NCBI RefSeq assembly: GCF_058153355.1
Contig: NZ_CM177019.1
Length of the DNA: 64,000 nucleotides
Strand: one strand, 5' to 3'
Part shown: positions 1-64,000 of the stretch, piece after piece
Position numbering within the stretch: position 1 is the first letter of the stretch
Layout: each line of letters opens with the position of its first letter
Notes under the pieces: generated by a model
Seen by the model: the letters and a program-made list of their open reading frames with translations, nothing else
The model's database searches: none
Told to the model about the DNA's origin: nothing
Made by a program: the position numbers and the translations under genes

Positions 1-17
1 TCGCTGTTGCATAGTGC

Positions 18-344
18 TTATTTTTGCAACCATTTCCCGTTAATTCCCTGCACATATTCCCCCGGTTTGGCCCGAGCTACAAGCTTTTGTCCGGCAAGCT
101 TCGCGATATCATCTACCGATACATTATTTTGCTTTGCCAGTTGTTGATAACTCACTTTACGTGCGGCATTAATCTCGGTTACTAATTTCTCTGTTTCAGC
201 ATCCGTTTTCAACGCAACCAAATAACCGTTAAATGTTTCACCTACCCGCCCCTGAATTCTGGCCTCGTCCAGTGTTAATGCCACTACATTGCTGCTTACC
301 AGTCCAACAAGAAACGCACAAAGAAGTAATGTTTTCTTCATCAT
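18..344 (-). CDS. ydbL: DUF1318-family periplasmic protein YdbL (108 aa from MKKTLLL)
   Basis: ORF 18..422 contains signal-peptide start MKKTLLLCAFLVGL; matches recalled YdbL; position next to ynbE/ydbH. Confidence 0.75.
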   Translation of the reverse strand: MMKKTLLLCAFLVGLVSSNVVALTLDEARIQGRVGETFNGYLVALKTDAETEKLVTEINAARKVSYQQLAKQNNVSVDDIAKLAGQKLVARAKPGEYVQGINGKWLQK

Positions 345-348
345 CCCC

Positions 349-534
349 TCAGAAAAGATCGCTACGGGTTTTGAGTAAATCCTCGACATCTTTGTCTGCC
401 TTAATGATGATCTCATGCTCAATTTTAACGTTCATATTGATAGTGATCGGTTCCTTAGGTGCAGCGACTTCAATGCGAGGCGTACAGCCAACCAGCATAA
501 AAGATGACGTCAACGCAGCCAGTAAAATTTTCAT
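349..534 (-). CDS. ynbE: small lipoprotein YnbE (61 aa)
   Basis: 61-aa ORF with lipobox-like LVGC; 4-bp overlap with ydbH stop; conserved ydbH-ynbE-ydbL cluster. Confidence 0.75.
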   Translation of the reverse strand: MKILLAALTSSFMLVGCTPRIEVAAPKEPITINMNVKIEHEIIIKADKDVEDLLKTRSDLF

Positions 535-3170
535 TGTTTTTCCTCACACCCTTTTCCTTGCGGACAGCCATTTTCCGGCAGACGCGCGTTCTGCTCCAAC
601 CATGCCTGGAGATTATCGCCAAAGCGTAAACTGCGCCACAGGGTAAAAATATTCTCTTCATGATGGTAATTAAGGTTTACCGTACCACTTTTACCGTCGA
701 CGCGACTGGTACCTGTAATATTGGCCTGCATGGTTAACACACCGAGATTATCTAAATTAATTTTTGTCGATGAACGGTTAATTTCCATATAGCGCAACCA
801 GTTAATTGCAGAACCCGCGGTCATATTGTCTTTCACCACCGCATCTGCGGTGTCTTTATCCAGCCGCAAGGTCATTGGTCCGCTATTTGCCAGCCAGCCG
901 TCTTTAACTATCCATTTTTCATTGTTCAGCCATAAAGGCAATGCCCCACTAAATGCCCCGGACATGGCGAATTGTTTCGGATTGACGGCGCTAACCAGTT
1001 CGCTGGATGAGAGATTATTCAGCCGCAACAGCGCCGGGTCATGTTGCGGCATGCGTAATTGTTTCATCAGCACGTTACCGCCTAACACATCGACGCTAAC
1101 ATCGGTCAACAACAATGGTTCGTCTTCACTCCACGGATAACGCCCTTGCAAATCAGCCGTAATATTTTTCGCTGTCACCAGATTAATCACTTCGGCAATT
1201 CGCAACGTAACGGGGCCGCGAGTCCCCAGATGCCAGGCTCCATCGGCAAAACGGAAAGGCAGGACAAAATCGACACCGTTAACCTGATTATCTGGCATCC
1301 AGGCACTACCGCCTTTCAACACACCGTGCCCTCCCGCGCGGAATCCTTGTTCAGGCGCAGCAGAAAATGCGACCTGGGCATACAGTTCGCCATCGCGTAA
1401 GTTCATCTTCCAGTCGGGTGGCACCAGCGGCTGGAATACGGTCAGTGATTGTTTAGGCCACCAGGCGTTACCGCGCAGACGAATACCGTCCCAGCGACCA
1501 TTTACCCGAACCGGGCCAATCTCACCAGCATGTAAATCGCCTTTAAAGAGGAAATACGTCGGATCGCGTCCATCGACGCTAAATTTTAAGGTTGATGGCG
1601 GTAACACACTGCCGCCAGTGAACAGCGTTTGCCCGGCGTCCAGTGACAGCGCGCCGCTAAAGGAGGGATGCTGTGCGTCACGTACCCAGACGACGGGCTT
1701 GTCGAGAATTAATCGCGGCTTTTCTACCGTCATCGTACCGTATTGTAACTGGTCGAAACCGGTTGAGAGATCGGTCAGCGTAATCGTGCTGTCATGCCAC
1801 TCACCTTTTCCTGCGACATCCCAGGTGGCATTCATCGGTGTAAAACTCCCTTTTCCCCAGTAGCGCCACTGCCAGCGGCCAGCGTCAGGGAGAAAATCAT
1901 TCGCCAGCCCATCCATATGCAGTACGAAATCGCCCAGTTCATTTTCATGCGCCTGCAAAATGGCCTGCAAACGTCCGTCAACACCACGTTGGGTGACTTT
2001 TACACCCGCTAAAGGCCAGCGGATTTCATCAATATCCAGCGAATCGATGACTCTTCCCTTCGAACGTAATAACGCGCCTGGCTCAAAGGCCAGCGTTGGG
2101 TCAGTCAGACTTCCGCTTAGCTGCGCAGGTAAACGGGCATATAAAATGAGGTCCGCCTGTTTCGCTTCACCGGTCAGCTGCAAAGGCAGCTGGCTGTTAT
2201 CCATACTTAATTTTCCTGGGCCAAAATTAAGCACCGCGTTGCCCTTACCCGCTTGCCCCTGGGTCAGCACACTCAGTCGTCCGCTGACCAGAGCGTTCTC
2301 AAGCCCTGCCTGCCAGTTGTCGACTTTGACACCCAGTCGTCCACTCAAAGGAAAACCTGCATACGGCCAGCTCCAGCGACCATCGCTTACGGTCAATTGT
2401 TGGCGAGTAATTTGCCACGGCAGATCGAGCAACGGATCGCCGTTATCCCGTGCCAGCACAATCAATTGCCCGCTATTTTCCTGCCAGTCCAGCTCGGCAT
2501 CCACCAGTGAAGGCTCCTGCGGCAAGTTTAACGTCGCAGTAGCATGACCCCTTACAGGAAGTCCATCCGGCACTAGCGGCATAGTAAATTCCCCCACCAG
2601 TTTAACCGGCGGCTGATTTTCAAACGCAGCGACATCCAGTTCGCTGACTGTAAGTTGTTGCCCTTTCAGCTGGCCTTGAAATTTAACTTTTTCGCCCTGA
2701 TAACGCAGTTGCTGGATATCGGAGTTTAATGCGAGAGAGAGTTTTCCCTGCCATTCCTGCCAGGGAGAAAAAATCAGTTTATCGATATTGATCCAGGTGT
2801 TAGGCAACATGGCCTGCCACTGCGCGAGGGTTTTTGGAGCGGCTGGCGATTGCTCCGTCTGCGGCAATTTCGCCAGACAAGCAGAATCAAGTTCTACCGT
2901 GCCGACGTTCAATAACCAGCGGCTGGGATGAGAAAGGCTGGCGTTGGTGATATGTGCAAGCTGACAATCTCCTACCAGATAACGGAGATCGGGAATGATT
3001 AAACCTTTACGCGTAATGCGTGGGCTTTCATCTAAAGCAATACGTGTGCCGAGCGGTAGCCAGATGCCCGCCAGCGTGGGAACCCACAAGCCGAGCGTCA
3101 TCAGCAGCGTCAACGGCACAAGAATAATCAGTAATAACAGCGCGAGAACGGCTTTATATTTACCCAGCAT
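531..3170 (-). CDS. ydbH: AsmA-family large membrane-anchored protein YdbH (879 aa)
   Basis: 879-aa ORF, N-terminal TM segment; length and context match YdbH. Confidence 0.85.
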   Translation of the reverse strand: MLGKYKAVLALLLLIILVPLTLLMTLGLWVPTLAGIWLPLGTRIALDESPRITRKGLIIPDLRYLVGDCQLAHITNASLSHPSRWLLNVGTVELDSACLAKLPQTEQSPAAPKTLAQWQAMLPNTWINIDKLIFSPWQEWQGKLSLALNSDIQQLRYQGEKVKFQGQLKGQQLTVSELDVAAFENQPPVKLVGEFTMPLVPDGLPVRGHATATLNLPQEPSLVDAELDWQENSGQLIVLARDNGDPLLDLPWQITRQQLTVSDGRWSWPYAGFPLSGRLGVKVDNWQAGLENALVSGRLSVLTQGQAGKGNAVLNFGPGKLSMDNSQLPLQLTGEAKQADLILYARLPAQLSGSLTDPTLAFEPGALLRSKGRVIDSLDIDEIRWPLAGVKVTQRGVDGRLQAILQAHENELGDFVLHMDGLANDFLPDAGRWQWRYWGKGSFTPMNATWDVAGKGEWHDSTITLTDLSTGFDQLQYGTMTVEKPRLILDKPVVWVRDAQHPSFSGALSLDAGQTLFTGGSVLPPSTLKFSVDGRDPTYFLFKGDLHAGEIGPVRVNGRWDGIRLRGNAWWPKQSLTVFQPLVPPDWKMNLRDGELYAQVAFSAAPEQGFRAGGHGVLKGGSAWMPDNQVNGVDFVLPFRFADGAWHLGTRGPVTLRIAEVINLVTAKNITADLQGRYPWSEDEPLLLTDVSVDVLGGNVLMKQLRMPQHDPALLRLNNLSSSELVSAVNPKQFAMSGAFSGALPLWLNNEKWIVKDGWLANSGPMTLRLDKDTADAVVKDNMTAGSAINWLRYMEINRSSTKINLDNLGVLTMQANITGTSRVDGKSGTVNLNYHHEENIFTLWRSLRFGDNLQAWLEQNARLPENGCPQGKGCEEKQ

Positions 3171-3377
3171 GGGTAGTTAATATCCTGATTTAGCGAAAAA
3201 TTAAGCATTCAATACGGGTATTGTGGCATGTTTAACCGTTCAGTTTAAGGTTGCGCCTACACTAAGCATAGTTGTTGATGAATTTTTCAATATCGCCATA
3301 GCTTTCAATTATATTTGAAATTTTGTAAAATATTTTTAGTAGCTTAAATGTGATTCAACATCACTGGAGAAAGTCTT

Positions 3378-4367
3378 ATGAAACTCGCCGTTTATAGCAC
3401 AAAACAGTACGACAAGAAGTACCTGCAACAGGTGAACGAGTCCTTTGGCTTTGAGCTGGAATTTTTTGACTTTCTGCTGACGGAAAAAACCGCTAAAACG
3501 GCCAATGGCTGCGAAGCGGTATGTATTTTCGTAAACGATGACGGCAGCCGCCCGGTGCTGGAAGAACTGAAAAAGCACGGCGTTAAATATATCGCCCTGC
3601 GCTGTGCCGGTTTCAATAACGTCGACCTTGACGCAGCAAAAGAACTGGGGCTGAAAGTAGTCCGTGTTCCAGCCTATGATCCAGAAGCTGTTGCTGAACA
3701 CGCCATCGGTATGATGATGACGCTGAACCGCCGTATCCATCGCGCATATCAGCGTACGCGTGACGCCAACTTCTCTCTGGAAGGTCTGACCGGCTTTACC
3801 ATGTATGGCAAAACGGCAGGCGTTATCGGTACTGGTAAAATCGGTGTGGCGATGCTGCGCATTCTCAAAGGTTTTGGTATGCGTCTGCTGGCGTTCGATC
3901 CGTATCCAAGTGCGGCAGCGCTGGAACTCGGTGTGGAGTATGTCGATCTGCCAACCCTGTTCTCTGAATCAGACGTTATCTCTCTGCACTGCCCGCTGAC
4001 ACCGGAAAACTACCATCTGTTGAACGAAGCCGCCTTCGATCAGATGAAAAAAGGCGTGATGATCGTCAATACCAGTCGCGGTGCATTGATTGATTCTCAG
4101 GCGGCAATTGAAGCGCTGAAAAATCAGAAAATTGGTTCGTTGGGTATGGACGTGTATGAAAACGAACGCGATCTGTTCTTTGAAGATAAATCCAACGACG
4201 TAATCCAGGATGACGTATTCCGTCGTCTGTCTGCCTGCCACAACGTGCTGTTTACCGGGCACCAGGCATTCCTGACAGCAGAAGCTCTGACCAGTATTTC
4301 CCAAACTACCCTGCAAAACTTAAGCAATCTGGAAAAAGGCGAAACCTGCCCGAACGAACTGGTTTAA
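3378..4367 (+). CDS. ldhA: fermentative D-lactate dehydrogenase (329 aa)
   Basis: 2-hydroxyacid dehydrogenase fold with NAD motif GVIGTGKIG; start MKLAVYSTKQYDKKYL. Confidence 0.95.
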   Translation: MKLAVYSTKQYDKKYLQQVNESFGFELEFFDFLLTEKTAKTANGCEAVCIFVNDDGSRPVLEELKKHGVKYIALRCAGFNNVDLDAAKELGLKVVRVPAYDPEAVAEHAIGMMMTLNRRIHRAYQRTRDANFSLEGLTGFTMYGKTAGVIGTGKIGVAMLRILKGFGMRLLAFDPYPSAAALELGVEYVDLPTLFSESDVISLHCPLTPENYHLLNEAAFDQMKKGVMIVNTSRGALIDSQAAIEALKNQKIGSLGMDVYENERDLFFEDKSNDVIQDDVFRRLSACHNVLFTGHQAFLTAEALTSISQTTLQNLSNLEKGETCPNELV

Positions 4368-4374
4368 TCTTGCC

Positions 4375-4402
4375 GCTCCCCTGTACGCCAGGGGAGCTTA
4401 TT
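4375..4402 (+). terminator. hairpin downstream of ldhA
   Basis: gctcccctg-tacgc-caggggagc followed by ttattc. Confidence 0.4.
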
Positions 4403-4477
4403 CAGATAATCCCCAAAGACCTTTCATCCTCTATTCTTAAAATAGTCCTGAGTCAGAAACTGTAATTGAGAACCACA

Positions 4478-4900
4478 ATGAAGAAAGTAGCCGCGTTTGT
4501 TGCGCTAAGCCTGCTGATGGCGGGATGTGTAAGTAATGACAAAATTGCTGTAACCCCAGAACAGCTACAGCATCATCGCTTTGTGCTGGAAAGCGTAAAC
4601 GGTAAGCCCGTGACCAGCGATAAAAACCCGCCAGAAATCAGCTTTGGTGAAAAGATGATGATTTCCGGCAGCATGTGTAACCGCTTTAGCGGTGAAGGCA
4701 AACTGTCTAATGGTGAACTGACAGCCAAAGGGCTGGCAATGACCCGTATGATGTGCGCTAACCCGCAGCTTAATGAACTCGATAACACCATTAGCGAAAT
4801 GCTGAAAGAAGGTGCACAAGTGGATCTGACCGCGAACCAGTTAACGCTGGCGACCGCGAAACAGACATTAACTTATAAGCTGGCGGATTTAATGAATTAA
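4478..4900 (+). CDS. hslJ: heat-shock lipoprotein HslJ (140 aa from MKKVAAF)
   Basis: signal peptide plus lipobox LMAGC; META-domain-like; downstream of ldhA as in K-12. Confidence 0.85.
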   Translation: MKKVAAFVALSLLMAGCVSNDKIAVTPEQLQHHRFVLESVNGKPVTSDKNPPEISFGEKMMISGSMCNRFSGEGKLSNGELTAKGLAMTRMMCANPQLNELDNTISEMLKEGAQVDLTANQLTLATAKQTLTYKLADLMN

Positions 4901-5163
4901 TAGCTGCCACAGCTCCCGGCGGCAAGTGACTGTTCGCTACAGCGTTTGCCGTTGGGTAATGCACACATCCCAATCGCCGTACCATCCAGTTGACGGGCAA
5001 CAGAAAGCGAACCGCCAATCATTGCACAATTTGCTTCTCCACTACTGGACATTGACGCTTTTAAACCGGGCGCTACGTGCGCCGCAGTCGCCTGCTGAAC
5101 AGGTTCACTACTACACGCCGACAATAATAAAGCGGCACACCCTACCCAAAACGCTGCTCGCAT
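4897..5163 (-). CDS. ydbJ: DUF333 small lipoprotein YdbJ (88 aa)
   Basis: 88-aa ORF with signal peptide/lipobox LLLSACSS; convergent with hslJ (stop codons overlap). Confidence 0.7.
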   Translation of the reverse strand: MRAAFWVGCAALLLSACSSEPVQQATAAHVAPGLKASMSSSGEANCAMIGGSLSVARQLDGTAIGMCALPNGKRCSEQSLAAGSCGSY

Positions 5164-5436
5164 CTTTTCTTCCTCTGATCTTCAAGCCAAACGACACCGC
5201 CATAAATAATAGGCAGCACAGAGGGCGGCGTCGAGAGCTGTCCTGCGCGTTGCCCCGCATTTTTACTTTTTTATGGCTATTTTTTTGCCCTCTGTTTGAT
5301 CAAAACATTCATTACGCTGATGTGGGGGACACAAAAGCGAAAATGCAGAAGAAAGCCATTTGCTAAAATTGAAAGATAACTACTGGGCGCGCAGCAATTT
5401 CGTGCGCCCCTCATTTGCGCAATGTAAGGGTGTCAT

Positions 5437-8400
5437 ATGATTACTATTGACGGTAATGGCGCGGTTGCTTCGGTGGCGTTTCGCACCAGTGAAGTTATCG
5501 CCATCTACCCTATTACCCCCAGTTCCACGATGGCAGAACAGGCTGATGCATGGGCCGGAAACGGCTTGAAAAACGTTTGGGGAGACACACCACGCGTGGT
5601 TGAAATGCAGTCGGAAGCGGGTGCTATCGCTACCGTGCATGGTGCTTTGCAAACTGGCGCCCTCTCAACATCGTTTACGTCATCGCAGGGTTTGCTGCTG
5701 ATGATCCCAACGCTGTACAAACTGGCAGGCGAACTGACGCCGTTTGTCCTGCATGTTGCGGCTCGTACCGTTGCCACACATGCACTCTCTATTTTTGGCG
5801 ATCATTCCGACGTCATGGCAGTGCGCCAGACGGGTTGCGCGATGTTGTGTGCAGCAAACGTCCAGGAGGCGCAAGACTTTGCTCTCATTTCGCACATTGC
5901 GACGCTGAAAAGTCGCGTGCCATTTATTCATTTCTTTGATGGTTTCCGCACCTCCCACGAGATCAATAAAATTGTCCCGCTGGCCGATGACACTATTCTT
6001 GAACTGATGCCGCAGGCAGAAATTGATGCTCATCGCGCCCGTGCACTCAACCCGGAACATCCGGTGATCCGCGGTACGTCCGCCAATCCTGACACTTATT
6101 TCCAGTCTCGCGAAGCCACCAACCCATGGTACAACGCAGTCTATGACCATGTTGAACAGGCGATGAATGATTTCGCTGCCGCGACAGGTCGCCAGTATCA
6201 GCCGTTTGAGTATTACGGGCATCCACAAGCGGAACGGGTGATTATCCTGATGGGCTCTGCCATTGACACCTGTGAAGAAGTGGTTGATGAATTGCTAACC
6301 CGTGGCGAAAAAGTCGGCGTGCTGAAAGTTCGCCTGTACCGTCCCTTCTCCGCCAAACACTTACTGCAAGCGTTGCCGGACTCTGTTCGGACAGTGGCGG
6401 TGCTGGATCGCACCAAAGAGCCAGGTGCGCAAGCGGAACCCCTGTACCTGGATGTGATGACCGCACTGGCAGAAGCCTTTAATAATGGCGAGCGTGAAAC
6501 CCTGCCCCGTGTCATTGGTGGGCGCTATGGTCTTTCATCCAAAGAATTTGGCCCGGACTGTGTACTGGCGGTATTTGCCGAGCTCAACGCGGCTAAACCG
6601 AAAGCGCGCTTTACGGTTGGTATTTACGATGATGTGACCAATCTGTCACTGCCGTTGCCGGAAAACACCCTGCCAAACTCGGCGAAACTGGAAGCCTTGT
6701 TTTATGGTCTTGGTAGTGATGGCAGCGTTTCCGCGACCAAAAACAATATCAAGATTATCGGTAATTCCACGCCGTGGTACGCACAGGGCTATTTTGTTTA
6801 CGACTCCAAAAAGGCGGGCGGCCTGACGGTTTCTCACCTTCGCGTGAGCGAACAGCCGATTCGTTCCGCTTATCTCATTTCCCAGGCTGATTTTGTTGGC
6901 TGCCACCAGTTGCAGTTTATCGATAAATATCAGATGGCTGAACGTTTAAAACCTGGCGGCATTTTCCTGCTCAACACGCCGTACAGCGCAGATGAAGTAT
7001 GGTCGCGCTTGCCGCAGGAAGTTCAGGCCGTGTTAAACCAGAAAAAAGCGCGCTTCTATGTGATTAACGCGGCGAAAATCGCCCGTGAATGTGGCCTGGC
7101 GGCCCGTATTAATACCGTCATGCAGATGGCTTTTTTCCATCTGACGCAAATTCTGCCTGGCGATAGCGCCCTGGCCGAATTGCAGGGCGCTATCGCCAAA
7201 AGCTACAGCAGCAAAGGCCAGGATCTGGTGGAACGCAACTGGCAGGCTCTGGCACTGGCGCGTGAATCGGTAGAAGAAGTTCCGCTGCAGCCGGTTAATC
7301 CGCACAGCGCCAATCGACCGCCTGTGGTTTCCGATGCTGCTCCTGATTTCGTGAAAACCGTTACCGCTGCGATGCTCGCCGGACTTGGCGATGCTCTCCC
7401 CGTTTCGGCGCTGCCGCCAGACGGCACCTGGCCGATGGGTACCACCCGCTGGGAAAAACGCAATATTGCCGAAGAGATCCCCATCTGGAAAGAGGAACTC
7501 TGTACCCAATGTAACCACTGCGTTGCCGCTTGCCCACACTCAGCTATTCGCGCCAAAGTGGTGCCGCCTGAAGCAATGGAAAATGCCCCTGCCAGCCTGC
7601 ATTCGCTGGATGTAAAATCGCGTGATATGCGCGGGCAGAAATATGTCTTGCAGGTAGCTCCGGAAGATTGCACCGGCTGTAACCTGTGCGTCGAAGTTTG
7701 CCCGGCGAAAGACCGTCAGGATCCAGAGATTAAAGCCATCAATATGATGTCGCGCCTGGAACATGTCGAGGAAGAGAAAATCAATTACGACTTCTTCCTG
7801 AATTTACCAGAAATCGATCGCAGCAAACTGGAACGTATTGATATTCGTACATCGCAACTGATTACACCGCTGTTTGAATATTCAGGTGCTTGCTCTGGTT
7901 GTGGCGAGACGCCGTATATTAAATTGCTGACTCAGCTCTATGGCGATCGGATGTTGATCGCTAACGCTACGGGTTGTTCTTCAATTTATGGTGGTAACCT
8001 GCCCTCCACACCATATACCACTGATGCCAACGGTCGTGGACCGGCATGGGCGAACTCGCTGTTTGAAGATAACGCCGAATTCGGCCTTGGTTTCCGCCTG
8101 ACGGTCGATCAACACCGTGTCCGCGTGCTGCGTCTGCTGGATCAATTTGCCGATAAAATCCCGGCGGAATTACTGACTGCGTTGAAATCAGACGCCACGC
8201 CAGAGGTTCGTCGTGAACAGGTTGCAGCTTTACGCCAGCAACTCAACGATGTTGCCGAAGCACATGAACTGCTACGTGATGCAGATGCACTGGTGGAAAA
8301 ATCAATCTGGCTGATTGGTGGCGATGGCTGGGCTTACGATATCGGCTTTGGCGGTCTGGATCATGTATTGAGTCTGACGGAAAACGTCAACATTCTGGTG

Positions 8401-8961
8401 CTGGATACGCAATGCTATTCCAACACCGGTGGTCAGGCGTCGAAAGCGACACCGCTGGGTGCAGTAACTAAATTTGGCGAGCACGGCAAACGTAAAGCGC
8501 GTAAAGATCTTGGCGTCAGTATGATGATGTACGGTCATGTTTATGTGGCGCAAATTTCTCTCGGCGCGCAGCTCAACCAGACAGTGAAAGCGATTCAGGA
8601 AGCAGAAGCGTATCCGGGACCATCGCTGATCATCGCTTATAGCCCGTGTGAAGAGCATGGTTACGATCTGGCACTCAGTCACGACCAGATGCGCCAACTC
8701 ACTGCCACCGGCTTCTGGCCGCTATATCGCTTCGATCCACGTCGAGCCGATGAAGGCAAACTACCGCTGGCACTGGATTCACGCCCGCCGTCAGAAGCAC
8801 TGGAAGAAACGTTACTTCACGAGCAGCGTTTCCGTCGTCTGAATTCACAGCAGCCAGAAGTGGCAGAACAGTTATGGAAAGATGCCGTAGCTGATTTGCA
8901 AAAACGCTATGACTTCCTGGCACAAATGGCCGGAAAAGCGGAAAAAAGCAACACCGATTAA
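5437..8961 (+). CDS. ydbK: pyruvate:flavodoxin/ferredoxin oxidoreductase (1174 aa)
   Basis: two 4Fe-4S ferredoxin motifs CTQCNHCVAACP and CTGCNLCVEVCP, TPP-binding GGDGW; length matches YdbK/Pfo. Confidence 0.95.
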   Translation: MITIDGNGAVASVAFRTSEVIAIYPITPSSTMAEQADAWAGNGLKNVWGDTPRVVEMQSEAGAIATVHGALQTGALSTSFTSSQGLLLMIPTLYKLAGELTPFVLHVAARTVATHALSIFGDHSDVMAVRQTGCAMLCAANVQEAQDFALISHIATLKSRVPFIHFFDGFRTSHEINKIVPLADDTILELMPQAEIDAHRARALNPEHPVIRGTSANPDTYFQSREATNPWYNAVYDHVEQAMNDFAAATGRQYQPFEYYGHPQAERVIILMGSAIDTCEEVVDELLTRGEKVGVLKVRLYRPFSAKHLLQALPDSVRTVAVLDRTKEPGAQAEPLYLDVMTALAEAFNNGERETLPRVIGGRYGLSSKEFGPDCVLAVFAELNAAKPKARFTVGIYDDVTNLSLPLPENTLPNSAKLEALFYGLGSDGSVSATKNNIKIIGNSTPWYAQGYFVYDSKKAGGLTVSHLRVSEQPIRSAYLISQADFVGCHQLQFIDKYQMAERLKPGGIFLLNTPYSADEVWSRLPQEVQAVLNQKKARFYVINAAKIARECGLAARINTVMQMAFFHLTQILPGDSALAELQGAIAKSYSSKGQDLVERNWQALALARESVEEVPLQPVNPHSANRPPVVSDAAPDFVKTVTAAMLAGLGDALPVSALPPDGTWPMGTTRWEKRNIAEEIPIWKEELCTQCNHCVAACPHSAIRAKVVPPEAMENAPASLHSLDVKSRDMRGQKYVLQVAPEDCTGCNLCVEVCPAKDRQDPEIKAINMMSRLEHVEEEKINYDFFLNLPEIDRSKLERIDIRTSQLITPLFEYSGACSGCGETPYIKLLTQLYGDRMLIANATGCSSIYGGNLPSTPYTTDANGRGPAWANSLFEDNAEFGLGFRLTVDQHRVRVLRLLDQFADKIPAELLTALKSDATPEVRREQVAALRQQLNDVAEAHELLRDADALVEKSIWLIGGDGWAYDIGFGGLDHVLSLTENVNILVLDTQCYSNTGGQASKATPLGAVTKFGEHGKRKARKDLGVSMMMYGHVYVAQISLGAQLNQTVKAIQEAEAYPGPSLIIAYSPCEEHGYDLALSHDQMRQLTATGFWPLYRFDPRRADEGKLPLALDSRPPSEALEETLLHEQRFRRLNSQQPEVAEQLWKDAVADLQKRYDFLAQMAGKAEKSNTD

Positions 8962-8990
8962 ATGCTCTGGATAAGGATTATCCAATTCTA

Positions 8991-9029
8991 AAAAAAAGCC
9001 CGAACGACTGTTCGGGCTTGTCTTCTTAT
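8991..9029. terminator. bidirectional terminator (ydbK / micC)
   Basis: hairpin aagcccgaacgactgttcgggctt flanked by A8 upstream and T-rich downstream. Confidence 0.7.
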
Positions 9030-9089
9030 ATGTTGGAAAATCAGTGGCAATGCAATGGCCCAACAGAAAATAAAATCTGTGACAATAAA
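8991..9089 (-). ncRNA. micC: MicC sRNA (OmpC-repressing, Hfq-dependent)
   Basis: reverse complement reads GTTATATGCCTTTATTGTCACAGATTTTATTTTCTGTTGGGCCATTGCATTGCCACTGATTTTCCAACATATAAGAAGACAAGCCCGAACAGTCGTTCGGGCTTTTTTTT; matches recalled MicC; between ydbK and ompN as in K-12. Confidence 0.8.
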
Positions 9090-9326
9090 GGCATATAACC
9101 CGCGCAGAATAACGTATAGCAAATTAAAAGTATAATTTTTATTTTGTATGTATTATCTTCGATACATTCACCAGACTTATTATCATTTCAGAGGAATTAT
9201 TTGATTAAGGTTTTACTTAAGGCGTAACAAATGATATTTATCGGCTAACTGAACTTCTCCTTTAGGATGTTTTCATTCCCCGAAATGGGGATAAAAGGCA
9301 AATAAAATAACTAAAGGATTTATTCA

Positions 9327-10460
9327 ATGAAAAGCAAAGTACTGGCACTTTTAATTCCTGCCCTGCTCGCCGCAGGTGCTGCACATGCAGCCGAAGTTTA
9401 TAATAAAGACGGCAACAAATTAGATCTGTATGGCAAAGTTGATGGCCTGCATTATTTTTCTGATAATTCAGCGAAAGATGGCGACCAGAGCTATGCGCGT
9501 CTGGGTTTTAAAGGCGAAACCCAAATTAACGATCAACTTACTGGCTACGGTCAATGGGAATACAATATTCAGGCAAACAACACTGAATCTTCAAAAAACC
9601 AGTCATGGACCCGTCTGGCATTTGCCGGACTGAAATTTGCAGATTACGGTTCTTTCGATTACGGACGTAATTATGGCGTAATGTACGACATCGAAGGCTG
9701 GACCGATATGCTGCCTGAATTTGGCGGTGACTCTTATACCAATGCAGACAACTTTATGACTGGTCGTGCCAATGGCGTCGCGACTTATCGTAACACTGAT
9801 TTCTTCGGTCTGGTAAATGGTCTGAACTTCGCGGTGCAGTATCAAGGTAACAACGAAGGAGCCAGTAATGGTCAGGAAGGCACCAACAACGGACGTGATG
9901 TTCGCCATGAAAACGGTGACGGCTGGGGTCTTTCCACAACATATGATTTAGGCATGGGCTTTAGCGCTGGTGCGGCATACACCTCTTCTGACCGCACCAA
10001 TGACCAGGTTAACCATACTGCGGCTGGTGGTGATAAAGCAGACGCGTGGACTGCTGGGCTAAAATACGATGCTAACAATATTTACCTGGCAACCATGTAT
10101 TCAGAAACGCGTAATATGACCCCGTTTGGCGACAGCGATTATGCTGTTGCAAACAAAACCCAGAACTTTGAAGTCACTGCACAGTACCAGTTTGATTTTG
10201 GTCTGCGTCCGGCAGTCTCTTTCCTGATGTCTAAAGGCCGTGACCTGCACGCTACCGGTGGTGCAGACAACCCGGCAGGTGTTGATGATAAAGATCTTGT
10301 AAAATACGCCGATGTTGGCGCGACTTACTATTTCAATAAAAATATGTCCACTTATGTTGACTATAAAATCAACCTGTTGGATGAAGATGACAGTTTCTAT
10401 GCTGCTAACGGCATCTCTACCGATGATATTGTCGCTTTAGGTCTGGTTTATCAGTTCTAA
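9327..10460 (+). CDS. ompN: outer-membrane porin OmpN (377 aa)
   Basis: general-porin family: signal peptide, [17 protein letters not shown] start of mature protein, C-terminal ...LVYQF. Confidence 0.9.
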
Positions 10461-10468
10461 ATCCTCCT

Positions 10469-10493
10469 GCCCGCTGTTATGGCGGGCTTTTTC
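10469..10493 (+). terminator. rho-independent terminator of ompN
   Basis: gcccgctgttatggcgggc followed by tttttc. Confidence 0.8.
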
Positions 10494-10519
10494 TGCTTAT
10501 TCTTCCTCCTTTGATCTAA

Positions 10520-11035
<516 letters not shown>

Positions 11036-11042
11036 CACTAAC

Positions 11043-11068
11043 GCCCGCACATTGCTGCGGGCTTTTTG
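11043..11068 (+). terminator. rho-independent terminator of uspF
   Basis: gcccgcacattgctgcgggc followed by tttttg. Confidence 0.8.
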
Positions 11069-11123
11069 ATTCATTTCGCAAATGTGCTGACATTTTCCCC
11101 TCTAATCATTACAATTTAAATTT

Positions 11124-11723
11124 ATGAATTATGCATTGATAATCGCTATTATAATATCGTTCCCCTGTGCATTATTATCAGTTTTTCTGGTATTAAAAGA
11201 CTGGGCGCTAATAGGAGATGCAATGAACCACGCAATGTTTCCTGGCATAGTTCTAGCCTGGATTATAGGTATGCCGCTGGGAATTGGTGCATTTATTGTA
11301 GGACTGTCTTGTGCAATTGCAACTGGCTATCTGAAAGATAATAGCATCATAAAGAAAGATACCATTATAGGTATCGTTTTTTCAGGAATTTTTGTCTTGA
11401 CTATCAACAGGCACAAGTCAGCGGATTACAGATATCATTATTACATTACGGTTTACTCTGCATGGTATCGCCTACCATTTTTGCCACATTAAAAGCAGTC
11501 GGAATTATTCTGTCTATATACTATTAATAGCTCCAGGGTCTATTGCTGTCCTCATCACGCATCGCTTTCATAAGACATTACTTATCGCCGTAACGATATC
11601 AATAACAATATCAGGCGTATGGTTATTATATTTTCTCGACAGAGCCCCAGCGCCGACAATCGTCCTCTTATTTGCTGTAGCATTTCTTTTCGCGCTTATA
11701 ATAATCAATTTTCGGAAACAATA
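11124..11723 (+). pseudogene. degraded ABC-3 (ZnuB/MntB-like) permease remnant; frameshifted and internally shortened
   Basis: N-terminal frame gives ...ALIGDAMNHAMFPGIVLAWIIGMPLGIGAFIVGL... (like ZnuB GDTLAHASLLGVAFGLL); a second frame gives the permease C-terminus LIAPGSIAVLITHRFHKTLLIAVTISITISGVWLLYFLDRAPAPTIVLLFAVAFLFALII; total under 200 codons, AT-rich. Confidence 0.5.
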
Positions 11724-12003
11724 ATCTCAACAGTAGAATAAAGAGGCAAATCAATCATTACATATATAAGATGGTGCTAATATTGCACCGCCTTTAAATT
11801 GAACTTTATCCTTTCACCCTTACACAATTTAAGGAATGCAGATGACTATTTTATCAGCACCCAGCCTTTTTCCTGGTAATCGAAAACTTGAAAATCATTA
11901 ACTCTAAGAAATTCTGCCAAATCGTTGAAATTACTTTAAATTAGACTCGAACAAATCAACCCCTGATGGGGCTTTTACTTATCCATTTAATCGGGTATAT
12001 ATC

Positions 12004-12053
12004 GACCTCCATCTGCCCGCCTCAGATTCGTACCTGGTGGAGGTCTTTTTTCG
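12004..12053 (+). terminator. hairpin plus T-run in AT-rich island
   Basis: gacctcca...tggaggtc inverted repeat followed by ttttttcg. Confidence 0.35.
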
Positions 12054-12112
12054 TTACCTCTTTCCCCCTTTAGTTCAGTATAAAATCATCAAACTAATGC
12101 TGTTCACACTAT

Positions 12113-12292
12113 TTACCTCCAGCATTCTATATAAATAATAGAAATAAAAACCCCAATACATAGTGCATTGGCATGACCAAACATCAATGCCATTATACTC
12201 GCCTCTGTTAAATACTCGCTAGTTAATATGATAGGCACGCATGATATAACAATCCATATGCTAATACATAAATACACCAGTATTTTTCTCAT
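12113..12292 (-). CDS. hypothetical 59-aa hydrophobic small protein (candidate only)
   Basis: ATG preceded by AGGGA SD at 6-nt spacing; translation MRKILVYLCISIWIVISCVPIILTSEYLTEASIMALMFGHANALCIGVFISIIYIECWR with two hydrophobic stretches; lies in AT-rich DNA where chance ORFs are common. Confidence 0.2.
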   Translation of the reverse strand: MRKILVYLCISIWIVISCVPIILTSEYLTEASIMALMFGHANALCIGVFISIIYIECWR

Positions 12293-13049
12293 AGTCAGTC
12301 CCTGTGATTAACAATCAAGGCATAGTTAAGCATATTTCACATTCAAACGTAAACATTATTAATAACATTATGTCAATCGAACTGACATCACGATTCAAGC
12401 CCTCTTCAGACTGAAGGCTAGAGCAGCGTAGAACATTTCAAAACAATACACTGAAAAAATACTTGAACAAAAAACTTAATTCTTTTTTATTGTGAACTTT
12501 AGTAATTTTGTCATGCAACTCTTTATTACATTTAGGCCTATCTTATTTCATGGCAACGCAAATACAGGACCATTTCTTGTGCTATGGATAAGTAATAAGC
12601 TAGTTACATCTTATTAAGAGAACCATTTTCACATATCAAAATATCATCACCACCCACAATGAATTAAGTATTTTTCTTATTCTTTAGATTAGATACGTAA
12701 TGAATCCCTAACTCCATTCGGGTGTCATGGCTCTTTCATTTGAAATACATTCATATCCAATGTAATATTTCTATGCGCAAATATAACTACCGACCATACT
12801 CATCATTTATTACAGAGAATTATTTTATTCACCGAAAAGTTTCACAAAATATCCCCTGATAGAAAACTAAAAAACACTGCATAATATCGCTATTCTGGCA
12901 CTTGCGAAAAATTATATTCTGCACCTGTTGTAGCGTTCTATTTCTCCGCCTGGCAACGAATGCACAATGTCCGCCACAGTTTCTGTTCTAATTTCTTCCT
13001 GTGTTACCGCATCCTGTACGGGTAGCGCAACACCAGCATGCTAAGCAAG

Positions 13050-13309
13050 GCTTTCCCATCAGATTTCACTACGACTATTTGGGAGCGAGATGGAATGCAG
13101 CAGTAAAACGTGCTGGTATTCGCCGCCGTAATCCGTACCATACGCGACATACTTTTGCCTGCTGGCTGTTGACGGCAGGAGCGAACCCGGCATTTATAGC
13201 CAGCCAGATGGGGCATGAAACTGCGCAGATGGTGTATGAAATTTACGGTATGTGGATTGATGACATGAACGACGAACAGGTAGCTATGTTGAATGCGCGG
13301 TTATCGTAG
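13050..13309 (+). pseudogene. 5'-truncated tyrosine-recombinase (phage integrase) 3' fragment
   Basis: translation ...RRRNPYHTRHTFACWLLTAGANPAFIASQMGHETAQMVYEIYGMWIDDMNDEQ... carries the integrase C-terminal H-x-x-R/HT box and the catalytic Tyr region; no N-terminal domain; abuts ttcA 5' end where intR lies in K-12. Confidence 0.6.
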
Positions 13310-13360
13310 TTGCAAAGTTTGCCCCCAATTTGCCCCATTTAGTACCAGAGAACTGAAATA

Positions 13361-14296
13361 ATGCAAGAAAATCAAAAGAATACGAAGAAAGAGATATACA
13401 ATCTGAACAAATTACAAAAACGTCTGCGTCGTAACGTGGGCGAAGCCATTGCTGACTTCAATATGATTGAAGAAGGCGATCGCATCATGGTTTGCCTCTC
13501 CGGGGGTAAAGACAGCTATACCATGCTGGAGATTCTGCGCAATTTGCAGCAAAGCGCGCCAATCAATTTTTCGCTGGTGGCTGTTAACCTCGATCAAAAG
13601 CAACCGGGCTTCCCGGAACACGTTCTGCCCGAGTATCTTGAAAAGCTGGGCATTGAGTACAAGATTGTGGAAGAGAACACTTACGGTATCGTGAAAGAGA
13701 AGATTCCGGAGGGCAAAACCACTTGCTCACTGTGTTCTCGTCTTCGTCGCGGAATTCTTTACCGTACCGCAACGGAACTGGGAGCGACGAAGATCGCGCT
13801 GGGTCACCATCGTGACGATATCCTGCAAACGTTGTTCTTAAATATGTTCTACGGCGGCAAGATGAAAGGTATGCCTCCGAAACTGATGAGCGATGATGGC
13901 AAACATATTGTGATTCGTCCGCTGGCCTACTGCCGCGAGAAAGATATTCAGCGCTTTGCCGATGCAAAAGCGTTCCCGATTATTCCTTGCAACCTGTGCG
14001 GTTCACAGCCTAACCTGCAACGTCAGGTGATTGCTGACATGTTGCGTGACTGGGATAAACGTTATCCGGGGCGTATCGAGACGATGTTCAGCGCGATGCA
14101 GAATGTGGTGCCGTCGCATCTGTGCGATACCAACCTGTTCGATTTCAAAGGCATTACCCACGGTTCTGAAGTGGTTAACGGGGGTGATCTGGCGTTTGAT
14201 CGCGAAGAGATCCCTCTACAACCGGCGGGTTGGCAGCCTGAAGAAGATGAAAATCAGTTGGATGAGTTACGACTGAATGTGGTGGAAGTGAAATAA
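13361..14296 (+). CDS. ttcA: tRNA 2-thiocytidine(32) synthetase TtcA (311 aa)
   Basis: PP-loop ATPase motif CLSGGKDS plus CSLCSR/CNLC cysteine pairs. Confidence 0.9.
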
Positions 14297-14400
14297 CCCG
14301 GATAGCGCCCGATGCGCAAGCTTATCGGGCTACTCTTATGGAGGCCGGATAAGACGCGGCCAGCGTCGCATCCGGCAATCCCGAAGAAGATGTTTACTCT
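14297..14400. repeat. REP/BIME-type extragenic palindromes
   Basis: gcccgatgcgcaagcttatcgggc and gccggataagacgcggccagcgtcgcatccggc between convergent ttcA and dbpA. Confidence 0.6.
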
Positions 14401-14424
14401 TGCACCCTGCGATTCAACATTTCA

Positions 14425-15798
14425 TTATTTTAATAACCGCACCCGGCACGTTTTTCCTTTAATTTTACCGCCCTGTAACTGTTTCCATGCTTTATGAGCA
14501 ACAGCCTGACGCACCGCGACATAGACATGCGCCGGATGCACGGCGATTTTGCCAATATCTGCGCCATCAAGCCCGATATCTCCTGTCAGCGCACCTAATA
14601 CATCACCCGGGCGCATTTTGGCTTTTTTCCCGCCATCGATACATAACGTTGCCATTTCTGCTTCCAGCGGCACAATGGAACTATTAACTGGCGGCGTTTG
14701 CCAGTTAAGTTTTATCTGCAACATGTCAGAAATGATATTGGCCCGCTGTGCTTCTTCCGGGGCACAGAAACTGATCGCCAGACCGCTATTTCCTGCACGC
14801 GCTGTACGCCCGATGCGATGTACATGAACTTCAGGGTCCCACGCCAGTTCAAAGTTCACTACCAGCTCAAGCGATTTAATATCAAGACCACGCGCAGCAA
14901 CATCCGTCGCAACCAGCACACGAGCGCTACCGTTAGCAAAACGTACCAGGGTCTGATCGCGGTCACGTTGCTCCAGATCGCCATGTAACGACAATGCACT
15001 TTGCCCTATGTCATTCAGCGCGTCGCAGACAGCCTGACAATCTTTTTTGGTATTGCAAAACACCACGCAAGAGGATGGCTGATGCAAACTTAATAACCGT
15101 TGCAACAGCGGAATTTTGCCTTTGCTGGATGTCTCATAAAATTGTTGTTCAATGGGAGGCAGAGCATCTGTTGAGTCAATTTCAATCGCCAATGGATCGC
15201 GTTGAACTCGTCCGCTGATTGCGGTGATGGCTTCCGGCCAGGTTGCCGAAAACAGAAGCGTCTGTCGAGATGCTGGCGCAAAACGGATAACATCATCAAT
15301 GGCATCGCTAAATCCCATATCCAGCATGCGATCGGCTTCATCCATCACCAGCATATTCAACGCATCCAGTGATACCGTGCCTTTTTGCAGATGGTCCAGC
15401 AAACGCCCCGGGGTTGCCACGATAATATGCGGCGCATGTTGCAACGAATCACGCTGCATACCGAACGGTTGACCACCGCACAAAGTCAAAATTTTGGTAT
15501 TTGGCAGAAAACGCGCCAGCCGACGCAATTCACCTGCCACCTGATCCGCCAGTTCACGCGTAGGGCACAGCACTAAAGCCTGGGTCTGAAATAGCGACGC
15601 ATCAACTTTCTGTAGCAGCCCGAGGCCAAAAGCCGCCGTTTTGCCGCTGCCGGTTTTCGCCTGCACGCGAACATCTTTTCCGGCAAGGATCGCCGGAAGC
15701 GCGGCAGCCTGCACCGGCGTCATAGTTAAATAACCCAACTCATTAAGGTTCGTGAGTTGGGCGGGAGGCAAAACATTCAGGGTAGAAAAAGCGGTCAC
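14425..15798 (-). CDS. dbpA: ATP-dependent RNA helicase DbpA (457 aa, GTG start)
   Basis: DEAD-box motifs AKTGSGKT, VMDEADRM, SAT; C-terminal RNA-binding domain. Confidence 0.9.
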   Translation of the reverse strand: MTAFSTLNVLPPAQLTNLNELGYLTMTPVQAAALPAILAGKDVRVQAKTGSGKTAAFGLGLLQKVDASLFQTQALVLCPTRELADQVAGELRRLARFLPNTKILTLCGGQPFGMQRDSLQHAPHIIVATPGRLLDHLQKGTVSLDALNMLVMDEADRMLDMGFSDAIDDVIRFAPASRQTLLFSATWPEAITAISGRVQRDPLAIEIDSTDALPPIEQQFYETSSKGKIPLLQRLLSLHQPSSCVVFCNTKKDCQAVCDALNDIGQSALSLHGDLEQRDRDQTLVRFANGSARVLVATDVAARGLDIKSLELVVNFELAWDPEVHVHRIGRTARAGNSGLAISFCAPEEAQRANIISDMLQIKLNWQTPPVNSSIVPLEAEMATLCIDGGKKAKMRPGDVLGALTGDIGLDGADIGKIAVHPAHVYVAVRQAVAHKAWKQLQGGKIKGKTCRVRLLK

Positions 15799-15828
15799 AA
15801 TCTGTTCTCGTGGTCATCGACGCAAAAA

Positions 15829-16002
15829 TTAGCAAGCGCGTATCCTCGCAGATCTACGCTCACGATGCGACAATTTAATCGGTTCTTCATCGGGTGGTGG
15901 GTCAGGCATGGGTTGCGGGCGAGGGATTGGATCGGGCACTGGAACAGGATCGCCAGGAATCGGTTCAGGGACAGGAATTTGCAAATAAATGAGTGTCGTC
16001 AT
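15829..16002 (-). CDS. hypothetical proline-rich small protein (57 aa)
   Basis: strong SD GGAGGG 6 nt upstream of ATG; translation MTTLIYLQIPVPEPIPGDPVPVPDPIPRPQPMPDPPPDEEPIKLSHRERRSARIRAC; between FnrS terminator and dbpA start; below the 60-aa ORF track threshold. Confidence 0.4.
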   Translation of the reverse strand: MTTLIYLQIPVPEPIPGDPVPVPDPIPRPQPMPDPPPDEEPIKLSHRERRSARIRAC

Positions 16003-16060
16003 ATTTCCCTCCGGTCATTGGGTGGACTCTTAAAGGGTAGACGCTGATATATAACAGGCA

Positions 16061-16181
16061 AAAAAAAGCCGACTCATCAAAGTCGGCGTCGTACGAATCA
16101 ATTGTGCTATGCAGTAATTCAAAAAAGGAAGTAAGACAATATGGAGCGCAACGCCCATCGCTTGACGTTGCATTCACCTGC
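16061..16181 (-). ncRNA. fnrS: FnrS sRNA (FNR-activated, anaerobic)
   Basis: reverse complement reads GCAGGTGAATGCAACGTCAAGCGATGGGCGTTGCGCTCCATATTGTCTTACTTCCTTTTTTGAATTACTGCATAGCACAATTGATTCGTACGACGCCGACTTTGATGAGTCGGCTTTTTTTT; zntB-dbpA intergenic location as in K-12. Confidence 0.85.
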
Positions 16182-16216
16182 AAGAGAGATATTGCCCTGA
16201 ATGGGTAGAGAGTTTA

Positions 16217-16230
16217 TTGACTTCGCTCAA
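16217..16230 (-). promoter_or_regulatory. FNR binding site upstream of fnrS
   Basis: TTGAGCGAAGTCAA (TTGAT-N4-ATCAA class) centred about 42 bp upstream of the inferred FnrS 5' end. Confidence 0.65.
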
Positions 16231-16276
16231 ACTTTGCGGCGTTTTTGTATACAGACCGCCGGAAAAATTGCTTTTG

Positions 16277-17281
<1,005 letters not shown>

Positions 17282-17513
17282 TTATTTTGTAGTCTAGCCT
17301 TCTGGCCCTGTTACGCAACATCTCATCACCCCATTACCCTGAAATGATTAATAAAATTCTGTCTAAATTGAATACAAAAAGCAAAATGCTTTTCCATATA
17401 CAAACCGTGTGAAGTGTTAAATAGCGTCTATCATTATCAGAATTATCTGATCATATGACGTGGCTTTTTGCGATCGGATAGCAACAAAAATTGATAAAAA
17501 TAACGGGATCTCA

Positions 17514-18746
17514 ATGATTACGCACAACTTCAATACCCTAGACTTACTCACCAGTCCTGTCTGGATCGTTTCGCCCTTTGAGGAACAGTTAATTTATGCC
17601 AACAGCGCGGCACGACTGTTGATGCAAGACCTCACGTTTAGTCAGCTACGAACCGGTCCCTATTCCGTCTCCTCACAAAAAGAACTACCGAAATACCTCT
17701 CCGATCTGCAAAACCAACACGATATTATCGAAATCCTCACCGTTCAACGTAAAGAAGAGGAAACAGCATTAAGCTGTCGGCTTGTTTTGCGAGAGCTGAC
17801 AGAAGCAGAACCGGTGATTATTTTCGAAGGTATCGAAGCGCCGGCAACGCTGGGTTTAAAAGCCAGTCGCTCGGCAAATTATCAGCGCAAAAAACAAGGT
17901 TTTTATGCGCGCTTTTTTCTGACTAACTCTGCACCAATGTTGTTGATTGACCCCTCACGAGATGGCCAAATCGTCGATGCTAACCTCGCCGCGCTCAATT
18001 TCTATGGTTATAACCATGAAACGATGTGCCAGAAACATACCTGGGAAATTAATATGCTCGGGCGTCGCGTCATGCCTATCATGCATGAAATCTCGCATTT
18101 ACCCGGTGGTCATAAGCCTTTGAATTTTGTTCATAAACTGGCGGATGGTTCGACTCGTCATGTGCAGACCTATGCTGGGCCGATTGAAATTTATGGCGAC
18201 AAGCTCATGTTATGTATTGTGCATGATATTACGGAGCAAAAACGGCTGGAGGAGCAGCTGGAACATGCTGCCCACCATGACGCGATGACCGGATTACTGA
18301 ATCGGCGACAGTTTTATCACATTACCGAGCCAGGCCAAATGCAGCACCTCGCCATCGTTCAGGATTACAGCTTATTGCTCATCGACACCGATCGTTTTAA
18401 ACACATTAACGATCTCTATGGGCATTCTAAAGGTGATGAGGTGTTATGCGCCCTTGCCCGCACTCTCGAAAGCTGCGCTCGCAAAGGCGATTTGGTGTTT
18501 CGTTGGGGAGGCGAAGAGTTTGTCTTATTGCTACCAAGAACCCCACTGGATACCGCGCTTTCGCTGGCTGAAACTATCCGCGTAAGCGTGGCAAAAGTGA
18601 GTATTTCGGGCTTACCACGCTTTACCGTCAGCATTGGTGTGGCGCATCACGAAGGAAATGAAAGCATCGATGAACTGTTTAAACGCGTTGATGATGCTTT
18701 GTATCGGGCGAAAAATGATGGACGCAACCGCGTGCTGGCGGCATAA
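17514..18746 (+). CDS. dgcM: diguanylate cyclase DgcM/YdaM (410 aa from MITHNFNTLD)
   Basis: PAS domains followed by GGDEF domain with RWGGEEF active-site motif. Confidence 0.85.
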   Translation: MITHNFNTLDLLTSPVWIVSPFEEQLIYANSAARLLMQDLTFSQLRTGPYSVSSQKELPKYLSDLQNQHDIIEILTVQRKEEETALSCRLVLRELTEAEPVIIFEGIEAPATLGLKASRSANYQRKKQGFYARFFLTNSAPMLLIDPSRDGQIVDANLAALNFYGYNHETMCQKHTWEINMLGRRVMPIMHEISHLPGGHKPLNFVHKLADGSTRHVQTYAGPIEIYGDKLMLCIVHDITEQKRLEEQLEHAAHHDAMTGLLNRRQFYHITEPGQMQHLAIVQDYSLLLIDTDRFKHINDLYGHSKGDEVLCALARTLESCARKGDLVFRWGGEEFVLLLPRTPLDTALSLAETIRVSVAKVSISGLPRFTVSIGVAHHEGNESIDELFKRVDDALYRAKNDGRNRVLAA

Positions 18747-18766
18747 GCCGCGGATGCGTCTCGAGA

Positions 18767-19330
18767 TCAACGACTGCGCTTAGCGTGGCGCTCCCAGTTT
18801 TCTTGCTTTGCCTGCGCCGTTTTACGTAGTGCGACGTAACACGCCCCGCTGCCGCCATGATGCGGTAGCGCGGTACAATATGCCTGGACATCATCAAATT
18901 CGGTCAACCAGCGCGCCACATAGCTGCGGACAATATTGGCATGCGATTTATCTTCCCGCCCTTTACCATGAATAATCAGCACATTACGCAAACCATCCGC
19001 CAGGGCTTGTTGAATGAAACTGAACACCATTTTGCGGCACTCTTCCACCGGCTGGCGCAAAAGATTCAGGCTCGCCTGTTGCGGATATTTACCACTGCGC
19101 AGCTTATCCAGCACCCCATGTTGCAACCCTTCCCGCCGAAACTCCAGCGGCTGGCTTAGCGGGATGATGTCGAGAAATCCGGTGGTGAGGAAATTATCAA
19201 GTTGCAGCGTGTCGATACGCTGCGGCGCACGTTGGTTACGCGTTGGATGCCAGTGGACATCTGTAGCACGTTTCAGCGGCTGGACATCTTCCATGGCGTC
19301 AAGAAACAGCGATTTGTCGTCAAGGTTCAT
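18767..19330 (-). CDS. smrA: Smr-domain DNA endonuclease SmrA/YdaL (187 aa)
   Basis: 187-aa ORF with Smr-domain core ...LIIHGKGREDKSHANIVRSYVARWL...; position matches ydaL. Confidence 0.8.
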   Translation of the reverse strand: MNLDDKSLFLDAMEDVQPLKRATDVHWHPTRNQRAPQRIDTLQLDNFLTTGFLDIIPLSQPLEFRREGLQHGVLDKLRSGKYPQQASLNLLRQPVEECRKMVFSFIQQALADGLRNVLIIHGKGREDKSHANIVRSYVARWLTEFDDVQAYCTALPHHGGSGACYVALRKTAQAKQENWERHAKRSR

Positions 19331-19557
19331 GTTACATCCTCCCGCAATTAAGAGCGCGATATGATAACCAGACCGGGTCGGTCCAACAACGTATTACCCA
19401 AAATTCCAGTAATAAGTTCCAAATATTGCCGATATTTTAAGCAAAATGCTTATGCATGATTATTCATTCACGATATTAATAATGTAACTTATATTTTCGT
19501 GAAATCTGTCACTGAAGAAAATTGGCAACTAAAGGTTAAAACCGTTATAACACAGTC

Positions 19558-19651
19558 ACCGGCGCAGAGGAGACCATGCCGGATTTAAGACGCGGATGCA
19601 CTGCTGTGTGTACTGTAGAGTCTGGCGGATGTCGACAGACTCTATTTTTTT
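19558..19651 (+). ncRNA. mcaS: McaS (IsrA) sRNA
   Basis: ACCGGCGCAGAGGAGACCATGCCGGATTTAAGACGCGGATGCACTGCTGTGTGTACTGTAGAGTCTGGCGGATGTCGACAGACTCTATTTTTTT; matches recalled McaS; abgR-smrA intergenic; intrinsic terminator. Confidence 0.8.
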
Positions 19652-19659
19652 ATGCAGTT

Positions 19660-20568
19660 TTAACTTTGCAGATAGCCGCATTCTCGCCGGAATTGCGTGA
19701 TTAATGACGCGGTCAGCGGTGTCTGGCGACTATCACGCCGCTGAATCAAATAATAGGCCGCTTTCGGTAAAATTTCGCTAACCGGCAACATCACCAGCCC
19801 CTGTCCGTGCAAGGGATCGCAGCCCATTTCTTCAGGTAGTATGCTGAGAAAATCGCTTTTTGCCACCAGACTGATACAGGCTGAAAACGTCTCGCAGACT
19901 ACGCCGACCTGTGGCGTTTGCGCCTGATCGTCAAGCAATTCACTCAACTGTTTGTAGTAGCTGCCGTGTGGCGTCGGCATTGTCCAGCTGTAGTCCAGTA
20001 ACTGTTTGATCGAACGGGCACCAATGGCGGGATGTCCCGGGCGGCAAAAGATCGCGAATTGCTTTTCCAGTAATTTCTCAAAAGTAAATTCGTGGTCGTA
20101 GGGTCCCTGATAATAGGTATTGATGGTGAAATCCAGTTCTCCCTGGCGCAATTCATTAATCATCGACACCAGTTGCCCTTCCATAATGCGTACTTTTACC
20201 TGCGGATGCTGCTGATGAAAACGAGATATGACAGCTGGCATCAGACTGCGGGAAATACTGGCCCCCATGCCGATATTAATTTGCCCTGCCAGTTGCCCTT
20301 GTCGTTGGCGAATATCCTCTTGCGCTGCGCGCAGCTCTTCAAGAATAAGACTGGCGTGCTGATAAAAACTTTCGCCGGCATCAGTTAACGTCACGCCTTT
20401 ACTACGGCGAAAAAAGAGTTGTGCCGCTAACCCTTCTTCCAGCTCCTGAATAGATTTACTCAGTGCCGGTTGCGACATATTCAACATTCGGCTCGCTCCG
20501 CGAATGCTGCCCTGACGAGCCACTTCAACAAAAGCCCGAATTTGATGAATTTTTACCTGAAAAGCCAT
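19660..20568 (-). CDS. abgR: LysR-type transcriptional regulator AbgR (302 aa)
   Basis: N-terminal HTH (QIRAFVEVARQGSIRGASRMLNMSQPALSKSIQELE); divergent from abgA. Confidence 0.85.
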   Translation of the reverse strand: MAFQVKIHQIRAFVEVARQGSIRGASRMLNMSQPALSKSIQELEEGLAAQLFFRRSKGVTLTDAGESFYQHASLILEELRAAQEDIRQRQGQLAGQINIGMGASISRSLMPAVISRFHQQHPQVKVRIMEGQLVSMINELRQGELDFTINTYYQGPYDHEFTFEKLLEKQFAIFCRPGHPAIGARSIKQLLDYSWTMPTPHGSYYKQLSELLDDQAQTPQVGVVCETFSACISLVAKSDFLSILPEEMGCDPLHGQGLVMLPVSEILPKAAYYLIQRRDSRQTPLTASLITQFRRECGYLQS

Positions 20569-20743
20569 GACGCCACCGATAACCGTTATTTATCAGACCA
20601 AAGAAACTGGCATCTACTTTAATGCAGATGATTGTGTCAGGGTAATTTATGAACGGTTAAAACTGTGAAAAATCAGTTAGTGATAAGTAAAAACTATCAC
20701 TACGTGAACCGGGTCACATTTTTTACTGATGACGGGAAAGGTT

Positions 20744-22054
20744 ATGGAGTCTTTGAATCAATTTGTTAATTCGCTTGCCCCAAGATTATCGCACTGGCGA
20801 CGTGATTTTCATCGCTATGCAGAGTCTGGCTGGGTGGAATTCCGCACAGCCACCCTTGTTGCAGAAGAATTGCACCAGCTCGGCTATTCACTGGCGCTGG
20901 GCCGCGAAGTCGTTAATGAAAGTAGTCGGATGGGACTACCTGATGAACTCACTCTACAGCGCGAATTCGAGCGCGCTCTTCAACAAGGTGCGTTAGCACA
21001 ATGGATTGCGGCTTTTGAAGGTGGTTTCACTGGCATCGTCGCCACCCTGGATACCGGTCGCCCCGGTCCGGTGATGGCTTTCCGTGTCGATATGGACGCG
21101 CTGGATCTCAGTGAAGAACGGGATGTCAGCCATCGCCCCTACCGCGACGGTTTTGCGTCATGTAACGCCGGAATGATGCATGCCTGTGGTCATGATGGAC
21201 ATACCGCTATTGGGCTTGGGCTGGCGCACACCCTTAAACAGTTCGAGTCCGGACTTCACGGCGTCATCAAACTGATTTTTCAGCCTGCAGAGGAAGGTAC
21301 GCGTGGCGCGCGGGCGATGGTCGATGCAGGTGTAGTGGATGATGTTGATTATTTTACTGCCGTGCACATTGGCACTGGCGTACCTGCGGGCACCGTGGTG
21401 TGCGGCAGTGATAATTTTATGGCAACAACCAAATTTGACGCGCACTTCACTGGTACCGCCGCTCACGCAGGCGCAAAACCACAAGACGGTCACAATGCCT
21501 TACTGGCGGCAGCACAAGCAACTCTTGCGCTGCATGGAATCGCCCCGCACAGCGAAGGGGCTTCCAGAGTAAACGTGGGCGTTATGCAGGCAGGAAGCGG
21601 TCGTAATGTGGTTCCTGCCTCGGCGTTGCTGAAAGTTGAAACTCGAGGGGTCAGCGACGTCATCAATCAATATGTTTTTGACCGTGCACAACAAGCGATT
21701 CAGGGCGCAGCAGCCATGTATGGTGTCGGCGTTGAAACTCGGCTGATGGGTGCAGCTACCGCCAGTTCTCCTTCGCCGCAATGGGTCGCATGGTTACAAA
21801 GCCAGGCGGCTCAGGTCGCGGGGGTCAATCAGGCCATTGAACGTGTTGAAGCGCCTGCGGGTTCCGAAGATGCCACATTAATGATGGCCCGCGTGCAGCG
21901 ACATCAAGGGCAAGCCTCCTATATGGTGTTTGGCACACAGCTGGCAGCAGGTCATCACAACGAAAAATTCGATTTTGACGAGCAGGTTCTCGCTATTGCC
22001 GTCGAAACGCTGGCGCGCACCGCGCTCAACTTTCCCTGGACGCGAGGTATCTGA
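20744..22054 (+). CDS. abgA: p-aminobenzoyl-glutamate hydrolase subunit A (M20 peptidase, 436 aa from MESLNQF)
   Basis: M20 amidohydrolase metal-binding signature ACGHDGH; stop overlaps abgB start. Confidence 0.85.
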   Translation: MESLNQFVNSLAPRLSHWRRDFHRYAESGWVEFRTATLVAEELHQLGYSLALGREVVNESSRMGLPDELTLQREFERALQQGALAQWIAAFEGGFTGIVATLDTGRPGPVMAFRVDMDALDLSEERDVSHRPYRDGFASCNAGMMHACGHDGHTAIGLGLAHTLKQFESGLHGVIKLIFQPAEEGTRGARAMVDAGVVDDVDYFTAVHIGTGVPAGTVVCGSDNFMATTKFDAHFTGTAAHAGAKPQDGHNALLAAAQATLALHGIAPHSEGASRVNVGVMQAGSGRNVVPASALLKVETRGVSDVINQYVFDRAQQAIQGAAAMYGVGVETRLMGAATASSPSPQWVAWLQSQAAQVAGVNQAIERVEAPAGSEDATLMMARVQRHQGQASYMVFGTQLAAGHHNEKFDFDEQVLAIAVETLARTALNFPWTRGI

Positions 22055-23499
22055 TGCAGGAAATCTATCGTTTTATCGACGATGCGATTGAAGCCGATCG
22101 CCAACGTTATACCGATATTGCCGATCAAATCTGGGATCATCCAGAAACACGTTTTGAAGAGTTCTGGTCAGCGGAGCATCTGGCTTCGGCGCTGGAATCT
22201 GCAGGCTTCACCGTGACTCGCAACGTAGGCAATATCCCAAATGCCTTTATTGCTTCGTTTGGTCAAGGCAAACCGGTTATCGCCTTGCTGGGGGAATATG
22301 ACGCCCTGGCAGGTTTAAGTCAGCAAGCAGGTTGCGCGCAGCCTACATCCACGACGCCCGGTGAAAATGGTCACGGTTGCGGACACAATTTGCTGGGAAC
22401 CGCCGCTTTTGCCGCAGCAATAGCCGTCAAGAAATGGCTGGAACAATATGGGCAAGGCGGCACGGTGCGCTTTTATGGTTGTCCTGGCGAAGAAGGCGGC
22501 TCGGGAAAAACGTTCATGGTCCGCGAGGGGTTATTTGATGATGTGGATGCGGCACTCACCTGGCACCCGGAAGCCTTTGCCGGTATGTTCAATACCCGCA
22601 CGCTGGCAAATATTCAAGCATCATGGCGCTTTAAAGGGATCGCAGCACATGCTGCAAATTCCCCTCATTTGGGACGCAGCGCCCTTGATGCCGTAACGTT
22701 GATGACCACTGGCACCAACTTCCTCAACGAACATATTATTGAAAAAGCGCGCGTACACTATGCCATCACAGAGAGCGGCGGGATCTCGCCCAACGTGGTC
22801 CAGGCGCAGGCAGAAGTGCTTTATCTTATCCGCGCCCCCGAAATGACCGACGTGCAGCATATTTATGATCGGGTAGCCAAAATCGCCGAAGGTGCGGCAT
22901 TGATGACCGAAACCACGGTTGAATGCCGCTTCGACAAAGCCTGTTCCAGTTATCTCCCTAATCGCACCTTAGAAAAGGCCATGTACCAGGCTCTGTCCCA
23001 TTTTGGAACCCCTGAATGGAAATCCGAAGAACTGGCTTTTGCGAAACAAATTCAGGCTACGCTCACCCCCAACGATCGGCAAAACAGTCTGAATAATATC
23101 GCCGCAACCGGTGGAGAAAACGGCAAGGCTTTTGCACTACGTCATCGTGAAACGGTACTGGCGAATGAAGTCGCTCCATATGCCGCCACCGATAACGTGC
23201 TTGCGGCATCAACTGATGTCGGCGACGTCAGTTGGAAACTGCCTGTTGCCCAGTGTTTCAGCCCCTGTTTCGCCGTCGGTACACCGCTACATACGTGGCA
23301 ACTGGTTAGCCAGGGGCGAACGTCTATTGCTCATAAAGGAATGCTGCTGGCGGCGAAAACTATAGCAGCAACCACACTTAATCTCTTCATTGATTCAGGG
23401 CTATTGCAAGAATGCCAACAAGAGCATCAGCAAGTTACGGACACGCAACCGTATCACTGCCCTATCCCGAAAAACGTGACACCGTCACCTTTAAAATAA
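22054..23499 (+). CDS. abgB: p-aminobenzoyl-glutamate hydrolase subunit B (M20 peptidase, 481 aa)
   Basis: M20 family with GHGCGHN motif; translationally coupled to abgA. Confidence 0.85.
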   Translation: MQEIYRFIDDAIEADRQRYTDIADQIWDHPETRFEEFWSAEHLASALESAGFTVTRNVGNIPNAFIASFGQGKPVIALLGEYDALAGLSQQAGCAQPTSTTPGENGHGCGHNLLGTAAFAAAIAVKKWLEQYGQGGTVRFYGCPGEEGGSGKTFMVREGLFDDVDAALTWHPEAFAGMFNTRTLANIQASWRFKGIAAHAANSPHLGRSALDAVTLMTTGTNFLNEHIIEKARVHYAITESGGISPNVVQAQAEVLYLIRAPEMTDVQHIYDRVAKIAEGAALMTETTVECRFDKACSSYLPNRTLEKAMYQALSHFGTPEWKSEELAFAKQIQATLTPNDRQNSLNNIAATGGENGKAFALRHRETVLANEVAPYAATDNVLAASTDVGDVSWKLPVAQCFSPCFAVGTPLHTWQLVSQGRTSIAHKGMLLAAKTIAATTLNLFIDSGLLQECQQEHQQVTDTQPYHCPIPKNVTPSPLK

Positions 23500-23535
23500 C
23501 AACAACAACGCAAACACAACAATCGAGGAATGCCC

Positions 23536-25062
23536 ATGAGTATGTCATCCATACCGTCGTCCTCCCAATCCGGGAAGCTCTATGGCTGGGTCGAAAGAAT
23601 TGGTAACAAGGTTCCCCATCCTTTTTTGCTCTTTATCTATTTGATTATCGTACTCATGGTGACGACGGCAATTTTGTCGGCCTTTGGCGTCAGTGCGAAA
23701 AACCCGACCGATGGTACGCCAGTGGTCGTGAAAAACCTGCTCAGTGTGGAAGGATTACACTGGTTTTTACCCAATGTGATTAAAAACTTTAGCGGTTTTG
23801 CCCCACTAGGCGCGATCCTGGCGCTGGTTTTAGGTGCTGGTCTGGCGGAACGCGTCGGCTTACTGCCAGCGTTAATGGTTAAAATGGCATCGCATGTGAA
23901 TGCCCGCTATGCCAGTTATATGGTGTTGTTTATTGCTTTTTTCAGCCATATATCATCCGATGCGGCGTTAGTTATCATGCCACCGATGGGCGCATTGATT
24001 TTTCTGGCGGTGGGCAGGCATCCAGTGGCAGGTTTACTGGCCGCCATTGCAGGCGTCGGTTGCGGCTTTACGGCTAATTTACTGATTGTCACAACCGACG
24101 TGTTGCTGTCGGGGATCAGCACGGAAGCTGCGGCTGCGTTCAATCCGCAAATGCACGTCAGTGTAATTGATAACTGGTATTTTATGGCCAGCTCCGTAGT
24201 CGTACTGACGGTTGTTGGCGGCCTGATAACCGACAAAATCATTGAGCCACGGTTAGGTCAATGGCAGGGAAACAGCGATGAGAAACTGCAGACATTGACC
24301 GAAAGTCAGCGTTTTGGTTTACGCATAGCAGGTGTCGTATCGCTACTTTTTATTGCTGCGATTGCGCTGATGGTGATCCCGGTAAACGGTATATTGCGCG
24401 ATCCGATTAATCACACCGTGATGCCATCACCCTTTATTAAAGGTATCGTGCCACTGATCATTCTTTTTTTCTTTGTGGTCTCGCTGGCTTATGGCATCGC
24501 TACCCGCACAATTCGACGTCAGGCGGATTTACCGCATTTAATGATTGAACCGATGAAAGAGATGGCGGGATTTATCGTGATGGTTTTTCCCCTCGCCCAG
24601 TTTGTCGCCATGTTTAACTGGAGCAACATGGGGAAATTCATCGCCGTGGGGCTGACCGATATACTGGAAAGTTCAGGGCTTAGCGGCATCCCGGCGTTTG
24701 TCGGTCTGGCGTTGCTTTCCTCTTTCTTATGCATGTTTATCGCCAGCGGTTCCGCAATCTGGTCGATTCTGGCCCCCATTTTCGTACCGATGTTTATGCT
24801 ACTTGGCTTTCACCCGGCATTTGCGCAAATCCTCTTTCGTATTGCCGACTCATCCGTATTGCCTTTAGCGCCGGTATCTCCTTTTGTTCCACTGTTTCTT
24901 GGATTCCTGCAACGTTACAAACCAGACGCGAAACTGGGTACTTACTATTCGTTAGTTTTGCCCTATCCACTTATCTTTTTGGTGGTATGGCTGCTGATGT
25001 TGCTGGCGTGGTATCTTGTTGGTCTGCCGATAGGTCCGGGGATTTACCCTCGTTTGTCTTAA
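23536..25062 (+). CDS. abgT: p-aminobenzoyl-glutamate transporter AbgT (508 aa)
   Basis: polytopic membrane protein; start [18 protein letters not shown]. Confidence 0.85.
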
Positions 25063-25072
25063 GAGAGAACGG

Positions 25073-25588
25073 ATGCTGAGATTACTTGAAGAAAAAATTG
25101 CCACGCCACTAGGTCCACTGTGGGTGATTTGCGATGAGCAATTTCACTTGCGGGCGGTTGAATGGGAAGAGTACAGCGAACGCATGGTGCAGCTGCTGGA
25201 CATTCATTACCGCAAAGAAGGCTATGAACGCATTTCTGCCACCAACCCAGGTGGTTTAAGCGACAAGCTTCGTGAATATTTTGCCGGTAATCTTAGCATT
25301 ATTGATACGCTTCCCACTGCCACGGGGGGGACGCCATTTCAGCGCGAGGTCTGGAAAACATTACGCACAATCCCCTGCGGGCAGGTAATGCATTACGGCC
25401 AACTGGCTGAACAATTGGGCCGCCCCGGCGCGGCGCGTGCCGTAGGTGCGGCAAATGGATCGAATCCCATCAGCATTGTTGTGCCTTGTCATCGGGTCAT
25501 TGGCAGAAACGGTACCATGACCGGATATGCAGGCGGAGTTCAGCGAAAAGAGTGGTTATTACGCCACGAAGGTTATCTTTTGCTGTAA
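25073..25588 (+). CDS. ogt: O6-alkylguanine-DNA alkyltransferase Ogt (171 aa)
   Basis: active-site PCHRV motif ([11 protein letters not shown]). Confidence 0.9.
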
Positions 25589-25749
25589 ACATTAAACAAT
25601 TTGTGCCAGCTTGTTCACACTTTTATGTAAAGTTACCCTTAATAACTTAAGGGTTTTCAAATAGATAGACATATATTTACATCTAATATCGGAATTCTCT
25701 GCTGTTAAGGTTTGCTTAGACTTACTTGCTCCCTAAAAAGATGTTAAAA

Positions 25750-25763
25750 TTGACAAATATCAA
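25750..25763 (+). promoter_or_regulatory. FNR box in fnr promoter (autoregulation site)
   Basis: TTGACAAATATCAA, near-perfect FNR consensus, about 20 bp upstream of the fnr start codon. Confidence 0.7.
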
Positions 25764-25782
25764 TTACGGCTTGAGCAGACCT

Positions 25783-26535
25783 ATGATCCCGGAAAAGCGA
25801 ATTATACGGCGCATTCAGTCTGGCGGTTGTGCTATCCATTGCCAGGATTGCAGCATCAGCCAGCTTTGCATCCCGTTCACACTCAACGAACATGAGCTTG
25901 ATCAGCTTGATAATATCATTGAGCGAAAGAAGCCTATTCAGAAAGGCCAGACGCTGTTTAAGGCTGGTGATGAACTTAAATCGCTTTATGCCATCCGCTC
26001 CGGTACGATTAAAAGTTATACCATTACTGAGCAAGGCGACGAGCAAATCACTGGTTTCCATTTAGCTGGTGACCTGGTGGGATTTGATGCCATCGGCAGC
26101 GCTCATCACCCGAGCTTCGCGCAGGCGCTGGAAACCTCGATGGTATGTGAAATTCCGTTCGAAACGCTGGACGATTTGTCCGGTAAAATGCCGAATCTGC
26201 GTCAGCAGATGATGCGTCTGATGAGCGGTGAAATCAAAGGCGATCAGGACATGATCCTGCTGTTGTCGAAGAAAAATGCCGAGGAGCGTCTGGCTGCATT
26301 CATCTACAACCTGTCCCGTCGTTTTGCCCAACGCGGCTTCTCCCCTCGTGAATTCCGCCTGACGATGACTCGTGGCGATATCGGTAACTATCTGGGCCTG
26401 ACGGTAGAAACCATCAGCCGTCTGCTGGGTCGCTTCCAGAAAAGCGGTATGCTGGCAGTCAAAGGTAAATACATCACCATCGAAAATAACGATGCGCTGG
26501 CCCAGCTTGCTGGTCATACGCGTAACGTTGCCTGA
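25783..26535 (+). CDS. fnr: global anaerobic regulator FNR (250 aa from [10 protein letters not shown])
   Basis: N-terminal Fe-S cysteine cluster [17 protein letters not shown]-family fold, C-terminal HTH ([17 protein letters not shown]). Confidence 0.95.
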
Positions 26536-26686
26536 TTTTTCCGCATAACTCACTATCCTTCTGTCATATCATTAAATTTTTCTGATTTATTGATCTGGCA
26601 GAAGGTTCATCACTGTTTCATTCACCAGATATGGGTTAATCTTTTAATTACAAACTGCGTTGACAGTTGTTGTAAGGAGACCCTGT

Positions 26687-27637
26687 ATGGCTATGTATCA
26701 GAACATGCTCGTTGTTATCGATCCTAACCAGGACGACCAACCAGCATTGCGGCGAGCTGTTTATTTACATCAACGGATTGGTGGCAAAATTAAAGCCTTT
26801 TTGCCGATCTATGACTTCTCATACGAAATGACCACCCTGCTCTCCCCGGACGAACGTACCGCTATGCGTCAGGGCGTCATCAGCCAGCGAACAGCCTGGA
26901 TCCACGAGCAGGCAAAATATTATCTCAATGCTGGCGTTCCCATTGAAATTAAAGTGGTCTGGCATAACCGTCCATTCGAAGCCATCATTCAGGAAGTGAT
27001 CAGCGGCGGACACGATTTGGTGCTAAAAATGGCGCACCAACATGACCGTCTGGAAGCGGTGATTTTTACGCCAACGGACTGGCATCTGTTACGCAAATGC
27101 CCAAGCCCGGTGTGGATGGTGAAAGACCAGCCGTGGCCGGAAGGGGGTAAGGCGCTGGTGGCGGTGAATCTCGCCAGTGAAGAGCCGTACCATAATGCGC
27201 TCAATGAAAAACTGGTTAAAGAGACGATCGAACTGGCGGAACAAGTCAACCATACCGAAGTTCATCTGGTTGGCGCTTATCCGGTAACGCCAATTAATAT
27301 CGCGATTGAACTGCCGGAATTTGACCCGAGCGTTTATAACGATGCCATTCGTGGGCAACATTTGCTGGCAATGAAAGCCCTACGGCAGAAATTCGGCATT
27401 AATGAAAACATGACGCACGTAGAAAAAGGTCTACCAGAAGAGGTGATTCCTGATTTGGCGGAGCACTTACAGGCGGGGATTGTGGTTCTGGGTACGGTCG
27501 GACGCACCGGTATTTCAGCAGCATTCCTCGGCAACACGGCGGAACAGGTGATTGATCATCTTCGCTGCGACCTGCTGGTCATTAAACCTGACCAGTATCA
27601 AACACCCGTTGAACTGGATGACGAAGAAGACGATTAA
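26687..27637 (+). CDS. uspE: tandem-domain universal stress protein UspE (316 aa from MAMYQNML)
   Basis: two Usp domains; acidic C-terminus ...VELDDEEDD. Confidence 0.9.
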
Positions 27638-27658
27638 TGACTCTTCAATAACTGACAA

Positions 27659-27685
27659 GGCCCGATTTATCGGGCCTATTTTTTT
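27659..27685 (+). terminator. rho-independent terminator of uspE
   Basis: ggcccgat-tt-atcgggcc followed by tattttttt. Confidence 0.75.
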
Positions 27686-27687
27686 AA

Positions 27688-27945
27688 TTACTGCTCCTCG
27701 CCGCCAAGGAAATAAATTCCCAACGGGATTGCCAGCAACACAGTAAAGACCAGGCTATAAACAAAAATCATTGATGACTGAATCACATACATTGATGTCG
27801 TCCACTCAGACAGCGGAATATTGTACTGTTCTATCACGCCGCCGATGGTCGCGCGAGTCACAACCGACGCCGCAATAATGAAAACCGCCAACAAACCAAA
27901 GAGAAATTTCTTCCCTTTCGCTGACTTCAGTTTCGCCATAATCAT
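27688..27945 (-). CDS. ynaJ: DUF2534 inner-membrane protein YnaJ (85 aa)
   Basis: 85-aa ORF with two TM helices; convergent with uspE as in K-12. Confidence 0.75.
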   Translation of the reverse strand: MIMAKLKSAKGKKFLFGLLAVFIIAASVVTRATIGGVIEQYNIPLSEWTTSMYVIQSSMIFVYSLVFTVLLAIPLGIYFLGGEEQ

Positions 27946-28042
27946 GATGTAATCCTTGTGCAGACAAATTTCTTGTTACCTAACCGTAACAATACCATGA
28001 CATTTCACCGTTGTCTGCTCTGAAAACCTCACCTCTTAGCTG

Positions 28043-29468
28043 TAATGCCAGTCAGTTAAGCAACTGACTGGCTCTTTTTCGGGGCTGTGGGGTATTTCCA
28101 GGGCCTCTCCTTTACCACTCTCGGGAAGGCCCTTTCCCTTCTTGTCGGTAATTTCACAAGTTGTCCCATACTTGCAAGATCGCGCATCAGCTCCGGTATA
28201 CGTCCCGGTGAAGCGCCCTGCAATGTCATCAGCATTCTCATCACCATTCCGCATGATTCTGAGAAACTCAGTTGATTCGGCCAGTAACCTTTCAGATGTT
28301 CCGCCATTTTAATCATCTGATATCTCACCAGATTATAAGCCAGTAAGACACCCCACAGCTCTTGCTCCACAAGCTCCGGCTTTTTACTTCTCAGCGTCAG
28401 CCTGCTCAGTTGCATCGTCTGTTTTATCTCCCTGTATCCCAGTTCGATTTCCCAGCGATGACTGTACAGATCCGCCATTTCTCCTCCGGGGAAGCGCATG
28501 GCGTCCGTCATCGACGTCAGCAGATGGCAGACTTTTCCTTTGCGCGTCACGGTCAGCAGGCGGGCTGTCACTTCATTTCCCAGTCCCGGCCACTTTTTTC
28601 GTGCCTGCGGGCTGGTTTTCAGCTTCACCAGATGATCGCCTTTACCCAGTTTTCTGATCTCTTCATATTGCGCTCCCTTTCTGAGAGGTATCATCCAGTG
28701 GCGGTGTTCTCCCGCCAGGCTCCAGGCATTTAACAGTCCCAGTGAGTAATAACCTTTATCCATTAACGTCAGAGTGTTATCGCCGGTTTGTTCTATAAGT
28801 TGCTCAGCAAGCTCATTTTCGCTGTTCTTCATCGTGCCGAAGGCTGCAGCCGTCAGCAGATGGCTGGTCAGTTCCATCTGGCAGACCATTTTGACCTGCG
28901 GGTAGAGCGCCGGGTTCCCGGCATGTGTCTGGCGGGGGAAGGCTGCATCGTTCTCTGGTGTATCCGGTGTGCGCCAGAACACACCATCGATGGCCAGCAG
29001 GGTCAGGCCGCACCAGTGCGGATGCGGCGTGGCGTTATGCCAGAGCTGCGCTGTTTTCGTGAACACGCGGCGGACAGCCTCACTTCCCAGGCGCTGGCGG
29101 GCCTGAATAACGGCACTGGGGGCAACGAAGGGGCGATTGCCCGGCAGCATGATGTCCAGGCGATTCACAATCTGGTGAAGAGGTTCTTTACGCTCAAGCG
29201 CCATGCCAACAATACACCAGACCATCATTTCGAGGGGAAGACGGCGCTTGCGTAGCGTTACAGTACCTGATTCGGCAAGGCAACGAGAGATGAGTTCGGG
29301 GTCGAGGTAATCCCCCAGAGAAGTCAGTGGGTTACGCAGAGAATCGTAACGGGATACCAGATCAAGAGCCTGTCCAATGTGCATAAAAAAATCCGGAAAC
29401 AAGTGAGCGTTTCCGGATTCTTACACAGCCACTGGATCGGTCAACTGATCCTTAACTGATCGGCATTA
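28043..29468 (-). mobile_element. IS4 insertion sequence, 1426 bp, intact
   Basis: terminal inverted repeats TAATGCCAGTCAGTTAAG... (28043) and ...CTTAACTGATCGGCATTA (29468); identical 13-bp direct repeats CACCTCTTAGCTG at 28030..28042 and 29469..29481; single transposase ORF. Confidence 0.9.
28056..29384 (-). CDS. insG: IS4 transposase (InsG-like, 442 aa from [10 protein letters not shown])
   Basis: translation matches recalled IS4 transposase ([77 protein letters not shown]...). Confidence 0.9.
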
Positions 29469-29627
29469 CACCTCTTAGCTGGATTTACAATCAACGCATT
29501 GATTAGTTAGCTAATGTTGCTACTTCCTTCCCTGACTATTGATGATCTGAATGAATTGTCGCGGTAAAATAGCCCCGCCAGGGGTTTCCGGCATGACGAC
29601 AATTATCTGGAGGAGCCTGATAAAACA

Positions 29628-30659
29628 ATGATCGCTGAACTGTTTACAAATAATGCGCTTAATCTGGTCATTATTTTCGGTAGCTGCGCAGCATTGATTC
29701 TGATGAGCTTTTGGTTTCGCCGCGGAAATCGTAAAAGAAAAGGATTTTTATTCCATGCGGTGCAATTTTTAATCTACACCATAATTATCAGTGCTGTTGG
29801 TAGCATCATTAATTATGTTATAGAAAACTATAAACTCAAATTTATCACCCCAGGCGTTATCGATTTTATCTGTACGTCCCTGATTGCGGTTATTCTGACG
29901 ATTAAGTTATTTCTGCTGATTAATCAGTTTGAAAAACAGCAGATTAAAAAAGGTCGTGATATCACCAGTGCGCGGATTATGTCGCGTATCATCAAAATCA
30001 CCATTATTGTGGTACTTGTTTTGCTTTATGGCGAACATTTCGGCATGAGCCTTTCTGGCTTGCTGACCTTTGGTGGTATTGGTGGTCTGGCTGTCGGTAT
30101 GGCCGGTAAAGATATTTTGAGTAACTTCTTTTCCGGGATTATGCTCTATTTCGACCGTCCTTTTAGTATTGGCGACTGGATCCGTTCACCGGACAGAAAT
30201 ATCGAAGGTACAGTAGCGGAAATTGGCTGGCGAATTACCAAAATTACGACCTTTGATAATCGTCCGTTATACGTCCCGAACTCGCTGTTTTCGTCTATCA
30301 GCGTAGAAAACCCGGGGCGAATGACCAACCGACGTATTACCACGACAATCGGTTTACGTTATGAGGATGCGGCAAAAGTGGGAGCCATTGTCGAAGCCGT
30401 ACGTGAGATGCTTAAAAATCACCCAGCCATCGACCAGCGACAAACCTTACTGGTTTATTTCAACCAGTTTGCTGACTCGTCATTGAATATTATGGTTTAT
30501 TGCTTTACCAAAACCACAGTATGGGCTGAATGGCTTGCCGCCCAGCAGGATGTTTATTTGAAGATTATCGATATTGTACAGTCACACGGCGCGGATTTCG
30601 CGTTCCCAAGCCAGACGCTGTATATGGATAACATTACACCACCAGACCAGGGTCGTTAA
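29628..30659 (+). CDS. ynaI: MscS-family mechanosensitive channel YnaI (343 aa)
   Basis: N-terminal TM helices followed by MscS beta-domain ([26 protein letters not shown]). Confidence 0.85.
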
Positions 30660-30672
30660 TTCAGACATCACT

Positions 30673-30700
30673 GGCGTTACCCACAAGGGTAACGCCAGTT
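30673..30700. terminator. bidirectional hairpin between convergent ynaI and mppA
   Basis: ctggcgttaccc-acaa-gggtaacgccag. Confidence 0.6.
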
Positions 30701-30704
30701 CACA

Positions 30705-32318
30705 TCAATGTTTCACAATATACATAGTCCGGCTATACGCCACATCTTCCGGGTTATTAATGGGATAACCTTTCAGCCACGGCTTGATTAATCGTCCATT
30801 GGTATATTGATAAATTGGTGCAATCGGTGCTTGCTCCATGAGGATTTTTTCTGCCGCATTGTAATCGGCATTACGCGCTTTAACGGTATTTTCCGTCGAT
30901 GCCTGGGCCAAAACTTTGTCGTAGGCCGGGTTGTTAAAGCGTGAAATGTTGCCTGAATGCGTTGACGTTAATAATGTCAGGAAGGTGGAGGGTTCATTAT
31001 AATCCCCCACCCACGAGGCGCGGATAACATCAAAATTACCTGTATTACGACTATCGATATAGGTTTTCCATTCCTGATTTTGCAATTTAACATCTACGCC
31101 AAGGTTCTTTTTCCACATCGATGCTACAGCAATCGCAATTTTTTGATGGTTTTCTGAAGTGTTATACAAAAGCGTCAGCTTCAGCGGTTTTTGCGGACCA
31201 TAACCAGCGGCGCTCAACAAAGTTTTTGCCTGCGCATTCAGTTCTTCCTGACTCATTTGTTCAAACGGCGAAGGTTCCGGCGTAAATCCCGCGGTAACAT
31301 CTGGTGTAAAATGCCACGCTGGCTTTTCGCCCGTCCCCAACACTTTTTCGGTCATCAGGCGGCGATCTATCGTCATACTTAATGCCAGGCGAACGCGCTG
31401 ATCTGCCGTCGGCCCTTTTTGCGTGTTAAACGCATAATAATAGGTCCCGAGCTGCGGCGGCGTATAAACCTGCCCCGGAATATCCTTCAACAGCTTCTGA
31501 TACATATTTTTCGGGAAGGATTCGGTGATATCAATATCCCCCGCGAGGTAACGCTTAGTGGCTGCGGATTCCTGATTAATTGGCAGGAAGGTCACTTTTT
31601 GCAGTACCGTTTTGGCGTTATCCCAATAATGGGTATTCGGTACCACGACCAGTTTTTCATTGACTACGCGCTCTTTAAGAACATAAGCGCCATTGCCGAT
31701 CAGATTTCCGGGTTTCGTCCACTCTTTACCGCTTTCTACGTTGGCTTTTTGCACCGGGAAGAAGGCAAAGTTAGCGGTTAAATTCACAAACCACGGCAAC
31801 GGTTTATCAAGCTGAATTTTCAAAGTATGGGCATCAACTGCGGTGACGCCAAGCTGGTCAGGCGTAGCTTTACCATCAATAATCGCCTGTGCGTTGTTGA
31901 TTCCCGCCAGCGCGGCAAACCATGCAAATGGCGATAGAGTTTTCGGGTCCACCAGACGCTGCCAGCTGTAGACAAAATCTTGCGCCGTTACCGGTATGCC
32001 ATCCGCCCATTTTGCGTTATCGCGCAGGGTAAAAGTCCAGATACGGTTGTCATTACTTTTCCACTGAGTCGCAACGCCGGGGACAATCTCCCCTTTCTCG
32101 TTCTGATTCACCAGTCCTTCAAACAGATCGCGAATGACCTGAATCTCCGGCAGGCCCACGGCTTTAGCGGGATCCAGCGACGCAGGCTCATCTTTAATGT
32201 GGCGCACCAGCTCCTGCTTCTCTGCCAGTACTGTGCCGCTCGGAACTTCTGCAGCATACGAAAGAGAAATGCTGCTGACCAACAGCGCACAACACGTGAC
32301 TGAAACAGAGTGCTTCAT
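30705..32318 (-). CDS. mppA: periplasmic murein tripeptide-binding protein MppA (537 aa from MKHSVSV)
   Basis: family-5 solute-binding protein (OppA paralogue) with signal peptide. Confidence 0.9.
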   Translation of the reverse strand: MKHSVSVTCCALLVSSISLSYAAEVPSGTVLAEKQELVRHIKDEPASLDPAKAVGLPEIQVIRDLFEGLVNQNEKGEIVPGVATQWKSNDNRIWTFTLRDNAKWADGIPVTAQDFVYSWQRLVDPKTLSPFAWFAALAGINNAQAIIDGKATPDQLGVTAVDAHTLKIQLDKPLPWFVNLTANFAFFPVQKANVESGKEWTKPGNLIGNGAYVLKERVVNEKLVVVPNTHYWDNAKTVLQKVTFLPINQESAATKRYLAGDIDITESFPKNMYQKLLKDIPGQVYTPPQLGTYYYAFNTQKGPTADQRVRLALSMTIDRRLMTEKVLGTGEKPAWHFTPDVTAGFTPEPSPFEQMSQEELNAQAKTLLSAAGYGPQKPLKLTLLYNTSENHQKIAIAVASMWKKNLGVDVKLQNQEWKTYIDSRNTGNFDVIRASWVGDYNEPSTFLTLLTSTHSGNISRFNNPAYDKVLAQASTENTVKARNADYNAAEKILMEQAPIAPIYQYTNGRLIKPWLKGYPINNPEDVAYSRTMYIVKH

Positions 32319-32374
32319 AAGTTTCCCTCTAACCGACATTAAAATTGATGCGTAATTATTTGTTTCGCCTTAAA

Positions 32375-32411
32375 GAAATGCAAACAACTTCCATCAAAAA
32401 AGTGACAAAGG
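32375..32411 (+). repeat. copy A of a ~35-bp repeated intergenic element (mppA upstream)
   Basis: GAAATGCAAACAACTTCCATCAAAAAAGTGACAAAGG; near-identical copy at 36371..36408. Confidence 0.6.
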
Positions 32412-32654
32412 AAGCATCAAATGTTTTAAGTATCAATATATCAAATCAGATTTAGTGTAAATAATAGTCTCCAAAATGCGGTAAAGCACATAGAACTCCG
32501 AACACTACGTTCGGGCTTCGCACGTTCAAACCCGTTTTCGGTATCATAATCAGCATCTGTCGCCATTGTACGAAGAATAAAAAATAACCAAAACGTTGAA
32601 AGGAACTGAGAATACGTTAAGAGAAGAATTAAATTAATGTATCAGCAAGTAGTG

Positions 32655-33554
32655 CTAAACAGCACCTTTATACTTCAGCCTATCTATAAATAATGAGAAT
32701 GCCGAGCCAGCATGTCGACGGTGTGGATAGTACAGGTGATAACCGGGTAAATCTGGTGTGAATTTATCCAAAACACGTATCAGTTTTTTTTCTTTAATAG
32801 CCCGCTCAACCTGATCATAAGGTAGATACGCCAATCCATGCCCATCAATTGCAGCATCAATGATCAGGTCTATCGTATTCAGTAAAAGCTGACCTTCCAT
32901 GCGAACACGAACTTCACGTCCACCGCGTATTAATCTCCAGCGATTTGCTGTACCCGATGTGGGAAGATACAAATTAATTGCCTGATGATCTATTAATTGT
33001 GACACTGACGTTGGAGCACTTCGACGAGAAAAATAATCCGGTGAGCCAACAATAGCCATTGGTATATCTGGCCCGATTCGAATGGCGATCATATCTTTAT
33101 CCATCTCCCCACCCAGACGGACGCCTGCATCAAAACGTTCAGAAACGACATCGGTCAAACCATAATCAATGGTAAGCTGGATATCAATTTCAGGATGCGA
33201 TTTCAGGAATGTGCGCATAGCTGGTAACAATATCGTTTTTGCTGCATGTTCTACAGTAGTAATACGTATTGTCCCGGATGGGCGGTTCTGCAGATCGCTC
33301 AGGGATGTCAGGGCAGAATCTATGTCATGCAACATAGGGCCAAGAACAGACAAAAGATGCTCGCCCGCTTCAGTGGGTACAACGCTGCGCGTGGTTCGCG
33401 TCAGAAGCCGCAATCCCAATCGTTCTTCTATACGGCGCACTATCTGGCTTAAAGCTGACTGCGCCATGCTCAGGCGGGCTGCTGCGCGAGTGAAGCTACG
33501 CTCCTCTGCAACGACGACAAACGCCATCAGATCAGCGATTTCTTCACGCTTCAT
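32655..33554 (-). CDS. pgrR: LysR-type regulator PgrR/YcjZ (299 aa)
   Basis: N-terminal LysR HTH (LMAFVVVAEERSFTRAAARLSMAQSALSQIVRRIEE); divergent from ycjY. Confidence 0.8.
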   Translation of the reverse strand: MKREEIADLMAFVVVAEERSFTRAAARLSMAQSALSQIVRRIEERLGLRLLTRTTRSVVPTEAGEHLLSVLGPMLHDIDSALTSLSDLQNRPSGTIRITTVEHAAKTILLPAMRTFLKSHPEIDIQLTIDYGLTDVVSERFDAGVRLGGEMDKDMIAIRIGPDIPMAIVGSPDYFSRRSAPTSVSQLIDHQAINLYLPTSGTANRWRLIRGGREVRVRMEGQLLLNTIDLIIDAAIDGHGLAYLPYDQVERAIKEKKLIRVLDKFTPDLPGYHLYYPHRRHAGSAFSLFIDRLKYKGAV

Positions 33555-33578
33555 TCAGTATCTCCATACAATCTATTA

Positions 33579-33621
33579 ATCATTTAAATGATAGGTCTAA
33601 TCATAATTTAGGGTCTAATCA
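33579..33621. promoter_or_regulatory. putative LysR-type operator in pgrR-ycjY divergent region
   Basis: perfect palindrome ATCATTTAAATGAT (T-N11-A type) followed by direct repeats GGTCTAATCA x2. Confidence 0.35.
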
Positions 33622-33679
33622 ACTTAATGATCAATATCTATAGTGATATCACCAACCGTCAAAACGAACCGACAACTCC

Positions 33680-34612
33680 ATGAGGAACGGAATGATGAAT
33701 AATAAAGTCAGCTTCACTAACAGCAATAATCCAACCATCTCTTTGTCTGCAGTGATCTATTTCCCTCCAAAATTTGATGAAACCCGTCAGTATCCGGCAA
33801 TTGTGGTATCTCACCCAGGTGGGGGCGTTAAAGAGCAAACGGCCGGAACCTATGCCGAAAAACTGGCGGAAAAGGGATTTGTCACTATTGCTTATGACGC
33901 ATCTTATCAAGGTGAAAGCGGCGGCGAGCCGCGTCAGTTAGAAAACCCATACATTCGTACTGAAGACGTCAGTGCCGTGATTGATTACCTGACAACGCTT
34001 TCTTATGTCGACAATACCCGAATTGGTGCGATGGGAATTTGTGCCGGTGCAGGATATACAGCCAATGCTGCAATTCAGGATCGCCGCATCAAGGCCATCG
34101 CTACCGTTAGTGCGGTCAATATTGGTTCGATGTTCCGTAATGGTTGGGAAAACAATGTGAAATCTATTGATGCCCTACCATACGTTGACGCGGGTTCAAA
34201 CGCCCGAACCAGCGATATTAGCAGCGGAGAATACGCCACTATGCCACTGGCACCAATGAAGGAGTCCGATGCGCCGAACGAAGAACTGCGTCAGGCCTGG
34301 GAGTATTACCACACCCCTCGCGCGCAGTATCCAACAGCACCGGGTTACGCTACTTTGCGCAGCCTTAACCAGATTATTACCTATGATGCTTACCATATGG
34401 CGGAAGTGTACCTGACTCAGCCGATACAGATTGTGGCGGGCAGCCAGGCAGGGAGCAAATGGATGAGTGACGACCTGTACGATCGAGCATCAAGCCAGGA
34501 TAAACGCTATCACATTGTTGAAGGCGCAAACCATATGGATCTTTATGACGGCAAAGTCTATGTGGCTGAATCAATTTCAGTATTAGCTCCGTTCTTTGAG
34601 GAAACTCTGTAA
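33680..34612 (+). CDS. ycjY: alpha/beta-hydrolase family protein YcjY (310 aa as ORF)
   Basis: hydrolase-fold protein; context matches ycjY; true start may be the internal MMNNK. Confidence 0.75.
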   Translation: MRNGMMNNKVSFTNSNNPTISLSAVIYFPPKFDETRQYPAIVVSHPGGGVKEQTAGTYAEKLAEKGFVTIAYDASYQGESGGEPRQLENPYIRTEDVSAVIDYLTTLSYVDNTRIGAMGICAGAGYTANAAIQDRRIKAIATVSAVNIGSMFRNGWENNVKSIDALPYVDAGSNARTSDISSGEYATMPLAPMKESDAPNEELRQAWEYYHTPRAQYPTAPGYATLRSLNQIITYDAYHMAEVYLTQPIQIVAGSQAGSKWMSDDLYDRASSQDKRYHIVEGANHMDLYDGKVYVAESISVLAPFFEETL

Positions 34613-35551
34613 TGAAACATATTCAAATCCGTAATAGTGATATGGCCTGGCATATTGCTGCCAATATTCAGTTTCCACCAAATTTTGATGAGTCAAAACA
34701 GTATCCGGCGATTATCAGCGTCCATCCTTTTGGCAGTTGTAAGGAGCAGACGTCTGGCAATATCTATGGCAAGGCATTGGCTGAAAAAGGCTATGTCGTT
34801 CTCGCTTATGACGCCAGTTTCCAGGGAGAATCTGGTGGGGAGCCTCGTTGGATAGAAGATCCGACACAGCGCGTAGAGGATATTAGCCGTGTTATCGATT
34901 ATGCAGTAACTCTGCCATATGTTGATGCTGAACGCATTGGCGTGCTGGGTGTGTGTGTGGGGGGGGGGGGGTGGCTATGCCATTAATGCCGCGCTGACAG
35001 AAAAACGAATTAAAGCTGTAGTGAGTATTACGGGTGTTAATATCGGGCGTCTTTTTCGGGAAGGTTTCAGCAATTACGATCCGATTGGCGCATTGAATGC
35101 AATGGCGTCGCAACGAACCAAAGAGGCTCGTGGTGGAGAATTACAGATCAACGAATTACTTCCCGCCAGCCTGGATGCAGCAAAAGCCCATGGACTGACC
35201 GAACGCGATGTTTATGAAGCAACTGACTACTATAAAACACCACGCGGGCAACAACCGGGAGGTGCGACAAAAATGTTGTTCTCACATGCACAGAAAACGC
35301 TGGCCTGGGATGCCTTCGCATTTACTGAAGTGTTACTGACTCAGCCGGTGATGGTAGTAGTTGGTGAAAAAGTCGGTGCCTTCGGTGCTTATCGTGATGG
35401 ACTGGAAGTCTATGGCCGGGCGATGGTTTCGCAGGATCGTCAGTTAGTTTCGTTACCCGATTTCTCACATTATGAACTGTATGACAAACCGGAAGCAGTT
35501 CAGGAGGCGCTGGAAAAAGTTATTCCTTTTTTCAACACCCATCTGGGATAA
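34612..35551 (+). pseudogene. ycjY-paralogous alpha/beta hydrolase, frameshifted at a (GT)4-G12 tract
   Basis: ORFs 34612..34986 and 34919..35551 are collinear with YcjY residue-by-residue (DAERIGVLGVCVGGG | YAINAALTEKRIKAVVSITGVNIG... versus YcjY DNTRIGAMGICAGAGYTANAAIQDRRIKAIATVSAVNIG); reading frame switches inside gtgtgtgtg + 12 G (34951..34971). Confidence 0.7.
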
Positions 35552-35556
35552 GTTTC

Positions 35557-36207
35557 ATGAGAAATATTATGAAAAAAGTACTCATTCTTGGTGCTGGCGG
35601 TCAGATAGCCCGCCATGTGATTAATCAACTGGCAGATAAACAAACCATTAAACAAACTTTATTTGCTCGTCAGCCAGCAAAAATACACAAACCCTATCCA
35701 ACTAATAGCCAGATTATTATGGGGGATGTACTGAATCATGCAGCACTGAAGCAGGCCATGCAGGGACAGGATATTGTGTATGCCAACCTTACGGGGGAAG
35801 ATTTAGATATTCAGGCAAATTCAGTGATCGCTGCGATGAAAGCCTGTGATGTTAAACGTCTGATCTTTGTTCTTTCCCTCGGCATTTATGATGAAGTTCC
35901 AGGAAAATTTGGCGAATGGAATAATGCAGTTATTGGTGAGCCCCTAAAACCATTCCGCAGGGCTGCGGATGCAATTGAGGCTTCTGGACTGGAATATACA
36001 ATTCTTCGCCCTGCCTGGCTGACTGATGAAGATATTATTGATTATGAGCTTACCTCACGCAATGAACCATTCAAAGGTACGATCGTATCACGTAAGAGTG
36101 TCGCAGCATTAATCACAGATATCATCGATAAACCTGAGAAACACATTGGTGAGAATATAGGCATCAATCAACCCGGGACTGATGGTGATAAGCCCTTCTT
36201 CATGTAA
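35557..36207 (+). CDS. NAD(P)H-binding NmrA/SDR-like protein (216 aa)
   Basis: N-terminal Rossmann motif VLILGAGGQIARHV; I recall only a fragment (ymjC) at this position in K-12. Confidence 0.7.
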   Translation: MRNIMKKVLILGAGGQIARHVINQLADKQTIKQTLFARQPAKIHKPYPTNSQIIMGDVLNHAALKQAMQGQDIVYANLTGEDLDIQANSVIAAMKACDVKRLIFVLSLGIYDEVPGKFGEWNNAVIGEPLKPFRRAADAIEASGLEYTILRPAWLTDEDIIDYELTSRNEPFKGTIVSRKSVAALITDIIDKPEKHIGENIGINQPGTDGDKPFFM

Positions 36208-36370
36208 ATCAATTATATAGCTACCATCGTACTGTACTATGTGCAGTACGATTTATTAAACTTATTAAGGTGAACTGATCAATCAGATGCGATTAACATG
36301 TGTAGAACCAGTAAGAATAAAATACGCCATGTATATAACATTACGACAATTCTAATATCTGCACATCAAT

Positions 36371-36408
36371 GAAAATACAAACAACTTCCGGCAAAAAAGT
36401 GATACAAG
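36371..36408 (+). repeat. copy B of the ~35-bp repeated intergenic element (mpaA upstream)
   Basis: GAAAATACAAACAACTTCCGGCAAAAAAGTGATACAAG; about 90% identical to 32375..32411. Confidence 0.6.
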
Positions 36409-36497
36409 ATCGATAACATAGCGTTGAAGAAAAGGATTTGATAATCCGCAAAATTTGCACAACACTGCCTGTAATACTTCCTGAACCAGAGACGATT

Positions 36498-37226
36498 ATG
36501 ACCGTAACCCGCCCACGCGCCGAACGCGGCGCATTTCCGCCCGGAACAGAACATTACGGACGTTCATTATTGGGCGCGCCGTTAATCTGGTTTCCGGCCC
36601 CTGCAGCCAGTCGCGAAAGTGGTTTGATTCTGGCTGGCACTCACGGTGATGAAAACTCTTCGGTCGTCACGCTCTCCTGTGCTCTGCGGACTTTGACACC
36701 GTCTTTGCGCCGCCATCATGTAGTGCTGTGTGTGAATCCTGACGGCTGCCAGTTAGGGTTACGGGCCAATGCTAATGGTGTGGATTTAAACAGAAACTTT
36801 CCGGCGGCGAACTGGAAGGAGGGTGAAACGGTTTATCGCTGGAACAGCGCGGCTGAAGAACGTGATGTCGTATTACTGACAGGTGACAAACCTGGCTCCG
36901 AACCTGAAACCCAGGCGCTGTGCCAGCTTATACACCGCATTCAACCTGCCTGGGTGGTCTCATTCCACGATCCACTGGCCTGTATTGAAGATCCCAGACA
37001 CAGCGAATTAGGCGAATGGCTGGCCCAGGCGTTTGGATTGCCTCTGGTAACCAGCGTCGGTTATGAAACTCCTGGCTCTTTCGGCAGTTGGTGTGCGGAT
37101 CTCAACCTGCATTGCATCACCGCAGAGTTTCCACCTATCTCCTCCGACGAAGCCAGCGAAAAATACCTCTTTGCGATGGCTAACTTGCTGCGCTGGCATC
37201 CTAAAGATGCAATGCGCCCGTCGTGA
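36498..37226 (+). CDS. mpaA: murein peptide amidase A (gamma-D-Glu-Dap amidase, 242 aa from MTVTRPRAERG)
   Basis: zinc-carboxypeptidase-like motif GTHGDENSS; 3' end overlaps convergent ycjG by 26 bp. Confidence 0.85.
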   Translation: MTVTRPRAERGAFPPGTEHYGRSLLGAPLIWFPAPAASRESGLILAGTHGDENSSVVTLSCALRTLTPSLRRHHVVLCVNPDGCQLGLRANANGVDLNRNFPAANWKEGETVYRWNSAAEERDVVLLTGDKPGSEPETQALCQLIHRIQPAWVVSFHDPLACIEDPRHSELGEWLAQAFGLPLVTSVGYETPGSFGSWCADLNLHCITAEFPPISSDEASEKYLFAMANLLRWHPKDAMRPS

Positions 37227-38166
37227 ATTGAAGCGCTGGTTCCACATCTACCGCCAGCCAGGTCGGTCCGTCAAGATCAGCAAAACTGACCTGCGGCACC
37301 AGCGGTAAAGCGGCGCTAATGGCACGAGAGGTACACAACATGCAGCCCAGCATCAGACTGAAACCTTGTGCACGCGCTTCGGTCGCCAGCGCCAGCGCTT
37401 CCGTCAGGCCACCCGTTTTATCGAGCTTAATGTTAACCATCTCATAGCGCCCTTTCAGCGCCTTCAGATTGCTACGAGTATGACAACTTTCATCTGCACA
37501 AATCGGTAACGGATGAATAAAATTCTCCAGTGCCGCATCGTCCTGCGCAGGAAGCGGTTGTTCAAGCATCGCAACGCCTAAATCCGCCAATAGCTGGCAA
37601 CGCGCCGCCAACCCTTCTGCACGCCAGGATTCATTTGCATCAACGATTAGCGTCGCATCGGGTACAGCCGTGCGAATTGCTACCATCCGCTCACTGATAA
37701 GATGGTTATCCAGCTTCACTTTCAGTAATTTCGCGCCTGCCTGCCAGAGTGTTGATGCACTATTGGCCATCTGATCAGGCGTACCGATGACTACCGTCTG
37801 GGCAGTGGTGACTGTCTCGGGAAGCGTTATGCCGATCAAATCAGCCAGCGATTGCTGCTGTTTTCGCGCCGCCAGATCCCACAATGCACAATCCAGCGCA
37901 TTACGTGCTGCGCCGGCAGGGAGAATTTTTTGCAACTCCTCCCGTGTCAGCCCTTTCTCTAATTGCGGCACGACGCTCATAATTTGCGCCATTACCGAGG
38001 CATCACTTTCTCCATAACGCGGATACGGCGTGCATTCACCGGTGCCTTTAATACCTTCTTCTTCCAGTTCAACCACCACCACGCGCGCTTCACTACGACT
38101 TCCCCGAGCAATCACAAACGGGGTATGTAAGGGCCAGGCTTCCTCAAATACCTTAACGATTCTCAT
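37201..38166 (-). CDS. ycjG: L-Ala-D/L-Glu epimerase YcjG (321 aa from MRIVKVFEEA)
   Basis: enolase-superfamily (MR/MLE) fold. Confidence 0.85.
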   Translation of the reverse strand: MRIVKVFEEAWPLHTPFVIARGSRSEARVVVVELEEEGIKGTGECTPYPRYGESDASVMAQIMSVVPQLEKGLTREELQKILPAGAARNALDCALWDLAARKQQQSLADLIGITLPETVTTAQTVVIGTPDQMANSASTLWQAGAKLLKVKLDNHLISERMVAIRTAVPDATLIVDANESWRAEGLAARCQLLADLGVAMLEQPLPAQDDAALENFIHPLPICADESCHTRSNLKALKGRYEMVNIKLDKTGGLTEALALATEARAQGFSLMLGCMLCTSRAISAALPLVPQVSFADLDGPTWLAVDVEPALQFTTGALHL

Positions 38167-38284
38167 CTTTACTCCTTGTTGTCGCGGTGGTCTGCGGATT
38201 AAGCGCAAATAGCGTTTGCTGTGTTATTGACAGTTAGCATAAACTAGGTGTGACGTTAACTATATGTAAACAGGAAAGATAATC

Positions 38285-38788
38285 ATGTCACAAACCGTTC
38301 ATTTCCAGGGCAACCCGGTTACAGTAGCCAATTCCATCCCGCTGGCGGGTAGCAAAGCGCAGACTTTTACTCTCGTGGCAAAAGATCTGTCTGACGTCAC
38401 CCTCGGTCAGTTTGCGGGTAAACGCAAAGTGCTGAACATTTTCCCGAGTATTGATACCGGTGTTTGCGCCGCATCAGTACGTAAGTTTAACCAACTGGCA
38501 ACTGAGATCGACAACACCGTTGTGCTGTGTATCTCTGCCGATCTGCCGTTCGCCCAGTCTCGTTTCTGCGGCGCAGAAGGTCTGAACAACGTTATCACCC
38601 TCTCCACTTTCCGTAACGCTGAATTCCTGCAAGCCTACGGTGTGGCAATTGCTGATGGCCCACTGAAAGGTCTGGCAGCGCGTGCCGTTGTGGTTATCGA
38701 TGAAAATGACAATGTGATTTTCAGCCAGCTGGTTGATGAAATCACCACCGAGCCGGATTACGAAGCAGCTCTTGCTGTACTGCGCTAA
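38285..38788 (+). CDS. tpx: thiol peroxidase Tpx (167 aa)
   Basis: atypical 2-Cys peroxiredoxin with peroxidatic Cys in [10 protein letters not shown]. Confidence 0.95.
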
Positions 38789-38795
38789 ACAACTG

Positions 38796-38835
38796 TGCCG
38801 TTCACTGAATCACCACCGGTGAACGGCAGTTTTTG
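38796..38835 (+). terminator. rho-independent terminator of tpx
   Basis: tgccgttcac-(13 nt loop)-gtgaacggca followed by gttttt. Confidence 0.7.
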
Positions 38836-38929
38836 ATCTACCAATCCCACTATTTTCCAGAGTTCCTGCCACTATTCCCCCTAACCGTTGTGCATTAAGA
38901 TTGTTCTTTGCCATTATTAGCCCAGCGGA

Positions 38930-40984
38930 GTGATGACTATTATGGATGATAAACAAATTACGGTCTGGCTTAAACACAATTGCTGTTCAACGGACATTCC
39001 TGCCATTGCCGAGGCACTAACGAACCATGCAGAATGGCTTTTAGAGCTAGCGCCAGATCCTATTGAACAAGGTAGTTCATGTTTACCGCCGACAGCTGCA
39101 GCCGGTATTTTTCTTGGCGCAGCGGCGATGGTTCACTGCGGCGAGGCTAGTGGTGCAGAAACCTGGCTCGAAGCAGCCATTACTGATTACCATTTCTTTA
39201 ATCCAAATGGATATAGTTCATGGAGAGGCAGTACGCCTGTTTTTACAGCATTATCGCGTTACCCGGCATTAAGAATGGTGTTATTTAACGCCGCTTGCGC
39301 AATGGAAGACTGGAATAAAGCATCCGCTGTTCTTGAATCGCTTTTCCATGCCGGCGATGTCCCGGAAGATAACCCTGTCGCCCCAAATTTTACCCCTTAT
39401 GCGCTGAAAGCGTTTATCGCGGATTACCACCCGTTAGGGCCTGCTTATTATGATGAAACCTGGTTGCTGGCAAAACAAGCGTGGTTAATTAATGCGGGCG
39501 TTCTGGATGAGCGAACCTGTAATACCTGGAAGCAATATACCCGCCACTTGCGCCATTTGATCCACAATACACAGTTTGCCGATGCGCTCTCTTTTGTACG
39601 CAGTAAAAAAGAACCGTTAAATCATATCCATACCTACTCAGACTTTTATCTGTATGCGATTGGTTTATTTTCTTATACTAGTCAGCTAAATGAAGCGCTG
39701 ACCTGGATAAAACAGTTAATCCACAACAATGATGGTCATTTCTGTGATCTTTTCGTTTCAACTGGCAAAGAGCGCCGAATAAAGCCTGAACTTAGTACCT
39801 TGCTGAATAATCTCTTGCACAGCGCAGAGTTTCAGGCGTTGCAGGATAAATATCTCACCGTCGGACATGATGTTGTGTATTCTGGTCCCTTCATGTCACT
39901 TTATGAAAAGGTTCTTGGCGGTAAGTCCCGAAAGCGCTGCGCGATTAGTCGAAAATTAATCTCGCCCGGCGAAGCGGTTTATGAATATCGTCAGCTGGAT
40001 AGTGTGGAATATATTGCAGCAAAAGCGGCCTTTCAGACATCTGAGCTAAATAATATCGCCCACCGGCATCATAATGATAGTTATCAGTGGCATGAATTTG
40101 CTGCCCAATGGCCTCGTCGGGGTTCACTTTCTCACCCAGATATTGCCCGTTATTTGTTTGAGCGCCAGGAAGGAAAATGCTTTGATGCCGCAGAGTTTAT
40201 ACAACTGATTGCGGAACCGTTTGTCTTTCCGATGCGTTTCATATGGGTTGCCGGGTTGTCCTTTGAATTACATCAGTATCCGGATGCCTATTTCGTAAAT
40301 GACAATATGGCGGGTGAATTTGTTAATCTCTGCTGGATGGCTATGAAATGCGGACATGCTGGAGACATTTTCAAACAACTGGCCCACGAGCCGCATGACG
40401 TTGCTGACCCTATTTACGCCATGCTCGCCACGTTTGACCGCGCTGATTGCCGTAGCGCCGCCGCCGCGCACTTTGGACAACCGGAACTACCGGAAATAAT
40501 GGCACTGGCTTTCAGTTCGAGGTTATCGCTGGACAGCGTCCTTACCATCGCTGAGTTTGGTAAAAATCAGCCGCGATTTTCACATGCGCTAGCAACGGCC
40601 CTCCTGCGTTACAACCTGCACATCTACTCAAACTATATGCCGCAGGTTAACTGGTTCCTTCAGGGGCTGGAACACTATGCTTTGGCAAAAGGCGGTCAAC
40701 TTTTAAATTTCTTTGTGCATATTCCAGAACAAATTCCCGTTCTGGCGACCATGCTGGAACATGGCGTATTAGTGCGTGGGATCGGTGAAGGTGCCTACGA
40801 TGGTTATGATAATTCAGCAAATTCATTTCATCATGCCGCCGTGATGCACTGCCTCACGCACGCGCCGGAAAAAGTCCGCTACTGGATGGAAACACCCTGG
40901 ATTCAGAACTATTTAGTGAATGCGCCGCTGCGTCAAACGGCGCGCCATGTGGAAGCCTGGCATAAAAAGTTTGGCATCAAATGA
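38930..40984 (+). CDS. uncharacterised 684-aa soluble protein (no recognisable domain)
   Basis: single long ORF with GGAG SD before the second ATG; no Walker A, HTH, DDE or TM signature; Cys/His/Trp/Tyr-rich; lies between tpx and tyrR. Confidence 0.7.
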   Translation: MMTIMDDKQITVWLKHNCCSTDIPAIAEALTNHAEWLLELAPDPIEQGSSCLPPTAAAGIFLGAAAMVHCGEASGAETWLEAAITDYHFFNPNGYSSWRGSTPVFTALSRYPALRMVLFNAACAMEDWNKASAVLESLFHAGDVPEDNPVAPNFTPYALKAFIADYHPLGPAYYDETWLLAKQAWLINAGVLDERTCNTWKQYTRHLRHLIHNTQFADALSFVRSKKEPLNHIHTYSDFYLYAIGLFSYTSQLNEALTWIKQLIHNNDGHFCDLFVSTGKERRIKPELSTLLNNLLHSAEFQALQDKYLTVGHDVVYSGPFMSLYEKVLGGKSRKRCAISRKLISPGEAVYEYRQLDSVEYIAAKAAFQTSELNNIAHRHHNDSYQWHEFAAQWPRRGSLSHPDIARYLFERQEGKCFDAAEFIQLIAEPFVFPMRFIWVAGLSFELHQYPDAYFVNDNMAGEFVNLCWMAMKCGHAGDIFKQLAHEPHDVADPIYAMLATFDRADCRSAAAAHFGQPELPEIMALAFSSRLSLDSVLTIAEFGKNQPRFSHALATALLRYNLHIYSNYMPQVNWFLQGLEHYALAKGGQLLNFFVHIPEQIPVLATMLEHGVLVRGIGEGAYDGYDNSANSFHHAAVMHCLTHAPEKVRYWMETPWIQNYLVNAPLRQTARHVEAWHKKFGIK

Positions 40985-40992
40985 ACGTTGCC

Positions 40993-41013
40993 GCTGCGCC
41001 TGAACGGCGCAGC
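40993..41013. terminator. hairpin between the 684-aa ORF and tyrR stop (no T-run)
   Basis: gctgcgcc-tgaac-ggcgcagc. Confidence 0.3.
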
Positions 41014-41021
41014 CAGCACAA

Positions 41022-42563
41022 TCACTCTTCGCTTTTCTTCTGGTTTAAGCCATATTCCCGCAACTTATTGGCAATCGCGGTATGCGAAACGCCGAGACGT
41101 TTTGCCAGTTTGCGCGTGCTGGGATAATTGCGATAAAGCTGAGTTAATACCGAGCGTTCAAAACGGCTGGTAATTTCGTCCAGCGAACCTTCCATCGCAT
41201 CTTCGCCCACGGCTACCGTTGCGGCGTCATAATCCGGCAACAAAATATCCTGAGGACGCAGCTCATAGCCGTCCAGTTGTGTCAGTGCGCGATAGATAGC
41301 GTTCTTTAACTGCCGCACATTTCCCGGCCACGCATAACGCGTAAGTACAGTATTCAGGTCAGCGGCCAGTTTCGGACGCGGCACGCCCTGCTCGTCGGCA
41401 AAGCGAGCGACGAACAGTTCAGTTAACGGCATGATGTCCTGCGGACAGTCACGTAACGGCGGCAGATTGAGCGTCAACACGTTCAGACGATAATAGAGAT
41501 CTTCACGGAACACGCCTTTTTGCACCAGTTCGACCAAATTCTTCTGCGTAGCGCAAATAACCCTTACATCGACATGCACTTCATGATCTTCACCAACTCG
41601 ACGGAAAGTACCATCATTAAGGAAACGCAGTAATTTCGCCTGCATCCTTGGCGACATCTCGCCTATCTCATCTAACAGCACCGAACCACCGTTCGCCTGC
41701 TCAAAGAACCCTTTTTTACCTTCCGGAGCATGACCAAACAGTTCACTCTCGACCGCATCTTCCGGTATAGACGCGCAGTTCAGCGCCAGGTAAGGTTTGC
41801 CCGCTCGTGGGCTTGCCTGATGGCAGGCGTAGGCAAAGAGATCTTTACCTGTACCGGTGTCACCCGTAATCAGCAACGGCGCGCTTAGCATCGCCAGTTT
41901 CTGCGCCTGTTCGACAACATGCTTCATTTTCGGGCTGACGGCGACAATTTGACTGAAGGCACTGACGTCCTGTGCAGCGACATTCTGCAACTGACGGCCC
42001 ATACGAATCGTCGAGCGCAACATCACCACCGCACCGGTCAGAACGTGTTGATCATTTTCATCCTGAAGATAAACAGGCGTAATCTCCATCAGGAAATTCT
42101 GCCCATTAATAACGACATGCTCGTTATGCGAGTCTTGCGGTTCGCTTTCCAGCCAGCGTAAAAAATTAAAGCCGTTAATTAATTGCGCGGCGGTATGGTT
42201 GCGCAGGCGATCCAATTTTTGCCCAAAAAGCTGACAGCTCGCCGGGTTCGCCATATCCACTTTGCTTTTCATATCAACAGAAAGCACAGGTTCAGGCAAC
42301 GCCTCCAGTAACGCGCTCAACGCCAGATGCTCACGTTCGGAAGGCATCCACGGGACAGTACGCACATCGGTAACACCTGCAATACGGCGTATTTCGGCCA
42401 TCAGACTGCTGAAGCTCTCAAACTCCAGTTCAGCAAAATTGAGGTAGATTCGCCCAATGGGGTCAATCTCAATACCGCGTAAATCAATGCCTCTCAGCAC
42501 CAGTAAATCGAGTAATTCGCGGGTCAGACCAAGTCGGTCTTCACAAAAGACTTCCAGACGCAT
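41022..42563 (-). CDS. tyrR: tyrosine repressor TyrR (513 aa from MRLEVFCEDRLG)
   Basis: ACT/PAS N-terminus, AAA+ domain with GDTGTGKD, C-terminal HTH; lacks the GAFTGA loop, as expected for TyrR. Confidence 0.95.
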   Translation of the reverse strand: MRLEVFCEDRLGLTRELLDLLVLRGIDLRGIEIDPIGRIYLNFAELEFESFSSLMAEIRRIAGVTDVRTVPWMPSEREHLALSALLEALPEPVLSVDMKSKVDMANPASCQLFGQKLDRLRNHTAAQLINGFNFLRWLESEPQDSHNEHVVINGQNFLMEITPVYLQDENDQHVLTGAVVMLRSTIRMGRQLQNVAAQDVSAFSQIVAVSPKMKHVVEQAQKLAMLSAPLLITGDTGTGKDLFAYACHQASPRAGKPYLALNCASIPEDAVESELFGHAPEGKKGFFEQANGGSVLLDEIGEMSPRMQAKLLRFLNDGTFRRVGEDHEVHVDVRVICATQKNLVELVQKGVFREDLYYRLNVLTLNLPPLRDCPQDIMPLTELFVARFADEQGVPRPKLAADLNTVLTRYAWPGNVRQLKNAIYRALTQLDGYELRPQDILLPDYDAATVAVGEDAMEGSLDEITSRFERSVLTQLYRNYPSTRKLAKRLGVSHTAIANKLREYGLNQKKSEE

Positions 42564-42710
42564 GGGAACCTTCACCTGAAAAAAGAACAATTAATATGAT
42601 GATATGACACTATTTGGATAGCAGGAAGGTTTCTGTCAACAATCATTGACACAAAGACGGAAAAACGGGCACTTCGGCGTAAAGATATCCGGTCAGCACC
42701 CGATATTGCA

Positions 42711-43772
42711 TTATTTTTCGCTGGGCGTTTTGCCTTTTTGCAGCGTCTCTTTCACCTGACCGATAAGCTGACGACGGAAATCCCCGAGGCGAGGTTTGTC
42801 ATCGTCAATCCACGGCAGCGGGCGGCAAAGCTCCATAGCTTTAATCCCCAGTCGCGCCGTCAGAAGTCCAGCACCAATCCCCTGAGCTGCGCGGGTAGAC
42901 AAACGCGCAGCGAGATCTTGCGACATCCAGTCCATCCCCACTTCGCGCACCAGTTCGCTGGCTCCGGCGAAAGCGATATTCAGCAATACCAGCTTAAACA
43001 GGCGCAAACGGCTGTAATATCCCAGTTCAATGCCATACAGCGTGGCGATGCGATTGATCAAACGCAGATTGCGCCAGGCGATAAATGCCATATCCACCAG
43101 CGCCAGCGGGCTAACGGCGATCATTAACGTTGATTCCGCCGCTGAGCGACTGATTTCGCGCCGCGCCTGAGCATCTAAAACCGGCTGGACCAGATGAGCA
43201 TACAGGCTGACCACTTCACGATCGTTCTGCGTTTCATGGATTGACGCATACCAGCGTTGCAGCGCCGGATGGGACTGATCAATACCCGCCTGCTGCGCCA
43301 GTTTTTCACAAAATGCGCGGCCTTTGCCCGTGCCGTGGCTGTGCAATAAATCACGCGCTTCGTCGCGTTCATGGGCGCGCTGTCGCAAGCGCCATAAGCG
43401 CCGCCACTCTGTTACCACAGAACCTACGCCAGCGCCGATAATCAATGCCCCAGCGGCACATCCACCCAGCGCTACCCAATCCTGAGTTTGCCAGGCATTC
43501 ATCGTCCACTGCACGCCCTGTCCGACAACGCTTGCACCAAACAGAGCCAACCCGCCCATCACCATTTTGCGCCACAGGCTGCGTTTCGGACGTAACGCCG
43601 CGTCCATCACCGCTTCAACTTGCCCCTCTTCTTCCTGCGCTTCGTCGAGCGTGGCCGGGGCAAAATTTTGCGCCTGATTTTCGTCAAAGGTCTGCTGCGC
43701 CCTGAATTTTGGATTCTGATCGACCTCCAGTGGACCGTCGAAATCAATACGTGGTTTTAACGGTTCGGTCAT
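42711..43772 (-). CDS. ycjF: UPF0283 membrane protein YcjF (353 aa)
   Basis: 353-aa ORF with TM helices; 4-bp overlap with ycjX stop. Confidence 0.8.
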
Positions 43773-45166
43773 CGCAATTTATCTCCTATTAAAAATTCCA
43801 GCGCAGCATCAAGGCGAATATGCGGCAACGGTTTGTCGACATCCATCACCTGCGGGCGAAACGCCTCAAACTGGAAGCCTTGCTTATCCCAGAACGCCTG
43901 GCCAGGCAAACGTGCGGGAACTTCGCCAGGATACACAGTGAGCGGTGCGCCATCGCTGAGTCGATTACCGCGCAGCGCCGGGATTTTCTCACCGTTAACA
44001 TCAATAATGCCGCTGGTGGTCGCCTGAACTGACGCCAGCCCCAGGCAGTCCATGCTGATCCCTTCGAACGCCGCATTTTGCCAGGCATCCTGAATCAGTT
44101 GTTGCAGTAATGAAACCATATTGGCGTGCTGATCGATGGTCACATGATCCGCTTTAGTGGCAGCAAACAATAGCTTATCGATAACCGGCGAAAACAAGCG
44201 CCGGAACAAGGTACGCTGCCCGTAGTGGAAGCTTTGCATCAGCTGCGTCAGCGCCAGACGCATATCATTGAATGCTTGTGGTCCACTGTTGAGAGGTTGC
44301 AGGCAATCCACCAGCACAATCTGCCGATCAAAGCGCAGAAAATGATTTTTATAGAACCCCTTCACCACTTTCTCGCAGTAATAATTAAACCGTTCGCGCA
44401 GCATTCCGGCATTGGTGTGCTTGTCGGCCTGTGCAAGTTTTGATTCGCCCCAGGCATCGACATCTGGCCACGGGAAGAATTGCAGCGCGGGCGCACCTGC
44501 CATATCGCCCGGCAAGACAAAACGCCCAGGCTGAATAAAGTGCAGCCCCTGCTGTTTGCAGTGGTGGAGATAATCGGTCCATGCGGCAGCAATGTCTGCA
44601 AGACGGTTTTCGTCGGCAGGTGCTAGTGGGTCCAGCCCTTCGCACATCATTCGCCATTTTGCCGACCATTCGCCGCGCTGACCATTGAGTAAGCCTGTCA
44701 TCTGGCGCGACCAGCTTAAATAGTCCTGCGCCAACATCGGCAAGTCGAGTAACCATTCGCCAGGATAATCCACTATCTCCAGATACAACGTGGAAGTGTC
44801 TTTGAAGTGACGCAACAGCGAATCGTTCGATTTATAGCGTAGCGCCAGGCGAATCTCACTGACGCCGCGTGTTGGGGTCGGCCAGGCGGGAGGATCGCCA
44901 TATAACTGCGCCAGCCCTTCATCGTAGGTGAAGCGCGGAATGCCAAAGTCACGCTGGGGAATGCGTTTTACGCCCAGCAGGCGCTCTTCACGCACCGCAC
45001 TTAATAGCGGCAAGCGTGCTCCGGCATGAATATTGAGCAACTGATTGACCATCGCAGTGATAAACGCGGTTTTGCCGCTGCGGCTAAGTCCGGTTACAGC
45101 GAGGCGCAGATGTCTGTCGACACCCCGATTCACCAGCGCATTAAGTTCATTTTTAAGTCGCTTCAT
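43769..45166 (-). CDS. ycjX: P-loop NTPase YcjX (465 aa from [10 protein letters not shown])
   Basis: Walker A GLSRSGKT. Confidence 0.8.
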
Positions 45167-45310
45167 TGCTGTCCTGTGGACCAGAAAAAAATCATTCGTA
45201 AGGATATGAATGTGGGGGCCATGCCCTTGATTATCAACTGCCCGTGTTGTCATCTTGAGGCGAACTCCATAAGATGTGCAGCATTCACGTTCGGACGGAG
45301 TTCCTGACCT

Positions 45311-46309
45311 ATGTCCCCTACTATTTATGATATTGCCAGGGTTGCCGGCGTATCAAAATCCACCGTATCACGCGTGCTGAATAAGCAAACCAATATCTCC
45401 CCGGAAGCGCGCGAAAAAGTGTTACGGGCCATTGAAGAATTACAGTATCAGCCAAATAAACTGGCCCGCGCGCTGACCTCTTCGGGCTTTGATGCCATTA
45501 TGGTGATTTCTACCCGCTCGACCAAAACTACGGCGGGTAACCCGTTTTTCTCCGAAGTTTTGCATGCCATTACCGCCAAAGCGGAAGATGAGGGTTTCGA
45601 CGTGATATTGCAGACGTCGCACAACCCAGCTGAAGACTTACAAAAATGTGAAAGCAAAATTAAGCAGAAAATGATTAAAGGCATTATTATGCTAAGTTCG
45701 CCAGCAGATGAGTCTTTTTTCGCCCAACTCGATAAATACGATATTCCGGTGGTAGTAATTGGCAAAGTTGAAGGTGAATATGCCCATGTTTATTCTGTCG
45801 ATACCGATAATTTTGGCGACAGTATTGCGCTGACCGATGCGCTAATTGAAAGTGGACATAAAAATATTGCCTGCCTACATGCTCCGCTTGATGTCCATGT
45901 TTCGGTTGACCGCGTTAATGGTTATAAGCAAAGTCTGGAAGATCATAATATTGCAGTGCGCAATGAGTGGATCGTTGACGGTGGTTATACCCATGAGACA
46001 GCACTACAAGCCGCGCGGGAATTATTAAGCCAGTCACCGTTGCCTGAGGCAGTGTTTGCTACTGACAGCCTGAAATTAATGAGCATTTATCGTGCGGCGG
46101 CAGAGAAAAACATTGCTATTCCGCAGCAGTTAGCGGTGGTGGGTTATAGTAATGAAACGCTGTCGTTTATATTAACGCCTGCACCGGGCGGCATCGATGT
46201 TCCGACGCAGGAGTTAGGTCAACAAAGCTGCGAGTTATTATTCCGCTTAATTGCCGGAAAACCGTCACCACAAAATATTACCGTTGCCACGCATATGTCG
46301 TTGAAATAA
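45311..46309 (+). CDS. ycjW: LacI-family transcriptional regulator YcjW (332 aa)
   Basis: N-terminal LacI HTH ([21 protein letters not shown]) plus periplasmic-binding-like domain. Confidence 0.85.
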
Positions 46310-46419
46310 ATGCCAGCTACGTTGCCTGAATGCCGGATGCGATGCTGGCGCATCTTATCCGGCCTACATTTATAAACCGGATAAAGTACTCGCGCCGCAT
46401 CCGGCAATTTAGCACATTA
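46310..46419. repeat. REP/BIME extragenic palindromes
   Basis: gccggatgcgatgctggcgcatcttatccggcc and ggataaagtactcgcgccgcatccggc. Confidence 0.6.
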
Positions 46420-47325
46420 TCAGAACGCGTAATTCACACCGACACCTGCATAATGGAATTTATCGCTATCGCCTTCGTCGTGATCCTGCCACTCAAACGC
46501 GTATTCCAGCGAAACGGAAAGACCATTCTGGAAATCATAACCGTAAAACAAACCAAGACGGTTAAAATCATGGCCCTCACGTTCGATATCATCCTGCCAG
46601 TCCCAGTTACTCCAGCGATCCAACCCAATGCGCGTATACGGTGTCACCGAGTGGTTGCCGAGCGTCAGCGGTAAATAGGCGCGAATTTCTTGCGTGGAGA
46701 ATTCACCGTTATTGCGGCTGTCGTCCATATTGAAGCCGCGCTCGAGATAATAGTTCACTCGCAAGGCAACCGTTTCGTTGAAGGTATATTGCAGACCCGT
46801 TTCCGTTTCGACACGGGTATCAGCATAACCGGTTGTATTCAGATCGTTGGCAAATTTATACATCGACAGCCAACCGTTGAAACGTAAATCGTCAGTCAGT
46901 TTCACGTCCCAGTCTGGCGCGATTTTCCAGCGCTGCATATTTGCCGTGTCTTTACCCGGTTCATCAACGTAGTGATAACCATAGTTACGGAAACCACCGG
47001 TCAGGCCGAAACTGAAATCATCGCTTTCGAGAAACTGATAATGCACTTCCAGTTCCGGGCGATCAAACCAGGTTCCACGTTTACCCGCGCTATAATCTAC
47101 TGGCCCTTCCTGATAATAAGCCAGCGATATTCTCCACGGCCCGTTGGCAGCATTAAAATAGACGGAAGGCTCCGCCAGCCCGTCCATATCTTCGCCATAA
47201 CCCTCAACGTTTTCTATTTCGTACATCGCGCCGATATTAAAGTGCCAGTCGTTTTTTTCCTCAGCCTGTGCGCAGGCCATTCCCGCACACATCACCAGTG
47301 CGGTACAGGGTAATAACTTTTTCAT
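46420..47325 (-). CDS. ompG: monomeric outer-membrane porin OmpG (301 aa)
   Basis: signal peptide ...MACAQA; beta-barrel ending in aromatic residue (YAF). Confidence 0.9.
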   Translation of the reverse strand: MKKLLPCTALVMCAGMACAQAEEKNDWHFNIGAMYEIENVEGYGEDMDGLAEPSVYFNAANGPWRISLAYYQEGPVDYSAGKRGTWFDRPELEVHYQFLESDDFSFGLTGGFRNYGYHYVDEPGKDTANMQRWKIAPDWDVKLTDDLRFNGWLSMYKFANDLNTTGYADTRVETETGLQYTFNETVALRVNYYLERGFNMDDSRNNGEFSTQEIRAYLPLTLGNHSVTPYTRIGLDRWSNWDWQDDIEREGHDFNRLGLFYGYDFQNGLSVSLEYAFEWQDHDEGDSDKFHYAGVGVNYAF

Positions 47326-47369
47326 TATTGTTCCTTGTATTATCCTGGGGGAATGCCTTCCCCCTGTAT

Positions 47370-48452
47370 TTAGCGAATTGCTATTTCCGTTTCTGCATCA
47401 AAGAAATGACATTTGGTCATATCGAAATGAATAGTGACGTTTTCTCCTGCATGATAATCATTTAACGCACCGGCACGGACCACCAGCTCGTGCCCCCCAA
47501 CCGTGGTGTAGAGCATAAATTCCGCACCGGTTAATTCCGCCACGCTAATTTTGGCGGAAATGTTATTTTCCTCTTGCGCATCCGGATGAATATCTTCCGG
47601 GCGTATTCCCATCACGATGGGCTTATGCAAACTTTCCTGCGTTTTTAGAACCGCTAATTTATCTTCGGGAATGGTTAATTTAAGCGTTTCCGTAACGAAT
47701 TTATCACCATCGATCGTGCCGCGAATAAAATTCATTGCTGGTGACCCAATAAATCCGGCAACAAACATATTCGCCGGTTGGTTATAGACCGTTTTCGGCG
47801 CACCGACCTGCTGAACAATCCCATCCTTCATAATGACAATCCGCGTCGCCATGGTCATCGCTTCGGTCTGATCGTGGGTCACGTAGATCATGGTGGTGTT
47901 CAGTTTCTGATGCAGCTTGCTGATTTCCGCGCGCATTTGTACGCGCAGCTTGGCATCCAGGTTAGAGAGCGGTTCATCCATCAAAAACACGCCCGCTTCG
48001 CGCACAATCGCCCGTCCGAGCGCCACACGCTGGCGTTGCCCGCCGGAAAGCGCACCCGGCTTGCGTTTCAGGTACTCACGCAGGCCAAGGATTTGCGCCG
48101 CCCAGTTAACCCGCTCATCAATCACCTCTTTGGCGATTTTTTGCATCTTCAGGCCAAACGCCATGTTGTCGTAGACCGTCATATGCGGATACAGCGCGTA
48201 GTTCTGGAAAACCATCGCGATATTGCGCGCTTTGGCCGGAACGTCGTTCATTCGTTTGCCGTCGATCAACAGATCGCCGCCGCTGATCTCCTCAAGCCCG
48301 GCAATCATACGCAGGGTGGTCGATTTACCGCAGCCCGACGGACCGACAAACACGATGAACTCTTTATCGGCAATCTCCAGGTTGAAGTCCTTCACCACAT
48401 GCACCTGGTTATCGTAGATCTTTTGAATATGTTGTAACGAAAGCTGTGCCAT
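47370..48452 (-). CDS. ycjV: ABC-transporter ATPase YcjV (MalK/UgpC-like, 360 aa, full length)
   Basis: Walker A GPSGCGKST, signature LSGGQRQRV, Walker B FLMDEP, C-terminal MalK-like regulatory domain. Confidence 0.85.
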   Translation of the reverse strand: MAQLSLQHIQKIYDNQVHVVKDFNLEIADKEFIVFVGPSGCGKSTTLRMIAGLEEISGGDLLIDGKRMNDVPAKARNIAMVFQNYALYPHMTVYDNMAFGLKMQKIAKEVIDERVNWAAQILGLREYLKRKPGALSGGQRQRVALGRAIVREAGVFLMDEPLSNLDAKLRVQMRAEISKLHQKLNTTMIYVTHDQTEAMTMATRIVIMKDGIVQQVGAPKTVYNQPANMFVAGFIGSPAMNFIRGTIDGDKFVTETLKLTIPEDKLAVLKTQESLHKPIVMGIRPEDIHPDAQEENNISAKISVAELTGAEFMLYTTVGGHELVVRAGALNDYHAGENVTIHFDMTKCHFFDAETEIAIR

Positions 48453-48465
48453 GTTGATTCCTTTG

Positions 48466-49125
48466 CTATACGTTTTGCCAGAAGGCCGATAACCGCGGCC
48501 AGGTCAGAGATTCCGTTGAGGGCAGCAACAGTTGCGCCCCGGTTAAGCTCGTGCCGATCCCCACCGAGCGCATACCGCTGGCGTTAATGGCGTCAATACC
48601 CGCCTGCGCATCTTCAATGCCGATACATGCCTGCGGCGGCACGCCCAGCCCGGCACAGGCGGCGAGAAAGATTTCCGGATCCGGTTTCGAGTGTTTAAGT
48701 TGGGAAGCGTCCGCGCAGAAGGTGAAAAACTCGCGCAGTTCCAGCGCCGCTAAAATTGTTGGGGCATTCAGAGAGACGGAGGCCAGCCCTACCGGGATGC
48801 CTTGCGCCCGAAGATCTGCCAGCAAAGGCCGAATTCCCGGCAGAACAGCGTTAACCGTCAGTTCGCGCAGTGAGTGGACGTAGAGCAGATTTTTGCGATA
48901 CGCCAGTTGCGCCCGCTCCTGTGGGTTAAAGTCGCCCTCTTTGCCCCCGTGTTGCAGAATGCGTCGCAGGGACTCATCGCGGCTGATCCCTTTTAACGTC
49001 TCGTTAAATTGCGCATCGATGCTGATGCCGATTTCGGCGGCAATCTGCTGCCATGCCTGGAAGTGCAGATGTGCGGTGTCGGTGATCACGCCATCCAGAT
49101 CGAAAATTACCCCTTGTAGTTTCAT
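48466..49125 (-). CDS. ycjU: beta-phosphoglucomutase (HAD family, 219 aa)
   Basis: HAD motif [11 protein letters not shown]. Confidence 0.85.
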
Positions 49126-51389
49126 TCATCCTCCTGATGCGTGGTAGCGGTCCCATTGAAGGGCAAAATAAAATCACCCAAACAGAAAACAGATTCCTCA
49201 GCCACGGATATAAGCTGACCGTTCAAACGCATTGAAACGGGCGCAGAAGTTCGAATCGCAATACGCTGCGCGTCGAGAGTGACCTGTAATTCGCAGCCCT
49301 GCCAGAACAGAGGGAAAGATAACTGTTGCCACTGCTCAGGTAACGCTGGGTTCAGATGTAATTCGCCGTCGCGCACGCTGACTCCGGCAAAACCCTGAAT
49401 CGCCCCCAGCCAGATAGCGCCAGTTGCGGCGGCATGGATACCGTCATCGCAGCTATGCGGATCAGCACCAAGATCGATTTCACTCCCCTCGCGCCAGAAC
49501 GGGTAACTCTGCGCAAGCAAGCCACAACGCGCGGCAACAATGCCGTGGATCGCTTTACTCAATGACGAGTCGTGAATGGTGCGCGGTTCATAAAATTGCA
49601 GATTGGCGAGACAAGAGGCCGCTGAAAATTGTTCTGGTAGCATGTAATTGAGCATCACCACATCGGCCTGCTTGAGGATCTGCATCTCGTTCACTTCTGC
49701 GCGTGAATAATCCAGCAGAATGGTTTGTTTGCCTGCTGCCGCTTTGTATTTCGCCAGATCTATCGCCGGTTTCGCCATAAACGAATCATCCTGCGGCAAA
49801 ACGCCGTCGGGCTGAATTTCTGGCATCCACAGCTCTTTGAGGAACATGTCGGCACGATGAATAAACGCATCGTCGCTACAGCCAAACTGGCGAGCAATAT
49901 TCAGTGCCTGTTGGACGTTGTAGCAGGCCATATAACTTGTGTATGCGTTATTGTTAACGTGTTCGGTATATTCGTCTGGCCCAATAACATCATGAATTTC
50001 CAGACGATCGTTAACCCTTACCGCGCGGCTAATCCAGAACTTTGCGGTCTCCAGCAGTAGCGCCATGCCTTCGTGAGCAATGAAGCTTTCATCCCCCGTT
50101 ACCTGCCAGTATTGAATAACCGCCCAGGCGATATCGGCAACCAGATGATGTTCTGCCTGCGCTGAGGCCACTTTTTGCCGCAGCCCGGTACGAATGTTAA
50201 TGGCGGCAAATTCCGGCGTTTCTTCTTCGCCGCTACGTGCGCTCTCCCACGGAAACAGCGCGCCCTGCCAGCCATTGCGTCGCGCTTTCTCCTGCGCGCC
50301 AGGCAAGTTGTGCCAGCGATAGCGCAGTAAACTTCGGGCAATCGTCGGTTCGCTAAACAGATGGAACGGCAGCAGGAACACTTCCGTATCCCAGAAAACG
50401 TGGCCTTTGTAGCCTTCGCCGGTTAAGCCTTTCGCCGCAATGCTGCTACGCTCGTCGTGGGCGGGCGTCATAATACGTAAATGATAAAGCGCATAGTCTA
50501 ACGCCCGCTGATCGTGCGCATCGCAACTGTTTACCGTGACACGACGTTTCTGCCACCATTGCTGCCAGTTTTCTGTGGATGCTGCAAGAAGTTGGTCATA
50601 ACTCTGCTGCGCGCACATTTCGAGCTGGCGAAGCGACGCACTGCCCCACTCGTCTAAAGCAGCTTGTCGGTCGTCCCGCCAGGCAATCCACACCCGCTTT
50701 TGCAAGGTCAGTGTCTCACCTGTGCGAAGTTGCGCGCTGGTATGTTGCAGCAAACGGCGCTCTTTTGCGGTATAGCACTGCTGAACGTCACCACTCGCCT
50801 GACAGTGACAACTGATTGCCACATCACTGCGCCCATCCTGGGTGGTGTAGATCCCCTGCATCAGGTGCTGACCGAACACCCGCACCTGGGTTTCGTCAAG
50901 ATGCTGGCGACCGTGGTTGGTTTGCGTGGCGTTAATGCCTGTTGAGATCAGCACTGATGCCTCGGCGTCCAGCGGGGTAATACTGATTTCCAGCGCGATC
51001 AACGGCAGTTGATCTGTCGAAACAAAGCGACGACTTGCAAGGGTGAACCCTGCGCCGTCGCTGGTGCGCCAGATAACACTGCGGCGTAATTCTCCACTGG
51101 CAAAGTCAAGCTCACGCTGCCACGCTTCGCGGGATAACGAAAAAATCTCGCCGTTTAGGGTAATTTCCATTCCCACCACGTCTGGCAGATTCACCAGTTC
51201 GTTGATTTCACCTTTCCCGGCTCGATGATAAAGCCCTGCCAGATACATGCCGCGCGTCTGCCGCGTGTAATCTTCTTCATGGCTGGCACGAAGCCCAAGA
51301 TAGCCGTTTCCCTGCGCCATTAATGAGGCATATTTATTCAGGGTATGCTGGCTGAAATGGGGTTCCGTTAATGTTACTGGCCTGGTCAT
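49122..51389 (-). CDS. ycjT: GH65 disaccharide (kojibiose-type) phosphorylase YcjT (755 aa)
   Basis: GH65-family length and composition; 4-bp overlaps with both neighbours. Confidence 0.8.
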
Positions 51390-52441
51390 AATTCCACACG
51401 CGTCCCTGTTTCTGCGGATTGATACAGCGCCGCCACCAGTTGCTGGATGATGTACCCTTGCTCGGCGTCGGCAATCATCACTGGCTTGCCCTGTACGTGA
51501 TTGATAAAGGCTTCCATGCTGCGCAAATGACGGTTGTCGTCGGCCAGTTCCCGTTGCATCAACGTCATTAATTCACCGTTGTTGTCGGTATAGATATGCG
51601 CCGGAAATAGCGTGGCTCCCGCTTTATCGCCGCAAAAGCTGACGTTCATAATCGACTGTTCGCGGATGTTGAGTGCAAATGATGTCTCCAGCCAAAGAAT
51701 GCCGCCGTTATGAAATTCAATGGTGCCAAACAGCGAATCTTCGACGCTGTAGGTTGCCGGGTCCCACTCGCCAAATTGACCACAGCTCTTTTGCGGGCCG
51801 ATCTTTTGAAAGCTATGCGCATTCACGCTTTTCACCGCCGGAAAGCCCAGCACATACATCGCGGCATCCAGCATATGAATGCCGATGTCGATCAGCGGGC
51901 CACCGCCCTGCAGTTCTTTATTGGTAAAGACACCCCAACCGGGAACGCCGCAGCGACGCAGGGCGCGAGCGGTCGTCACGTAAATCTCACCCAAAACGCC
52001 GTTGGTCACCTGTTCACGCAGTTGTTGCGTATCAAGGGCAAAACGATGGTGAAAGTCGTAGGCCAGCACCTTGCCCTGTTTGCGCGCGGTATCGCACATT
52101 TCCCGCGCCTGTTCTGGCGTCATGGCGGGCGGTTTCTCGCACATCACATGGCAGCCTGCCTCCAGCGCCATCAGGGTATGCTCGTAATGAAAACGGTTAG
52201 GTGAACAGACGCTTATCACGTCAGGTTTTACCGCCAGCAGCATGGCCTGCGGATCGTCCCACACGGATGCGTTCCCGTATTTCTCTGCCAGCGCCTGCGC
52301 CTGGGAAAGGCGGCTGTCACAGACAGCCACCAGTTCCAGATCGTTGCGGGTGCAGTAGTACGAAGCATGAACCTTATCCGCCACCTGGCCCGCGCCTATT
52401 ATCGCGACCCGCAGCGGAGAGCTTGTCATTGCACTTTTCAC
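51386..52441 (-). CDS. ycjS: Gfo/Idh/MocA-family NAD-dependent oxidoreductase YcjS (351 aa)
   Basis: Rossmann N-terminus RVAIIGAGQVADKVH. Confidence 0.8.
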   Translation of the reverse strand: MKSAMTSSPLRVAIIGAGQVADKVHASYYCTRNDLELVAVCDSRLSQAQALAEKYGNASVWDDPQAMLLAVKPDVISVCSPNRFHYEHTLMALEAGCHVMCEKPPAMTPEQAREMCDTARKQGKVLAYDFHHRFALDTQQLREQVTNGVLGEIYVTTARALRRCGVPGWGVFTNKELQGGGPLIDIGIHMLDAAMYVLGFPAVKSVNAHSFQKIGPQKSCGQFGEWDPATYSVEDSLFGTIEFHNGGILWLETSFALNIREQSIMNVSFCGDKAGATLFPAHIYTDNNGELMTLMQRELADDNRHLRSMEAFINHVQGKPVMIADAEQGYIIQQLVAALYQSAETGTRVEL

Positions 52442-52450
52442 AAAGACCTC

Positions 52451-53239
52451 TTAGCAGGTGCGCAACCAGGCCAAAGAATCACGGTACGCCTGAGCAGGAT
52501 CTTCTGCCCGGATACGCCCTTCATACACCACATAGCCCTGATAGTTATCGGCGCGCAACTGTTCAAACAGCGCGTGGAAATCGAGGGTGCCGCTGCCCGG
52601 CTGATAGCGATGATTATCGGCAATATGCACATGACCAAGCAGGTCACGGTTGTCATGCAGCGCCTGCGCCAGGTTATCCTCTTCGATGTTCATGTGATAG
52701 AAATCGCCGATAATCTGCACATGTTTAAGGTTGTTTTCGACGATGTAACGACGAGCATCGGCGAGCGTGTTGATCATGTGGTCCTGATAGCGGTTTAGCG
52801 GTTCGAGATACACCACCGTTCCGGTACGCGCGGCCACCTTTTCCAGGAAACGCAGGGAATCGCTCACCATTTGACGATCGCCGTCCAGGCTGCGCGGTGA
52901 GGTCATCGGCGGTAAGCGGAAGGTAAACATGCCCCACGCAGCCGGAACGACAATACCTTTGCCGCCCACTTCCGCCAGCGCCTCAAGAATGCGCTCGATC
53001 TGCTTTAAACCATTAAGACGACGTTCTTCGATAAAGTCGCCAATCCAGCCGTCATAGCCGCCGCAGGCAGTGGTCACCGGTAAACCGGTTTCTTTGATCG
53101 CTGCTTTGACTTCTTCGATATTGTTAACCAGCAGTTTGCCGTCAATCTCAAAACCATCAAAACCCATCTCTTTGATATAACGAAATTTCTCCAGAATATT
53201 TTCCGGGAAAAAGGCCTGATTCTGTGTACCGATTTTCAT
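52451..53239 (-). CDS. ycjR: xylose-isomerase-like TIM-barrel sugar epimerase YcjR (262 aa)
   Basis: AP-endonuclease-2/sugar-isomerase fold. Confidence 0.8.
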   Translation of the reverse strand: MKIGTQNQAFFPENILEKFRYIKEMGFDGFEIDGKLLVNNIEEVKAAIKETGLPVTTACGGYDGWIGDFIEERRLNGLKQIERILEALAEVGGKGIVVPAAWGMFTFRLPPMTSPRSLDGDRQMVSDSLRFLEKVAARTGTVVYLEPLNRYQDHMINTLADARRYIVENNLKHVQIIGDFYHMNIEEDNLAQALHDNRDLLGHVHIADNHRYQPGSGTLDFHALFEQLRADNYQGYVVYEGRIRAEDPAQAYRDSLAWLRTC

Positions 53240-53255
53240 TTTTCCGTTCTTAGAA

Positions 53256-54308
53256 TTAAAAAGTTACGCCCATTTTGATGCTCTGTTCCGGATGCTGGTC
53301 GACATACTGCATGTAGCTTTCCGGGCTGTTAGCAAAGGTCACCACCGGGTCGATTAAATCTTCACAATTGAGATAACCGTTCATCAGCAGTTCCCAGCAG
53401 GTTTCTTCAATACGCTTGCGACTCCAGCGCGGATAATCCGGGTTCGGTTCACTGCACGCACGAGAGAAGACAATTTTGGCGTTGTTGAAATGCGCTTCGC
53501 GTCCGAGGTTAAAACCTTCAGCAAACGGTTTGGCAAACGCAACATAGGAGATGGTGCCGCCATAAGCCAGGCCGCGCAGTGCCGATTGCAGCGCGTCGGC
53601 GTAGCCGCTGGTTTCGATAATCACATCGGCACCCTGCTTGCCGGTCAGCGTTTTAATCTCTTTGCCTACATCCGTGCCAATGGGGTTAAGGCAGAAATCC
53701 GCGCCGTGGCGACGGGCAATATCACAGCGATGAGCGATAGGATCGACACCAATCACCACCGACGCGCCAGCGCGTTTTGCCAGTTGAATGGCAATTTGAC
53801 CAATCGCGCCAAGCCCTACCACCACCACAAAATCGCCCACGCGCACGTTGGCATCGCGCACGCCGCTCATGGCAAACTGCGCCGGGTCGTAACAGACGGC
53901 GTTTTTCCACGAGCTACCTTGCGGCATTTTGCGCAGTTTGTAGTTATTCACCGCGTTAATGATGACCGTTTCGGAAAGCGGGCCGTAGCCGCATACGCTG
54001 TCGCCCACCGCGTAGTCGGTAACCTCGCTGCCGCACTCGATAATGTCGCCAACCACCATGTTGCCAAGCTGGAACTTGCCAAACTCAATGCCGCGCGGCG
54101 CATCTGCCGGACGCGGGGTGAACATCTGCCATTCGCCATTAAAGTCTTCATTAATAAACGGGCTGGCGGCGCGGAAATCGACCACTTCCGTCCCGTGTTT
54201 CGGCGCGCCGAACCGCACGCGGATCTTCACTTCATTGGCTGAAATCGCCCTGTCTTCATACTCCACCAACGCGGCAACGCGCGGTGCTGTGGCTACTAAC
54301 TTTTTCAT
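53256..54308 (-). CDS. ycjQ: Zn-dependent medium-chain dehydrogenase YcjQ (350 aa)
   Basis: MDR family with cofactor motif VVGLGAIGQIA. Confidence 0.8.
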   Translation of the reverse strand: MKKLVATAPRVAALVEYEDRAISANEVKIRVRFGAPKHGTEVVDFRAASPFINEDFNGEWQMFTPRPADAPRGIEFGKFQLGNMVVGDIIECGSEVTDYAVGDSVCGYGPLSETVIINAVNNYKLRKMPQGSSWKNAVCYDPAQFAMSGVRDANVRVGDFVVVVGLGAIGQIAIQLAKRAGASVVIGVDPIAHRCDIARRHGADFCLNPIGTDVGKEIKTLTGKQGADVIIETSGYADALQSALRGLAYGGTISYVAFAKPFAEGFNLGREAHFNNAKIVFSRACSEPNPDYPRWSRKRIEETCWELLMNGYLNCEDLIDPVVTFANSPESYMQYVDQHPEQSIKMGVTF

Positions 54309-54338
54309 GTAAAACTCCTTGTCAAGAAACTGGCCGCT

Positions 54339-55181
54339 TTAGCCCTTCACGCCACCGGCGGTCAAACCACTCTTAATAAAACGTTCCGAAAGTGCATACA
54401 TAATCACCACCGGCAATGCGGTCACCAGCGAGGCCGCCATCATTCGGCCCCAGATGTAATCAGGGGTACTGAACAGCGCGTTCAGGCCTACCGGTAAAGT
54501 GAAATTGCTGGCGCTGGAGAGGAAAATCGAGGCAAACAGATAGTCGTTCCATGCCACCATAAAGCAGTAGACGAACACGGATATCAGCCCGGACATCGCC
54601 AGCGGTACCGTGATGCGGAAGATGATTTGCAACCGGTTGAGGCCATCCATCATCGCCGCTTCTTCGATTTCATCGGGGATGGTGTCGAAGTAGCTTTTCA
54701 GCATAAACACGGCGGTAGGCAGGGTTTGCGTCACCATGGTGATGATCAGCGCCATCTCGGTGTCGTAAATGCCAAGCGCAGTGATGATTTTGAACAGCGG
54801 CACCACCAGCAAAATGCCGGAGAACATGTACACCGTGTAGAAGCTGGCGTTGATGGTCATTCGCCCTTTAAAGCGCAGGCGGGAAAGCGCGTAAGCCCCG
54901 AGAATGCCGAGAAATACTGCTATCACGGATGAAACTACCGACACCACCAGGCTGTTACGGAAATAATCGACAAACGGGAAAATCACCGGGTTAAAAATGT
55001 CGACGTAATGCTCCAGCGTCCACTGCTGTGGCAGCAGCGTAGGATGCAGCGAGATCGCCTCTTTCGCGCTTTTGAACGAGGTCATCAGCATCACAAAAAA
55101 GGGAAACAGCGTGATGATGAGAAACAGCGCCAGCCCGCAGTAAAAACCGATGCGACTGAGTGTGCGTTTATTTGTTGCCAT
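54339..55181 (-). CDS. ycjP: sugar ABC-transporter permease YcjP (280 aa)
   Basis: MalG-like permease; overlaps ycjO. Confidence 0.8.
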   Translation of the reverse strand: MATNKRTLSRIGFYCGLALFLIITLFPFFVMLMTSFKSAKEAISLHPTLLPQQWTLEHYVDIFNPVIFPFVDYFRNSLVVSVVSSVIAVFLGILGAYALSRLRFKGRMTINASFYTVYMFSGILLVVPLFKIITALGIYDTEMALIITMVTQTLPTAVFMLKSYFDTIPDEIEEAAMMDGLNRLQIIFRITVPLAMSGLISVFVYCFMVAWNDYLFASIFLSSASNFTLPVGLNALFSTPDYIWGRMMAASLVTALPVVIMYALSERFIKSGLTAGGVKG

Positions 55182-56049
55182 TGAGGTTCACCCGTTTTCT
55201 GGTCAGCAGAATGACAGCGAAAATAATGATGAAGAGCACCACTGAGATCGCCGCCGCTTTCCCTAAGTCATTAAAGGCAAAGGCGGTTTTGTAGAGATAG
55301 ACGCCGAGAATATCGACCTTGGTCGTCAGCAAATAAACGTCAGCGAACATGTAGAACATCCAGATGGTACGCAGAGTCACCACCGTCGCCAGGACCGGCA
55401 TAATCGCGGGCAGCGTGACGATGCGAAACCGTTGCCAGGCATTCGCGCCGTCCATCTCTGCCGCTTCGTACAACGATTTATCAATGGTCTGCAAAATCGC
55501 CAGAAACGAGATAAAGGCATACGGGAAGTAGCGCCAGATGGCGAACAGCACCACCAGCACAAAACTACTGCCCGGGTTATCGAACCACAGCGGCGCCTGC
55601 TCATAGAGATGCAGAAGATCGACGCCGAGGTAGTTCACAATGCCGTAGCCGTTGTTGAACATGTATTTCCAGGCGAACACCAGCGAAATGGATGGCGTTA
55701 CGTAGGAGAGGATCACCAACGAACGCGCGGTCTTGCGCAGGCGAAACTCGCGGTTGAAAAACATCGCCACTGCCAGCCCGAGCACGGTGCTGCCCGCCAC
55801 CACCAGCGCGGTATACCAGACCGTCATCCACAGCGAGTGCCAGAAGCCGGGATCGGAGAGAATACGCACATAGTTGCTCACCCCAACAAACGTTGCCTCG
55901 ATGTTGGGATTGAGCGGCAGACGTAAAAAACTGATTTCGATATTCGACACCATTGGCCACGCCACCAGACCGCCCAGCAGTAATAAGCTGGGCGCGAGAA
56001 GCAGCAGCGCAAAGGGCATATCGGAACGACCTGAAAAAAGCCTGTTCAT
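55168..56049 (-). CDS. ycjO: sugar ABC-transporter permease YcjO (293 aa)
   Basis: MalF-like permease. Confidence 0.8.
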   Translation of the reverse strand: MNRLFSGRSDMPFALLLLAPSLLLLGGLVAWPMVSNIEISFLRLPLNPNIEATFVGVSNYVRILSDPGFWHSLWMTVWYTALVVAGSTVLGLAVAMFFNREFRLRKTARSLVILSYVTPSISLVFAWKYMFNNGYGIVNYLGVDLLHLYEQAPLWFDNPGSSFVLVVLFAIWRYFPYAFISFLAILQTIDKSLYEAAEMDGANAWQRFRIVTLPAIMPVLATVVTLRTIWMFYMFADVYLLTTKVDILGVYLYKTAFAFNDLGKAAAISVVLFIIIFAVILLTRKRVNLNGNK

Positions 56050-56069
56050 TGCGGATTCCTGTCCTGGGA

Positions 56070-57362
56070 TTAGTGCTGTTCGATCAGTTCATCCAGCTTT
56101 TTCTGGCTCGCTTGCAGCGTGGTTGAGAGATCGGCTTTCCCCACGGTGACGTTATGCACCATTGAACTCACCACACCAGAGCCCGTGACATCGCCCATGC
56201 GGGTAAAGTTTTTGTCCCCTACCGCACCAAAAACCTGAATGTTTGGCAGTTCGCTAATCAACTGATTCGGCAAGTCTCCCAGCGCCTTAATCACATCGTT
56301 ATCTTTCCAGGTGGCAGTCGTCACAACCGCTTTGTTCACCGGCAGCGCCGCGCCTGGTGACATCATCACCCAGTCGGCAATGTTGTCTGCCTGCTCCATA
56401 AAGGTGACAAATTTTTCCGCCGCTTCCGTCTCTTCGCTGTTTTGCCCGGCGGTAATGGTCAGCGAGGTCAACATGCCGTAGACCGCCGAGTTTTTCTCGG
56501 TTGGCACCACGAAACCGACATTTTTCGGGTCACCTTCTTTAATCACAGCCGGAAGGATATAGGTGGAGTAAATCGCCATCGGCGCGGTGCCGTTCATAAA
56601 GGCGTCTTTCACTTCCATAATGTCGTTAGAACCCGGCATGGTGTTGGCAGCAAGGTCGCGGTAATAGGTCAGCGCCTGCATCATCTCCGGCGTATCAAGA
56701 GTGATTTTGCCTTCGGCGTTAAAAACGTTGGCCTGATTGGATAACGCAAACTGAGAGAACGATTGTTCCGTCAGTACGCTTTCTGCCGTCGGCAGTGCAA
56801 TACCGTATTTTTTATTCGCCGGATCGTTCAGTTTCTGTGCGACATCCAGCAACTGTTGCCAGTTTTTCGGCTCATCCAGCCCGGCTTTTGCCAGCACATC
56901 TTTGCGATACCAGATACCGCCAATCCATGCGCTGACAGGAACACCGGTCCAGGCGCTACCATCTTCGGTGCGCACAATCCGCAGAACGCCGTCATAAAAC
57001 GCGCCTTCACCGACATTACTGATGACCGTAGCAACCGCTTTGCGATCGATAAGCTGTTCTTTGTCCATCACTTTCGCGTAGTCATGGCTGGTTTCGATCA
57101 CTTCCGGCAGCGAGCCGCTACGGGAAAGGGTGATGACTTTGGTGTTATAGGCATCTTCTTCCACCGGCACTTGTTTAACAGTGATGCCTGGGTTTTCTTT
57201 TTCAAAACGCGCAATTAACTGACTTATAACCGCCTGGCGTTCCTGTTCCACCGAAGAATGCATAAACTCGATGGAGACATTCGTTTTATTTTCTTCTTTA
57301 CAACCTGAAATCAGGGCGCAGGAAACCAGTGCTGATAACAGCACGATTTTAGATTTAATCAT
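56070..57362 (-). CDS. ycjN: sugar ABC-transporter periplasmic binding lipoprotein YcjN (430 aa)
   Basis: signal peptide plus lipobox LISGCK; family-1 solute-binding protein. Confidence 0.8.
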   Translation of the reverse strand: MIKSKIVLLSALVSCALISGCKEENKTNVSIEFMHSSVEQERQAVISQLIARFEKENPGITVKQVPVEEDAYNTKVITLSRSGSLPEVIETSHDYAKVMDKEQLIDRKAVATVISNVGEGAFYDGVLRIVRTEDGSAWTGVPVSAWIGGIWYRKDVLAKAGLDEPKNWQQLLDVAQKLNDPANKKYGIALPTAESVLTEQSFSQFALSNQANVFNAEGKITLDTPEMMQALTYYRDLAANTMPGSNDIMEVKDAFMNGTAPMAIYSTYILPAVIKEGDPKNVGFVVPTEKNSAVYGMLTSLTITAGQNSEETEAAEKFVTFMEQADNIADWVMMSPGAALPVNKAVVTTATWKDNDVIKALGDLPNQLISELPNIQVFGAVGDKNFTRMGDVTGSGVVSSMVHNVTVGKADLSTTLQASQKKLDELIEQH

Positions 57363-57375
57363 GAGATGTTCCTTT

Positions 57376-59055
57376 TTATTTAATCCACATAACCTGCCAG
57401 GGGCGCAGCGTTATTTCATTACCCACTATATCAACTTCACTAATCAGATCCCGACCGTGCAGGTCAGTAATATTTATATGCTGAATATTTTCACTGACAT
57501 TAAACAAGCCCGTCAGACAATTACCATCCGCGTTGCTTCTTTGAATACGCATTACGGATGAATTAACCGTATCGATGGTAAAATCATTATCTGGATGAAA
57601 CTCGTTATGACTGCGACGAATTTTAATTAGTCGCGACAATTCATGATATACCGCGTGCCTTAACGTCGCTTTATTGTTCAGTTCGGTCGTGATCTCTTCG
57701 CTGGTGTATTTTTTACGGTTAATCGCACGGTTATATCCCAGTTTTTCGACACCTGCGTAATCATTACGCGAGCCCAGAATACTTTGAATATATATCGCGG
57801 GCACACCGGGGAAAATTAACAAAATCGCATGGGCAAGGATAAACCTGGCGCAACGTTCTTCATCGCTACTCTCGCGGCGGCTTAACGCATCCATATAAGT
57901 GACATTCATTTCATACGGGCTACGCGTACCGTCGGGATTATTTTTCCAGTTAACTAATGCCCCTTCCTGCTGTAATGCCTCGACCAGCGCTAATATTTCG
58001 CTTTCGGGTAGCAAGCCACGCAGTGGGTTAAGCCCGATGCCATCGTGAGAGGCGAGGAAGTTAAACCAGGTGGTGTTGCTGGAAGGTAGTGTCAGGTTTT
58101 GCGCCCACGCACAAAGCGCCTCAACGTTCTGTTTTTGCACCGCATGCAGCACCAGCGGCGGCAGCGAGAACTGGTACACCATATGCGCTTCGTCATCACC
58201 GTTGCCAAAGTAAGCAATGTTGTCTTTGTGCGGAACATTGGTCTCGGTAATGATCACTGTACCTGGTGCTACGTCATCAATAATCGACCGTAACAGCTTG
58301 ATAATCAGATGTGTTTTTTCCAGATGGATGCAGCTTGTTCCCGGCTCTTTCCACATAAAGCCAACGGCATCCAGGCGGACATACTCAGCACCTTTCTCAA
58401 GGTAACACAGTAAAACATCCACCATCGCCAGTAACACTTCAGGGCTACGGTAATTCAGGTCAATTTGATCGTCGCTAAAGGTGGTCCATAAATGGCGCGT
58501 TGAATGATCGCGCATCTGGAATGGCGTTAATAACGGTAACGCACGCGGGCGAGTGACGGCGCTGAGATCGGTTTGCGGGTCAACGGCAATAAAAAAATCT
58601 TCAAAGCCTGGCTGCTGCTGTAAATAGTTTTTAAACCATTCACTTTTTGCCGACATATGGTTGCAGACAAAATCAAACATTAAATGACTGCATTCACCGA
58701 GTTGCTGAATATCCTGCCACTCCCCCGCTTCACTGGCGACCTGATGATAATCAATTACCGAAAAGCCATCATCAGATGACCATGGATAAAACGGCAACAA
58801 ATGAACATGTGAAAAAATGCTTTGCAGCCAGTGATGGTAAAACTGATTAAATGTGGGTAGTGGTTTTAAATCATTACTGTGAAATTGATCGGCATAGGTA
58901 ATTAACACGACATCACTTTCATCCCAGTGTTTTTTACGTCGTTGTGTAATTAATCTTTTCGCACTCTCAAGACGCGTTACAAGTTTCTGTAAATGAGTCG
59001 CGGTAAATGTTCCACCGTAGATTTCGTCCAGGTAATCCGTAATTTTCTGTTTCAT
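57376..59055 (-). CDS. ycjM: GH13 sucrose-phosphorylase-like glycoside phosphorylase YcjM (559 aa from MKQKITDY)
   Basis: GH13_18-like sequence; first gene of ycjM-V operon. Confidence 0.8.
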   Translation of the reverse strand: MKQKITDYLDEIYGGTFTATHLQKLVTRLESAKRLITQRRKKHWDESDVVLITYADQFHSNDLKPLPTFNQFYHHWLQSIFSHVHLLPFYPWSSDDGFSVIDYHQVASEAGEWQDIQQLGECSHLMFDFVCNHMSAKSEWFKNYLQQQPGFEDFFIAVDPQTDLSAVTRPRALPLLTPFQMRDHSTRHLWTTFSDDQIDLNYRSPEVLLAMVDVLLCYLEKGAEYVRLDAVGFMWKEPGTSCIHLEKTHLIIKLLRSIIDDVAPGTVIITETNVPHKDNIAYFGNGDDEAHMVYQFSLPPLVLHAVQKQNVEALCAWAQNLTLPSSNTTWFNFLASHDGIGLNPLRGLLPESEILALVEALQQEGALVNWKNNPDGTRSPYEMNVTYMDALSRRESSDEERCARFILAHAILLIFPGVPAIYIQSILGSRNDYAGVEKLGYNRAINRKKYTSEEITTELNNKATLRHAVYHELSRLIKIRRSHNEFHPDNDFTIDTVNSSVMRIQRSNADGNCLTGLFNVSENIQHINITDLHGRDLISEVDIVGNEITLRPWQVMWIK

Positions 59056-59221
59056 GTTGCCTTTCCGTGGTAGCGGTCCCATGAAACGAGAGACTACTCC
59101 GCAGAAAATAAACTGTCAATTGAGCACAAGGGTTTTAGTCACGCAGGAAATCATTTTTTACCAGGGAAAAAGCGTATTTGTGAGCTGACGCAAATAATCT
59201 ATGGGGATGTAAATAAGGTGT

Positions 59222-59251
59222 GACAGAAAAAGTAAACGGCGCATAAGCGCC
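59222..59251 (-). terminator. rho-independent terminator of the psp operon
   Basis: minus strand reads GGCGCTTATGCGCC then GTTTACTTTTTCTG. Confidence 0.7.
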
Positions 59252-59268
59252 GCTTAGGGTGGATTCTT

Positions 59269-59583
59269 TTAACCTTTGACCTTCGGCATTGCGATGTCTT
59301 TCAGGCCGCCAGCGTTCTCAACGTGGGTATATCCCATCTCGCTAAGGATCTCTTTTGCCTGCCCTGACTGGCGTCCGGCATTGCAATACACTTTCACGGT
59401 GTCGTTTTTATCCGGAACGGCGGTGGCAATGCGCTCTTTCACTTCCTTCAGGGGAATATTGATGGCTCCCTGAACGTGCTCTTGCTGATACTGCTCTGGA
59501 ACACGAACATCGATCCAGTGTTCAGCGGCGAAAACGGGCAGTGAAAACACCAGTGTCAGAGCAAGTAAGCCTTTTTTAAACAT
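59269..59583 (-). CDS. pspE: periplasmic rhodanese PspE (104 aa)
   Basis: signal peptide; rhodanese active-site Cys in YCNAGRQS. Confidence 0.9.
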   Translation of the reverse strand: MFKKGLLALTLVFSLPVFAAEHWIDVRVPEQYQQEHVQGAINIPLKEVKERIATAVPDKNDTVKVYCNAGRQSGQAKEILSEMGYTHVENAGGLKDIAMPKVKG

Positions 59584-59657
59584 GTAAGCGTCCTTCTATG
59601 GATGAAAATTGCCATCCATAATACGCCTTAGCTTGAACAATTTTTGCGAAACTCCCC

Positions 59658-59879
59658 TCACCTTTTATAACGCTGCGCCAGTTTATTGGCAGCCCGACTT
59701 AACAGCGGTTCCAGCGCCACGGCCAACAACATTTTCAGCGGTCGGCGAGCAACTGATTTTATCGCCCAGCCAGCCACACCCGCCGGGCCATAGCGCAGTG
59801 CAGTAAGAAGTACCAGCTTGCCTGCTAATTTGAAACCAGGCTTCATCTTTTGCCCGGCATGTTGCCAGCGAGTATTCAT
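59658..59879 (-). CDS. pspD: phage-shock protein D (73 aa from MNTRWQ)
   Basis: position and length in pspABCDE. Confidence 0.75.
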
Positions 59880-59887
59880 ATCTTTCC

Positions 59888-60247
59888 TCACAGTTGACGG
59901 AAACGACTACGTAACGTGAAAGTATCGGAAGTGACATAACGTTCCATCTCGCGTAAACGCGTTTCACTTGCCGCCAGTTCACGGTCGACATCATCCAGCA
60001 ATTCGCTGCTGGAAGGTAGCTGCTCACCAAAGGCCATGTTGTCCGGCATTGGATCAAGCGCAAATGACAAAATGATGTAAGCAACCAGGGTAAACAGCGC
60101 CAGGCCGAAGAAAATCGACAGCACCACCAGGATACGTACCAGTTTTACCGGTACATCAAAATAGTTGGCAATCCCGGCGCAGACGCCGCGTACCATGCCC
60201 TGCTGTGGAATACGCCATAATTTTTTATTGAGATTAATACCCGCCAT
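59888..60247 (-). CDS. pspC: phage-shock protein C (119 aa)
   Basis: PspC domain with single TM helix; overlaps pspB stop. Confidence 0.85.
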
Positions 60248-60471
60248 TAGCGATCCCTCCAGTTCGGATGTTCTGCATCAAGAATGGATTCCAGTGCCTG
60301 AATACGTTCGCGCATCCGTTTTGCTTCATCAGCCAGTTGCGCTAATCGTTGCTGCTCACTTTGCGACAATTCACCGCGACCGGAACGATTGCTGTAATGC
60401 AGCCATAACCAGATCGGTAAAACAAACAGCACAAAAATGGTTAACGGAATAGCCAGAAATAGCGCGCTCAT
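60247..60471 (-). CDS. pspB: phage-shock protein B (74 aa)
   Basis: single-TM protein MSALFLAIPLTIFVLFVLPIWLWL. Confidence 0.85.
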   Translation of the reverse strand: MSALFLAIPLTIFVLFVLPIWLWLHYSNRSGRGELSQSEQQRLAQLADEAKRMRERIQALESILDAEHPNWRDR

Positions 60472-60524
60472 AAGTACTCCTTAGACGATGAGCGGCGGCG
60501 CGTTCAGACGCCGCCTGGATGTTA

Positions 60525-61265
<741 letters not shown>

Positions 61266-61359
61266 TTATCTTTTTGATTTATAAAGATCTGATTGAAGAA
61301 TCAACAGCAACATGCCAGGATGAGTTAGCGAATTACACTAACAAGTGGCGAATTTCATC

Positions 61360-62337
61360 ATGGCAGAATACAAAGATAATTTACTCGGTGAGGCGAACAG
61401 CTTTCTCGAAGTGCTGGAACAGGTTTCGCATCTCGCACCGCTGGACAAACCGGTGCTCATCATCGGCGAGCGCGGCACAGGTAAAGAGCTGATTGCCAGC
61501 CGTCTGCATTATCTCTCCTCCCGTTGGCAGGGGCCGTTTATTTCCCTTAACTGCGCGGCGTTAAATGAAAATCTGCTGGATTCCGAACTGTTTGGTCACG
61601 AAGCGGGCGCGTTTACCGGTGCGCAAAAACGTCATCCAGGGAGATTTGAACGTGCCGACGGTGGTACGCTATTTCTTGATGAACTCGCTACGGCACCGAT
61701 GATGGTACAGGAGAAATTATTGCGCGTGATTGAGTACGGTGAACTGGAGCGCGTTGGCGGCAGCCAGCCATTGCAGGTGAATGTGCGGTTGGTATGCGCG
61801 ACGAATGCCGATCTCCCGGCGATGGTCAATGAAGGTACTTTTCGCGCTGACCTGCTCGACCGGCTGGCTTTCGATGTAGTGCAACTGCCGCCCCTGCGCG
61901 AGCGCGAAAGCGACATTATGCTGATGGCAGAACACTTTGCCATTCAGATGTGTCGGGAAATCAAGCTGCCTCTGTTCCCGGGTTTTACGGAGCGCGCCAG
62001 AGAAACATTGCTGAATTATCGCTGGCCGGGAAATATTCGTGAATTGAAAAACGTGGTGGAACGTTCGGTGTATCGCCACGGCACCAGCGATTATCCGCTT
62101 GATGACATCATTATTGATCCTTTTAAACGGCGTCCGCCTGAAGACGCTATCGCCGTTTCAGAAACCACCTCGCTTCCAACGCTGCCGCTGGATTTACGTG
62201 AGTTTCAGATGCAGCAGGAAAAAGAGTTGCTGCAACTCAGTTTGCAACAAGGGAAATATAACCAGAAGCGCGCGGCTGAATTACTGGGGTTAACCTATCA
62301 TCAGTTCCGCGCGTTGTTGAAAAAGCACCAGATTTAG
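61360..62337 (+). CDS. pspF: sigma54 enhancer-binding activator PspF (325 aa from MAEYKDNLLG)
   Basis: AAA+ with Walker A GERGTGKE and sigma54-contact GAFTGA loop; C-terminal HTH; no receiver domain. Confidence 0.95.
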   Translation: MAEYKDNLLGEANSFLEVLEQVSHLAPLDKPVLIIGERGTGKELIASRLHYLSSRWQGPFISLNCAALNENLLDSELFGHEAGAFTGAQKRHPGRFERADGGTLFLDELATAPMMVQEKLLRVIEYGELERVGGSQPLQVNVRLVCATNADLPAMVNEGTFRADLLDRLAFDVVQLPPLRERESDIMLMAEHFAIQMCREIKLPLFPGFTERARETLLNYRWPGNIRELKNVVERSVYRHGTSDYPLDDIIIDPFKRRPPEDAIAVSETTSLPTLPLDLREFQMQQEKELLQLSLQQGKYNQKRAAELLGLTYHQFRALLKKHQI

Positions 62338-62456
62338 CGAAGTTGGGCAATACAACTTGCCGGATGCGGCGTGAACGCCTTATCCGGCATACATAATCAA
62401 TACGTCGTTTGCAGGCCTGATAAGCGCAGCGCATCAGACATTATTGCGTTGGGCTA
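62338..62456. repeat. REP/BIME extragenic palindromes
   Basis: gccggatgcggcgtgaacgccttatccggc and gcctgataagcgcagcgcatcaggc between convergent pspF and puuE. Confidence 0.65.
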
Positions 62457-63722
62457 TTAATCGCTCAGCGCATCCTGCAATATTTTCATTGCCGCATCGA
62501 ATTGCGCATCCGGGATGGTCAGCGGATACAGGAAGCGAATCACGTTGCCGTATGCGCCACAGGTCAGCAGGAGCAGCCCCTGCGCCAGCGCGCGTTGCTG
62601 GATTTTCTGTGCAATCGCCGCTGACGGCTCGTCCGTTTGCGGATCGTTAAACTCTGCCGCAATCATCGACCCCAGACCACGTACCGCCGCGATGGCCGGA
62701 ACGCTTTCTTTGGCATCAATCAACGTATTTGTCAGACGCTGGCCCAGTTGATTAGCGCGTTCGCAAAGGGATTCTTTGTCAATAATGTTGAGCACCGCGT
62801 GCGCGGCAGCCACCGCCAGCGGGTTCCCGGCGTAGGTACCACCAAGCCCGCCCGGCGCGGGCGCGTCCATAATATTCGCGTTACCGACCACGCCCGAAAG
62901 CGGCATCCCGCCCGCGAGGCTTTTCGCCATCGTCATTAAGTCCGGCTTATCGGCGTAGTGATCCATGGCAAACAGTTTACCGGTACGCGCAAAGCCGCTT
63001 TGCACTTCATCGGCAATCATCACAATACCGTGCTCGTCGCACAGGCGGCGAATGGCGGCAACCAGCTCTTTTGGCGCAACGTTGAAACCGCCTTCGCCCT
63101 GCACCGGTTCGAAAATAATCGCCGCCACCTGCTTCGCTTCAATGTCCGATTTAAACAAGCGTTCGATGGCATCGAGGGAGTCCTGCGTTGAAACGCCATG
63201 TAAATCTGACGGATAAGGTACGTGATACACCGAACCGGGGAACGGGCCGAAGCCGATTTTGTACGGCGCGACCTTTCCGGTCAGCGCCATGGTCATATAT
63301 GTACGACCGTGGAAGCCGCCGCTAAACGCAATCACGCCAGGGCGTCCGGTATGGGCGCGGGCGATTTTCACCGCGTTCTCCACCGCTTCCGCACCGGTGG
63401 TGAAGAACGCAGTTTTAGCCTGCCCGCTCACCGGGGCAAGGGCGTTGATTTTCTCCGCCAGGGTGACGTAGCTTTCATACGGCACAATCTGATACGCCGT
63501 GTGGGTAAACTGTTGCAATTGCTGCTCCACCGCCGCGACCAGATCAGGGTGGCGATGCCCGGTATTCAGCACCGCAATGCCTGCGGCGAAATCGATATAT
63601 TCGTTGCCCTCTACATCCTTCAGCGTGGCGTTTTCTGCCGACTGGGCGAAGAAGTTACACATCACGCCAACCCCGCGTGGGGTAGCAGAAAGACGACGCT
63701 GATGGAATTCATTGTTGCTCAT
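62457..63722 (-). CDS. puuE: 4-aminobutyrate aminotransferase PuuE (421 aa)
   Basis: class-III PLP aminotransferase; start MSNNEFHQRRLSATPRGVG. Confidence 0.9.
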   Translation of the reverse strand: MSNNEFHQRRLSATPRGVGVMCNFFAQSAENATLKDVEGNEYIDFAAGIAVLNTGHRHPDLVAAVEQQLQQFTHTAYQIVPYESYVTLAEKINALAPVSGQAKTAFFTTGAEAVENAVKIARAHTGRPGVIAFSGGFHGRTYMTMALTGKVAPYKIGFGPFPGSVYHVPYPSDLHGVSTQDSLDAIERLFKSDIEAKQVAAIIFEPVQGEGGFNVAPKELVAAIRRLCDEHGIVMIADEVQSGFARTGKLFAMDHYADKPDLMTMAKSLAGGMPLSGVVGNANIMDAPAPGGLGGTYAGNPLAVAAAHAVLNIIDKESLCERANQLGQRLTNTLIDAKESVPAIAAVRGLGSMIAAEFNDPQTDEPSAAIAQKIQQRALAQGLLLLTCGAYGNVIRFLYPLTIPDAQFDAAMKILQDALSD

Positions 63723-63759
63723 GTTTCACACCTTTTGACTCTTCACTGTTAATCGGAAA

Positions 63760-64000
63760 TTAAACGCCCAGACGATCGCGCAGGCTGTAATAAGCCGCGC
63801 CCATCGCGGTAAATGGCACGCGCAGCGTGCGCCCGCCGGGGAACGGGTAATGCGGCAGATTGGCGAAGGCGTCGAAGCGTTCGGCGTCACCGCGCAGCAG
63901 TTCAGCAATCAAACGCCCGGCAAGATGGGTACAGGTGACGCCGTGGCCGCTGTAACCCTGCATGTAATAGATGTTGGTATCAAGGCGACCGAACTGCGGC
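63760..64000 (-). CDS. puuB: gamma-glutamylputrescine oxidase PuuB, C-terminal part (5' end beyond window)
   Basis: FAD-amine-oxidase C-terminus ...GYSGHGVTCTHLAGRLIAELLRGDAERFDAFANLPHYPFPGG; ORF continues to window edge. Confidence 0.75.
   Translation of the reverse strand, partial: PQFGRLDTNIYYMQGYSGHGVTCTHLAGRLIAELLRGDAERFDAFANLPHYPFPGGRTLRVPFTAMGAAYYSLRDRLGV

Follow-up and report, generated by a model that had tools for sequence, protein, structure and literature searches.

The closest described counterpart of the locus analyzed here is the ycj operon of Escherichia coli K-12 MG1655 (b1309 to b1320, including ycjW). In the RefSeq annotation of MG1655, b1318 (ycjV) and b4524 (ymjB) are listed as pseudogenes, the two parts of a split gene. 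Earlier work cloned and purified full-length E. coli YcjV and showed it to have ATPase activity, and neither this protein nor MalK is able to replace MsmX in Bacillus subtilis (PMC7658222). The K-12 ycjV pseudogene is in routine use as a neutral site for integration (PMC10380740, PMC11731478). As for the substrate, none of the sugars tried on YcjN, kojibiose and maltose among them, produced a thermal shift (PMC11543891), and K-12 fails to grow when kojibiose is its only source of carbon, with deletion of ycjW being of no help (PMC6599011).

The 64-kb stretch of DNA analyzed here (the window; contig NZ_CM177019.1) contains the eleven genes of the K-12 MG1655 operon in unchanged order, ycjM-N-O-P-Q-R-S-T-U-V-ompG, all co-oriented on the minus strand at positions 46420 to 59055 (Table 1). 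The chromosomal setting between pspE and ycjW-ycjX is also that of K-12, and gene-by-gene comparison with MG1655, together with Pfam assignments, shows the genes, in this order, to be orthologous to b1309-b1319. None of the eleven genes is interrupted; the ten that K-12 retains intact (ycjM through ycjU plus ompG), as well as ycjW, match their K-12 MG1655 counterparts in length, and their products are 94.4 to 99.7% identical at the amino acid level, with no gaps or internal stops. The complete operon of the original prediction is therefore there, although the interval given for it, 47370 to 59055, needs an amendment: its upper end is the K-12-equivalent start of ycjM, but ompG, which was named as part of the operon, falls outside. 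In the ORF list, the minus-strand frames form a tight run from ycjV up to the one at 57376 to 59082, where the open frame of ycjM continues beyond its K-12-equivalent start. The intergenic gaps within the operon range from -14 to +44 nt, a spacing consistent with a single transcription unit; published expression data on the operon come from K-12 (PMC6599011). Consensus scans of positions 45200 to 59700 found no enrichment of either sigma-70 promoters (11 versus 14.8 in shuffled sequences) or terminators (19 versus 18), and only the hairpin that follows pspE was retained. Elsewhere in the window, a 684-aa ORF (38930 to 40984) had no match in Pfam, NCBIfam, or PADLOC; its AlphaFold model is poor (pLDDT 60.9), and a Foldseek search of the PDB returned only nonsignificant TPR-like matches (best E value, 6e-3; TM below 0.2).

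Table 1. Genes and other sequence features in and around the ycj operon of the window
Feature	Position	Strand	Evidence and remarks
ycjX	43769-45253		On the far side of ycjW from the operon
ycjW, LacI-type repressor of the operon	45311..46309	+	332 aa; 97.0% aa identity to K-12 YcjW; convergent with ompG
ompG, monomeric outer-membrane porin	46420..47325	-	301 aa; last gene of the operon; Porin_OmpG, E 5.5e-98; 98.3% aa identity to K-12
ycjV, MalK/MsmX/UgpC-type ABC ATPase	47370..48452	-	360 aa; ATG ORF; ABC_tran + OB_MalK + TOBE_2
G6 homopolymer, K-12 deletion site	47493..47498	-	CCCCCC on the plus strand; alignment with MG1655
ycjU, beta-phosphoglucomutase (HAD family)	48466..49125	-	219 aa; Hydrolase/HAD_2; 96.4% aa identity; product name per K-12 annotation
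ycjT, GH65 kojibiose phosphorylase	49122..51389	-	755 aa; Glyco_hydro_65N/m/C; 94.4% aa and 90.7% nt identity to K-12
Candidate YcjW operator 2, TGGGACCGCTACCA	49142..49155	-	Lies in ycjT, at its 3' end, and 17 nt upstream of where ycjU starts; identical in K-12
ycjS, Gfo/Idh/MocA D-glucoside 3-dehydrogenase	51386..52441	-	351 aa; starts with GTG, like K-12 ycjS; 98.9% aa identity; GFO_IDH_MocA on near-identical contig
ycjR, 3-dehydro-D-guloside 4-epimerase	52451..53239	-	262 aa; AP_endonuc_2 / xylose-isomerase-like TIM barrel (Pfam from near-identical contig); 98.5% aa identity; name per K-12 annotation
ycjQ, zinc-type D-guloside 3-dehydrogenase	53256..54308	-	350 aa; ADH_zinc_N (near-identical contig); 99.1% aa identity
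ycjP, ABC permease	54339..55181	-	280 aa; BPD_transp_1; 98.9% aa identity
ycjO, ABC permease	55168..56049	-	293 aa; BPD_transp_1; 99.7% aa identity
ycjN, lipoprotein substrate-binding protein	56070..57362	-	430 aa; SBP_bac_1; lipobox LISGC, Cys21
ycjM, GH13 glucosylglycerate phosphorylase	57376..59055	-	559 aa from the K-12-equivalent ATG; Alpha-amylase domain; 96.1% aa identity
Candidate YcjW operator 1, TGGGACCGCTACCA	59068..59081	-	13 nt upstream of the ycjM start; identical in K-12
Terminator-like hairpin 3' of pspE	59233..59256	-	10-bp stem, then T-run; upstream boundary of the ycj unit
pspE	59269-59583		

Two TGGGACCGCTACCA sites, which are the only copies of this sequence in the window, are shared with K-12 MG1655. 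The sequence is an imperfect 14-nt palindrome with a central CG and 2 mismatched arm pairs. The position of the first site fits the one reported from YcjW ChIP-seq and EMSA to lie "before the translation start of ycjM," and that of the second fits the published ChIP-seq peak "between ycjT and ycjU" (PMC6599011). By position and palindromy, both are assigned as candidate YcjW operators. At the ycjW position, the near-identical draft genome described below encodes LacI and Peripla_BP domains, and Cys21 of the YcjN lipobox matches the diacylated Cys21 reported for this protein (PMC11543891).

Taken from the literature on the K-12 orthologs and carried over to the strain under study, the pathway would begin with repression of the operon by YcjW from the two identical 14-bp candidate sites, one immediately before ycjM and the other where ycjT meets ycjU. 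Upon derepression, OmpG would let glycosides through the outer membrane, the lipoprotein YcjN would hand them to the YcjO/YcjP permease, and a dimer of YcjV would presumably power the transport. Inside the cell, YcjQ, YcjR, and YcjS would interconvert gulosides and glucosides, YcjT would phosphorolyze kojibiose and other alpha-1,2-glucosides, yielding glucose and beta-glucose-1-phosphate, and YcjU would convert beta-glucose-1-phosphate to glucose-6-phosphate, while YcjM would phosphorolyze glucosylglycerate.

The product of ycjV agrees with its original description as an uninterrupted 360-aa MalK-like ATPase with all ABC motifs and a C-terminal regulatory domain, as judged from the ORF, the Pfam matches, and the motif positions. 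It consists of the ABC_tran (residues 21 to 162; E value, 1.2e-31), OB_MalK (residues 236 to 288), and TOBE_2 (residues 282 to 351) domains and contains the Walker A motif (GPSGCGKS, residues 37 to 44), the Q-loop (Q83), the LSGGQ signature (residues 135 to 139), Walker B (residues 155 to 160), the D-loop (residues 163 to 166), and the H-switch (residues 192 to 194). Both B. subtilis MsmX (PDB 6yir; E value, 1e-148) and E. coli MalK (PDB 1q12; E value, 1e-99) align with it over the full length and share the same ABC motifs and the OB/TOBE domain; the alignment with MsmX reaches residue 360, the regulatory domain being complete. Unlike an orphan multitask ATPase, YcjV has its gene within the operon of its own transporter and catabolic enzymes. 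To our knowledge, it has no regulatory partner akin to those in the interactions of MalK with MalT or EIIAGlc.

The K-12 gene differs from that of the window in carrying a G5 tract, where the window has G6, and in being split into the ycjV and ymjB pseudogenes, where the window gene is uninterrupted. The original prediction took K-12 ycjV to be a truncated pseudogene and proposed a pairwise alignment to locate the lesion. That view is correct, and the alignment with MG1655 reduces the lesion to a 1-bp deletion in the G6 run, the sole gap, at gene nucleotides 955 to 960. As a result of this deletion, the K-12 frame shifts after codon 318 and the product stops at 322 aa, without residues 319 to 360 (42 residues of the TOBE domain). 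With G6 at these nucleotides, the window gene is not a K-12-type pseudogene. The pseudogene status of K-12 ycjV is already known and is part of the public reference annotation.

The frequencies of the two alleles were determined from exact matches to the G6 and G5 forms of a 74-nt K-12-derived probe among the 4,995 complete E. coli genomes that have this site. The exact G6 form is present in 4,379 of them, so that at least 87.7% have the intact allele, and the exact G5 form is found in 369 (7.4%). In a sample of 60 G5 records, 58 were K-12 laboratory derivatives (MG1655, C600, DH1, DH5alpha, J53, NCM3722, and others); two non-K-12 STEC assemblies, 2014C-3051 and 08-00022, have G5 on different allelic backgrounds. 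The G6 form is found in the B-type laboratory strain T7 Express, Nissle 1917, 536, O157:H7, IAI1, and ST131, and the ycjV genes of O157:H7, 536, IAI1, Nissle, and the B strains are, like that of the window, intact and encode 360 aa. Outside E. coli, an uninterrupted 360-aa ycjV is found in eight other enterobacterial species-representative records: Escherichia whittamii, two further Escherichia species, Salmonella enterica subsp. arizonae, Superficieibacter, two Citrobacter, and one record titled Pseudocitrobacter vendiensis.

The window comes from a rare, diverged lineage. None of the 5,426 complete E. coli genomes matches the queried window regions at 99% identity or more, and the nucleotide identity of its ycjV to that of non-K-12 E. 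coli is only about 95 to 96.5% because of this divergence. The draft genome GCA_015332025.1 is near-identical (1 mismatch in 8,268 nt), and the closest species-representative record, again the one titled Pseudocitrobacter vendiensis, is 98.1% identical over 9.6 kb. Compared with K-12, the operon (89 to 95% nucleotide identity, dS up to 0.43) is more diverged than its flanks (96 to 98%). The dN/dS values of the individual operon genes range from 0.010 to 0.110 in this comparison, indicating strong purifying selection on every gene; for ycjV the value is 0.014, and its product differs from the frame-repaired K-12 product in 3 of 360 residues.

These data make it highly probable that the window contains the ordinary chromosomal Escherichia ycjMNOPQRSTUV-ompG operon in its ancestral, undamaged state and that the full-length ycjV is simply the wild type; no sequence evidence in the window contradicts this reading. 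The K-12 pseudogene, in turn, would represent a lineage-specific loss of one G from the G6 homopolymer. Since the broken copy belongs to the K-12 laboratory strain, the window shows the usual wild-type state and not a strain-specific property.

Whether the difference matters for transport is a separate issue. Possibly, though we consider it doubtful, the 322-aa K-12 product or another CUT1-type ATPase, such as MalK or UgpC, still energizes YcjNOP, so that intact and frameshifted ycjV confer equal transport capacity. The truncation at residue 319 lies well past the ABC domain and the H-switch, so that the nucleotide-binding domain is spared entirely and the OB domain for the most part. Furthermore, MalK and UgpC are mutually substitutable in E. 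coli, shared multitask ATPases, the theme of PMC7658222, are common, and the score of YcjV against the NCBIfam UgpC subfamily model (484 bits, cutoff 432) indicates the closeness of these ATPases. However, the 42 lost residues hold the highly conserved C-terminal strands (HFFD..ETE..IR), aligned end to end with MsmX, and purifying selection on ycjV extends to the part after the lesion site (dN of 0.010 versus dS of 0.278 between the window and K-12). In addition, both PGAP and the EcoCyc-derived annotation class the K-12 gene as a pseudogene, and the failure of YcjV and MalK to replace MsmX means that the exchangeability of such ATPases is not universal.

It is far less probable that the intact ycjV is a distinguishing asset that makes this strain unusually well suited as a background for work on the pathway, as the original prediction suggested. 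K-12 ycjV is truly frameshifted and K-12 does not grow on kojibiose, but the predominance of G6 in the species, the concentration of sampled G5 records among K-12 derivatives, the intact gene in convenient laboratory and model strains (B-derived T7 Express, Nissle, 536, O157:H7, and IAI1), and the earlier cloning and assay of full-length YcjV all speak against it; given the rarity of its lineage, the strain, far from being a better background, is a less convenient one. Least credible of all is that an artifact of sequencing or assembly accounts for the K-12 lesion, with no real difference behind it: long-read assemblies often miscall homopolymers and the G5 tracts of the two STEC assemblies could be such errors, but the exact G5 allele is common to 369 complete genomes, the sampled K-12 derivatives cover many sublines and laboratories, and the curated MG1655 reference retains ycjV/ymjB as pseudogenes. 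The same deletion on the two STEC backgrounds might also, though this seems rather unlikely, mark the G6 run as a hot spot of repeated slippage.

The significance of the intact ycjV in the window is small, as the gene is normally intact in the species. For K-12, the frameshift might be a reason, or one of the reasons, for the lack of growth of MG1655 on kojibiose and for the elusive nature of the Ycj substrate, a proposal that we regard as tentative and rather unlikely. We found no literature tying the failure of K-12 to grow on kojibiose to ycjV and, in searches for ymjB and for glucosylglycerate with ycjM, none linking the frameshift to a phenotype; the covered parts of the literature on YcjW, YcjN, and the pathway did not mention the truncation. 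Were the proposal true, the substrate of the Ycj system would come to light if growth and uptake were screened again in G6-repaired MG1655 or in any strain with G6, examples being BL21, W, and Nissle. Studying Ycj physiology in K-12 alone means studying it in a strain with a truncated form of the transporter's dedicated ATPase, and the negative kojibiose growth results from K-12 merit rechecking in a G6 background.

The ycjV gene encodes an uninterrupted 360-aa protein with the Walker A (residues 37-44), Q-loop (Q83), LSGGQ (135-139), Walker B (155-160), D-loop (163-166) and H-switch (192-194) motifs, along with ABC_tran, OB_MalK and TOBE_2 domains. It aligns end to end with Bacillus subtilis MsmX (6yir; E = 1e-148) and Escherichia coli MalK (1q12; E = 1e-99), up to the conserved C-terminal HFFD..ETE..IR strands, in agreement with the original prediction of a full-length ATPase with its regulatory domain. 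In MG1655, RefSeq lists two adjoining pseudogene pieces, b1318 (ycjV, 969 nt) and b4524 (ymjB, 114 nt), 1082 nt in total. The pairwise alignment that had been proposed for locating the K-12 lesion reveals 54 substitutions and a single gap, in a run of G residues at gene nt 955-960, which reads GGGGGG (G6) in the window and GGGGG (G5) in K-12. Codon 318 is the last one in frame in K-12, whose product ends at 322 aa, so that residues 319-360 are lost; with the missing G restored, the K-12 protein differs from that of the window at only 3 of 360 positions. The description of K-12 ycjV as a truncated pseudogene was therefore correct.

A 73-nt K-12 (G5) segment and its G6 version were searched against 5426 complete E. 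coli genomes. The site is present in 4995 of these, with exact G6 matches in 4379 genomes, including O157:H7, 536, IAI1, Nissle 1917, ST131 and the B-derived T7 Express, and exact G5 matches in 369; the other 247 have SNPs nearby, and these counts do not resolve their tract length. K-12 derivatives (MG1655 sublines, C600, DH1, DH5alpha, J53, RR1, NCM3722, and others) make up 58 of the 60 G5 records listed, and the remaining two are the STEC isolates 2014C-3051 and 08-00022. These two show the same G6-to-G5 frameshift in non-K-12 ycjV alleles (positions 581-1662 of each retrieved locus) that are separated from K-12 ycjV by 21 and 5 SNPs, respectively, and are labeled “frameshifted” by PGAP; their G5 tracts reflect either independent homopolymer slippage or (long-read) assembly errors. 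Some ycjV match was found in 5001 of the 5426 genomes, with none in ~8%, and 6 to 7 match places are on records classed as plasmids.

A single scan of GTDB species representatives with a degenerate pattern returned 12 loci, eight of which span the whole gene. These come from Escherichia whittamii and two further Escherichia species, Salmonella enterica subsp. arizonae, Superficieibacter electus, two Citrobacter records, and one record titled Pseudocitrobacter vendiensis. All eight encode an uninterrupted 360-aa YcjV, seven of them with G6; C. freundii has GGGTGGG at this site. The ancestral state of ycjV is full length.

The ORF listing shows eleven tightly packed genes, ycjMNOPQRSTUV and ompG, spaced by -14 to +44 nt. 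The predicted gene set stands, although ompG, named as part of the operon, lies just beyond the interval first assigned to it. Comparison with MG1655 (NC_000913.3, 1369000-1386000) shows exactly equal lengths, with no internal stops or gaps, for all ten genes that K-12 has intact, and amino acid identities to K-12 are 94.4-99.7%. Pfam matches agree with the predicted domains: GH13 Alpha-amylase in YcjM, SBP_bac_1 in YcjN, two BPD_transp_1 in the permeases YcjO and YcjP, GH65 N/m/C in YcjT, HAD in YcjU, and Porin_OmpG in OmpG; a near-identical public contig carries records of ADH_zinc_N (YcjQ), AP_endonuc_2 (YcjR), and GFO_IDH_MocA (YcjS). Between the window lineage and K-12, dN/dS is 0.010-0.110 across the operon (0.014 for ycjV), and strong purifying selection acts on every gene.

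Features of the ycj region and of other loci in the window
Feature	Position	Strand	Remarks
IS4-family transposase	28056-29402	minus	448 aa; Nterm_IS4 + DDE_Tnp_1; between ynaI and ynaJ
alpha/beta-hydrolase frame, split	34612-34986, 34919-35551	plus	overlapping ORFs, possibly frameshifted
NAD(P)H-binding protein	35557-36207	plus	216 aa, intact
684-aa ORF	38930-40984	plus	between tpx and tyrR; absent from K-12
ycjW	45311-46309	plus
ycjM-V/ompG operon	46420-59082	minus	eleven ORFs
ycjV	47370-48452	minus	360 aa
G run of ycjV	47493-47498		gene nt 955-960
candidate YcjW site 2	49142-49155		inside ycjT end, 17 nt before ycjU start
candidate YcjW site 1	59068-59081		13 nt before ycjM start
ycjM 5' extension	59056-59082	minus	27 nt; ATG at 59080-59082

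The 64-kb window contains exactly two copies of the 14-mer TGGGACCGCTACCA, which is imperfectly palindromic around a central CG, and K-12 has both sites as well; at least two matches, with up to 2 mismatches allowed, were seen in 3 of 100 shuffled windows. The strongest ChIP-seq peaks of YcjW, the LacI-type repressor of the operon, lie at these two positions, binding was shown by EMSA, deletion of ycjW strongly derepresses ycjM, ycjT, ycjU, and ompG, and 1 mM kojibiose frees YcjW from DNA in vitro (Luhachack et al., PMC6599011). Conservation of the candidate sites at the published peak positions suggests that the repressor circuit is intact, as it appears to be, in this strain. The ycjM frame stays open 5' of the K-12-annotated start (568 versus 559 aa). 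The upstream ATG shares two bases (59080-59081) with the upstream YcjW-type site, and the shorter K-12 start therefore seems more plausible.

Genes, motifs, candidate operators, and their intactness are read directly from the window; enzyme names come from K-12 annotation and the cited papers, and we infer their transfer to this strain from the 94-99.7% identity. Glycosides would cross the outer membrane via OmpG and pass from the lipoprotein YcjN, whose lipobox Cys21 is conserved in the window (PMC11543891), to YcjO/YcjP, energized by a YcjV dimer. YcjQ, YcjR, and YcjS would convert D-gulosides and D-glucosides into each other by way of 3-keto intermediates, YcjT would phosphorolyze kojibiose-type alpha-1,2-glucosides, YcjU would convert beta-glucose-1-phosphate to glucose-6-phosphate, and YcjM would phosphorolyze glucosylglycerate.

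The window and K-12 are collinear, but Rac and some of the deletions seen in K-12 are absent from the window. Nucleotide identity to K-12 is 89-95% across the ycj region (44500-58000) versus about 96-98% in the psp/puu and tyrR-side flanks, with dS of 0.38-0.43 for ycjN, R, T, and U and 0.15-0.18 for ycjO and M; the mosaic is suggestive of old divergence between alleles or of recombination from a more distant Escherichia lineage. None of the 5426 complete E. coli genomes matched the queried window stretches at ≥99%, and the best full-length operon match was 98.0%; a single mismatch in 8268 nt makes the draft assembly GCA_015332025.1 essentially identical. Over 9.6 kb of the operon, the record titled Pseudocitrobacter vendiensis CPO20170097T (NZ_CALSBS010000006.1) reaches 98.1% identity to the window, and its YcjV is the same as that of the window. 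This is far too close for another genus, so either the assembly is Escherichia-like or mislabeled, or the operon was recently transferred.

Several other loci also differ from K-12. Of 5426 complete E. coli genomes, only 32 carry the 684-aa ORF, which is a “hypothetical protein” in every annotation, has no matches in Pfam, NCBIfam, or PADLOC, and yields only 8 homologue clusters among 5.8 billion proteins (E. coli, Salmonella enterica, and a few metagenome/read-assembly sources). Its all-alpha, TPR-like model is poor (pLDDT 60.9), and a search with this model gave no significant fold matches. The Salmonella homologue shares its island with IS remnants and with genes for TsiV (T6SS immunity) and DUF4034 proteins, a setting that hints at an orphan gene of the immunity type. 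In K-12, IS5F occupies the same intergenic region as the IS4-family transposase does in the window. At 34612-36207, what K-12 retains is limited to two small remnants, ymjD and ymjC, and K-12 therefore carries a deletion there.

The papers on YcjW, YcjN, and the pathway that were covered here contain no mention of the pseudogene status of K-12 ycjV; in metabolic engineering papers the gene is described as a pseudogene and serves as a neutral site for integration (PMC10380740, PMC11731478, PMC4786092). ATP hydrolysis has been shown for expressed full-length E. coli YcjV (WP_000057985.1), although the protein is unable to substitute for MsmX in B. subtilis (PMC7658222). YcjN shows no thermal shift with kojibiose, maltose, or other sugars (PMC11543891), and MG1655 does not grow when kojibiose is its only carbon source, with or without ycjW (PMC6599011). 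The difference might be silent if YcjNOP is still driven by the 322-aa protein of K-12, by MalK, or by UgpC, which we regard as possible but rather unlikely; that a G5-to-G6 repair in K-12 would alter growth on candidate Ycj substrates seems unlikely. Given the G6 and G5 counts, an intact ycjV does not distinguish this strain. As a background for the pathway, for which it was proposed to be better than K-12, this rare lineage has no advantage over common G6 laboratory strains. The operon is the wild-type form, as already known, and K-12 is the exception.
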